DNA from: Eledone cirrhosa
Taxonomy: Eukaryota
DNA: 64,000 bases
Assembly: GCA_964016885.1 (NCBI GenBank)
Contig: OZ024740.1
Location: 331,018,001 to 331,082,000 of the forward strand
Direction of reading: 5' to 3'
Positions 1 to 64,000 of this stretch are shown in pieces. The notes beneath the pieces are model-generated. The model was not told the origin of the DNA, ran no database searches, and saw only the letters and a program-made list of their open reading frames with translations. Each line of letters opens with the position of its first letter. Position 1 is the first letter of the stretch. The translations under genes were made by a program, and so were the position numbers.

Positions 1-169
1 AAGAACTATTGTAACGCGAACTGGCGCGAAATTTATTATAATTATTGACAAACCAATCAAATTACTTCTCGAAAAACCTGGCTTTCGAGCCACTTTTTCC
101 ATATAAAACAAGTAACATTTAGAGACCAACCAGATGTGAGAAAAACCACAGACCCTCCATCTCAACTCA

Positions 170-207
170 CCATTTGAAAAGCAGAAGAACTGCGAAACCG
201 GTAAAGG
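170..207 (+). ncRNA. Degenerate type I hammerhead ribozyme remnant
   Basis: ttgaaaa (decayed CTGAAGA), gcag/ctgc stem II, GAAA, palindromic ccgg stem III, TA; followed by aataaa and a TA run. Confidence 0.55.
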
Positions 208-271
208 AACCAAATAAATATATATATTTAAAAAAAAAATAAGACTTCAGTTGCATTTTCGATTTCATCTC

Positions 272-406
<135 letters not shown>

Positions 407-868
407 CGCTGCTTTCACCCTTAACGGGATCTCCATTATAATTACACTCTTCTTACTTCCACACCTCTATACCAACTGGAAACAACGCACTGATTACTCA
501 CTACTAAAACTGGACGTTACATTCCCTATATATATATATAGTGACGAAACATAAGTCAATTGCATGAACATGAGTAATTTCTTTATGCTATATAAATCTC
601 GATGATAGCCAATGAATGGCTATGACATCATCAGGCAGTTTGTCAGTTCTTAGATATGCCAGCTCTGTGTTATAGTGTTGATGGTATCAGAGCCTTGGGA
701 CATATGAATATATATATATTAAGATTGGTGATCTGAAATAGCGATGTATACATGAATGTGTGTATAGTATATTTGGCAATATACCCTATGTTACATTTAA
801 AACAGTTAGTAGACAATACGCTATCAGCGAAATATATATATATATATCTATATATATATATATATATG

Positions 869-952
<84 letters not shown>

Positions 953-1006
953 TAAAAAAATAATGAATAAAACAATGAAACAGTTCCTTATTTTAAACAA
1001 AAAAAG

Positions 1007-1153
1007 TTCATTATTTAACGATCGTTTCTAGGACATATATGTGTTAGAATTGGCATGCATATTCAAAAGATCTATGTACAAAATTATACAAACTATCAAA
1101 GAGAATATATATACATACCATCACATATATATGCTGTCTTCAGAAATAATGAA
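1007..1153 (-). ncRNA. Type I hammerhead ribozyme with long stem II insertion (mirror of 4393-4539)
   Basis: Reverse complement of the motif at 4393-4539. Confidence 0.7.
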
Positions 1154-1502
1154 GTATATTTATTGATAATAACAACAATTCAAAATTACAGGTCTGTTTG
1201 GGAACAGATTTTAAATAGACCAATGAAATACATACAAATTCATCAAGAAAATACAGTTAGGAGTGTGTATATATGTAAGTAACTTCGTTCACAGATATGC
1301 ATAAAAATGTATGTTCACATGCATACGCATGTCGAAAAAGTGTATGTAAATATAAAAATTCAGGGCTAATATCTCAGTATGTTTATAATTCACAGACAAA
1401 ATATACATACATATACATATATATATACACACATATATACACACATATACATACATTCATACACACACACGCATATATACATAAACACACACATACCTAC
1501 GA

Positions 1503-1535
<33 letters not shown>

Positions 1536-1762
1536 TACGTATATATTATTATTATAACTATATGGATATTTAGGCGCACACATAAACACGGCTACACACA
1601 CTTACATCTAGATGCAGAATTAAAAGGAGGTAAGGGAGTAAGTAATTAAGGAGGGTGTCAGACTCAGCATATTTATAAAAATGTATCTATAAATTTAGAA
1701 ATAAAAAGAAATATAATAAAAGAAATAAACAAGTAAAACATATACTCACACATATAAATACA

Positions 1763-1847
<85 letters not shown>

Positions 1848-2121
1848 GTATATACACATACGCACAACACGCATATATACATATATGTACACACACATAC
1901 ACACATACATACACATACATATATATATACACATATATATACATATATATATACACACATATATATACACACATATATATACACACACACACATACATAT
2001 ACGTATATATACATTCACACACATACCCATGTATATATACACACAACCACACACTCACACACACTCAGACATACATAAATATAGAGACATACATACACAC
2101 ATATATATATATATACATATC

Positions 2122-2168
<47 letters not shown>

Positions 2169-2269
2169 AATATATAAATAAATACACACAGTCAGACAAT
2201 TATGCACATATATACACATACATACACACATCTCTACAAATACATATACATACACATACATACATACAC

Positions 2270-2329
<60 letters not shown>

Positions 2330-2524
2330 TCATACACACTTATTTACATGCGCACATATGTATTTTTATACTCACATACAAACACACAAACATACATACA
2401 TACTTACATACACATACATACATCCACGCTTACAAATACGAATAATTATGGCTGGGGGGAAGGGGGATTAAAATTATTAGTGGGAAATAGTAAATATAGG
2501 TTTCAAGGAACATAGAATATTAAT

Positions 2525-3316
2525 ATAATTAATATATACTTTGGAAATTAATATATAGATTAATTTTAGTTTATTTAACCTTTTATTAAAATTCCTTTAC
2601 AGATGAAATATAACAAAATATCGTGTAATCAATAACAGAGAAATACTTTTTAATATTATAAACCTAATTAATATACAATTTAGAAATTAATTTATAAATT
2701 AATTTTAATTTAGTTAACCTAATATCTTAATTTAGTTAGCTTAAAATTAAAATTCTAATACAGATGGATTGCAGAATATCATGTAATCATAAACTGAGAA
2801 AAACTTTTAAATATATACCTAATTAATATATTCTTTACAAATAAATATATAGATTAATTTTAATTTAGTTAACCTATAATTATATTCTACTATAGATAAA
2901 ATACAAAATTTTGCTTTAATTATTATAAACCTAATCAACATATACTATACGAATTAATATATAATTTTTAATTTAGTTAACCTATAATTAATATTCTACT
3001 ACCGATGAAATACTTGATTTGGCTTTCCCTATTACAAAATTCATTTCCTAAAATTGATACCATCATGTTAATATTTTTAATTTAGTTATGCTATAATTAA
3101 TACTCTACTACTGTTTAACTTCAAAATTCCGCTTTAAATATTATAAACCTAAGTAGTATACACCTTAGAAATTAATATACTAACTATTTTTACTTTAATT
3201 AACCTATAATTAATAGTCTACTTATATTAAAATGCATAATTTAGCCTTCTTTCTTACAAATACCATTTCCTAATACTGACACTACTATGTAAACACATAT
3301 TATGATTTAAATGCAG
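2525..3316. repeat. Degenerate AT-rich tandem repeat (~110-bp period) forming the palindrome spacer
   Basis: Variants of ttttaatttagttaacctataattaat recur near 2700, 2860, 2970, 3080 and 3190. Confidence 0.7.
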
Positions 3317-3514
3317 ATTAATATTCTATGTTCCTTGAAACCTATATTTACTATTTCCCACTAATAATTTTAATCCCCCTTCCCCCCAGCCATAATTATT
3401 CGTATTTGTAAGCGTGGATGTATGTATATGTATGTAAGTATGTATGTATGTTTGTGTGTTTGTATGTGAGTATAAAAATACATATGTGCGCATGTAAATA
3501 AGTGTGTATGAGTG

Positions 3515-3551
<37 letters not shown>

Positions 3552-3729
3552 GTATATATATGTGTATGTATGTATGTGTATGTATATGTATGTGTGTGTG
3601 TGTATATATATGTGTGTATATATATGTGTGTATATATATATGTATATATATGTGTATATATATATGTATGTGTATGTATGTGTGTATGTGTGTGTACATA
3701 TATGTATATATGTGTGTTGTGCGTATGTG

Positions 3730-3779
<50 letters not shown>

Positions 3780-4392
3780 TGTATTTATATGTATGAGTAT
3801 ATGTTTTACTTGTTTATTGCTTTTATTATATTTCTTTTTATTTCTAAATTTATAGATACACTTTTATTAATATGCTGAGTCTCACACCCTCCTTAATTAC
3901 TTACTCCCTTACCCCCTTTTAATTCTGCATCTAGATGTAAGTGTGTGTGGCCGTGTTTATGTGTGCGCCTCAATATCCATATAGTTATAATAATAATATA
4001 TACGTATGTGTGTGTGTGTGTGTGTATATGTGTATGTGTGTGTTCGTAGGTATGTGTGTGTTTATGTATATATGCGTGTGTGTGTATGAATGTATGTATA
4101 TGTGTGTATATATGTGTGTATATATATATGTATATGTATGTATATTTTGTCTGTGGATTATAAACATACAGAGACATTAGCCCTGAATTTTTATATTTAC
4201 ATACACTTTTTCGACATGCGTATGCATGTGAACATACATTTTTATGCATATCTGTGAACGAAGTTACTTACATATATACACACACCTAACTGTATTTTCT
4301 TGATGAATTTGTATGTATTTCATTGGTCTATTTAAAATCTGTTCCCAAACAGACCTGTAATTTTGAATTGTTGTTATTATCAATAAATATAC

Positions 4393-4539
4393 TTCATTAT
4401 TTCTGAAGACAGCATATATATGTGATGGTATGTATATATATTCTCTTTGATAGTTTGTATAATTTTGTACATAGATCTTTTGAATATGCATGCCAATTCT
4501 AACACATATATGTCCTAGAAACGATCGTTAAATAATGAA
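4393..4539 (+). ncRNA. Type I hammerhead ribozyme with long stem II insertion
   Basis: 10-bp stem I ttcattattt/aaataatgaa; CTGAAGA 4403-4409; GAAA 4518-4521; palindromic stem III cgatcg; TT at the cleavage position; stem II base imperfect. Confidence 0.7.
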
Positions 4540-4731
4540 CTTTTTTTGTTTAATATAAGGAACTGTTTCATTGTTTTATTCATTATTTTTTTAATATTTT
4601 ATCTTGACTCTGTATTCCGTTTATCTTTCACCGAAAGTGATTTTTGAATGCATCTCTTCTTTCCATGATATCCGGATTACATTGAGTTTTTCATACGGAT
4701 TGGACACAACCGTAAACTTTTGGTAGATTTA

Positions 4732-4789
<58 letters not shown>

Positions 4790-4980
4790 TATATATATGT
4801 ATATATACATATTTATTGTTCAATCGTATACAATACTAGATCATTTATCACACGTTTTAAGAAATCTTATAATTTTTATGGTATTGTTTTTCTCGTATGA
4901 TGTAGAATTCAGGAATGACATCTCCAATATATAAACAAATTTCAAATTTCAGAAAATAAACAAAACATTATTTACCCTCA

Positions 4981-5075
<95 letters not shown>

Positions 5076-5963
5076 ATATATATATATGTACGTATAATAT
5101 AGGTATAGCTTGAAATATACAACGTATATCGCAACTCAAACTGTAAGGTGAGATTTAATAGGTCTGCTTTTCTTTCCCACATTGGCCCTATCGGAACATT
5201 CGAAAACTAGAACCAGATTTGCTAGAGTAACGGGTTTCTAAATTATGCATGCACAGCAAAACATTTACGGGGATGTAGGGAACGGCTGATATAAACTCAG
5301 AGTAAATGGCCATAACAAATACATTTTAATCAAGATTCTAATGACTCTGCCACACTGTAATCATTTTTTCTAATACAATGATAATGATTATTATTATTTC
5401 AATTTCTATTTTAATACAGATATTATTACTTGTAATTCATCTGTTTAGTACTAATATTATTATTAGACGAGATATTAATCTTTTAGTTCTGCTATACTTA
5501 ATCATAGAGTCTTTCATATACCTTTATATACTTTAATAGAACAATGCTATATTTGGTTTCTCTTTGATGTTTGCAGATATACATCTTCAGATTATGTTGA
5601 ACAAAGTCTTTCTCGGGGCAATTCACCCCAATATTGATTGAATAGAGAGTTGAAATTCTGTAACATATAAAGTCTACAAAAATATCCACATCCAAAATCC
5701 TGAAAGGTAATGCGCTCATCAATTTCATGGTATTTCTCTGGTTCACAAGCTATGAAATGACTTCATTTGCTACAGATAACATATAATTAAACGGAATGAC
5801 TCATTCAGTTTCCAGTGAATACAGCGTTTATCGAGTGATACTGATGTTTGTTAGAATTGTTCATATATATGTTTCACAATTAAATACCTCTCTGAATACT
5901 CCCCACTCTATACACGCCGAGCGTCACACCTTCTTTCTTAGTCAAAACTAAGTGGATATCAAT

Positions 5964-5990
<27 letters not shown>

Positions 5991-5995
<5 letters not shown>

Positions 5996-6256
5996 TACGC
6001 TCAGCAGCACTGATTTGAATAACCCTATACAACTCTATACAACCCTATACTCTTCAATATTTCTTGCTTATGTTTCCATATATATATATGTGTGCTTGTG
6101 TGTGTGTGTGTGTGTGTGTGTATAAAATGTTAATATTTGTCGACTTAACCAATGCGGGGCCAGTTTGGAAGTACCTCTTCCAATATAGAGTTTTGGCCAT
6201 AATTGGAACACGAATCCAGTGGTCACACATTCATGTTTATTGTGTGAAACATTATT

Positions 6257-6307
<51 letters not shown>

Positions 6308-7066
6308 GTTATACTTGGGGAGGGTCATATTGTTGTAATAATATTGCCAGAAATAATAACAGAACACACTCACTGTATATATGTAACGAAGATCGTTGAT
6401 TTGCCACCGGTCCCCGGCCAACATCTAGGTCAATCAATGAATCTGCCGAAATTGCAGTCTGTAATGCAACCACTTGTTCAGAGTACATGCATGTTAGTTA
6501 ATAAGAGTTACGGCGGCTGTGTTGTTGTTGAGATGGTAAACATCTCCACTCTAGGAAGATATCGTTTCTGTGCTACATACCGTCACAAATACTAATATTA
6601 AATCCGCAATGTTCAGAAAGCCATGTATTATCAGCAGATAGATACGTGACCGGACAACATGCACTTCTTCAGTAGGCGGCATATATCTAAGCATCTGTCT
6701 TTTCAAAGTCTGTGGTAGCCTTCATCACATGATATGGAATCTAGCAGGTTATGCTAATCACAGTCTATGCCTCTAATGAAAATAGAGGAAGGCCTTTATA
6801 GTAGACAAAAACATATGATATGGGGGGTTGAATTCAAACAAAAGAATTCGCGCCAAATATGGAACTCCACAAGTTTATTGCATATATGCATACATAGCGA
6901 GTTATATGCATATATAAAGATAGAGAAGCATATAAAAGCTGATTTCTAATATTAAATCGAACATTGAACACTCAATATTTAATATTAGGAAACATAAACA
7001 AGAAATATTGAAGAGTATAGGGTTGTATAGGGTGATTCAAATCACTGCTGCTGAGAGTATAATATA
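5991..7066. repeat. Inverted repeat pair (~5991-6078 and ~6988-7066)
   Basis: ctcagcagc...aaccctatactcttcaatatttcttg is mirrored by caagaaatattgaagagtatagggttg...gctgctgag; outer left end abuts (TA)n. Confidence 0.8.
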
Positions 7067-7237
7067 AATATAACGAAGTTCGCTGATATGTCAACGGACC
7101 CCGGCCAATGTCACGCCCAATCAATGAATCTATTGAAATTGCAGTAATGCAAAGAGCTCTTCGGAGTGTACATATTTTAGTTAATAGCAGTTACGGTGAC
7201 TGTTTTTGGTTGAGATGAAAGTCAAAATCTCCACTCA
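6383..7237 (+). repeat. Diverged direct repeat pair (~6383-6551 and ~7071-7237)
   Basis: Shared taacgaag..ccccggccaa..caatcaatgaatct..gaaattgcagt..ttagttaata..gttacgg..gttgagatg..atctccactc. Confidence 0.75.
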
Positions 7238-7274
7238 TGGACAATAATTTTTATGTGCAACATAACTTCACAAA

Positions 7275-7354
<80 letters not shown>

Positions 7355-8103
7355 TATATGTGTGTGTGTATATATATATACGCGCACACACACAGATATA
7401 CTTACAAAGACACACATATATATATATATATGTGTGTGTGAGAGTGTGTATGTGTTGGAGGCAGTGTGCATGTGCATGTGCATTTACATGTAGTTTAGTG
7501 TCAATGCATGTATATAGAATTTGAGGTGACGTTTTAAATAGCAATCATGTCATATTCTCTACTAATGTTTTACGTATATCATTTGATTTAATTTATATAT
7601 TTTTATTATTTTTATTTATTTCCTTCTGCGTATCTTTTATTGGACATTAACCTTATACACAACATCTTCTTCCTTTTATCTTTGAGATGAAGTATCTCAT
7701 TCAAGCAGACGCGATGTGTCTCACGTATAACGTTATTGCTTTCTTCGTTTTCCTATCTTTTTGCCTTTTGAGTAACAATACAATATTTTCTTTGATAAGT
7801 TTTTATTGAAGCAAAAGTAACGCCCGCCATCTTGGCGACTTCCCTGTCTGACGTTTGACCTCTTTATTATCTTGAAACAAACCTTTATATTTCGAACGAC
7901 GATTGATTTCTATACTTCCTAAAGGCGCCATCTTATTTTATATTGTCGAGAGACCGGTCTCATCTTTTACACTCCCGTAGCTATTTCTCGGCGTAAATAT
8001 TGTTTTGGGGGGGAAAGTCAATATAATATTATTATATCAAATTACAATGCATTGTAGAAAAACAGAGAATTCAGTAACAAGGGAGAACGCACACGCACAC
8101 ACG

Positions 8104-8150
<47 letters not shown>

Positions 8151-8154
8151 CGTA

Positions 8155-8199
<45 letters not shown>

Positions 8200-8210
8200 A
8201 TGTCTCTCTG

Positions 8211-8250
<40 letters not shown>

Positions 8251-8679
8251 GCAATGTGTGTGCATGTGTGTAAGCTTGTGTATGTGATAGTATGAGTGTT
8301 GATGTGTAGAAAAATTACAACATAATAAAGAAACCGTTGGAGATTCTATTGACTAATGATTAACATGGAAAAAGGATATATATTATTCTCCTATGATTCG
8401 TGGGTAGAAGACTGATGTGATTTCTGTTACTAGATTTGAATCCCATAGACATTTATGACATGTGTAATAGTAAAAATCATATCAATCATTAACTCTATGA
8501 ATTGATATAAAATTGTGAATGTGTTAACAAACAATCACGCACATCTAAACATTCACACACACAAAACCACAGGCACACACACTCTCTCTCACACACACCC
8601 CCACACGCATATATTATATACATATATATTAAATTACATGTAAATATGTATATTCTCTATTTATCTGAGAAGGATATCA

Positions 8680-10560
8680 TAATATTCTCTGATCGGCTTC
8701 ACACAGTGGTCTTCAATTGTCCATGCAAGAACAGGCTAATCATAATGGGAGATCCCAATGCTAGTGTTCGAACGACTATCAAATATGTCATGATGGTCTA
8801 GCGTTTCATGGGATCCGACCTATAGATTCAAATGTGATAAGGCGACTTTCACTCCGCAACAAATCTTATCTTAGTGTCATTAATAGCTATTTAAACAACT
8901 CTAAGCATAGATGCATCTTAGATGAAAGGATTGGCACATATTGTAATTTCAAAATTACTCGTTCTTTTTCACTCTTCTTGTTATCTCTCAGATGATGCCA
9001 TGTTTCATTCAATCTTTCCCCGATAAGGCGTCTTCAAAGCCACATAATACGCCGGAGTTCGATCTAGGTTGTTTAGGATCAATTGATAGGGGCTGGAACT
9101 TTCTGCAAAATTTGACTCATTCCTCGACCATGTCTTAATGCCTGATGACATTGCAGTTTCCTGAAAGAACCCACCTATGCAGCCTCCATAGAAATCATAG
9201 GATTTTCTATTAGAAGAAACCAATACTGGTTTATGAAAGCAGATCTGTTGTGTAAAATCTCATCAGCAAGATGCTTAACATACACAGGCTTTGAATTGGA
9301 GATAGAAACTGAAAAAAAAAGAAAGCCTAAAAAGATTATAAGCAGCAGGCACAGTCATCCAATCGAACAATGAATGATAGAAAACAAGAGGCTGCTGGCA
9401 CAAAGGAGTCATAGGCCTTTAATAACGGCCTGCAGACGATTGTTGATACAGAGGAGCACATATCAAATCTAATTCTCTTCTCTGTTGGTCCAAATCTACA
9501 CACAGACAAAGCTAGGTCATCCTCTCGATGAAACGAACACTTTAACAAGGTTTTAATTGCCGAGTGAAACGGAAATGAAAATGTAATATTGTACAAAGAC
9601 CACAGGTAACTAAATTAGCAATCAACCAAAACTTGAATGAAGTACAATCCGCTAACAAGTAAGAGTCATCCAATAAAACACCCAGTAAAGATGGCATACC
9701 AACTGAAATTTTAATATATACAGACCAAAAACTGGTATGTGACATTGCTCGGCTATTCCTGTAAATACGGAATGAGATATTTCATAAACTATCTCGCCCC
9801 AAACAAAGATGTAAAAAATCTATCTGAGAGACTTCACGCGGCATTTCACCTCGCCGTATTGCTTGTATCATTATCTATAGAATTACATTGAAACGTTTTC
9901 ATATAATCCCTCAAAACCAATGTGGTGTCGCAATGATCGGTGCAATATTAACATGATTTTCCCATTCTCCAGGATACAGAGATGGTTTGAAAAAAAATCA
10001 TCAACAGTTTATGATATTTATCGACCTGACCAAAGAGTGTGACCTTGTCAACCATAAAACCGCTTGGAAAGATCTCAAAAATATTGGCATGCGTGACAAT
10101 ATACTGAATGCTATCATATCTGTTCATATCTTCTGTAGTGCTCTAGTATGTATGTGGCGATTTAGATTATGCAGTCAGATTTAAATTCCGGACCTCAAAT
10201 GGATTATACACTCATCAACGCTTTAAGGCTAGAAAAATACACGAATAAGTTTTTTTCATAATTTATTACTTGCTAATGATGCTACACTTGTTGCAAAATC
10301 CGTTGAAAATGCACAGAAAATGAGGAACCGGTTCTCACTTACCTGTTAACAATTTGGTTTTACAATCAGTATTTATAAAACCAAGAGGAGCAGCATTGAA
10401 GGCCAGTCAGCCCCAGGCAAGAAACAGACAGGCATCCAACTGTCCTCGTGATTTTCATGGCAATAATCGGAAATATGTGAACTACTTTACGGATATTGGC
10501 AGCAAAATGTACCATTCTTCATCACTGTTTGGTTAGATCGTCAATCGTGTCTCCATCATA
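8680..10560 (+). mobile_element. Highly decayed non-LTR retrotransposon (RTE-like APE and RT fragments)
   Basis: RLIIMGDPNASV near 8733-8768 resembles the APE GDFNARVG motif; FIDLTKECDLVNH (ORF 9987-10184) resembles RT FIDLxKAFD; LLANDA near 10266 resembles LFADD. Confidence 0.65.
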
Positions 10561-10899
10561 TATATATACAAAAAAATACCCTACCTTTACAACCACCATA
10601 ATACTCTTGTTAACTCGCTTAAAGTGCTTGCATTACATGTAACACCTTGCTACACAATAATCGTATATAAATGAGACACACTTGCATGCTCCATGAGTAA
10701 TCCTCTTATCTGTGTTATCTGCCGAATGTATTTTAATTTTGATTTTGATTTTGATTTTGATTTTTAATTTGAATTGCTGTACAAATATAGTATAGTATAA
10801 TATATGTCACTCCACTGTACATCAATATATATATATATATGTATCTGTATGTCTCTTGCGTTGGATAGGAGGTCAATTATATGTACAAACATTGAAAAA

Positions 10900-10944
10900 T
10901 CTCCGAAGGACCCAAGCCTAGGTTTGGATGAAACAATTGTAAGT
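10900..10944 (+). ncRNA. Degenerate hammerhead ribozyme, CAATTG-stem III family
   Basis: ccgaagg core, ccaagcc/ggtttgg stem II, GAAA, caattg, TA, then aataaa; homologous to 18013-18057, 22906-22950 and 33492-33536. Confidence 0.6.
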
Positions 10945-10984
10945 GAATAAATGCTTTGAACATAGCTTTGATTCTTGTGAATTC

Positions 10985-11017
<33 letters not shown>

Positions 11018-11154
11018 GTGTGTGTATGTGTGTATGTGTGTGTGTGTGTGTGTATGTATGTATATATATCCATGTATATATATATATATATATACTGTTT
11101 AGAAGAAAGAAGAGGAATTGGAAAATGGAATTGAGTTAATGGATTTTGCTGTAT

Positions 11155-11298
11155 AGTTAACTACGGAACTTGTCTAAGCGGGTGTATAAGTACCCAGAAG
11201 GGAAAGGTTTTCGTTCGAATCAGCATGTGTGGGGATCGAAACTAGATATCCTATTTTCACGATACGAGTGCTAGCCGATCTACCAGCCAGTTGGGCCG
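11155..11298 (-). mobile_element. tRNA-derived SINE head or tRNA pseudogene
   Basis: Minus strand has an A-box-like tggctggtagatcgg and a B-box-like gtttcgatcc at tRNA-like spacing; I could not build an intact cloverleaf. Confidence 0.45.
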
Positions 11299-11491
11299 TT
11301 CTGCTACGTTAGATACTTTAGTTTATAGTGATATTGATGTTTGAATAATGTGTTTCAATAAAATTGATATTTTAACGGGGCTACAAAAGTATATTTTCAT
11401 TTTATTAGATATTACATTCATTTTTCTTTATGATTTCAGTTGGAATTTGACTACATGTATATGCATGCATACGCACGCATACCCCCCCCCC

Positions 11492-11545
<54 letters not shown>

Positions 11546-11547
11546 GT

Positions 11548-11586
<39 letters not shown>

Positions 11587-12627
11587 GTGTGGGTGGATAT
11601 ACAAACATAGAAACAATTACAGCTACTAACGTTTGCAAACCTATGCAATTCTAGCATTGAAACAAATGTTACACTGCCTTAGAAAGGATTAGGTGTTCAA
11701 TTCTGGGACATTTATTATCATACTTAACCTTAATTATTGTTGAGCCGAGCTATACGACCAAAATCAATAAGTTCTTTTGAAGTGTTTTTTTTTAGACATC
11801 TATGGAAGTAAACAGAACGTCATTCAGAGATAGTTCATTGAGATATCCCTTACGCGCATGACAACATCAACCGAAGTCATAGGATATTAGGTTATAACAG
11901 ATATTGTGTGCGTTCTCAAGAGCTAGCATGAAATATTTTAACAGTCTTTACATTTATAACAATCAAGCGTTAATGATGATACATTTAAAATGATACAGTC
12001 GCTTGTTACTCTCCTATTTGGTTTCAGTTTTACAAGATTTGATATTATCTCCACAATACCAGATGCCTATTTACATCAGTCCTATCTACATTTGAATACA
12101 ACCCTCCATCAGATGTCAAATCTTTATAGACACACAAATGTCTCTACTTTATAAGTATAAATTCAAAAATATGTCTAATGCACTATTATTCGAAATCCTT
12201 CCAGCGGAATCAATAGAGTACAGTTACTGATTTCCCAAACTGTTGTCAACTAAACCTCAGACATATTGCATTATGTGTACGTATGTTTATATGTGATTTT
12301 TATTCAAGAAACATCACTTATAAGTTATGTTTCACTTCATAAGAATAGAGTAATGTAGTATAACTGTAAAACCGCTGTAGTTCTAGTGAACGCATATTAT
12401 CAGAAGCTAAAGTAGCGTTTCAATGTACACGTATAGAGAAAACTGCAGATTCAAATGAATTCAGATCAATGACAATCCAGGCAGTTGTGAATTTCGTGCC
12501 ATCTCAACAATATGAGATATGCAATGTGCCAGACCAATACAGAGAGCCACAGCAGTCGTTATTTCACAATACAGAACTCTCTGATTCAAATTGTATAAAA
12601 ACAACGTAGTAGACTATCAAGAGATGA

Positions 12628-12818
12628 ATTATTGTTTCTACTTTTAGCACAAGGCCAGCAATTATCTCACTATATTATTGGTACTTTATTTTATCGCCCC
12701 CGTAAGGATGAATGGTAAAGTTAACCTCGACAGGATTTGAACTCAGACCATAAAGAGCCATAACTCTTTGCTGCAAAGCATGGCGTCCGACCCTCTACCG
12801 ATACTGCCAATCCACCGC
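12628..12818 (-). mobile_element. tRNA-derived SINE, copy 1
   Basis: Reverse complement of the family at 15630, 31583 and 61703 (gcggtggattggcagtatcgg; gagttcaaatcc; gataaaataaagtacc). Confidence 0.88.
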
Positions 12819-14765
12819 ATATCAAGATAACTAAAATAGGTTATGTGGAATTTACACAATGTATTGCTTGGGGGTGTATAATATATGATGGAAAGCACAA
12901 CGCACATGAAAAATAGCCAAAACTTTCTTTGGTTCACTCTCTTTACAATGTGGTTCCTTGTCACAGTAAGAACACATAGTAGCGCAGTATTTCTCTGATA
13001 AGCTAGTATTTCTGTGAAGTGATAAATATATTTTTCAATTGCTATCGTATAAACCTGCAACACAATTACACATGATAGCAAGTTAAAATATTAAGGTTTC
13101 TCGATGATTTATTGGAATAGTCGTAAACTAATTAACAAGGGTTGATTAAGATAAGCGGTACCGTACAGAACGATATAATTGTGCCACAAAGACCAGTTTA
13201 AGAAATACAAATGTTCCAAAATTGGAAAAAATTCGGATTTCACTGTTGCACATTTTGCCATTATGATAAAAACGGTCTGGCGTTAACAAGTCATTCAAGG
13301 GAAGGAATGTAGTAAATCTAATATAGTGTGGAATTGCCTGCATGGCAAACATAGTGAAACTATGGAACTAAAGAGGGAAGAGAAAGTGCACTGGAGTAAC
13401 TCTGTCAAAAGAAAAGAAGGCTCCCTGACCTCACCTTTTGAGGAACAAGCCCGAGGATTGTCTGACAAAACGTCTGAACGGACTCCAACGGTGAGAAATC
13501 CACTTCAAGTATATTGTCAGTGAGAGTGTGAACAACTAGGCCTGACAAAGAGACAAGGCAAACGTTAAGAGAAAGATTATGATGAGCGGTTAACTAATAT
13601 GATCAGGATATAAATTTGAAAAGATATAAGGTTGAGTGAAAAATGTTGTGTCACGTCTGATTACTTATTGTTCATTTTTTTCTTTGCCTATATTGATACC
13701 TGGTCATAAATACATCCTGGCTACTTTACATTCGATGAGTGGTTACAAAATTACCATCAGCACATAGTTATATACCCCAGGTACTTCAGTTGGATTGTAT
13801 ATTTGAATATGGCTATATTATTTGCAATCTCGTGAGAAAGGTGGAAGGAAAACATAAGCTCTCGAATTATTCACTAATGTCTCTTGATGACTTATATTTT
13901 CATCTAATGATAAAACAAGATTTGCATACGTATTTCTAAATATTTTCTACATAAGGAAGACTTACCTTATTTCATACTAAGTAGTAGTAAGAACACGACA
14001 GATAAGACAGTTCAATATTTCAGTTACAAGATACGAAGAATTTAATTTGCTAAGTAGAGATATATAAATGAAATATTACTAGTGAAGATGTGTTTACAAT
14101 TGAGTGAAATAGATCTTGAAATATAGATGTATTGCAAATGCACTTTTACGCCGATATTAATATATTCAAGAGGAAAGCATAATTTCAGACGTTTACATCT
14201 CAATATTAATATTGTAATGGATTGGCATTTGAAATATCCCAAACAATAGACTGCTGGTCTGTGTGAACATTTTTTTTCATACATCATTGTGGTAATATCC
14301 GGTATTTAGGGTTATCAACAGTGTACGCTATTAACCTCCAATGAGTTAAAGTGTGGAACTCCCAGCGTTTACACATATTTAGGTGCAAGAACATGCAAAT
14401 CACTTCCGTACTGACTCGTGCGGATGGAGGCTCTTTGACCAAGAGCACAATACCCTTAACATCAAACTCTGCATTCTTTATAGAGCAGGCTCATATTCAT
14501 ATCCGTATAAGCATAGAACAATAGATTCGCCCTCTACAAGGAGTTGGCCATACATTTCGTCAGATACCTGATTCCACCTAAGCGTGCGCAACCACACCAG
14601 CTTGAAATTCTAGATGCCTCTACATTCTATGTTGAGGCCATCCTCCCATTCCCAAACGCCGTAAAGTAAATGGTGTTAGGAAGATAAACCAACAGTTAAG
14701 GTTATGAATAGAATGTATGTGAGACACCTAGTCATCTGAATTGCCTAGTATCAGAAGGACACACC

Positions 14766-14844
<79 letters not shown>

Positions 14845-14958
14845 TTATATATATATATATCTGTGTGTGTGTGTATGTATGTATAGACACATGCGTGCAC
14901 GCACACAGACACACACGCACACGCACACACACACACGCACACATATATATATATATAC

Positions 14959-15395
14959 AGGGCCACTCAAAATAAACTAGTTTCAAGTGTTTCAAGAGTG
15001 TATTGGACTGACGGTAGCGTCAATTTTGAGAACAACGGGCTTTGTAGGTCCGAGAAACCCACTTCATTCCATTCGGTTAAAGATATCGTTCGGGCTGCCA
15101 TTTTATAATATAGATTGGTTTATTCTTCCTCGAAGCAAATGGTATCAGGAAAGAACGCTAGTTGGAGATCTTGGAACAATTCAAGAAGGTGCTACAGATC
15201 ATGTACCCATCTGTAATGAATTCATTCTTATTTCAGAAAGAGTGAGCAAGCAATCATACAATCAATGATGGGCAAGAACGGCTGCAAAACATCTTCGGAA
15301 ATTATGTGGGTTCCACACATCCCTGATTTAAGACTCCCATATTTCTTTCTTTTGGGCTATCTTAATGATCGGGTAAAAGACAATAAACCAGGGAC
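14959..15395 (+). mobile_element. Tc1/mariner transposon remnant (end plus DDD domain fragment)
   Basis: Begins TA|CAGGG after (TA)n; QEGATDH resembles QDGAPAH, and WVPHIPDLRLPYFFLLGYLNDRV resembles WPPRSPDLxPxDFFLWGYLKxxV. Confidence 0.78.
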
Positions 15396-15521
15396 CTCAC
15401 TTTCTTTTAATTATATGTTTAATTTTGTCCGTTTACAATCCCGGTAGCATCGGTGTAAAGAATAGGAAATTGCCATCCTCGCATATGTGAGCGTTCAAAC
15501 TTTGTAGCGTCTGTGTTTGTT
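15396..15521. repeat. Unclassified dispersed repeat, copy 1 (copy 2 at 25993-26122)
   Basis: Near-identical ctcactttc...aattttgtccgtttac..tcccggtagcatcggtgtaaagaataggaaattg..atcctcgc. Confidence 0.85.
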
Positions 15522-15564
15522 ATATATATATATATATATACAGTATATATATATATACATGCAT

Positions 15565-16052
15565 GATGGCTGCCCATCGTTATCGAGTATGGCCATTGCA
15601 CGGTATACCATTATTAATAATCATTAATTAGGGCGGTGGATTGGCAGTATCGGGAGAGTGTCGGACGCCATGCTTTGACGTATAGATTTACGGCCCTTGC
15701 CATTCTGAGTTCAAATCCCGTCGGTGGTTAACATTGCCTTTCACCCTTATGGGGTTGATAAAATAAAGTACCAGTAATACACTGGGTAATTGCTGGCCTT
15801 ATGCCAAAAGTAGAAGCAATTATTAATAATCATTAATCAATTTTATCGTGCAATGTCTGTACGTGAAAATATGTTTTACAGTGAGGAAAGACTGTGCACT
15901 GAGCCAATCCCACACTCTTAGCGACAGTAGCTATAACGCAAAAAGAAGAAAAGATCAACATCATCGGGATCCGCAGGTTTTATATCAGAGTTATCCCAGT
16001 TTCCTGAGATGCCTTCTCCTAGAAGAATGCCCTGATCAAATCTAGGGGTCCT
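15565..16052. repeat. Unclassified dispersed repeat interrupted by a SINE (homolog at 34768-35172)
   Basis: Shared start tggctgcc..tcgtt.tcgagta.ggcca and shared end aaaaagaagaa...tcaacatcat...ttctcctagaa...ggggtc. Confidence 0.65.
15630..15820 (+). mobile_element. tRNA-derived SINE, copy 2, with 17-bp TSD
   Basis: A- and B-box-like motifs; TSD tattaataatcattaat at 15612-15628 and 15821-15837. Confidence 0.92.
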
Positions 16053-16062
16053 ACATATATTT

Positions 16063-16119
<57 letters not shown>

Positions 16120-16248
16120 AAAGTTTTATTTAAAATTGTTGGGTTACAACGAGTAAATATTTTATAACTGATATAAAGCACTCAACAAGTTTTGGAGTAG
16201 ATATACGATATTAAACAAATGGAAACTATATTTATAAAACCATATTTA

Positions 16249-16310
16249 TTTCATTATACATATTTCAGGGATACCATATTAAAAATATGGCATGCCTTCT
16301 TCAGATAAAA
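16249..16310 (-). ncRNA. Type I hammerhead ribozyme (mirror of 16474-16535)
   Basis: Reverse complement of 16474-16535. Confidence 0.82.
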
Positions 16311-16473
16311 TACAATATATAAGCAGTTTTATAAATAAATTTGACGTAACATAAAATATTGATCAACTTCCATTTAAAAAAGTTGGTTTGGTAGTGAAAT
16401 GTTTTTTTAAATGGAAGTTGATCAATATTTTATGGTACGTCAAATGTATTTATAAAACTGCTTATATATTGTA

Positions 16474-16535
16474 TTTTATCTGAAGAAGGCATGCCATATT
16501 TTTAATATGGTATCCCTGAAATATGTATAATGAAA
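16474..16535 (+). ncRNA. Type I hammerhead ribozyme with intact core
   Basis: ttttat, CTGAAGA (16480-16486), agg..cct stem II with internal hairpin, GAAA (16518-16521), tatgta, TA, atgaaa; overlaps aataaa. Confidence 0.82.
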
Positions 16536-16689
16536 TAAATATGGTTTTATAAATATAGTTTCGATTTGTTTAATATCGTATATATATATATATATATATA
16601 TTAATAATAATAAATGTGAAGACTAAAATCCGCAGAGGGCTCGATAAGGATATTATATATATATAAAATATATAAAATCGTAGAGCAAA

Positions 16690-16812
16690 TATTTATTCAA
16701 ATAACAGATTAAAGCCTTAACAGAGAATCGCTGGTTTCACCTTTAACGGGATCTATTGAAGATCCCCTTAAGGGTTAAAGCAGCGATTCCCTGCTCAAAC
16801 TTTAATCTGTTA

Positions 16813-16820
<8 letters not shown>
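16690..16820. repeat. Short palindrome centred on an HHR-like core
   Basis: aaataacagattaaag...ctttaatctgttattt arms; centre gggatctattgaagatccc; related fragment at ~406-429. Confidence 0.75.
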
Positions 16821-16844
<24 letters not shown>

Positions 16845-16846
<2 letters not shown>

Positions 16847-16977
16847 ACGAAGGAAATGTGGTAAGGAACCAGGTGGACCATAACGCACCAAAGTACTCAA
16901 TACTTCGTGTAGTAGAGTGAGTAATAGGAACGAGTAGGACCCCAACGGCTGAGCGTCGGGGTCCTACTCGTTCCTAT
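16845..16977. repeat. pLTR-tail-like fragment ending in a hairpin (16924-16977)
   Basis: ataggaacgagtaggacccc/ggggtcctactcgttcctat arms; reverse-complement homolog of ~27880-27988; flanked by (TA)n. Confidence 0.85.
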
Positions 16978-18012
16978 ATATATATATATATATACATATA
17001 TATACTTGATATAATTTATTAAAGCTTCAAATAAAGACTTCCACATACACAACGTGTAAAAACTTGCATCATAAAAGCTAAGATTTTTTTGAAGGCCAAT
17101 AAAAGTACTTCAGCTCTGAACAGTTGCAAATAATTTACAAAGCAAAAGTATGTTTCATGTTAGAAAACTCCTCATTCATCATGATGGGTCTTCTACACAT
17201 AATAAGAAATTGAATTATTACATCTTGGAAAAAAAAATGTTAATGTTCTGATTATTAAAGAAACTAAAAAGACTCACGCATTATTAAGAGATAAGCTAGT
17301 GTCAACTTAGACAAACTCAACTCCTGTATGTAACACACACGTTTGCATTTGTCTTTGTACTTGCACAGTAGCTCTGGTCTCATACATCTGTATATTAACT
17401 GTGGTAAAACAAGCCATCAAAAAGACCTCTACATAGTCAACAACTTCCAAAAAACAGTAGCCATACTTCTTTCAAATCAACCCCCATCTTAAAAATGGGG
17501 ACACATTAAATAATGCAGTCCTAGATAGCTCTAAAAACTAAATAGGACGGTCACAGTTGGCAAGTCCTTTTCATAAGTATGCTTGATCAAGCATACTTAT
17601 GAAAAAAGACTTAATAATTGTAACCATGTGAACCTCATTTACAGTGAGTACTGATTGTTTTTTGTTGTGACACCTACATGACAACTTTACAGTGTGTGCT
17701 GGAGGTTTCACATACATACATACATACATACATACATACATACATACAGACGCGCGCGCGCAAGCACACACACACACACATATATATACATATATATATA
17801 TATAGTATTAAGGGTACTATTTATGGTTATGTATGCAATAAAACCTTTAATGGTAATATATTATATATACAAACCCTAAATAGTGAAAGATAGTCATTAA
17901 TTACTATCCTATTACCAGTAAGATAAATAGCTCAATGTAATAACATCAGTTGTTTTACAGAGCAGTTATATAGAGATTACAATAATCAAAGTTCAGTTTA
18001 AGTCATTTATTA

Positions 18013-18057
18013 GCTTACAATTGTTTCCTCCAAACCGAGGTTTGGATTCTTCGGAGC
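18013..18057 (-). ncRNA. pLTR hammerhead ribozyme with CCGAAGA core
   Basis: gct, CCGAAGA, tccaaacc/ggtttgga stem II, GAAA, caattg, TA, agc, then aataaa. Confidence 0.78.
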
Positions 18058-19096
18058 AACTATTTACTGATCTATAACATACTTGACCTCCTTTTCAACC
18101 CAAGAGACATATAAAACATATGCGCATATTGATCAACAGTGGGGTGACACTCATCAAATGATATAGCATGGCAATTTACATATAAAGGTTACAGGATAAA
18201 AATAAAATAAAAACAAGAATGAAAATAAAGATAAACATGAAGCGTTGGCAGTCTATGAAGATAAAGCAAGAGGAAAGTTTAGAGTAGTCAGTGTATGAAA
18301 CAATCTCACGTGTAGCATGCACGCGTGTCTTATTTATACATGATTAGAGTGCGTCAGAATGATAATTGCAGGGTCAGGCAGTTGAAGCAGGCAATCGATC
18401 TTATTATGTGGGCTGAATTATTAAGTCATTTATTCTCATACATCTGTATGATATACAGTCTCGGATGCAGGGAAACACCAAAATATCAAAAACTTTCAAC
18501 ATATTATAAACCCTATTGTATCGTAGGCAAAGCCGTACCACTGTCTTCGCTCACACCACCGCTCACATAATCCATGAGACGCAATATATATAGAGAACAC
18601 GTGTCTATCGTATAATTCGCGGTGCTTCAGCATATAATCAAGCTATAAACCGTATCCAGTCGGTTCTTAATTCCGGAAGTGTCTGAATGACTAAGGGGAA
18701 TTAATGCGTAAGGGGAGGTAACTAGCTAGTTATCTTAGTTAAATTACTATCCTAAACTACCTTAATGGTGATTCAAATACGTGCCTATCATATGAAGTTA
18801 TAACTAATTTCTAGAGTATGTTACCCATTTATAGGTTAGAGAGTTGTCCATTAAGAAGTACAAGGGTGTATATATTAGGATGATTACCATCCATTAGGGG
18901 TGTCATATCTGAACGTTCTATAAGAGGAGTCAGACTCTCAAGTCACTGTTCCATGCAAATGTAATATAACAGTAGGACCTGGTATGGTCCCACTATTATA
19001 TATGCCACCCGGTAGGCTCCGGGTCATTGCATGTCTGAATCTCCAGTAAATCTTCGGTATGGTCCGGAGATTCAATTTCTCATATAAAGGCGCTAG

Positions 19097-19372
19097 TCTG
19101 GTCATCAAGCAATAGACAACCCCCGTCTCATATATAAATCAATTAAGTATCACATCTACAAGCTAGAGTGGAGTCTATTAATAGGTACTAAAGGAGTTCA
19201 CATCAAGATGATTACAATCTGGAAATTAAATCTCTCATACGAGGGCACCTGTCTGGCCACCAAGCAATACATAAACCCACGTCCCACATATAGATCAGGT
19301 ATCCCATCCACAAGTTAGAGTGGAGTCCAGTAACAAGTACTAAAGGAGTTCGTATCATGATGACCACAATCC
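19097..19372. repeat. Diverged tandem duplication (~154-bp period) in the PLE 3' region
   Basis: caagcaata...acaag.tagagtggagtc...gtactaaaggagttc...gatga..acaatc occurs twice. Confidence 0.75.
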
Positions 19373-19956
19373 AACATGGGATGCCACACCCGGCCAATCC
19401 ATAAGAAGAGTCAGACTACATAATTAACTACATGGGTCTCACTATCAGTAATGGTCTTATTATCATACATGACTCCCGGCGAGATTCAGGTCGTAGTATG
19501 ACTGCATCCCCGGTAAGTTCACCAGGGTGGTCCGGTGGCCGGTTCTTTCGTCAAAAGGTGCCGGTCAGGTCACCAGGCAACACAGAGGCTCCTAACTCAT
19601 GCATCTCCTGTGCATAATTCATTGAACTGATTGTTTACAGTATATATTCACATAACAATACGATTATCTATCTAATCATCAATCTATCTCTTGGTGGGAA
19701 TCCATGCACAGGACTATGTTATCGCAACCAGTACCGTGTCCCCAGTTTATACTAATCTTATATTTGTGCAATGCAGAATAAGTAGTCCACGGTCGAGATA
19801 TCAGAATTAGAGGTACAAGGTGGTATTCCCAGGGTAGGTGGTACTAAACTGCTGCCAGTATTATCTTTAGAGTATAGAAATGGGTGTGGATGTGAGGTGT
19901 AAGGTGTGCTACTGATGTTAATTGCTAGGGGTGGTGCCGGTTCCAGTCTGACATTA

Positions 19957-22255
19957 TTATATATAGGGTTTAAAGTTTTGGAACGAGTGTCGGAAGCGGT
20001 GTTGGCAAGTTGCGAACACTTCTGATTTTTTATTAAGGAGATTATGTTTAGAGAAGATGATAGTATGGGTCTCTAGTAGACAGAGGTTACAAAATTTATT
20101 AGGTGGTTTGTACGATGTTGCACTACCTACCACTTCCCATTTAAGTGTATATATTTTATTTTTAGTTTTTAGATAGTGTATGTAGCTAGATAGTGAAGTG
20201 GAGTTGGCTAGACTGTGTTTTTTGAAGGAGTGGAGGTGCGAATTGTATCTAGTTTTGAAGCAGTTAGAAGTGGAGCCTATATAGGTTTCAGAAGAGCTGT
20301 TAGTTGTGACTGTACATGAGTATATGATATCCTTGGTTAAGCATTTTTTATCTAAAGGGCAGGTTCTACTTGATCTACAGTTACAATTACTCTGGGTGCT
20401 AGTCTGCCGGTTACTATGCTGTGTAGAAGTTTGGATGTTAGCTATAGGGTTATGGTTATGTGGGTTGTGGTACGCAGCGTTAATGTTTACACTAGTGCTA
20501 TTACTATTATTTCCATTGATATTACGGTTATTTGTTATAATGTTACTTTGACTGTTATTTTGAATGTTATTTTGAAGGTTTATCGACCGTTGTGATTTAG
20601 TTTGTTGGAAGTAAGAATTATTTTTTCTTTTATGTGTACTAGCTATGTGGTATGCTAAGTTAGGCGTAGTAGAGTATGAGATCTTAATAGTGTTTTTGTT
20701 TAAAAGGCCGTGGTACCTGTGGCCGGATGGGAAGTGTTTATCTAGTAGTGAGAAGAAAGCCCTAGGAAGGTTGGTAGAGACGTTTAAATTGAAAGGAGGG
20801 TTGAAAAATGTATTATTTCTTCTTCTATTTCTGTTTTTTATGTCTGGTGATTTGTTTCCTTTAATGTTCCTATGGTCATTTCTGCGGTGCGGGTTACTTT
20901 TGTTGTTACAATCCCTATTAGTGTGTGTTCAGTTGCTATTCCTATTATTAAATTTTCCCATGGACATGTTGTGTGAAATGATGGTGTAGCTATGTGATTT
21001 TGTAGGTAGGAACTCTATCCCTGTATTATGGCCTGATCTAGCTAATGCCTGATTATAATACTGCGAGTTATTGTTAAATGTGTTTATGTCATAGGATAGA
21101 TTAGAGATTCTATTAGATACTCCCTTAGAGATAGAGTTCAATATAGATTTAGCGTGGTTAGACTTGGTATCTACGTAGATGAGTTTTTCATTAGGTTTGT
21201 GGAAAGGTGCATATATCATTGAGTCTAAGTAGAGTGTGGCGTCTAGGAAGTTGACGTTTTCGGTGTTTTTGTCCATGGTAATACTAAGGTTAAAGTTTTT
21301 GAATGTTTTGTGCAATAGTTTTCTAGTCCTTTCTATATTGAATTTTTTATAGTCTATAAGTAGAAGTGCATCGTCGCGATACAAACCACCGCTGAGGTAC
21401 GGAAGTTCCCTGTGGATTAGGTTAAGTAAGTATAGGCCAACTAAATCAGTGACCTGCGCCGAATCACTAGACCCCATAGTAATGTCGAAGTTGTTTTGCG
21501 TATCCTTGCGGGTCCATAATTGGTCTTCAAAGGTGATTATAGTTTTACGGGCCGCAAGTATGACATCAATCTGGGGTCTAGTCAAGTCACTATTGTCCAT
21601 GGCCATTATAAGTGCCCTATTTAGTAGGATAGGGGAAATAGAGGTGTAGTAAGAGTTGATATCAAATTGAATACATTTTTTATCCTTGTTATCTATGATA
21701 TTTTTGAACCATTCAATCACCTCACCCGTATTTCCCCATTGTTTAAGGTACATCTTGTGTTTAATCTGTGGGATGATTTTGTCTAGGATTTTTTTTACTG
21801 ATAATGCCAATGTCAGACCTGGAGGGGCAGATAAGTCTAATCGAGGGGTTGCTAATGAAGTCTACCTTATGGTCCTTCAGAGAGAATCTAGGGGGGGGGG
21901 TATAAGGTTGTGTATGTCTCCGGAGTCCTAGTTTGGATACTATATTATAGCCTTCCATATTAATATCTTCTAAGTTTTTCATAGTGGTTTTCTTGTAGCT
22001 TTTATGTAGTTCATTATATATAAACTTTCTATACGTATTATAATCTAGGCTGTATATGTTATTAGTTTTGTCGGCATGTACAAAAATGTTACTACTAGTT
22101 TTGAAGTCATTAATATAGGTGCTAAGTTTGTTTAAGAAGGTGTTGTTTTTATTATCGTGTTTTTTGTATTTAATGTTTTTAACTAGTTTAATTAGGTCGT
22201 TTTCGAAGTGGTTTAGTAGTGTGTCATGAGGGGGGCTTCTAAATGTTTTAAAGCC
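19957..22255 (-). pseudogene. PLE reverse transcriptase + GIY-YIG endonuclease, disrupted
   Basis: QFDINSYY, ITMGS, LYRDD, VNFLD in ORF 20929-21810; same frame continues past one TGA to FNPPF, CNC..CPL..C, IIY..YIG, CNLCLLE, LLNKKSE..CQH and TAA at 19957; upstream frameshift near 21800. Confidence 0.93.
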
Positions 22256-22905
22256 GCATTAATTCCCCTTAGTCATTCAGACACTTCCGGAATTAAGAAC
22301 CGACTGGATACGGTTTATAGCTTGATTATATGCTGAACCACCGCGAATTATACGATAGACACGTGTTCTCTATATATATAGCGTCTCGTGGCTTATGTGA
22401 GCGGTGGTGTGAGCGAAGACAGTGGTACGGCTTTGCCTACGATACAATAGGGTTTATAATATGTTGAAAGTTTTTGATATTTTGGTGTTTCCCTGCATCC
22501 GAGACTGTATATCATACAGATGTATGAGAATAAATGACTTAATAATTCAGCCCACATAATAAGATCGATTGCCTGCTTCAACTGCCTGACCCTGCAATTA
22601 TCATTCTGACGCACTCTAATCATGTATAAATAAGACACGCGTGCATGCTACACGTGAGATTGTTTCATACACTGACTACTCTAAACTTTCCTCTTGCTTT
22701 ATCTTCATAGACTGCCAACGCTTCATGTTTATCTTTATTTTCATTCTTGTTTTTATTTTATTTTTATCCTGTAACCTTTATATGTAAATTGCCATGCTAT
22801 ATCATTTGATGAGTGTCACCCCACTGTTGATCAATATGCGCATATGTTTTATATGTCTCTTGGGTTGAAAAGGAGGTCAAGTATGTTATAGATCAGTAAA
22901 TAGTT

Positions 22906-22950
22906 GCTCCGAAGAATCCAATCCTCGGTTTGGAGGAAACAATTGTAAGC
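22906..22950 (+). ncRNA. Hammerhead ribozyme in the inverted pLTR, CCGAAGA core
   Basis: Mirror of 18013-18057 with one stem II substitution. Confidence 0.75.
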
Positions 22951-23014
22951 TAATAAATGACTTAAACTGAACTTTGATTATTGTAATCTCCCTCTCTCTC
23001 TATATATATATATA

Positions 23015-25580
23015 GTTAAATGTATGACACCGACGGCAGAGGTCAAGCCGTTTCGACGGCTATTTCTTGACTAAATTAGAATTGTTAGCCTGGTAAATAA
23101 ATAGCCTAACTTTTCAGGGTGTACATCCTTATATGGGAAGATTGTAGTTGTCAAAAGGATTGGTCAAAATGTGTTGTAAACACAATTATATCTCTCATGG
23201 CAGTCGGTGGGAGGTGGGGGTGGCTGAACCTGCCTGTAGAACGATGAGGGTGTGGGTGGAGCCGGTCAAGCGTTGAAAGTGAAATCTATACACCAAATTC
23301 TAAGGATTGTGTATGAAAGTAGGCCAGAGGAGGTAGTCAAAAAAAGGTTTGTGGAGAAAATAGAAGAGGGACGTTATAGAATAAATTGAGATCAGGAGAC
23401 AATAAAAAAAAAATAAGAGAAAGATATATAAAAATATAAAACTGGATAGTAAGAGGTGACATAAAACAAAAACTGTAGAGTCTAAAACAGCTGCTATAAT
23501 TAGTTGGTGTTGCCTTTTCAGCCAATGCTATAGAATAGATTAATAAGTTGAAAATAGAAGATACTAAATAAGAAGTTTTGAAATTATAGAATTGGGTAGT
23601 AAAAATTAATACAAAATCTCTGGGGTCTAACACAGTTGCTACGATTAGTTAGTATTGCGTTTTCGGCCAATGCTATCTTTAATTTATTGGGGTGGGAGTA
23701 CTGAGGCTACCGAGGCCCGATGGGCTGCATCGGGTAGGCGAAAGGGGAAAAAGGAAGAGGAAGTAGATCGGGGTGGAGGGAAGTGATAGGAGGAGACAAA
23801 GGGAAGAAGAAAATAGAGAGGAAAAGAAAAGAAGTACATCTACCTATGTAAGCTGGAGTTTGCTCTATCTTCTTCGGCAAGTGCGATGTTTCAGCCCTAG
23901 TCTACCAACCCCGGTCGTTAGGTGGTTTGAGGGCGAGGTAAGTCCTACGCAATCAGTGTTTGCATGCAGTTACCAGTTCGTCTTTTTTGTTTAGGATGTG
24001 GTCCTTCGTAAACAGCATTTGTAATGTTTCCTCCGAGCATAAGTGACACGGACGGCGTCCTCCCGTATAGGAGTTTGCTCTGGAGAGTAAGCTGCAAATA
24101 AGATAGTATGTTATGTTATTATCTTGGAGGTCCCAGATGTGGCCCGAAACTGTAGTGGCATGTCGCCGGGCCGGGTTTCAGAACGTATGTCGGTGTTGGT
24201 AGAGCCGGGTCTTAAAGACACAAGCGGTTAATTCTATATAAGCTTTGTTGGAGGTGTCCGTCCTCAGATAGCTCTGGCAGATCACGTTACGTTCTCGGCA
24301 TCTGTTGTTGAGTGGGCACGTAGAACTATCAGGGCAGTTACACCTCCTTGTCGGCTCTCCGCTAATGTCTAGGTTGTTTCTTCCATAGGGTTTGAGGTTT
24401 TGTTGTTTGAGGAGACGATTTTTGTGCGAAGTTAGGTGTGGTGCTATAGAATAGTTTCATAGCATTTTTGTTCATTATGTTGTGGTAGCGGTGTTGTGGT
24501 AGGAAGTATTTTTCGAGGAGACTGAAGTAGATTTTCCGGATAGGTGTTGCCACCTCGGCATTGTGGGGAGGATTGAACCACGTTACGTAGCGTGAGCGGC
24601 GGCGTAGCCTGCTGGTTCCGCTAAGGGAAGATGGATAAAAGGATATTTCCTCCCGGAAGCCGCTTCGCTTGAGGGCCTGGTTGTAATGAGGCGCATGTTC
24701 GTCGAATATCTACTCATTAGCGGACAAACGAGATATGCGGAAGGAGACGTTTTTAACCAGGTTTTTGGTGATGTTTCTAGGATGGTTAGAGCGGCGGTGG
24801 ATGTAGTTCAGGTTGTCGTTTGGTTTCCTGCATGGGTAGTACAGATCATTTTCGAGGTTGAGTGTAACGTTCAGGAAATTGACTCGGGTTAGGGACGTTT
24901 GTAGGGTGATTTTAAATCCACAGTCCCGGAAGAAGTTGATTAGTATTTTACGGACCCGGTCTATACTACTTTGTTTGTACCTTTGAGGGTAAGGAGCCCA
25001 TCGTATCGGTACAATCCACCGTCGAATGCAGGAAAGATTTCGGTGAGTTTAAGTAGTAGGAATAATCCTATAAGATCGGTGACCTTGGCCGAATTGGTCG
25101 CGCCCATACTGACGTCGAAGGGGGTGTCGGGAGCTATTTTTATCCACTTGGAGTTGTCGAAAAGTAGGACTGCCTTCGTGGTGTCGAGAATGATATTTCT
25201 TTCCTGGTTGATGATGGGTGTGAGTGTTTTGGCAAAGTCCAAAGCGGCCGTAAGGAGCGTGAAGGTGATAGATGCATAGTAACTCTCTATGTCAAACTGG
25301 ATGAATTTTGTGTCCCGTTTGTCCTCAATATTCCTGAACCATGAGATTACTTCCTGGGTACTGACCCATAAGCTAAGTCTCGCGTTTTGCTTAACTTTTG
25401 GTATAACGCGGTCTAGGATCTTTTTACTGATTCTTCCTATATCCGACTTCGTCGGGTTTATAAGCCTGATGGATGTTTTGCGGTCGAAGTCGGATTTCTT
25501 GTCCTTCAGTGTGAAGTAGGGAGTCCGTGGATCGAGAGGTTTAGTGCTGTCGGCGACTACGAGGCCGGAGGTAATTTGTA
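23015..25580 (-). mobile_element. Penelope-like element (Naiad-like), decayed and 5'-truncated
   Basis: FDVSMGA, GGLYRYD, VNFLN, WFNPPH, FYSTTPN, CNCPDSSTCPL and LNKKDELVTACKH across several frames; 3' region with an HHR. Confidence 0.9.
23027..23122 (-). ncRNA. Type I hammerhead ribozyme with G8A decay
   Basis: acacc, CTGAAAA, ggctattt/aaatagcc stem II, GAAA, cggc/gccg stem III, TC, ggtgt. Confidence 0.78.
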
Positions 25581-25992
25581 GCCCAAATAAATAGATTCAA
25601 TCGATTATATTCTATAACTCTGGACAGAAACAACAGAATACAGTGAATTTTTTATATATTGTTTTTAATGGTTTCAGCAAAATATATTTCGGTGTTTCGA
25701 AGAATCGTTATATTACAGCTTCTATCCATTATTCTAACATCCGATGCTGTTATTCTAACTACCCAGCTGTTACGAATCTTCTCCTACCTTATTAAGAATT
25801 AAACTAACATATGTCATAATTTTACTGAATTCTTTTCCCGTGTGCTTTTATACTATTGAGGTCTCTCATAGACGTATATATCTCAACTTACGGGCGCTTG
25901 CATAACCACATGGAGCTGGTTTTGGCCTTTGTTTCTGTGAAGCTTTACCTGAATAATTCACCAGATAATAGCATGTTCGTATACACACAAAC

Positions 25993-26122
25993 ACTCACTT
26001 TCCTTTAATTATATGTTTAATTTTGTCCGTTTACCATCCCGGTAGCATCGGTGTAAAGAATAGGAAATTGTCATCCTCGCTTTATGTGACAGTTCGACCT
26101 TTGTATCGTATGGGTTTGTTAC
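25993..26122. repeat. Unclassified dispersed repeat, copy 2
   Basis: Direct homolog of 15396-15521. Confidence 0.85.
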
Positions 26123-27772
26123 AGATTTCGTGATTTTCAGATATATCCTCCATTTGCAGTTAAGGAGTTACGTTCTTTTCAAACAAATCCAAATTCAATT
26201 ATACCCAGGTGGGTTGGTATATGACATTTAGCCTCAATAATATTAGATATGAAACTCGATCTATAATCTGTTCATGTATGTATATATGTAAGTACGTATG
26301 GGTATGTATGCATATATGTATGTGTACATGTGTGTAGTTTGGAGTGTAGGTTGGTATTAATATTAAGTGTAATATAATAATACACATAGAAACAAAATTG
26401 CTCTTCGCATAAGTAAAGACTTGGACATTTTGTAAGAGTAGCATCCAAGTTGATCTTGGTGTTTCAGTTATTTGAACATTGATCATAATCCAACTGACCA
26501 ATCTGAGATTGATCAAACTACAAACTGTGCTACAGTTTCATTACGGGTACTGGGAAAATGGTCAACTATCTTCCTGCCATAACCTAGACGCGGTTTCTGT
26601 GTATTTACGTTGACCTTATGGATATTCTACTGTTTGGAATCATAATGCCGATAGTTGGGTAGGATTTGCCTCACAACACTTGCATTATAACGTACTACTT
26701 CCATTATAACACTTTTAAGTGAAACTGTGAAACAGTTAGTGTGAGACAGTCTGGCGTGTGTAAACGAAAACATACTAATACGCGTGCAACTACTAATCCA
26801 TAGATGCTTCATATAAGCACATATTAGGACAATTGAACGTGACACGTTTTCTAAGGTATCCTATAAGATATCTTTGGAATTTTCTCAATTCATAAATGAA
26901 ATATTTTTACACTTGAATTATTATTAGAAATCGCTGTATTTTGAAAGTCTGAACATTCTTAGTTTTATAATTTTGTAGCAGAAGATGTTGAAAACGAAGA
27001 CAAAGTTGGATACTTTACATAATTAGTTATATTGATTTTCATTTATAGATACAGTGCAATCTACAGACAGCTTTTAAATATGCTTCAATGGTGTTCTTTC
27101 CACATTTGTACATCGCCAGAAAAAGCAATCGTAATAATTTCTTGGGTATATTATTGTTTCCTGAGTTGCTTTGGAAACGCTTAAGTGTGGCCGACACAAA
27201 TACATGTATGTTTATATTTGTATCTATTTATTTCTCTGTCCGCTTTCTTTCTGTTTGTCAGTAACCACCTTTATCATTCTTCTTGTATTTCTCTCTCTCT
27301 CTCACATTGTATCTCTCTGTTTCTCTCTCTATTTCTATATATATATATGGGTTATCTCACTATCAAATATGCAAATGATCATTAGATAGTATTCTATAGA
27401 TAATCTAATCTGTTCCCATGCAAGTATGGGTTGAATGAATGTCACTGATGAAAGATAAACAAATCTTGAAATGACAGTGTCTGACATTCTGAAAATGAAC
27501 TGGCAATCGATAATATATCCACAGAGGTAAATAGAGAAGGTTTTTCGTTACGAAAAGTAAATATATATTTAATAAAATATTTTATGAAGATATTTTTAAA
27601 AAAGATATTGAATTATCGTTTATGAATAAAAAAAAAAAAAAAAAAATAAAAAAAAGTTAAAAAAATAAATAAATAAAAGGAAATAGAATGTTTGAAAATA
27701 AATAAATGAGTCGCTAGATAATTAATTAAATAGCACCGAATGGTCGCTTGCATCAACATTTTATATATATAT

Positions 27773-28098
<326 letters not shown>

Positions 28099-28210
28099 TG
28101 TGATTCATTGACTTGTCTCTATTTTTCCTCTCTATTCGTTGCATACCACCATGTGTTTGTTTTCTTCCCTCCGTTTTCCCACTGTCCCGATAACTTGATT
28201 GAGTTATCGC

Positions 28211-28295
28211 TCGCACTGATTTTAGATATATAGTCTTTAATGTGTCGAAATACCAACGATAAATCAGAAGACTACTGAAGGGGACATTTTAACCG
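28211..28295 (+). ncRNA. Non-circularly permuted hammerhead-like motif, decayed copy
   Basis: Same layout as 28746-28830, with a CTGAAGG core and one stem III mismatch. Confidence 0.62.
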
Positions 28296-28745
28296 TTGTC
28301 TATTTTTATTCATATATTGATGTTCGCAAAGACACAGCACGCCATTTTTTCATTCACGTAATTTTTGCCTTCGCTGTGGTTCGTATATTTTCTGTTACCT
28401 TATTGCTATCACCTCTTCTCTCTCCTTCACCTCTTGCCCTCCTCAAATCCTGCTGCTGGTCACTCACTCTCGGCTGGTCCTTCCTCCCAATTTCACTCAC
28501 CCCCTCTCTGCTTCTCCCCGCCTCTCACTTCCTCCCGTCTGACCTGCTTGAATTTCTTTCCTCTCTCAATCCTCTCGCAGCTCGGCCGTGTCTATTTCTC
28601 CTCGTCAATTTGATATGTCGGGCTTATGCCCACGTGATTCATTGACTTGTCTCTATTTTTCCTCTCTTTCCGTTGCATACCAACATGTGTTTGTTTTCTT
28701 CCCTCCGTTTTTCCACTGTCCCGATAACTTCTATTGAGTTATCGA

Positions 28746-28830
28746 TCGCACTGATTTTAGGTATATAGTCTTTAATGCGTCGAAATACCAACGATAAATC
28801 AGAAGACTACTGAAGAGGGCATTTTAACCC
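28746..28830 (+). ncRNA. Non-circularly permuted hammerhead-like ribozyme with intact core
   Basis: ggta-TA-tagtctt (28760-28772), GAAA-tacc (28782-28789), aagacta-CTGAAGA (28803-28816); extra stem ctgattt/aaatcag. Confidence 0.78.
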
Positions 28831-28888
28831 TTGTCTATTTTTATTCATATATATATATATATATATATATATGAATAAAAATAGACAA

Positions 28889-28973
28889 GGGTTAAAATGC
28901 CCTCTTCAGTAGTCTTCTGATCTATCGTTGGTATTTTAACGCATTAAAGACTATATACCTAAAATCAGTGCGA
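28889..28973 (-). ncRNA. Non-circularly permuted hammerhead-like motif, inverted copy with GAAA mutated
   Basis: Reverse complement of 28746-28830 with tcgaaa changed to ttaaaa. Confidence 0.6.
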
Positions 28974-29016
28974 TCGATAACTCAATCGGGACAGTGGAAA
29001 AACGGAGGGAAGAAAA

Positions 29017-29256
29017 CAAAATATAAAATAAAATAAAATAAAATAAAATAAATGTATAAAATTTGGCTTCGTTTATTACTGCTATATATATTTCGGTGAC
29101 AGACATCTTGGCTGTCACACCAAAATATATAAAGCAGTAATAAACGAAGCCAATTTTAAACATTTGACTTATTTATTTTATTTTATTTTATTTTACATTA
29201 CTCCGGAGTAACCAAACCAACCTGCGCACTTCATCGAGTGCTCCAATCTGCATACT
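29017..29256. repeat. Palindrome of HHR 3' halves plus tail; same family as the PLE tail at 47.0-47.2 kb
   Basis: ggcttcgtttattactgc.atatatatttcggtg is mirrored; the tail ttactccggagtaa..cctgcgcacttc..gagtgctc matches the reverse complement of ~47037-47092. Confidence 0.82.
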
Positions 29257-29283
29257 TAGGTGTTGGTATACAATCATCATATA

Positions 29284-29377
<94 letters not shown>

Positions 29378-29450
29378 GAGATAATATTTAATTTGTTGGG
29401 ATTCAACAAGCTTAAATATGTTTATAACTGATATAAAGCACTCAACAGTA

Positions 29451-29579
29451 ACACAATATATTAATAAAAGGAAACTATATTTATAAAACCATATTTATTT
29501 TATTATACATATTTCAAATATGTATAATAAAATAAATATGGCTTTATAAATATAGTTTCCATTTATTAATATATTGTGT
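29451..29579. repeat. Palindrome of the 16.2-kb family folded at the HHR GAAA
   Basis: Centre attatacatatttc|aaatatgtataat; upstream ttataactgatataaagcactcaaca is shared with ~16162-16187. Confidence 0.85.
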
Positions 29580-29602
29580 GTATATATATATATATATATA
29601 CA

Positions 29603-30329
29603 TATATATAATTGTAAGTTTGAAGAATTATTAGATAAAATATATAAATTATTTCCTCTCCCTATTCCGTATAAATCCATCACATAAATAATCATTTACA
29701 CGAGGCTATATTTTAAAATGTAACTATGAAGAAATAACAGACACATGATACAGACTATCTTCTGCGAGGGACAGACAGATATAATTTACCTAGTTATTTA
29801 TTTTAGCCCGTAGAGGTTGACTAGACAAATAATCAACTACACGAGTTACGTATAAAATAGAATTTTGAACAAAAAATGCATATAAACTTTACCAAAATCC
29901 TCTAGTCTCGACTACCGGTAGTTTCGTTCCTTTTCTGTGAATATACCCGATCTTGGTTTTATCCACGAGGCTTGGAACTCATCAAGAGACTCCTCAGTCT
30001 GGACTAACGTTTCTACCGCGAGACTAGAGGAATTTGGGTAAAGTTTATATGCATGTTTTCTTCAAACTTCTATTTTATATCTAACTCGGTGTAGTTGATT
30101 ATTTGTCTACTCAATTTCTACGAGCTAAAAGAAATAACTAGATAACTTTAATCTGGCTGCCCTCTCGGAAGATAGTCTGTATCATTTGTCTAGTATTTCG
30201 TCATAGTTACATTTTAAACTTATCGCCTCGTTTAAATGATTATTCATGTGGTTGATTAATACGGACTAGGGAGTGGAAATACTGTATATATTTTATCTAA
30301 TAATTATTCAAACTTCCAATGTTATATAT
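29603..30329. repeat. ~730-bp diverged palindrome with an HHR in the spacer
   Basis: gaattattagataaaatatata..cctctagtctcg is mirrored by cgagactagagg..tatatattttatctaataattattc. Confidence 0.88.
29904..29991 (-). ncRNA. Type I hammerhead ribozyme with TTGATGA core
   Basis: agtctc, TTGATGA, gttcc/ggaac stem II, GAAA, palindromic ctaccggtag, TC, gagact. Confidence 0.8.
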
Positions 30330-30460
30330 ACAGCTCTGATTAATAATCATTTGCTTAATTAATTACTCATTGAGCCACACCGTGAAAGGTGGCCAAACTC
30401 ATATATGTATCTGTGACTATGTCTAATTATATACATATATCCCTTTGAATTTAATATATC

Positions 30461-30572
<112 letters not shown>

Positions 30573-31582
30573 TGTGATATATGTATATACAAATATATGT
30601 ATATGTATAATATAACTCACCGTTGGATGAAGTGGAAAAAACCCTGTAATAGTATTCTAATTTAATATTTGCCTTCTGTATTATATTCATTATTTGAAAT
30701 ATTCTGATATAAATTATTTCAGTTTTTAATTAGTCCTCTATACTCGTACTCCTATTTACAAAATTCCTTTAGAAAGCGTTAGGGGGATTTGTTTAAAGGA
30801 ATTTCTTTTAGTATAAATGATCAGAAACATATCTTTATTCCGTATAAGTTTACGAATATGGATTTTAAAGCCTCAATTCGCTCCTGTATTTTTCACCCCT
30901 GATGGCTTTTCCTATACCTGTTTAGCATTTGATTGGTTGTGTATAACGCAAGCTTCAAATTTTTTCTTTTGTAGGTTTTAGAAAATCTTTGCAATCAACT
31001 ACGTATTACTATGGGGTTTATTTATTTTATTATTTACGAATATCATTCGATATGGGATTTGTCAAAGTAGTTGAGAAGACAGAGTTTAGACGAACGCCAA
31101 TACATATGCACAACACATCCTTCACCGCTATTTAAAGAATACAATACATTCTGAATAATTAAGTTAATAGATCCATGTAAAACACATTGTTCTTTATGTT
31201 GAACAATAGCTAAAGATATGCGTGCAGACAAGTGTATACAAAACAACATGAGAGGATATTTTTTTCTTTGCAATTCCATGGATAAGACTAAAGTTTATAC
31301 ATCGCAAATATTAATCGGGCTATAATCATAAGTACATGGATACATTTTTCTGCAGTATAATCAGCGTATTGTATAGATACCTCTTCAGAATGTCTGATCT
31401 TATTTATCCTATACTAGTCCGATAGACAGTGATATTTATTTCCCTTAAAATAATTATTATATATACACCCACAGAACTTTTATTTTCTTGCATTAAAACA
31501 TATTTTTATACATTTTACTATAATACTATTATTCATATGAGACATAAATACACTCACTTAATATCATTAATTACGGTATCAC

Positions 31583-31770
31583 AGCGGTGGATTGGCAGTA
31601 TCGGTAGAGGGTCGGACACTATGTTTTCCAGCATAGTTACGTCCCTTTATGGTCTGAGTTCAAATCCCGCCGAGGTTAACTTTGCCTTTCATACTTACGG
31701 GGCCGATAAAATAAAGTACCAGTAATGCACTGGTATAATTGCTGGTATTGTGCCAAAAGTAGAAACAAAT
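31583..31770 (+). mobile_element. tRNA-derived SINE, copy 3
   Basis: Family match; imperfect TSD aattacggta/aattacagta. Confidence 0.9.
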
Positions 31771-32313
31771 AATTACAGTAACACATTTTCTGCTGTGAGC
31801 GGAAGTATCTATCTATTGTGCATCTAAATTAACACTGTGTCTTTTTCCGATTCATAATGTTGATTTTGACGGAAATTTGAATACGTTATGTGTTATAATC
31901 GTGTTCATACATATGTGACGTCTTGTTTCAAGATACATGAAAATACTTAGTTGGTAACACATTGTTTACGATATATTTAAATTTGCTGGATCAATCTCTG
32001 AAATTTACACTTCTCAATATATGTTATGTTTGGAAAAGATTCTATTTTTAATTCCGAGCTTGTTGCACTACGATAAATATTGTGACATTATTTCCCCAGT
32101 TCAAAATTAAATATACAACGTTTATCAGAAGCATGGATTCATACTCGCAGGCAGCTCTGTCTACTGTTCCATTCGACACATGATTTACCTGACTTATTCA
32201 TCTATTAACAGTGTCAGTGACATAATATGATGTCACTGATACTGTCAATATTTACGTATCTTTATAAATGTTCTGCGGACTAGGATTATAATTACCTGTT
32301 TAAACATTGTGTA

Positions 32314-32360
32314 TGCTCTGATGATCCCAGACATTTGTCCGGAAGAAACAATTGTCAGCA
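32314..32360 (+). ncRNA. Type I hammerhead ribozyme with canonical core
   Basis: tgct, CTGATGA (32318-32324), tcc.agaca/tgtc.cgga stem II, GAAA, caattg, TC, agca. Confidence 0.85.
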
Positions 32361-33491
32361 ATTAAGTGTATTAAATTAGAATGTGATTATTTAATATTAT
32401 ATATATATATATATATATACTAAGAGAGATTTTCTAGTTTTCTTCGATGAAAACTTATTTGTATATATCAAATTAAATATACACGAACGTAAATGTGTAT
32501 TTGAGTATGAGTGGAATTACGAACCACCATGTGTTATATAGAACATATCAAAGATACACAACATACTTTTATCAGGGATAAAATTAACATCGTCCTTTCT
32601 AAATTCAGAAAGCTTGAAATGACTATGGACATAACGTCTAACCGTGAACCAAAAGACATCAATGATATATATTTCCAAATCTAGAACCGTTTAATGAGCA
32701 ACATTTAAAAGAAACCTTCCCAGTGTGAACGTTTGTTGAAGAAGTGTCAACATTAATTGTTTCACATTCCTTAAGTGGAGGAAGAAACAAAAAATATCCT
32801 TAGTATATAATAAATCACTACACAATTATAGCAGGAGCCTAATCAAGCTGCAATATACTTGATATATACATACAGCTAACAGGGAATATATTATATTTAT
32901 GCATTGGACTACTGCAAATACTGCTACATTTTAAGCATCAATAGTCAAACTTATCCTCGTTCTTATATAACAATTAAGGTTATGCAAGGTCGCTTTGAAA
33001 GAAACGTTACTACTAAACTTGAGATCGAAAGGAAAAATCACAGAGAGAAGGGAAATCATGGCGTAAAGGGTATAGAGGAAATACACGCAAATTCAATGAA
33101 AATCATATTCGATAAAAGGTAATATGTATACTACTCAACAATCGTGACGTAGAAAATTATGGCATACGTCATTGTTCTATGATTCTTTGTAGCTTTAATG
33201 CCGTGGCATTATGCTTCCGCCTAGAAATGAAGTGGTAAAGAACTATATTATAATTATTGAAGTAACAACTGCTTGTATGTTGGATATCAAAATACTTGAA
33301 AGCGTTTTCGGGTTAAGAACAGTGAATGCGCATTTGTTTTTTGTTAACTTTTAATCCTTTTATATCTATATCCGTCTATATATGTGGGGAAGTGGTTATC
33401 TAGGAGTGATACGAATTTCCCACATACATTGGTTCTAACACAGTGCGAGGACGGGTTGGATAGAGCAAATATATTTCATTATATATATATA

Positions 33492-33536
33492 ACTTACAAT
33501 TGTTTCATCCAGACCTAGGTTTGGAGTCTCCGGAGT
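33492..33536 (-). ncRNA. Hammerhead ribozyme remnant (CCGGAGA core), CAATTG family
   Basis: act, CCGGAGA, tccaaacc/ggtctgga, GAAA, caattg, TA, agt; joined to a plus-oriented tail (33544-33710) homologous to the reverse complement of 17805-17973. Confidence 0.68.
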
Positions 33537-33714
33537 ATGAATTCTATATAACTGCTCTGTATAACAACTGATGTTCTTACATTGAGCTATTTATCTTACT
33601 GGTAATAAGGTAGTAATACACTACTGACCTTCCCTGTTTATAGTTTAAAATATACATAACTATAAAAAGATTAAAATATACATAACTATAAATAGTATCC
33701 TTAATATTATATAA

Positions 33715-33746
<32 letters not shown>

Positions 33747-34598
33747 GTGTGTGTGTATGTGTGTGTATGTGTATGTGTGTGTGTGTGTGTATGTATGTGT
33801 GTGTGTATGGGTGTATATATGTGTGTGTGTGTGTGGGTGTGTGTGGGTGTGAGTGTGAGTGTTTACATGTGCATGTATGTAGGCACGTTTATATATATGT
33901 ATGTATAATAGGCGCGTATCATACTATACATTTATAGACAATAAAAATATGCGAGACTATCTATCTCTGTGTTGGAGTGTGTGTAAGCGAGAGATACTAT
34001 TTTTGTGCATGTATGTGTATGTGTTAATGTGTAATCTCATATACCATAGAGGGAATAAAAAGAAGGGATATAATCAAAACTCAATATGTTCCGTGAAGTA
34101 TATAAATTCCTACTTTCTAGCTGTTGAGGTGGAAAACGCCTTCAAAATTAATTAGATATTTGTGTTTTCTATGCACCATCTACTTTAAAGTTAGTAAATC
34201 GTTGAGAGCCTATATATGATGTATTATAGAGTAAGATTTAAAGAAATTAACTTTGTCACATCATGACAATATATAAGTTTGAACTTTCGTGAATATAGTC
34301 ATATGATGGAAACAATGTTTTTCAACCCTCTTTGTTTTTTATGTATACCACTCGAGCATGGTGTTTGCATGCACACCTAATTTGTCTATAAATGTATGTC
34401 ATGCGTATATGCATATGCACATGTTGGGAAGTATAAAGCTATATAAACTATATCAGTAAATACACATGTATATATATATTTGTGTGTGTGTGTGTGTGTG
34501 TGTATTCTTCTCAGACTTATCTTCACGAAAAAATATTTCCCTCCAGAAGCGTGGCTGCCTATATGTTTATCGTATATCAACATATATTTATGTCTTCA

Positions 34599-34668
<70 letters not shown>

Positions 34669-34726
34669 TATAATTGCTTCTACAGGTCTAGAACAGTTTC
34701 ATGCAGGAGAAAACATCCGGAAGGCC

Positions 34727-34767
<41 letters not shown>

Positions 34768-34769
<2 letters not shown>

Positions 34770-35172
34770 TGGCTGCCAACTCGTTTTCGAGTACGGCCAC
34801 TACTTTATATCCATGTAGGAGAACCACTACCGATGCGCTGAACGAGTGTGACTTTTTAATTCAGCCAGCGACTTGAAAACTCTGGTAAAAAGACTACACT
34901 TGTGACAACTACTGACACATAGTGCTGGGCCCATGGTACCATGTGACGACAAGTGCGGAGAGATCTCCAGATATAAAGCAATGCCTGTGCCGTGAAGCTT
35001 CTATAGTGAGCAAAGGCACTGCACAAAGCCAGTCCCACTCTCTTAACCAATATGATATTTACCAAAAAGAAGAACAAGTCAACATCATTGGATACGATCA
35101 GGGTTACATGTGTTATAACAGAGTTTTCGTTCTCCTAGAATTCTGCCTTGACAAAGGCTAAGGGGTCACCAA
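34768..35172. repeat. Unclassified dispersed repeat (homolog of 15565-16052)
   Basis: Shared start and end blocks; flanked by (TA)n. Confidence 0.65.
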
Positions 35173-35306
35173 ATGATATATATATATATCAAAGGTATAT
35201 ATTGAGTTAGGAAGTCAAAATAGTCTCTTACAACCTTAGCGAATCTGGTCCCTTACGATTTGAACACATATATGTATATATATGTGTTCGTTTTACTTTT
35301 ATATTC

Positions 35307-35418
<112 letters not shown>

Positions 35419-36231
35419 GTATATATATAAAAGTTAACGGGACTAGCCTGGATTTCACTGCTAGTACCGGTTGCATCTCACCATACGCAATAGGTAATTT
35501 TATGTAAAATCTCTAAGTAGATACATAGTTGTTCGCTTCTATACAACATACGTAAATGTGTCCCTTCAAGACATACCCGTACTCAAGTTTCTGACACACT
35601 TAATGCAACAAAGAAATGTGTAGCATCTACTGTCTGAATTTATTATGTAACAATGTACAGTCGGCACATATGGATTCTCAGCGTGTTTCGCCTAATCAAT
35701 AACCACTCGATCGACAGAATGCGATTCCAGTCTGTGTGGGCTATGACAGCGGATGTGCCGGTCAACACAGTAAAACATTAGCAACTGGAATCAATACCTG
35801 TCATCACAATGCCATCAACCGATTGGCTATTGGTTTAGAAATGTACATGACGTTAGGAGGCGAAATTCAAATAGTCCCACTCCCGCCATGTGGCCTCAAG
35901 CTAAGTTATCTCAAACACAAATTAAGAAACGAGAGAAAAATCTGCTATTAGGGAAACTGAGACACTAATCGTACAATAGAATGGTAACATTTCACTCCAG
36001 TCACCAGGTATCATGGCGAGAACTAGTGCAATAGTAACAATGGTAGTGCCTAAAATATATTCGGACATTAAATGCCAACAGGCGATTAGACAGCAATATA
36101 TAGTTAGAGCGGTGATTAGAATTCAAATAGACAGATAGAAAGAGAGGCGGGTGTCGCAATACATGTATACACACTTTGATTAGAATGCTGTTGAAGTGTG
36201 TATGCATGTTTTGACGCCCTTTATATATATA

Positions 36232-36868
<637 letters not shown>

Positions 36869-37155
36869 ATATATGTGTGTATATGTATATATATGTATAT
36901 ATATATATATATATATGTATATGTATATATGTATGATTATGTCATTTATTTTGTCTGACCTGTTTAGCTTGACTTGTTTTTTAGCTTAGTTGGTTAATGC
37001 CATCTTGGCCGCCTTCTCAGTTTGTATGGCGTTTTTAACCTATGTTTATAGCTCTGGTATTTTAGCCATTGGAGCGCTTGCCAGCATGACTCTAAATTTG
37101 CGTTACGTTTCGCTTTTTCTACCCGCCGAAACGCGTTTCTCTCTGAATTCATATT

Positions 37156-37190
<35 letters not shown>

Positions 37191-37191
<1 letters not shown>

Positions 37192-37761
37192 AGACGTAAA
37201 ATAAGAACATTATAAAATTAACTTACTTACTAAAATTTCACTCCCAACTAATTAGTTTCTGAAATGGAATAAATATACTTTCCGAAGAAAATATTGAGAA
37301 GCATTTCGTCGTCAGGGAAGTCTATTCTCAGCTAAATATCCAGGCAAAGCGTGGACTCTGGAAACTTATACAAAAATAATTCAGTGGATAGAAAATAGCA
37401 AAGCGTGGACTGAATTCCTAGCCATTGAGAAAATCACTGCCTACTGCATCGGTGGCAAATTCAAAAAGAATCAATCACGTGACATCGAGGTCAATCAGTG
37501 GAAAGTGGTTTATTAAGAAGACAGCGGCCTGCCTACTACCATAGCAGAAGTCTTGGCCAATATTGCTCGACTAATAATTCGGAGATAATTATAAAGAATT
37601 AATATCTAGTAACATATATATATACATACAGATGCATATCAATGCTAGCAAATATATAGGTTTTGTCTTAGTAACTTTGTGGTTCAATGCATGGGGTTGC
37701 AGAACAATAATGAGAGACGTAAAATAAGAAAATTATAAAATTAACTTACTTACTAAAATTT
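37191..37761 (-). mobile_element. ~522-bp HHR-bearing monomer plus ~49-bp terminal redundancy
   Basis: gagacgtaaaataagaa.attataaaattaacttacttactaaaatttc at ~37191 and ~37713; bounded by (TA)n and (TG)n. Confidence 0.8.
37241..37320 (-). ncRNA. Type I hammerhead ribozyme
   Basis: ttcc, CTGACGA, gaaatg/catttc stem II, GAAA, palindromic ctaattag, TT, ggga. Confidence 0.78.
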
Positions 37762-37835
37762 CTGTGTGTGTAAGTGTGTGTGTGTGGGGGTACGTGGGGG
37801 TGTGTGTGGGTGTCTGTCTCTGTGTGTGTGTGTGT

Positions 37836-37879
<44 letters not shown>

Positions 37880-37894
37880 TGTGTGTGTGTGTGT

Positions 37895-37973
<79 letters not shown>

Positions 37974-38567
37974 AGGTCATATGTTGGTTTATAGGGTGGC
38001 AATATATGTTCTTTTTGCTTAGGATTCTGTAGGGGTGCGTAGATATATATATATAAGAAAGCTTAATACATTTAATACAATAACAGAGATAGTTTAAAGC
38101 TAAACTCTTACTGGTAACCATCTCACTCAACAAACATTAGGTTATATTAAAATATAAACCCAATTTAAGTGTTTGGGGTGCTAACAATATGTATAATGTG
38201 GAAAAACCAGTTGTATTATTTTATGAGATATAATTAAAGTTAAAGTATATCTCTCTTGCCAAACAATTGTTTCATTATAAATTTTCTACAGGTTTGGGAG
38301 AATGTTTCCAGTTTATGTAGAAGCCTAATATATATTCTCATGTAAGAATATATTTAGGTGGGTACTTATAAATCATCAGTGGAAGCCCATTAAACGTTGA
38401 TATAAGAAAACAAATTTCTTACCGCTGTCAAAAATCATGTCCGTAATGTATCTCTCTCTCGCCTCGAATGACCGCCAAATTTGAAATTCCAGCAGTTTTT
38501 GACTGAGGAAGTATCATAGCGACACGAAGCGGGAAGGGGAGACAACTCACGAAATGAGGAAAAAAAT

Positions 38568-38905
38568 AATATACTCGCGGGTTAATTAGTTTTTTTGAAA
38601 ACATTATCAATCCAACGTGTTTAAGAACTCAATTGAAAATAAAAAAATAATGATATGCTTGTATAAATTACACACGCATATAGATATTTTCTTAGGCTAA
38701 ATCAGAAGTTGTACCCGAATAAGAACCGCTTCTCATAACCGCAGTAAATGCAGAAAGTTATGCTATAAAGGGCAAATAGGAATATAATTCTCCGGCCGAA
38801 TTATTAAGAGTAAAATATAAAACACACGCGGGTTAATTGGTTATTTCAAAACCAATATTAATTCCTCGTGTAAAGAACTCAATTAATAAGAGAAAATAAA
38901 TATAT
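38568..38905. repeat. Diverged direct repeat pair (~251-bp period)
   Basis: cgcgggttaatt.gtt.ttt..aaaac...cgtgt..aagaactcaatt at ~38576 and ~38827. Confidence 0.65.
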
Positions 38906-40399
38906 ATATGCATGTAATTATATACGTAGGCATGTATATATATTTTAGCTATATGAATCCTGTTCCACTCTGAGGTGATATAAACATACCATTCCAGGAA
39001 AGCATTTATGGCTTATGCAATGTGGCAGTTTCACAGTGATTCAAAGATAGCAATTGCATAAGATTTAAGACACTGTTTATTGGAATATGTTCAATCCCTG
39101 CTGAATTTTAATGACATGGAGGCCCGAAATAAAATGGAATAAGGAGTATAAAATGTTGTATCCCTGGTGTTAAAAGAGTAAATATATCATGGATATATTA
39201 TCATGTATTTTCCCAGTTTAGAATCCTGTAGAATAATTGATGTAATCCAAAGCCATGGAAACGCCAGATGCTCTAAATGGCCTGGTGGATCGATGTCCTC
39301 AATTGCATTTGGGTGCCTTTCGTAGGGGCTATACAAATATATAATCTTCCCACTTTAGCATTTGGCAACGAGAGCAAAATTAGTTGCACATAATTTGTCT
39401 TCAATATCTTGTCCACTAAGTGTAAATGTACGTAGATGGAAATAAGTTACTTCCGTTTTATTAAATACTAGCAGTAAAGCCCGGTTTTTACCGGGGCTGC
39501 TCAGTAGCTGTGTTAAAGTTACAATGTTAAGTTCCTTTCTTGGACTAAAAAACTATAGAGTCTACAGTGTAGACTTTCATGTGGTACTGTTAATTAATAC
39601 TCCCTCAACCAACAGTATGCCTTATGAAGTTTACAAAGCATAACCATGACCCGAAAAAACTGCACTGGTAATCTATTAACATAAATCGAAAATGTAAACA
39701 CTGCAACACTTTCTCAGAGAAAAACATCAGCGTAACAAAACTATCAGTTATTTTGAAACAAAGAAATTGGATGGACATGAAAAAAAAAAAAAAATGCGTT
39801 ATCCGACGTCGAGTGGGCAGGCAGCATAAAAAAGGTTCGCACCTGTGATAAAAAATATTGACAATGTAATAGCGTAGATGTTTAAGTATAAAGTATGAAG
39901 AGCTCAAAACATACCCATGGTGAGTTTGACGGGCAGATTATAGACAGCCACAGCTTGCGAAATGGACAGCTGCAGTAAAAGCCATATTCCCCCAAAAGAA
40001 TCGCTGAAATCAAGAAAACAGAAATGCTGCTTCCATTGCATCTTCATATCCAATTGAGAATGATGAAGAAAGTTTACTTCGACGCACCAGAAATGCTGTT
40101 GTTGCGGGTTGTTTAGGTCGGAATGCATATTGAAACAATAAAAGAAATGACGGGAAAAATCTTTGTATGTATGCGCCAAGTTGTGTGTGTCTATGTATTA
40201 AACGCCGGACTTGTCAGCGACTGGAGGGGCGTCCTTAACAATCGAAAGCATCGATTTCAAAGTCCACTTTCATTTGCGGGCAATGCTGGTCCCTAGAGGC
40301 CTAGGTGTCAATAGAATGCACTGCATCGATGTTGAATACAGATTTCGTAGACGCTATATATTTATGGCAGTCGGTGTAACATTGCCGTTTTGAACCAAA

Positions 40400-42480
40400 A
40401 ACCCTATAAAACCTCCGGTAAACAATATTCTTTGTTTTTCCTTTTGGAGCAAAAGCAAAGTGGTTGTTCCGGCTGTCAACTCGAGAACATCCAACGTACA
40501 ATTGTCCATGTGAAAACCATGGCTCCTCCAGTGAAGTCCTACCACAGATAAAGTCTGACCCTGGGACTTGTTGATGGACATAGCATAGGCAGAATGAAGG
40601 GAAATTGGGTTCTTTTAAAATAATAGGGTGCATCCACTCGTCATGTAGTAAGAGTTGCCGTAGGTATTAAAACATCTTCTCCTTCTCCACACCCCGACAT
40701 ATTCGTAGCATAAATAATGTGCTGTGACATCCTATTGACAACAAGGCGTGTACCATTGCAAACCTTGGAAGGGTTTATATTTCTGAGAAGTATAACTGGA
40801 CATCCTTCCTTGAGAGACAAAATATGTTGAGGTAGACCGGGAATATCCAATGAATTGAGGAATTCAATGGGATAATTGAGCGCATCATGTAGATCAACAT
40901 TGGTATCAATAGACTTAAAAGTCTTATCATTTCCAGGAAGACTTTCAAGCATTTGGCGATTAATGGCGGAGACAGTGACATTAGTAGGAGCTAATATAGC
41001 CCTCTCACACAGCCATGTATGATTGCGGTAATTATCTGCCAAGTTGGGAAAAACAGCTGCCTTGAGATCTTCGACAGTGTTAACCAGACAGCATATATTG
41101 TCGAGTTCAATGTCTCCATGCACATCTGAAAGTACTTTGCCGTTGCCAAGAATGAGAAGGTCTTCAGCAACATTTTCAGACACAGTATTGCCATGCAGTT
41201 GAACACGCATGTTAGTGGTCAAACGAATTGTTATTACCTGTTGCCACAATGGAAATCTTTAGGCAGGCCCGAACTTGATCCGCTCTTGTGCCCTTTGGAA
41301 TAACCGGCAAAGTTTGTCGAAAGTCCCCTGAAAGCAAAAGAGTTACACCCCCCATGGTCTCCTGACGGTCTCTAATGTCTTTCAGTGTTCTATCTAAGGC
41401 CTCAATAGCTCCTTTGTGAGCCATGGTACATTCATCCCACACAATCAGTTGACACCGTCGTACCTGTTCTGCTCTCGAACTATCCTTGGTGATGTCACAG
41501 AGTGGTGTTTCAGCTGATACCAAGTTAACCGGAAGCTTAAAGGTAGTGTGTGCTGTCCTGTCGCCAGGAAGTAGTGTTGCTCCAATACCGGATGATGCAA
41601 CGGCTATTGCGATAACTTCATCCTGTCTAAATTTGGCAAGAAGAAGTTTAGTAACAAAGGTTTTTCCAGTGCCTCCATGGGCATCAAGACAGAATATACC
41701 ACCCCATCTATGAAATACATAGTCGGTGATAGTGTTATATGCAAATTGCTGATCGGCATGTAGTTTTGGTTCCATTTCAAACACATCTAGCTAGAGTGTC
41801 GACATCATAAGATGTTTCATGGATGATGAGAGTTGGAATTGTATTAGAATCAGTGCGGTGGGTTTGTGGCAGACCGTATGCTGGCAAGGCTTTCCCACCC
41901 ATAAGAAAAATCCTGTCCTCTATGTCTATAAGCCCTTTATTGTATAAATCATCACCGAAATCTACTTCTATGTCAGGAAGTAGGAGTTGAGCCTGGTGCA
42001 GGAAATCCTGAGACAGTTGGTTCCGAAACTTCAACCATAATGTGTAGGGATCACATATGTTACATAGGTGAAGAAGATTTGCAAAGAGCTCTCACAGGCT
42101 TCCGGCTGAGTGTAATGACGCGATATCCACCAAGGTTGCATCCCATCGTGAGTCATCTTCAAGCATTCCACGAGCCAAACAGGCATCTCTGTATGTAGAC
42201 TAAACACGATTACCGTAAGTTCTGAGGTCAAGAAAACTGGTCGGTCCTTTGACCTCATGCAGTAGCATTCGAAGATAGAAGCACTTGTGTTGATTTGGAG
42301 GAATCGTATACACTCGCCCCAAGCAATTAATGAATTTGATCCCGGGAACTCCAATAACTGGTTGGTCAGTCTTTCTACGATTTCATGTTATTTTATTCCA
42401 TGTGTAGTATGATGGCACCTGAGGATACAGCAATGATTTTGTGAAGTCATCGTATTCGTACAGATTAAAGAATCCAATTA
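40400..42480 (-). pseudogene. Helitron RepHel PIF1-family helicase domain, frameshifted
   Basis: LDAHGGTGKT, ASSGIGATLL, VWDECTM, GDFRQTLPVI, LTTNMR, AILAPTN, LLRNINP..CNGTRL, INKSQGQTL, FSHGQLYVGCSRV. Confidence 0.95.
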
Positions 42481-42754
42481 AAGTTGTCTCCCTTGAGGTC
42501 TGTGCTAATTCAGCGGCATTTTTGTTGGTATAGTACATCCGTTTACCATGTTCTAGGTGTACATCTAATTTTACAATTGAAGGGTGCCTATCATGTATTG
42601 GAAAACCGAAGATTCGCCAAAAGGCCTCCCTACTACTTATGTAGCGCCCTACTTGGAATTGCGTTACTTCGTCTCTATTGTTTTCGTTGAGTATACCGAT
42701 GAAGCAGCGTCAGAACCCTTATTAACATACTTACATATGTATTTGATGCACTTG

Positions 42755-43010
42755 ACTGTCTGTCAGCACAAATTCATCGCATATATCAACACTCTGCACG
42801 ACTCTCTGCCAGGGCAACTTTATCGCCTATATCACCCCTCTGCACGACTGTCTGTCTGCACAACTTCATCGCCTATATCAGCTCTCTGCACGACTGTCTT
42901 CCTGCACAACTTTACCGCCTATATCATCTCTCTGCACGACTGTCTGTCTGCACAATTTTATCGCCTATCACCTCTCTGCACAACTATCTGTCTGCACAAC
43001 TTTATCGCCT
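42755..43010. repeat. Minisatellite, ~43-bp unit, ~6 copies
   Basis: Repeats of tctgcacaactttatcgcctatatca..tctctgcacgactgtc. Confidence 0.9.
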
Positions 43011-46000
43011 ACTAGCAGTAAAGCCCGGCGCTGCATGGGGCTGCTCAGTAGCTGTGTTAAAGTTACAATGTTATATTCCTTTCTTGGCTTAAAAACTATA
43101 GTCTACAGTGTAGACTTTCATGTGCTACTTTTGATTAATATTCCCCCAACCAACAGTATGCCTCATGAAGTTAAGAAAACATAACCATAACCCGAATGTT
43201 AAAACAAAAGAGGATGCTGGGGATAAAAACTGCACTGGTCATCTATTAACAAAAATCAAAAATGTAAACACTGCACCACTAGTCTCAGAGAAAAAACATC
43301 AGCGTAACCAAACTATCAGTTATTTTGAAACAAAGAAATTGTATGGACATGAAAAACATAAAATAAAATGCGTTATCCGTCTGTCGTTTAAAATCATTGC
43401 TTCTAATAGTAAAGCTCATAAGGATTTATTCGAGATCAATGCATTTTTTCAAAATGTTTGCTTGTTTTACGGTGTATTCAAATAGGCTTGTTTTCAAGTA
43501 AAAATATTGTTTTAAAAAACTTTTTAAATGAAGCGGAATGGAAGCTTAATGTTGAAATTTCGAACTCATGAATTTTGCAGGTTAAAATGTTGCTGGCCCG
43601 AAAGTTGTTCGTGTATTTTTGTACTTTTGCACGCGTCAGAATGACGCCATAAAAGGGAAATAACTCGTCTCTCGTCTCTATTTATACATTCGAACTGGAA
43701 AATCAATACATTAAAAATTCGATTTTTGCACTTGGATGATTTGAAAATTTATTTGAACGATATCTCCGCCGGACCTTTATCTATAAGTGTAGCAATTTCA
43801 CTGAAATTGGAACGTACCGTTTAGGGGGAGATGTGTGCCGACCGTTTTAGTAGACAGACAGACAGACAACCTCAGTTTTGTATATATAGATGTTTCATTG
43901 TACACTACCAATTCGACGAAATCGTTGTCTGCTCGCAATGCGGTGCGACTCTTTTCAATATATGTCTCTTCTTCTTCTTCTTCTTCTTCGCGTGTATTTG
44001 TTAACCATGAGAACACAATTTACCATTTTACTAACTAGATGTCATTTTCATTAGCTAATAATCTAGCATAACCTTCTCAGTAGACTGTACAAATCATGCA
44101 GGGTGTTACGATTTTAGCTTATGGTATATCTATGTACGAAGATCAATTTTGTAACATATATTGGAACTTGGCATTGTCTGATTTTAAGATTTTAGCATAT
44201 CTCACCTTCTTGTTTTTTAATTTAATTTATTTCTTTTATTTCTTTTAAGTTTCCATTTTGATATATTCCTTAATGTGTTTTTTATTCAATGCACATCATT
44301 CCATTTTCAATTTTCATCTCATTTTATATCAATTTATTTCTATGTCAACATCTATCACTTATGCATTCCTCCGGGATAACAGATCCTAGCCTGTTTCTAT
44401 TATCCCTAGACCCACTGTTACTAAAGTCATTGATATCATGCACTACTACCTCCTCCTATTTATCACTGGTTTCGTTGATAATGCCTTGATTGTTATTGTT
44501 GTTCTTGTAACCAAATTCATCTCGCACCACCAACAGAACCGCAACTGCCTTCTAAGTTTGAATATCATGTAACATACTAAAGCATTTGCAAATGGGCTGC
44601 TTTATGTTCAGGTGGATCTTGTACAGCCGCTCAAAGACCATGGCACTACATGGCGATAAAGAATGGATGGGAGGATATAGGGTGAGAACTATCTTAATGT
44701 ATGAGCATGACGATTTTAGGTCATCCTTCACCATAAACGATACTTTTACTGAAACTATGAATAATATTCACCATTCGTCACCAACACTACCATGTCAGTA
44801 CTACTGCCTAGACAGAAAAAATATGTATAGATGACTTCGAAAGTCCATTTTCAATGTCTAACTGCTGGGAATGTTGTCGTGAAGCCAGAAACACATTTTT
44901 TTCACAATGTTTTTCATACATTTTTTTCATATAATTTAGATATTTTAGGCTTCATACATTCTCCTGTTTTTATATGGCTTCAACAATTTAATATTCTATC
45001 CTAGAGAGCACTTCTTATTAAGAGCAGAAAGTATTTTAGAGCTAGACATTTAAACATAATGTGAACTAATATTAGATGGAGTAATGGTCGCAGATTCTTT
45101 CCACAGAATGTGCGTTGCACGAGATCGTCAAACTGTAATGCAAATGGTCTGATACCAATTCGCTGGGTCTACTAAAACGGAAGACAAATGTTATAATTAC
45201 GCCGGCAGATTTTTGCCCAGCTTACGCTGTCTTTTCCGATGTATGCCATATGTACTTGCATTTATCACTATCTAATTTTTATATACCATACTTAATGCAT
45301 TTTAAGAAGAGTATCTTGTAAGAAAATCTACAAAATAAGACATAGAAATATGAAGTCATTTCAGATATAGGGATTTTTAAATGTACTATCATATCAAGGA
45401 TACAGAAAATAGTGGTTCCACATGTGAATTCTGCATGTGGTCTATTCATTAAGCAAAGCACTAATTAACTGTGATTAAGCTACCTCCTGAGGGAGCAATA
45501 TGCCCTTCTTTCTATAATAATATGAATGTGATATATTTGATCTGATCCATGTAAAAATCGCTATCGTTATCTTTCTAAAAGAAGAAAATAGACGTGTATG
45601 GAAATATATTACATTCACAAACTTTATAATTGCCAGGCATTTGTAAATATAATTCAGAAATTACGTACCAGAGAATTATTATGATACGCTCAATGTTTGC
45701 CACTGTAGAATTTCGAATGTGCAGGACTTACTGGTTAAGCCAATTACGAATAATACTTCACTTAGAAATATTAAGTCTATTAGAACGCAATCTCAGATGA
45801 AAGCGTACTGCATAGGATACTTGCTTTCCCAACATCACTTCCGTGTCATGAACCAAGTTTCAAAGTAAAATACTAGGCTGAAGAGCACTACACTAAACAG
45901 AGCCCATTATATCCCATGTCCCGATTACACTTTCTTTAGATATATAGATCACACCAAAAGGACCTTATACTGAAGGCCGACCACAACTAGTCCTACTGAA

Positions 46001-46737
46001 TATTGCCACGGAGTTGGTTGTAACTTGAAAGAAGAATGTAATAGAATCAAGTTGTTATTCAATATGAATATGCAAAACTAGTTCATATATAGTTATACTG
46101 TCTTCACTCGACAGAGAAATTAATATTAACGGCAAAAATATAAAGATTATTTTATATCAAGTTTTATTAACAAGACAAACGCAGGATATATTCCTTTTTC
46201 TATAAAATCTTTTAAACATCAGCAATCATATACTTGTTTCTAGAATACGTGTAATATAATACCATTACACATCTATATTAAATGTATGTAAATTACGACG
46301 TACAAATATGCATATTTAGAATCATACGAAATATTGATATTTTTTTCAAAAGTTAATTTCACGGCCAAAATATTTACTTGCTGCTTGGAAATTTCGAAAT
46401 TAGCTATCAGAAACTGGAATCAATGAACAAGTGAATCTATTTATTCTGAAATCGATATTGTTAATTAAAATGGAACAGTGAAAAAAATATATAAAATATA
46501 TTCTATTCTCATTCTAATTTGCAACAGCTTGCGTCTTACATGTTATTTATTACTTTCAATAATATTTGCAAGTTTCGTAAAGTGAAAGTGAAATATTTAA
46601 CATCTCATCTTTACAATCGCAAATGTGGTTGATGGTGGATGTAACAGATTGAGTAGGTCAATATTGAACATGAATAATTCCCCACCGAGGAATTTTTACA
46701 GTATAAAGAAACGACAAATGTTCTACACACTATTATA

Positions 46738-46803
<66 letters not shown>

Positions 46804-46804
46804 G

Positions 46805-46900
46805 TCTAGACACGGACGACTGAGCTCTTGCTGCTTCAACAGCTAGATCCAGACTGTCTGGTAATAGCTGTTAAACGGCAAGTGCTCAGTCATAGTGTTC
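46805..46900. repeat. Degenerate palindrome of the 23.0/27.8-kb HHR family
   Basis: gactgagc.cttgc..aacagcta mirrored by tagctgtt..gcaag.gctcagtc; follows (TA)n. Confidence 0.65.
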
Positions 46901-47004
46901 CCGACTCCTTATGATGAAACAATAAGTACCGAGTACAATGTTCAGTTTGGTTTGAAACTGAATCCATCTTGATTTATATGTATATATATATATATATATA
47001 TATG

Positions 47005-50000
47005 AGTATGTGATAGTTGCTTACCGACGATTCATTATGCAGGTTAGAGCACTCAACGAAGTGCGCAGGCGGGTCGTTTACTCCGGAGTAAAACAAGAAG
47101 TATAAGCCGACAGGTTAAAATTAACTTCGTTTATTCATATTCACTGCAATATATATTTCGGCGATAACCACTATTCAACAGCTAAGGCCTCATCAGGCTG
47201 CTAGAACTTGAACAAAAAAAGCAGGATATCATAATGGTGGAACAGAGTTTACCTTGTTAATTCGCTGATATGCCCAGTTCCGAATCGTGGTGTTTTTACT
47301 GAAAGGAGAGGGGTATATGAATTAGAATGCACGAATCCAAGCATTCGAAGGATGTACCTTCCTATCATTGGTCAGATACTATCTTAACACTCCAGAGCAA
47401 GACTATTGAATTTCTTAGGTCAGTCGTTCTTCAAGCAGCTCAGCCTGCTAGGGTTGTTTTTAATAACCGGTTATAATAACTATATATACGGGTGTTATGG
47501 CCTAGTTGACTTATTTGACTCTAGTGGCAGTGATGTAAAAAGGTCAACCACTATCACACTTTTGCCGTAGTATTGAAGTTGCAAGTGAATAAATCATGTA
47601 TGTAACCTGATATGGGAGCGTGGATGCTTTTCCATATCAATCGTCCTGATAGTAAGAGATGTTAGAATTATAACCGTAGCTGTAAACATCTATACGTTTT
47701 AAAATTTTAAAATGTTAAAAATGTTAATCTATATTTTAGACATTAGTACACATCCTCAAACATACATCTACGTACCCCACACGTATACACACATACATAT
47801 ATACGTGCACACACATACTTACATCTATAGATGCACATACATCCATACCTAAACGCAGACACCCAAGTACATACACACACCTACGTGTATACGTACACAC
47901 ATACACAGACACATATATACCCTTGGTGGGGGGGGGGTGATAATAAGTGCATTTTATTTACTTATCTCTGTTAGTATTGACATTTGTGTGCGAAAAGGAT
48001 TAGGTTTGATGTAACATGATTTGAACGAAGGAAGTGAGAAACAAGGGTGAACCACAGCGATGTAAAGCACGGGCCTAGCCGCTAAGTAAGTGCGGCTCTG
48101 TGGTGTTTAAATGCTAATCGAAACCAGAAGAGAGGAGGGAGTTAAGTACAGTGAGCGGGGTTGGTGTATTGTCTAGAGGACTCGGTGTAGTGGGGTTTCT
48201 ATCCATATAGCTTGAGGAAAGTAGCCGTCCTTAGGCGTTTACTTGTACCAAAGAAATAGGTCATACGATTGATTAATTGTATTCCACCACTGAGTATCTC
48301 TAGTGTCTCACTTAGACAGAGGCTGCAAAAGTCAGATCCACATCTGTGTGGTGGCTCCTCCCTAACTTTGGACCAGAGTTCAGGGTTAACTGGGTTCAGA
48401 TCAGTTCAGAAAGCGCCATACTTTTTCTTTTGTCGACCTTATTAAAGGATTGACGATGCTTATGCCATCTGTCCTTGATGCTGTCGACGTGGCTCCTATG
48501 TAAAGATGCTCCGAGTAACCCTGCATCGGTAGCTTGGGTTCTTCACTAAGCATTCATTTCGAAGGGGACATAATCTTGGGCGTCTGCAGTTGCATGGAGT
48601 TGTCAACCCCTGCATACTTACTGTGGGATTCCCATTGCGTATGTTGGGGCGGTCGATCCCTGTGGATTATACAGTGTCCCCGAGTCGATTGGTGTTGCTC
48701 GGGTTAGTCCCGGGTCCACCATTCACCCTGCCATCGTTCTACACGGTGTCTATAGAAATAGATGCTGTCTGTTTAAATGTCCTAAGTCTATTTCTATTGA
48801 TACTGGCTATGTACTGAGCTACGCTGTGCGGGCTGGGGTATGAGAGCTTCTCCGTGTGCGTATTAAAGATTTTGTGGTACCTGTGGGTCCTCGGGAAGCA
48901 TTTATCCATTGGCCTAAAGTGTGACCGTGCCAGGTTGGTCTCAGACGCACAGAGTATGGTGGAGTATACCATGTTATTTTTCTAAGCCTAGTCTTATGTG
49001 AGTGGGTTGAGCACGCACCCGGTCGTTTAGGAGTTGTTGGGGTCCCACCATTTCACGAACTACTGCTTCCCCGTTGCGCATTATTGTTTCTCCTAAATGG
49101 TTTGTCCCTGCCGGTGGGGAGCTGCCGGTACACATTGGGGTTTTCCACGTTGGAGTATTCCACCGTCTATCACGATCGGTGTTATATGGTTGGGGTCAGT
49201 GGGTCCGGACTGGTTTGCATTACCGTTAGACCCTCCTCACGTATTGCGTTTATTCGCATGCCCAGGGGTAAGTGTCTTTCTCCCAAAAGTGGTGGTGCTA
49301 GGATCCGGGGGTTTAGATGCAGTAGATTCAACCCTACCTGTATTACGTGGGACCCCCTTCCTGAGACTATAGGTCTGAATTCCCCATAGGTCAGTCATCT
49401 CTATCATGGCCATAGTGCTATGATAGATAACCTGAAAATTTGCCGCTTTAGCTAGAGCTATATTTTAATAATCTTCATTACTATCGAAGATCTCCTTATT
49501 GCCAGACAAGGTGGAGATTCAGTCTGAGAACTCTTGACTATAGCCTTAATAATGGATCGTGAGTGGTTGGACTTAACCTTAACATACACTAGCTTCTCGT
49601 TGGGATTATGATAGTGGTAGTATAGCTCAGTGTTTAGGTTTAGGGTGGTGTCTAAGAGGCTAACTACTTTTCTATTGGGATCTATTTCTATACTGAGCCC
49701 TAGATTACTAAAAAGGTGTCTAATCGTCTTCTTGATTCCCTCCACCATACTGGTGTTGTGGACAGAGACAGTGAAGAGAAAATACCGTGGTATAAGCCGC
49801 CATTGAGTTTGGGGATTTCTTCTTTAATTTCCCTCAGTATGAAGAGCTCAACCAGGTCCGTTATCTGTGCGGAGTCGCTGGAGCCCATTCTGGTGTCAAA
49901 TTTATTTTTCCAATCACTCCTGGTCCAGAGATCCCCATCGAAACTGATCAAGGTTTTCCGGAATGCGTGGATTATTCCTATTTCTTCGCGGGTTAAGTCT

Positions 50001-50170
50001 GTTTTAGCCATGGCGAATATAAGGGCCTTATATAGAACTATGACCGAGATTGAAGAGTAGAAACTAGCAATAGCCAGTTGGATAAAGAGAGTCCTATTTT
50101 TGCAGGCAATAGTGTAAACCACTCTCTCACCTCACCAGTGCAGGACCATAGTTGTAACTTTGTTGTTTTT
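47005..50170 (-). mobile_element. Penelope-like element (Naiad-like), decayed
   Basis: FDTRMGSSDS, LNGGLY, VSLLD, EKLSYP, CNCRRPRLCPL and CSLCLSE; then a C-tract, TG-rich 3' region and HHR. Confidence 0.88.
47144..47201 (-). ncRNA. Type I hammerhead ribozyme in the PLE 3' region
   Basis: CTGATGA, ggc/gcc stem II, GAAA, tata, TA; imperfect gca/tgc stem I; aataaa downstream. Confidence 0.75.
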
Positions 50171-51659
50171 TTTTCCTAAGCATTGGTAGAATCCTCCTAT
50201 CTAGCATGCATTAGATTATAATCTACAAATATGGGAAGTTGAGTTATGGGGAATCAACTTCTCATAATTTGTACTGTTTGTAGAAATACATACTCTACAT
50301 ATGATGAGGAGAAACGAAGCGAAGATAATGAATGAAATGGCGAGTGGTCGCTGAAGTTAGATTATGTAAATTCTATGATAATATGAGAAATATGGTGTCA
50401 GCAAAAGGAATTAAAATTAACATGAGTGGAAGGAAACAACCGAAAGTGAGGATTTGAAGTGGAAAACGGCTTTTCCGTAGTTTTATTGATATCTCCTGGT
50501 TACATTATGAAAATAGATTAGTGCAGCCGACGATTTTAATTAACATTATTAATTCGTAAATATAGTGAAAAATATCTATTTCTAGCGCTATATTCATTCT
50601 CCATTTTAAATTAATGCGATTTGGAGGAAATTAAAATACTATATTTTTTTACTGTGAGTTTAGTCATCTCCTCGGCTCACAGATTTGGCCTGATATATAA
50701 TTTGGATATCTATTCAGATCAGTGATTATTTTCAGGTTTCTAGTCAAATTATGTAATTGTTAATGTGTGAATTATTAGTAGTACGAGTACCAACTCTCGA
50801 TATACAAGTAAGCTAAATTATAATGATATATTGTGATGATATCTATATAATTAAAACAACTAAACTAACGAGAAAAACAATGGAAAGGAAAATAATCGAC
50901 CGAGTCTCCGACAAATTACATTACACCACGTTTAATAGAGACATTTTATATGTTGTAATACATGTAAAAATGTAAAAATATGTAAAACCATAATGTAATT
51001 CACAGGGGTAACAATGATTAATAATGTATTAGTGAAAAAAACAAAAACAGCAACAAACATAAGTATAACTGAAGCATCGGTGTATTGCAGCATAATTAGT
51101 TTTTAATGCCGAGTCATTCGAATTACAGATTTGGATGGGGGATGGAAACTCCACTATTCAGGTGTGGCGCAAGAAATTACTTAACCAATTGGAGTAAAAT
51201 TACTTAACCAATTACAAGCGCCATGCTCTCAGAAAGTGTTATAGACTTGATACAATTAGGAGGGAGGATTTCCCCTTTGAAGCGTAGGCTGAAGGATATG
51301 TCTCTGTGGGTGGTACACAATTACGCAACCAACAAGAAGTCGAAGATTCTATCCGAGTAATGAAGGAGACCTGCAAAGCTTGGTTTGGAAATAAATCCTC
51401 CCTGCACTTGCGGTACAAGCAGATTAAGACAGTAATGATGCACATATTAAGACATGGGATGACTCTCGGGTGGAATCCGACTTTAGATCAGCATATAAAG
51501 TGTTCTGACAGATCATCTGCAACCTCCGTAATAAGAATTCCTCCTCCTTACCGGCTATTAGGAATGCCACTTAGGATCTCTCTCATCCTCGTGAGCTTGA
51601 GAGATAGTAAACACGATCACAATAGCATACTCCAATGTACACAACGTGCATCTTGCACC

Positions 51660-53174
51660 GAGGACTAATCTGTCGAAAGATGGTCACAAGAGGAATTAAG
51701 GAGCACAAATGTGACAAAGTCACTGGAGAAGATGTTAAATACCTCAAATAGAAAAGGTATTGTCTGGCTGAATCGTGTGTGCCGATTGGTTTGGAGTTCT
51801 AGAAAGGCATCTAAGCCATGGCATTCGGGGAATATAAACCCAATTTTCAAAAGAGTAGCCAAGAAAGATTGCATCAATTATAAAAGTAACTCTTTGTTAA
51901 GCCTCCACGGTAAAGTCTATGCTAAGTGTCTGGCAAAGAGATGTAGGTGATTGTCGAGTCCAAACTAGCTGATGAACAGTTTGGTTTTCACCCCGGAATC
52001 AGCCCTGCCGACAAATTATTCGTACCGCGGCAATTCTTTGAGAACTCGTGGGAGTCATGCCAAGAGGTGTATTCTTGCTTTGTAGTCCGAGAAAAGGCAG
52101 ATAACTGCGTTCCTTGAGATATGCTGTGGAAGTTTCTGCAGGAGTATGGGATCGATGCTCAGCCTCCTGATGCCCAGATGTCACTATACGAATGCCTGAG
52201 GATATCTCTTTGGATAAATGGAACTAAATCGAAACAACTCACGGTGGGTGAGAGATTTTACCAAGGGTGCGTAGTGTCACCTCTCCCAGTCATTGTTTTT
52301 ATGAATAAGTTTGACATGCGCAGCCGAGATAAAAGTGATATCACGCCTGGCATGTTTATAATGAGTCGGCTGGAATTTGCAGAAAACTTAACTCGAAAGA
52401 AGGTGATTTCCGAATTGCACAGAATAGGTCTCATGCTGAGTGCTACATGGATGGAATGAAAATCAATGTCATGGAAACTGAGACACTCATCCTCTTAAAA
52501 AAGCATCCGCTTTGACTTCTTCATATGAATGGCGTTCCACTGAAGCAGGTGAAGAACTTCAAGTGTCTCGGGGCCGAATTTATGAGTGATGGACCTCAAG
52601 TGGCCGAGCTGCTAATGCAATGATCCAGATTCAGAATTTGGTAATCAGAAGATGGGAGGCTGGTGTAAAAACCAAACTAACAATTTTCAATTCGATATTT
52701 CTGCCAATCCTTATATGTATCTAAAGTAATGACAGAAAGAATATGATAGCAAATGGACTTCATTCAACATTTGTTTGGAGTAAACCTTCTCGATAGATAC
52801 CGTAGCTCGGAGATCAAAATATCTCTCTAGTTAGAGCCACAACTTAGCCGATTTGAATGATCACAACTCCGGTAATATGGACATGTGGTTAGAATACCCA
52901 AGGAAAGAATTGCTTGACTGATTTTACGTGCAAAACCAACTAGCAGGTGTCCCAAGACTAGACCCCGAGGAAGATGTTTGGATAAAGTCCATGTGCTCAC
53001 CTGGACTTGCTTGGGGATCCAGCCGGATCAGTTGGAAAGGGTTGCTTCTGTTAGTACGCCCTGCAATGTGTTTGAAGTCTTTGCCAAAACGTCATTATCA
53101 GGAATAATTTGGCAAAGAAGAAGAAGAAGAAGAAGAAGAAGAAGAAGAAGAAGAAGAAGAAGAAGAAGAAGAAG

Positions 53175-53206
<32 letters not shown>

Positions 53207-53217
53207 GTAGTAGTAGT
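51660..53217 (+). mobile_element. RTE-type LINE 3' portion with (AAG)n/(TAG)n tail, decayed
   Basis: PIFKR..KKDCINYKSNSLLSLHGKVYAK, EQFGF, QGCVVSP, LEFAE, GHVVRI; simple-repeat tail at 53116-53217. Confidence 0.88.
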
Positions 53218-54563
53218 ATTCGCATTTACATATATGTATGTAAACCTGTGAATGCATACCTTTAATTTTATGTAAGTGAGCAAGCATGTATTTTGGTATT
53301 GTGTATGTGGATGAATACACTCACACATACACAAACACACACACACTCTCACACACACTCACACACTCTCTCACACACACACACAGCCACACACACACAT
53401 ATATATATGTGTGTGTGTTTCTGTGTGAACAAAACGATTTATGTACTAAGTAACTTTCATGAAGCTGTTACCATAAAACTCTTTGTAATCTATTAGGCAG
53501 CACTGGGCATTAATCTATTAATTAGTGTTGCAGAATAACTATTGTTTAGTAGTATATTCCCTTTAAAGACGTGTGGGAGTGCAATTCTATCTCTGTGTTT
53601 ATAGAATAATAGCAGATTTACGATTTAATTAATTTTGCGTCGTCATTTATTGCTACCTTCTTGGATGCAGCGTTAATTTACGATAATGTGTGAGCGAGTG
53701 AGCTGATCAATCTACAGATGATCACACAAATATATAAAGTCGTGTGCATTTATATATATATACATGATATATTCCAGCTTCAGAGATATAGCTCTTTTTT
53801 TATGTTTTCTAGTTGTTCGTCGTGAGTTGGTGACTCTGTTGCTGCGGCGGCATTGGACTGATCTCCATTCAGCCCTTACCCCTATTAGGTGATTTCAGAA
53901 TGTGTCATAGGTTTACAAACTCTAATTCTACTGTTAATTAGAAATGAATGCATAGCTGTCAATAACAAGTGTTCTGAGAATGTCTATATGTACGCTTAAT
54001 CCTATGTGCTTTGGTTCAGTTTTATATAATGGAATACAGATTTGCTTTTGTGACTAGACAAATTTGAGCAATGTGCCTGCATACGATTTAGCATGCCACT
54101 GGGCCTAATTTCTTAAATTGATTTGTCAGTCATTTGACAAGCCTTCTTCACAGCGAGACCAGACTCGTTACCTTGATATGGAGATTACAATGTTGTGCAT
54201 GTTTTATTTCGTTATGCTGAACGTAATAATAAGAAGAGTTAAAATTTGAGATTTGAAAATTCAAGTATAAAATTCATTGTGGGATTTCACAGTAGTTTTC
54301 ATCTTGGTAGCAGCTCGTTTAGCAGCTCGTTCACTGCTAGGTGTCTTTCTTATTATTAATTTTTCTTAATATTAATCAACATTTGAAAAGATGGCTTTTG
54401 CAGACCCATCGAAACCGGTCATTTTTTATACCCTTTATTATTTCCTTACCTTATAAAATTATATGTTTTTTCACAAAAAAGTATTCTGTCTCTTATATAT
54501 TCCATGTGCCATTACCAACCTCAATGTTCTCTATAACCTTCGTTTTGTGTAGTAAATTACACT

Positions 54564-54602
<39 letters not shown>

Positions 54603-54821
54603 TCCCGTTCGTTAGGAGTGGGATTCTTTCTTTCTCACATCCCATTCACGGCGAAAGGTCTGTATTCTGAACGCTCATAAATTCACCCAGCTTATACTGA
54701 TCGGATAACCATGTTGCTTGTTTTTTTTCCCATCTTCGGTTTGCTTTTCCTTCTATGTTGTTTACTTGTCTCACTCGCTTTACGCGACTCACTTGTCCCA
54801 ATAGCTTATTTTAGTTATTGC

Positions 54822-54917
54822 TCGCACCAACCTGAGGTATATGATTTTTAATGCGATGAAATACCAATGACGGTTGGCAAATCACTGATGAGGGACTAAT
54901 TTTATAATATGTAACCC
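54822..54917 (+). ncRNA. Non-circularly permuted hammerhead-like ribozyme with intact core
   Basis: ggta-TA-tgattt (54836-54847), GAAA-tacc (54858-54865), aaatca-CTGATGA (54879-54891); extra stem ccaacc/ggttgg. Confidence 0.76.
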
Positions 54918-55348
54918 ATGTGCAACCACGCAATATCCTTCTTCCCATATTTTTCATACATATTTACCTAGACTGCGATTATCTGTTTCTCTCTTTCTCT
55001 CTTACTGATCCCCCGTTCTCTCTGTTTTCTTACCTTCTTTCGCCCCCTCTGTCATTTACACTTTCTCACGACTGACCTCTTCCTCGCACTTCCACTCACC
55101 CACTCTCTGTGTCTCCCCTTCTCACTTCCTCCCGTTCGTTAGGAGTGGGATTCTTTCATTCTCACATCCCATTCACGGCGAAAGGTCTGTATTCTGAACG
55201 CTCATGAAATTCAACCAGCTTATGCTGATCGGATAACCATGTTACTTGTTTTTTTCCCATCTTCGGTTTGCTTTTCCTTCTAAGTTGTTTAATTGTCTCA
55301 CTCGCTTTACGCGACTCGCTTGTCCCAATAGCTTATTTTAGTTATTGT

Positions 55349-55444
55349 TCGCACCAACCTGAGGTATATGATTTTTAATGCGATGAAATACCAATGACGG
55401 TTGGCAAAACACTGATGAGGGACTAATTTTATAATATGTAACCC
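55349..55444 (+). ncRNA. Non-circularly permuted hammerhead-like ribozyme, second tandem copy
   Basis: Same layout; CTGATGA 55412-55418; one stem I mismatch (aaaaca). Confidence 0.7.
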
Positions 55445-55508
55445 GTGTGCAACCACGCAGTATCCTTCTTCCTATATTGTTCATATATATCTGTATATAT
55501 ATAAATAA

Positions 55509-55579
<71 letters not shown>

Positions 55580-55582
<3 letters not shown>

Positions 55583-58500
55583 TGAAGTTTCCGTTGAAAA
55601 TCGATTGAAAAAGTCATAGGAGTGAAGAGTGCTCTATGTAAGTACCAGAGCAAAATTTAATGTATAATAAACAATACAATATAATTACCTCAATACCAGA
55701 GGTTTCCCGAATAAGACGAATACGAAAAACGTCCTCATTCGTTCGTCGGACAAGGCAATTTAAAACATAGTGAAATATTTGGAAAGTCTCCTCAAGAAAT
55801 GCAGAAACTCTATAAATAAAAGTAATGAAAGAGATATATAAAAAATATAAGGAAATATAGTTAGGGTATGTGTATATGCATGTATATATACTCACGAATG
55901 TACATATGTGTGTATGTACAAATGCATGTGTATGGTGAAAATGTGTCCGTAAGTACATATATGAAGGTAAGTATATTTGTGAATATGTGACCACAAATAC
56001 GTATATAATATGAGTTGAAAAAGAAAATGTATGATAATATAGTTGACACGCATCCACATACAGGTATTAAATACACATACGAGTATGAAAGCACGCGTAT
56101 AAACACACATACACGCGCGGTCACTTATATGCGGTAGATAAATAGTGAAGGGAGTGTAATAGTAAAAAAAAGTGTCAATCTCGATATATGTATACACATG
56201 AAACAATATATGAGAATGAAAAATGTTTAAATCAAAGAGAAAGTAATCAATTAACACTAGAGAAAAGAAAACAAACATAGGTACGCACGTACATACACAT
56301 ATATATATAAAAAATATTTATACACACAAATACGTACAGACAAAAGCGCATGCATGCGTACATACATACACACGAGGAACGTATATATATATATATATCG
56401 CCCCATGTATGTCTAATCACACGTACGTACGCGACTATATATATACATACACACCCAAACATACATATACATATATACACATATACATACACATACACAT
56501 GCATTCACCCGCATACACACACACGTACACATAAGAATGTAAAAAACATAGATATAAAAACACACATACAAACACATATATATATGTACGCACGCACACA
56601 CGAAGGCGTTCGTATATATATACAGAACGTATACACACATAAGCACACTCAGACACATAGATACAGATTATAAATTAGCCATATGAATAAATGAGTACAA
56701 ATATAAAATGGGCTGCGAAACAACAGAATATATCTGGAGTGGAAAACGCAAGTGACAATAATATCAGGTAGTGAAAGAAAATGGGGAAGTAAAATGTGGA
56801 ATGTGAAGATATTAGGTAAGTGAATCGAAAAGTAGGGGGGGGGGGGGTTACTGGTGGATGTTAAGTAAAAATAAAAATAAAGTTTAAAATGAAAGTAAAT
56901 CAGGAAGAGAAATCTGTAAAGAGGATAATTTAAGGAAAGTGAAGAATAAGAGTTTATGGAGGATAAGTATCTGAAAGTGAGTTAAGTTTATATGAGCTGG
57001 AAAGCAAGTGTGATTTCATGTGTGGGCAACTGGTGAAAATTTCTGTTTTTGTGTTTAGGCAGGTTTTTGGTGACTTAAGGTTCTGTAAAATCCAATATTT
57101 TTCACTTATGCAGAGTGTGCATCTTCTTGTTCCTCTTGCATATTCTTTAGATTGGTTCAAAATTGACCAATCCAATTTATATTGGATACCTTGGTCTTTC
57201 AAATCCCATATTCTGCTAGCCAGAGCTGTTGTGAATCTTTTTTCTGGATGTCGGAAATATGCGACATGTGAGTAATAACGCGTTTTGAATTTGTCTTGTC
57301 ATACCCACATATCGTTCGCTGGTGGCTGGTTGGTTGTTGCTGATGGTTGTCACTTTAGTCGCATATACAATGGCTTTGGTGTTGCATTTACCTTGTAATG
57401 GGCATTCACTTTTGACTGTACATGAGCAATTTTGATGTTCTCTGGGTGATTTCTTATTGATGATATAAGATTTAATAGGGGGAGCGCAGGAGTAGCTAAT
57501 TTAGAGTATCTATGGGTTCTAGGGAAATGCTTATCTAAGAGCTCTAGGAATTTTTTGCCTACATTAGTTTTAACTGCTAGAGCGTAGGGGGGGGGGACCA
57601 GATTATTTTTTCTTTTCCTATTATTATGTTTAAAAGAGTTAGTATTGTTGGGTATGTACTTAATCGGTTCGCTAAATCCGCTATTTTGAAGTGCTTTATT
57701 ATAGTAGGGGAGGCCTTATTGAAAATAGCATCTGAGGAAGTGAGGGTGGAGATCCTACGGCTAATATTAGGGATAAGGTTTTTAAAAACTATAGGAGGAT
57801 GGCAAGAGCCTTTATTTATATATTTTAAACTTTCATTAGGTTTATGGTATGGTTTATAAGAAGCAGTAGGTAAATCTAGGTTTATATCTACAAAATTAAG
57901 ATTGGAAAGGTTAGTGTCAATAGTAATTTTAAGATTAAAACTAGCGAAGGTTTTTATTAAGTCTTTCCTTATTCTATCTAAGTTATGGCCTATGGTATTA
58001 TGGGAAAGTATTAGACCATCGTCGCGATAAACCCCCAAAATATGGTTAGGGAATTTTTCTTTAAGTCTGTGTAGGAGGAATAGGCCGACTAAATCACAAA
58101 CTTCTGCACTTTCAAACGAGCCCATTGAGACATCGAATGGGTTCTCTGGGTTAGATATGTTTACCCAAGTGTCATTATCAGTAAAGAGTTGAATATTTCT
58201 AGCATGCAACATGACATTCTCTTCAATATCAGAAATATTGGTAAACTTTCTAGCGAAATTTAAGGCTTTCGCTAAAAGAGTCTGAGTGATAGACGGGTAG
58301 AAATCTACAATGTCAAATTGGGTGAATCTAGAACTATTTTTATCTTTAATATTATTACACCAATGTACTACGGAAGAGCTATTTATCCATTGGAGTAATT
58401 CAGACTTACTTCTTTTTGCTGGCAAGACCGATATCAGTCTTAGCAGGGTTGATTAATCTACAACTGGGACGATTAATAAAGTCAGGTTTGTGATCCATAA

Positions 58501-59055
58501 GGGTGATATATGCATTACGTTTAGCAAGTTTTTCTGTCCTATTATCTATTTTTAAAGAACTAGCTAATTGTTTAACTTCCTTATTTATCTTATTATACAT
58601 GTTTATATTAGCTATTTGGTATTTAGAGGTGATGTTATCTATTAAGAGTTGGTCATGTAAATTATTATTAACTTCGTATAAGTTTTTAGTTTTGTCGGAG
58701 AAAATGAATTTATTTTTAGAAGATTTGAATATTGAAATATCATTAGATAGTTTAGATTGAAAATGGTTAGATTACTTACGAAAATTGATATGTTGATTAG
58801 ATTAACTAAGTCTAGTTCAAAAGCGATCATATCGTTTACTCTTTGCGGGTATTTATGAGTTTTGATATCAAAAAGTTCCGTAGAGTCCGTGTTAAAGTTT
58901 CCATCGAGAATCAAAGCTTTCCATCTCATTCTTATACCAACTTTCTCTACTTTGTCTATCAGCATTTTCGTGTAGGAAGTGTTAGAAGGTGTTGGGATAT
59001 TCTTGATAGAGTAATCCAAAGGATATTTATCCATGTTCAGTATTGGTTTAAAATC

Positions 59056-59058
<3 letters not shown>
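55580..59058 (-). mobile_element. Penelope-like element (Naiad-like) with near-complete coding region
   Basis: Coding remnants 56954-59034; C-tract near 56835; TG/TA-rich 3' region; (TA)n at both ends. Confidence 0.88.
56954..59034 (-). pseudogene. PLE RT + GIY-YIG, multiply frameshifted
   Basis: MDKYPLDYSIKNIPTP, RMRWKA, CRLINPAKTDIG, QFDIVDFYPSI, VSMGS, VYRDDG, CSCTVKSECPL, CTLCISEK..LNTKTEIFTSCPH. Confidence 0.93.
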
Positions 59059-59109
<51 letters not shown>

Positions 59110-59142
59110 GATTTTAAACCAATACTGAACATGGATAAATAT
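59023..59142. repeat. Perfect 36-bp inverted repeat around (TA)n at the PLE start codon
   Basis: atatttatccatgttcagtattggtttaaaatcctg-(TA)n-caggattttaaaccaatactgaacatggataaatat. Confidence 0.95.
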
Positions 59143-61702
59143 ATATATATATACAGTATACATAGTACAGCCAACTGCAAATAATCTCTCTGAAAAGCAA
59201 AATATTAATGCCATAATATATTTAAACTGGTTCATATTATAAGTTATCATATTTTAATATTCGTGTTTGAGATTGTCAATTACCTCCACACAATAGCATC
59301 AAATTTAATCAGAAATTCACATCCGATGACAACGTATATTTGATAAATCAATAAATACCTTCTCTACATCTCAACCTCCTTTTTACTACGTTCAGATGCT
59401 AAACATTGTATCAGGGAACGTATGTGTATAGTTCATAAATTATGATGAATGATATTCTTAACACTGGACACAATTTCAAACTCAGTTAATAAAGATTTAC
59501 CAGAAAATAGATAATATAGACACCTGAAGAAATCACAATTTTATGTGGTAACTTATATCTTATATTGTAAGACCCTGCATATATTTTAGTTTTAACTATT
59601 AGTTGAAAGCATCTAGTAAAGAAAAAAATGGGAAACTAAATTATTTTACAGTCAATATTTGGAAATAAATTGAGTACACAAACAACAGGAAAGTTTAATC
59701 ATTAATAAGTATTCATTGAATCGGTATTTTATATTTTCCGAAATCTTTCTCAATTTCATTCTATATCTTTTTGTTATTATGAATATATAAAAGGTTAAAA
59801 TCATGTATCATTTTAGCACACTAATCAATAATGATAATTCCAAAATAAATATTTAAAAGAGATACCCAGCCGCGATAGTTTATGGAGAAATTCAGACTAT
59901 AAATTAAAATTTATTAATATTGAGCTGCTGTATGTAAAATATAAATAGAAGTATCATATCTAAGCGGAATTTTGTATATTTTGAATTCATATTGTCGTAG
60001 GTATTCGTTAGCTTCAGAATAAATATTTACAGATCTATCGATGGCTTTTACTTTAAATATGGTTTTATTTAATTATTTATTTACTTATTTATTTACTTAT
60101 CGTTTGCAATGCATAGCTTCAGCGAGTGTATGAAGTTCTGTTGGTTAATGTGACTGAAATATTTTCTGATTAAATTTTCTGAGTCTGTTACATTAAAGCT
60201 GATATCGAAGGTAGCATCTCAACAAAAGCATTTCTACTTCTTCCCATATTTAAATTATAATGCACATCCTTTTCCTCGAATGCAGAATAGGTATACTTCT
60301 GCATGGTATTTGAATGTCGTATTTATATGAATATACTTTGATAAGTGCTGAAGCGATTAATTTATGTAATGCTTCTATTGTGAAATATAAGGATGCACTA
60401 ACACATGTGAAAATAGACTTTGAGTCCACCGTCTAAATTATATATGCTGATGTACTACATGGATCATAAGAATAGCTGATTTTGACAGAACGACAATACT
60501 TGTATCTTCCTTTTCCATATTTGACCCCCCCCCCCCCACACACACACACCTAGGTATTTTCTCGGCTTTCTCCTCGGTTCTGTATCTCGTAATTTCCAAC
60601 AACCGGGTATTCCACGATGCGGTGAAGTTTTACCTATTATGAAGCCTATTTAGCTATACATTCCCCTCCTTGGCCCCATCATTAGGAAACAAGCCCATAA
60701 CATACAACTGCAGCAATATATCCCTTACCATTCTCTTCGCGTGTATTAATTCTGAGCAACAAATTATTGATCTATGTCTCCAGTTCCACTTATACAATGT
60801 GAACGTATGGATGTCTTTATATTATTAGTCATTCTTAATTGAGGATGCGTTACTAAAACAGAAGTCTTATAAGGCCTCTCTTCATATTTAGTTTGTGATT
60901 ATCTTTCTTTACAACCACTCCTTTCTAAAGCTGATGAGAAATTGCATCTCAGAGTGATTTGTATTCATACACTCTGACGCATATATTTGCACCACTCAAG
61001 CAGCCGGGGGCTTGTGAATATTTCCACTCTCGCCTGTGCAGTAACTTATGGTACCATAGCTGAATTGTTGAGTTTCCATCATTCATCCAATTCTACAATA
61101 CCAGAGATAAAGAGCATTGTTGAGAAATAACTCTTACTATATCTAGCCAGTAGCCAGTATATTCTCAATCTTATATTATATATTATGTATATAAATACTA
61201 CCATGGGTGACAGGAACATATGTTTATATATTTCACTATTACATATTGTTTTATGGTCATATTTGTAAGAGACTATAGCTAAAACTAGGAATTTAGCCTT
61301 GGGAAGCTTTGTATCACATGAGAATTTTATTCATATGTTATGGAATGTGAATAGTAATAATTTACGCAGTTCCTCTAAAGTACGCAATTACAAATCGTCA
61401 TCACAATATATAGTAAATATATGAAAATGAGTAATGTATTCTTTATTACGTCAAGAAAACAGATCACACACATGTGTACTGTCGCGTGACCCAATCGAGA
61501 ATTCAGATGGAATCCCTGCTTCAGATTTCTCTACCCCAAAATACCCTCTATTGCAAACCAGGTATTTGGGTGAACTGATAATAATAATTAATAAATCTAC
61601 GGTTTTACTCTAAAACGGTAATATAGAATGTCCTAGAAATTGAGGTTTTAACGTCCACTCTGTAAATCAGGCTGAGACTGATGAGGCATTATTCGATTAC
61701 AG

Positions 61703-61885
61703 GCTGTGAATTGGCAGTATCGGTAACAGGTCATGCGCCATGCTTTCCAGGATAGTTACGTGCCTTTACGATCTGAATTCAAATCCCGGCGAGGTCAACT
61801 TTGCTTTTCATTCATACGGGGTCGATAAAATAAAGTACCAGTAATACACTAGCTAATTGTTGCCCTTGTACGAAATGTAGACACA
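61703..61885 (+). mobile_element. tRNA-derived SINE, copy 4, with 15-bp TSD
   Basis: TSD attattcgattacag at 61688-61702 and 61886-61900. Confidence 0.92.
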
Positions 61886-62349
61886 ATTATTCGATTACAG
61901 TAGCTTAATAATTGTCCTATGTTGTACTACGTGCATGTAACAGCACGCAACTCCAGATGCGAGTGTAAGAGCTCCGTCATTATACATGACGTGTCTTGGA
62001 CGAATTACTCTTTGTGGAGCTCATATCCTACGCAGCTCTGAACACATTCGATGACTTCGAGGAAAAGGAGAGAAAGAGATTAGAGATATAAAGTGAGAAA
62101 TAGATATAGAAAAGCAATCCACATCAGTACTGGAGGCGTATATTTATATCGAACTTAAAGAGTTGAATATCAAAGTTGGTTCATCGAGATTTGAACTCAG
62201 GGATAGAAAACTACAAAGTAATCTAACTAGAACACTACCGTTTCTGGCATTTGACTGCCCCGCTCCCACGCCTCCCTTTTTCTCTCTCTCTCTATATATA
62301 CACACACACACACACATATATATATATACACACCCACACACACACACAC

Positions 62350-63330
62350 AGAGGAGCCAGAACCAAATGGGAAAACAATGGTAAATAATGATACAAATGG
62401 GACCTGCCCCTTGTATAGGAGCAAATTTTGGAATAGAATAGAAAGAACTAGGAATAAGGTTAATAGAATAAACTCATGGTATGATAGCAATAAATACCAG
62501 AGTGTAATGTTCATCGATACAAACCCAAGAGGTGAATTAGCTTACAAATTTAGAAGGGCCCTAGATAAACTTAAACTTAATATTAAGATAGTAGAAAGAC
62601 CAGGTACCTCCATAAAAACACTTATTAGTAATACATACCCTTTTCAATGACCTCCCTGTGTAGATAAGAAATGCATAATCTGTAAACTAAGCCCCCATAT
62701 TAACTGTAAAACTAGAAACATAGTATATAGCATAAGATGTACTGAAGGACAATGTACAGAAAAGAATATAATGTACATAGGTGAGACAGCCCGTAGTATA
62801 GGATAACGGTTAAATGAACACGGCAATGGCGTCAAGATAGAAAAGAATCATGAATACTCCACCAACATGCTAAAATAGAACATAAGGGCAAATTAGAGAA
62901 CATAGAAATAAAAATAGAATCTACACACAGAAAAGACGCAATGTTAAGACAAATCACAGAGGCAATAAACATAAATTAACTCCAACCAAAATTAAATAGA
63001 AAACATGAATAGAATAGCAACATCACAACTTACAATTAAGGACAAAATTAAAACACACACACATAGAACAACCAGTAACATGTAAATAAACAAATAAACA
63101 AATAAACACGCACACAGACACCCGGATGTAACACATGCGCAAACTAAGCACACAACACACACAAAAACAAGATGGCGTAGCACAGAACAAAGGAGAGGCA
63201 CAAAACAAAAAAAAGAATCCCCAGTCACTGAAGAGGTGACTGAAAGTGTGACGAAAGAATTTGACAATATATGAACAACCGTCCGGAATTTATTTTTTTT
63301 AAAATGTTTATTTTTTAAAGATTTTTTAAT
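62350..63330 (+). mobile_element. 3' fragment of a PLE from a different (Neptune-like) clade
   Basis: KIVERPGTSIK, PCVDKKCIIC, CKTRNIVYSIRC..C..YIGETARS..RLNEH, RQITEA; decayed gtca-CTGAAGA..GAAA..tgac at ~63224-63265. Confidence 0.82.
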
Positions 63331-63359
63331 TTATAATAAATTGGAGTGAAATCTGGGGT

Positions 63360-63608
63360 GCGAGTGTTTCTTATTGGCAACATGACCCTCCCAAAGTAAC
63401 ACACTATATATATATATATATATATAAGTAGAACTGATAATTCATGAGTACTACTCAACACAGGTATATATGTATATGTAAATATATATATATATATATT
63501 TCGTTATTCAATTTCTCTTACAAGATTTCTTATCTAAAAGAGTGTGTTGAAACATATACATATAAAGATATGCTTTGGGAGTGTCATGGTGCCAATAAAA
63601 GCACACGT
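63360..63608. repeat. Short inverted repeat pair around TA-rich sequence
   Basis: ttattggcaacatgaccctcccaaag mirrored by ctttgggagtgtcatggtgccaataa. Confidence 0.7.
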
Positions 63609-64000
63609 CCCTGTTGATTGTCACTTGAATTTATTATAAAGTTTCGTTTGGTCGGTAGTTTTGATAACCAAATGTTTTTTCTTTATTGTCAATGCTCTTT
63701 GGTCACACACTCATTGAACTCCCCACTACTGGGATTTCACTTTGTGTCTATCCTTTGTTCTGAAACCGGTACAATTAAATGTAGATATCCCTACTTTGTA
63801 AATATATGTTTTGATGTTATACTGTAAAAATCCCTCTAGCATGTTCTACTGCTTCTTTTTTCCGTTTTACTATTTGGCAACATGTAAAACAATATAAGAA
63901 TTATACATACAAAAGACGGACACACAATTACAGAGTCATCGGTCGTTGAGATGGTTTTTCGCCGTTTCGACCACTACCAATGGTACTGCTGGACCAATAT

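Follow-up and report, generated by a model that had tools for sequence, protein, structure and literature searches.

Two short stretches at 54.8 and 55.3 kb of the window, the 64,000 nucleotides of Eledone cirrhosa DNA analyzed here, each contain a whole hammerhead core, and in both of them the conserved blocks follow one another as site–GAAA–CUGAUGA (S-G-C, type SGC), a non-circular permutation of the hammerhead. The two copies lie 527 nt apart, and the question that they raise is whether an RNA with its core in this order folds, cuts itself, and takes part in the spread of the sequence that carries it. From sequence comparison, we class the motif as a hammerhead-like RNA of SGC order carried by a retrozyme-like element and consider that it likely self-cleaves after positions 54841 and 55368 (probability about 0.8), which would release a unit-length RNA for a Penelope-like reverse transcriptase (RT).

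The first copy (54795–54896, + strand) has a whole core and every helix is able to pair. Its block S (54836–54847) consists of a stem III strand, U16.1 (54840), A17 (54841), and a stem I strand, the predicted cut being placed 3' of A17, after 54841, by analogy with other hammerheads. A 4-nt linker, UUAA (54848–54851), leads to block G (54852–54865), which holds a helix B strand, position 11.1 (54857), GAAA, and the second stem III strand, and block C (54879–54896) follows with the other stem I strand, CUGAUGA (54885–54891), position 10.1 (54892), and a helix A strand, all on the + strand. The succession thus reads GGUA-UA (54836–54841), uaaugcg, GAAA-UACC (54858–54865), and CUGAUGA. In the second copy (55322–55423, +), the core is whole, stem I carries a single mismatch (A at 55409), and the cut is predicted after 55368; CUGANGA, GAAA, and a U-H at the cut site are present in both copies. 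Among the five copies of the window, those at 54.8 and 28.7 kb are whole, while the core is broken at 28.2 kb, where CUGAAGG stands in its place and stem III has a mismatch, and in the inverted copy at 28.9 kb, where G12 is an A. That the core at 54.8 kb is kept relative to 28.7 kb had been proposed in an earlier, sequence-only reading of this DNA, and it is, except that the downstream “ggg” counted with it is a variant, most copies of the 28.7-kb type reading GGAC.

A strict block scan of all six orders finds two SGC sites in the window, compared with a mean of 0.03 over 40 shuffles, and the pattern GAAA..CUGANGA matches three times against 0.02 expected. Across families A to D of the genome, described below, the 11 core positions are all invariant or nearly so, the only variants being those that CUGANGA permits (C96..A102), and CUGANGA is kept in 27 of 30 copies chosen by position. 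Position H17, in 127 copies, is A in 76, C in 50, U in one, and never G. No Rfam covariance model reaches its gathering score in the window, nor does any hammerhead family appear at E ≤ 10 in 54500–55600; the hits at E ≤ 10, to snoRNA and microRNA models (best E 0.12; snR66 E 0.24), are weak and were taken as chance.

The motif sits near the 3' end of a non-coding unit of 527 bp that bears the insertion marks of Penelope-like elements. The family-A insertion (54602–55490, +) is made of a 5'-truncated copy (54602–54963) followed by one whole 527-bp unit (54964–55490), a partial tandem of the pseudo-LTR kind whose two copies are 95.6% identical over 363 nt with a period of 527; it is flanked by (TA)n runs at 54568–54598 on its 5' side and at 55483–55582, the target, on its 3' side. 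The family-B insertion (28097–28852, +) likewise joins a truncated copy, whose core is broken (GAAA at 28247), to a whole unit whose SGC hammerhead is intact (U16.1 at 28764, GAAA at 28782, CUGAAGA at 28810), and an inverted, 5'-truncated family-B copy (28867–29020, −), broken at G12, shares its (TA)n run. Genome-wide, copies are non-coding, have lost varying lengths of their 5' part, and are often accompanied by a partial tandem or an inverted neighbor, and nearly all of them stop at a fixed 3' end ~120 nt past the cut site, where they enter (TA)n or the next unit; insertions span the intact cut site and can exceed one unit. Partial tandems of the pseudo-LTR kind, 5' truncation of variable extent, a fixed 3' end, inverted copies, and (TA)n as the target are the marks described for Penelope-like elements in the accessible part of PMC8557442, and all of them are present here. 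Within the unit, a pyrimidine-rich stretch (55059–55135 and 28461–28538) is ~80% kept between families A and B against a unit average of 63%, and is possibly a promoter or a protein site.

The genome searched (3.0 Gb) is microsatellite-rich. The site-plus-GAAA (S+G) pattern has 4,099 exact matches in it against 0 for the reversed control, and a second pattern with a different stem III has 241 against one in the control, mostly from the old family E and from rarer families. The 54.8-kb motif has 1,732 candidate places; among the 40 scored, seven places besides its own match it at 100% identity over 141 nt, so family A, of which it is the type, is young. Family B is the 28.7-kb type and the two are ~63% identical across the unit; families C and D, first met in fetched loci, have 2,672 and 2,426 candidates in sets that may overlap. 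The five families (A to E) differ in helix sequences, and stem III occurs as GGUA/UACC, as GAUA/UAUC, and in a third version in family E. Rare additional families of SGC order, which differ in the sequences of stems III and I, are seen at loci L471 (oriented ~1780–1870), L181, and L194. A contig run (X1), which may not be an independent data set, contains 2,503 diverged unit pieces and lists no variant in GAAA or CUGAUGA at the 10% level. Among metagenome and viral contigs (~11 of 64 parts of the metagenome scan), none of 177 matches to a looser pattern forms stems I and III.

The fold was examined in an alignment of 20 natural copies of families A to D, mostly cluster representatives from 122 distinct sequences, with the two window copies and loci L034 and L019 added and with truncated or rearranged copies and family E left out; because the 122 sequences had been required to have a whole core and stems I and III, the pairing figures for these two stems are raised. 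Six helices were counted. In the coordinates of the 54.8-kb copy (+ strand), they are helix A (54795–54798 with 54893–54896), hairpin H (54799–54820), helix B (54822–54826 with 54852–54856), helix E, which extends stem III (54827–54832 with 54872–54877), stem III itself (54836–54840 with 54861–54865), and stem I (54842–54847 with 54879–54884). Pairing is found in 94.7% of 679 cells, against 25 to 45% in slid registers, and 16 of the 34 pairs have changed on both sides, a count reached by none of 500 shuffles in a control that ignores the relatedness of the copies. A tree-aware count gives 18 branches on which both sides of a pair changed and pairing was kept; 1,000 random re-pairings gave 0.8 such branches on average and 6 at most. 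Stem I pairs at 98.3%, in copies pre-selected for it, with three of six pairs changed on both sides, helix A at 86%, and helix B at 85% with one tree-counted event. RNAalifold by itself recovers H, E, and III, and single-sequence folding of 54790–54900 gives A, H, E, and III probabilities of 0.99, 0.89, 0.96, and 0.98. Stems I and B have near-zero probability in this nested folding, to which pseudoknots are invisible, and their support thus comes entirely from covariation. Family E keeps helices A and B without hairpin H between them, and for its helices A, B, E, and I pairing amounts to 78% in register and to 24 to 48% when slid (20 fixed-spacing loci of 30).

These results support the view that selection maintains an RNA fold built around a permuted hammerhead core in the five families, as had already been suggested across subfamilies. 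The extra stem, our helix E, changes from CUGAUUU/AAAUCAG at 28.7 kb to CCAACC/GGUUGG at 54.8 kb, and stem I from UAGUCU(U)/(A)AGACUA to UGAUUU/AAAUCA, and both still pair, as the earlier reading had noticed; the pairings hold in the further copies as well. Of two other pairings put forward on that occasion, ucgca/ugcga (helix B) is borne out by the 20-copy alignment and by the register test in family E, and gtta/taac is not supported: gtta lies within the covarying hairpin 54799–54820, families C and D have no taac downstream, and the pairing probability is 0.0. An assay fragment suggested at the same time, 54810–54925, starts too late and lacks helix A and half of hairpin H.

The rearrangement of the stem II junction that the sequence-only reading had suspected holds and can now be specified. 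The strand 3' of CUGAUGA and the strand 5' of GAAA have no mutual pairing beyond one position, 10.1–11.1, which is a standard pair in 15 of 20 copies, with four pair types and no clean two-sided event on the tree; the alternative, a pair between 11.1 and the upstream strand, is possible in only 6 of 19 copies (families A to D). Both strands pair with a single upstream strand (54795–54826, +), which carries the 5' side of helix A, hairpin H, and the 5' side of helix B and splits stem II in two. Stem II would hence be reduced to at most one pair, with a four-way junction in its place, or a three-way junction in family E.

A second unusual element joins stem III and helix E, where a predicted kink-turn (within 54827–54877, +) comprises UGA (54833–54835) on one strand and, on the other, a bulge (54866–54868), GA (54869–54870), and position 3b (54871). 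In this loop, GA comes after a 3-nt bulge and faces (G/U)A, so that G1b·A1n and A2b·(G/U)2n lie between two helices. In the 20-copy alignment, GA is present in 19 of 20 copies, A1n in all 20, and 2n is G in 13 or U in seven; moreover, each GA of the kink-turn is kept in 29 of 30 position-chosen copies, these letters being outside the search pattern. The spacing between the arms is 0 nt from B to E, one base from E to I, and four from I to B, so that stems I, B, and E would have to come together at their far ends. If the stem III arm were sharply bent by the predicted kink-turn, they could do so, and this arrangement may stand in for the loop I–loop II contact of ordinary hammerheads.

The unit has no reading frame, and the genome was searched for an enzyme that could move it. 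No intact carrier element was found. Naiads, which are prolific Penelope-like elements, are decayed in this genome: RT motif patterns for an autonomous Naiad gave no match with one pattern and one match with another, and the best other copy has 62% amino-acid identity, with stops (150 of 160 and 68 of 5,903 candidates scored). The frame expected of a Naiad, an N-terminal GIY-YIG with an RT, does not precede the motif in this non-coding unit, and no Naiad-like RT lies upstream of it in loci L001–L204. An old decayed Naiad family is present at L384–L467. None of 54 Naiad-remnant loci has a convincing SGC hammerhead; a GAAA stretch in the 3' part of the decayed Naiads was rejected as a ribozyme, having no CUGANGA in a 23-copy alignment. 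Further leads were also set aside: the four matches to an Octopus-Naiad-like pattern all read as family E, a 3.3-kb tandem on contig C2 is a local duplication holding an unrelated RT-type fragment, and Neptune-like RT/EN fragments beside some copies occur on either strand and either side and were consequently taken as co-insertions into (TA)n. A young Penelope-like family (L468–L487, e.g., L468, G000:C4:360449000-360457000) has an RT followed by a C-terminal GIY-YIG in open frames of up to 801 aa and also targets (TA)n. Its 3' UTR carries a minimal ordinary type I motif, as judged by eye in 13 of 20 loci; with a 3' end and a type I motif of its own, it was rejected as the carrier of the SGC motif and is retained as a candidate source of the helper enzyme.

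The published Naiads point to where the motif may have come from. According to the accessible part of their paper, Craig et al. 2021 (PMC8557442) found Naiads to lack canonical hammerheads and used only the notes “HHR_core” and “HHR_half_core.” Read by eye, at least 16 of the 54 Naiad consensus sequences in the supplement to PMC8557442 contain SGC or CSG hammerheads, a lower bound because part of the CTGANGA matches was read (CTGATGA 60 of 62, CTGAAGA 10 of 43, CTGACGA 10 of 23, CTGAGGA 10 of 25) and line breaks hide matches. Ten of these Naiads read S-G-C (three near-identical ones from Acropora, two near-identical ones from Octopus, one from Euprymna, and four others), and in most of them helices A, H, B, and E are visible by eye, A and B being only partial in Euprymna; six read C-S-G with a normal stem II (three from Nippostrongylus and three others). 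By the same reading, the Octopus Naiads share with the families described here a UAUUUU hairpin loop and a k-turn-like UGA / A(A,G)U-GAU loop, the Acropora Naiads have a longer bulge and no k-turn, and several Naiads have 10.1 unable to pair and 11.1 paired to the upstream strand. The 3' ends of the Octopus Naiads thus have, by eye, the same architecture and loops as the motif, a feature not seen in the Naiad remnants of this genome. It is worth mentioning that nematode and other Naiads (consensus file parts 13–16) read as type-CSG, a form published from only two metagenome sequences, and that several Naiad ends (supplement parts 16–19 of PMC8557442) contain a recurring structured CCCCUGA(A/C)GA motif, not hammerhead-like, which is possibly another ribozyme class. 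Taken together, we think it rather probable that SGC and CSG hammerheads are the standard ribozymes of Naiads, and of the non-coding elements derived from them, across animal phyla, which would explain the “missing” Naiad hammerhead, and that the SGC form found here is a new natural architecture, with a third strand dividing stem II into two helices and with the stem III arm folded back by a kink-turn, which lets all three arms close at a second junction.

We therefore propose the following RNA cycle, each step of which is a prediction. The unit would derive from the 3' end of a Naiad element. In its transcript, the nested part (A, H, E, and III) would form first, and stems I and B would then close as pseudoknots. 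Self-cleavage after 54841 and 55368 would yield a 527-nt unit RNA, to be copied back into (TA)n runs by a Penelope-like RT. As the unit has no reading frame and no intact carrier was found, this enzyme would have to be supplied from elsewhere. Furthermore, since insertions cross the intact cut site and run for more than one unit, the copied template would be continuous there, either as a re-ligated circle or as an uncut multimer, as has been proposed for animal type I retrozymes (PMC7229834, accessible part).

Other readings of the same data have to be weighed against this one. The matched changes could have arisen by accident in a few master copies, and the motif could be a product of chance, a concern raised by the relatedness of the copies, which the shuffle control ignores; this is very improbable and largely refuted by the tree-aware count of 18 against 0.8, by the five families with their different helix sequences, by the same block order in Naiads of several phyla (by eye, accessible supplement of PMC8557442), and by the failure of all 177 unrelated pattern matches to fold. 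More serious is the idea that cutting has been lost and that the fold persists because an RT or a host protein, e.g., of the L7Ae family at the kink-turn, uses it for binding or priming. L7Ae-family proteins do bind k-turns (PMC5061560, accessible part), stem II is reduced, and insertions retain an intact cut site. However, all 11 core positions stay invariant or nearly so in families A to D while the helices turn over, and H17 is never G in 127 copies; this is the pattern of catalytic constraint, and we regard the loss of cutting as unlikely.

Cutting could also take place in trans, the blocks of two neighboring units or of two molecules assembling into one hammerhead. Copies do occur as partial tandems, axolotl retrozymes are active as dimers and salamander minimal type I motifs behave likewise (PMC7229834, accessible part), and covariation is the same for cis and trans pairing. 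Yet the partner strands are all found within ~100 nt of a single unit, the folding probabilities of the nested part in cis are high, and swapping strands between copies produces no conventional stem II, the 10.x and 11.x strands being non-complementary in family A, so that we judge assembly in trans a shade less likely still than the loss of cutting. Self-cleavage in cis by the SGC hammerhead remains the reading that we prefer.

The window holds other mobile-element features. A looser scan gives ordinary type I motifs at 16.3, 16.5, and 32.3 kb: 16198–16586 is an inverted pair (98%) of a type I hammerhead, with CUGAAGA at 16480 (+) and 16304 (−) and related motifs in L468, L482, and L486, and 32318–32360 is a candidate hammerhead of type I order with a stem I of 4 bp and a stem III of 7 bp. 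A Penelope-like remnant (17973–22990; RT then GIY-YIG, minus strand, broken frame) lies inside a 736-bp, 99% inverted repeat; no CUGANGA occurs on its sense strand within 17973–19957, and it may use another ribozyme or none. Further fragments on the minus strand at 24961–25596, 49458–50131, 57350–58771, and 62255–62650 are presumably Penelope-like RT or linker pieces, and 40301–41790 (−) holds what we take to be Helitron-type helicase-like fragments. Pfam gave no name to the RT/EN pieces of the window that were submitted to it. A 46-bp tandem repeat of 5.7 copies occupies 42754–43011.

Within the literature searched, a non-circular permutation of the hammerhead in natural RNA was previously known only from environmental sequence of unknown hosts. 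With thousands of copies in an animal genome, the permuted hammerhead gains a host, a likely job, and deep covariation, and the puzzle of why Naiads seem to lack a hammerhead becomes testable. The fold also suggests an answer to the geometry question of Eckert et al. (accessible text), namely how the far end of stem III could be linked to the stem I–II side. Genome-wide counts of ribozymes and retrozymes made with type I–III descriptors would have missed all such copies.

As to what is already on record, the accessible text of Eckert et al. 2023 (PMC10085705) describes SGC hammerheads only in metatranscriptomes, with none in the genomes of known organisms, RefSeq included, and shows that they cleave in vitro. 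The term “type-SGC” was found only in that paper within the literature searched, and no paper on SGC or CSG hammerheads in animal genomes or Naiads was found by a search beyond whose reach lay most subscription journals and repeat databases. In their accessible parts, the preprint of Li et al. 2026 on animal retrozymes (10.64898/2026.07.22.740005) works with type I models alone, and a NAR paper of 2026 does no more than cite the hammerhead permutations. A natural k-turn inside a hammerhead does not appear in the titles and abstract openings of the matches listed.

Compared with the HRIMA-1/SGC variant as given in the accessible parts of PMC10085705, the motif shares the S-G-C order, an intact core, a short linker from stem I to block G, and, as is often the case there, one extra base after CUGAUGA; the linker is typically 3 nt there and is the 4-nt UUAA here. 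The HRIMA-1/SGC variant has a conventional multi-pair stem II, seen also in SGC-3 from the supplementary oligos, and a I–II helix closing the C block, whereas here helices A, B, and E involve an upstream strand; as the multi-pair stem II and the I–II helix are lacking, the motif is filed as SGC-order and not as a member of HRIMA-1. HRIMA-1 SGC hammerheads occur beside hairpin ribozymes in metatranscriptomes, while the present motif is genomic, with thousands of copies, and its stem III arm bears helix E and a predicted kink-turn, the word “kink” being absent from the accessible supplement of PMC10085705. This loop, predicted from sequence, has in common with the k-turn of Huang & Lilley 2016 (PMC5061560, accessible part) a three-base bulge followed by G·A and A·G, and with 2n as G or U it includes the U-at-2n form of Kt-23.

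At the level of the element, the unit resembles Naiads (PMC8557442, accessible part) in its partial tandems, inverted truncated copies, and (TA)n targets, and differs from them in having no reading frame where Naiads carry an RT frame. With the non-LTR retrozymes, as presented in the accessible parts of PMC7229834 and of the preprint 10.64898/2026.07.22.740005, it shares non-coding, low-GC tandems, one hammerhead per unit, and a tie to Penelope-like elements. Those retrozymes have units of about 300 bp, compared with 527 bp here, and are defined in both papers by a type I hammerhead, whereas the core here is S-G-C and not C-G-S; the unit is therefore retrozyme-like and not a retrozyme in the strict sense.
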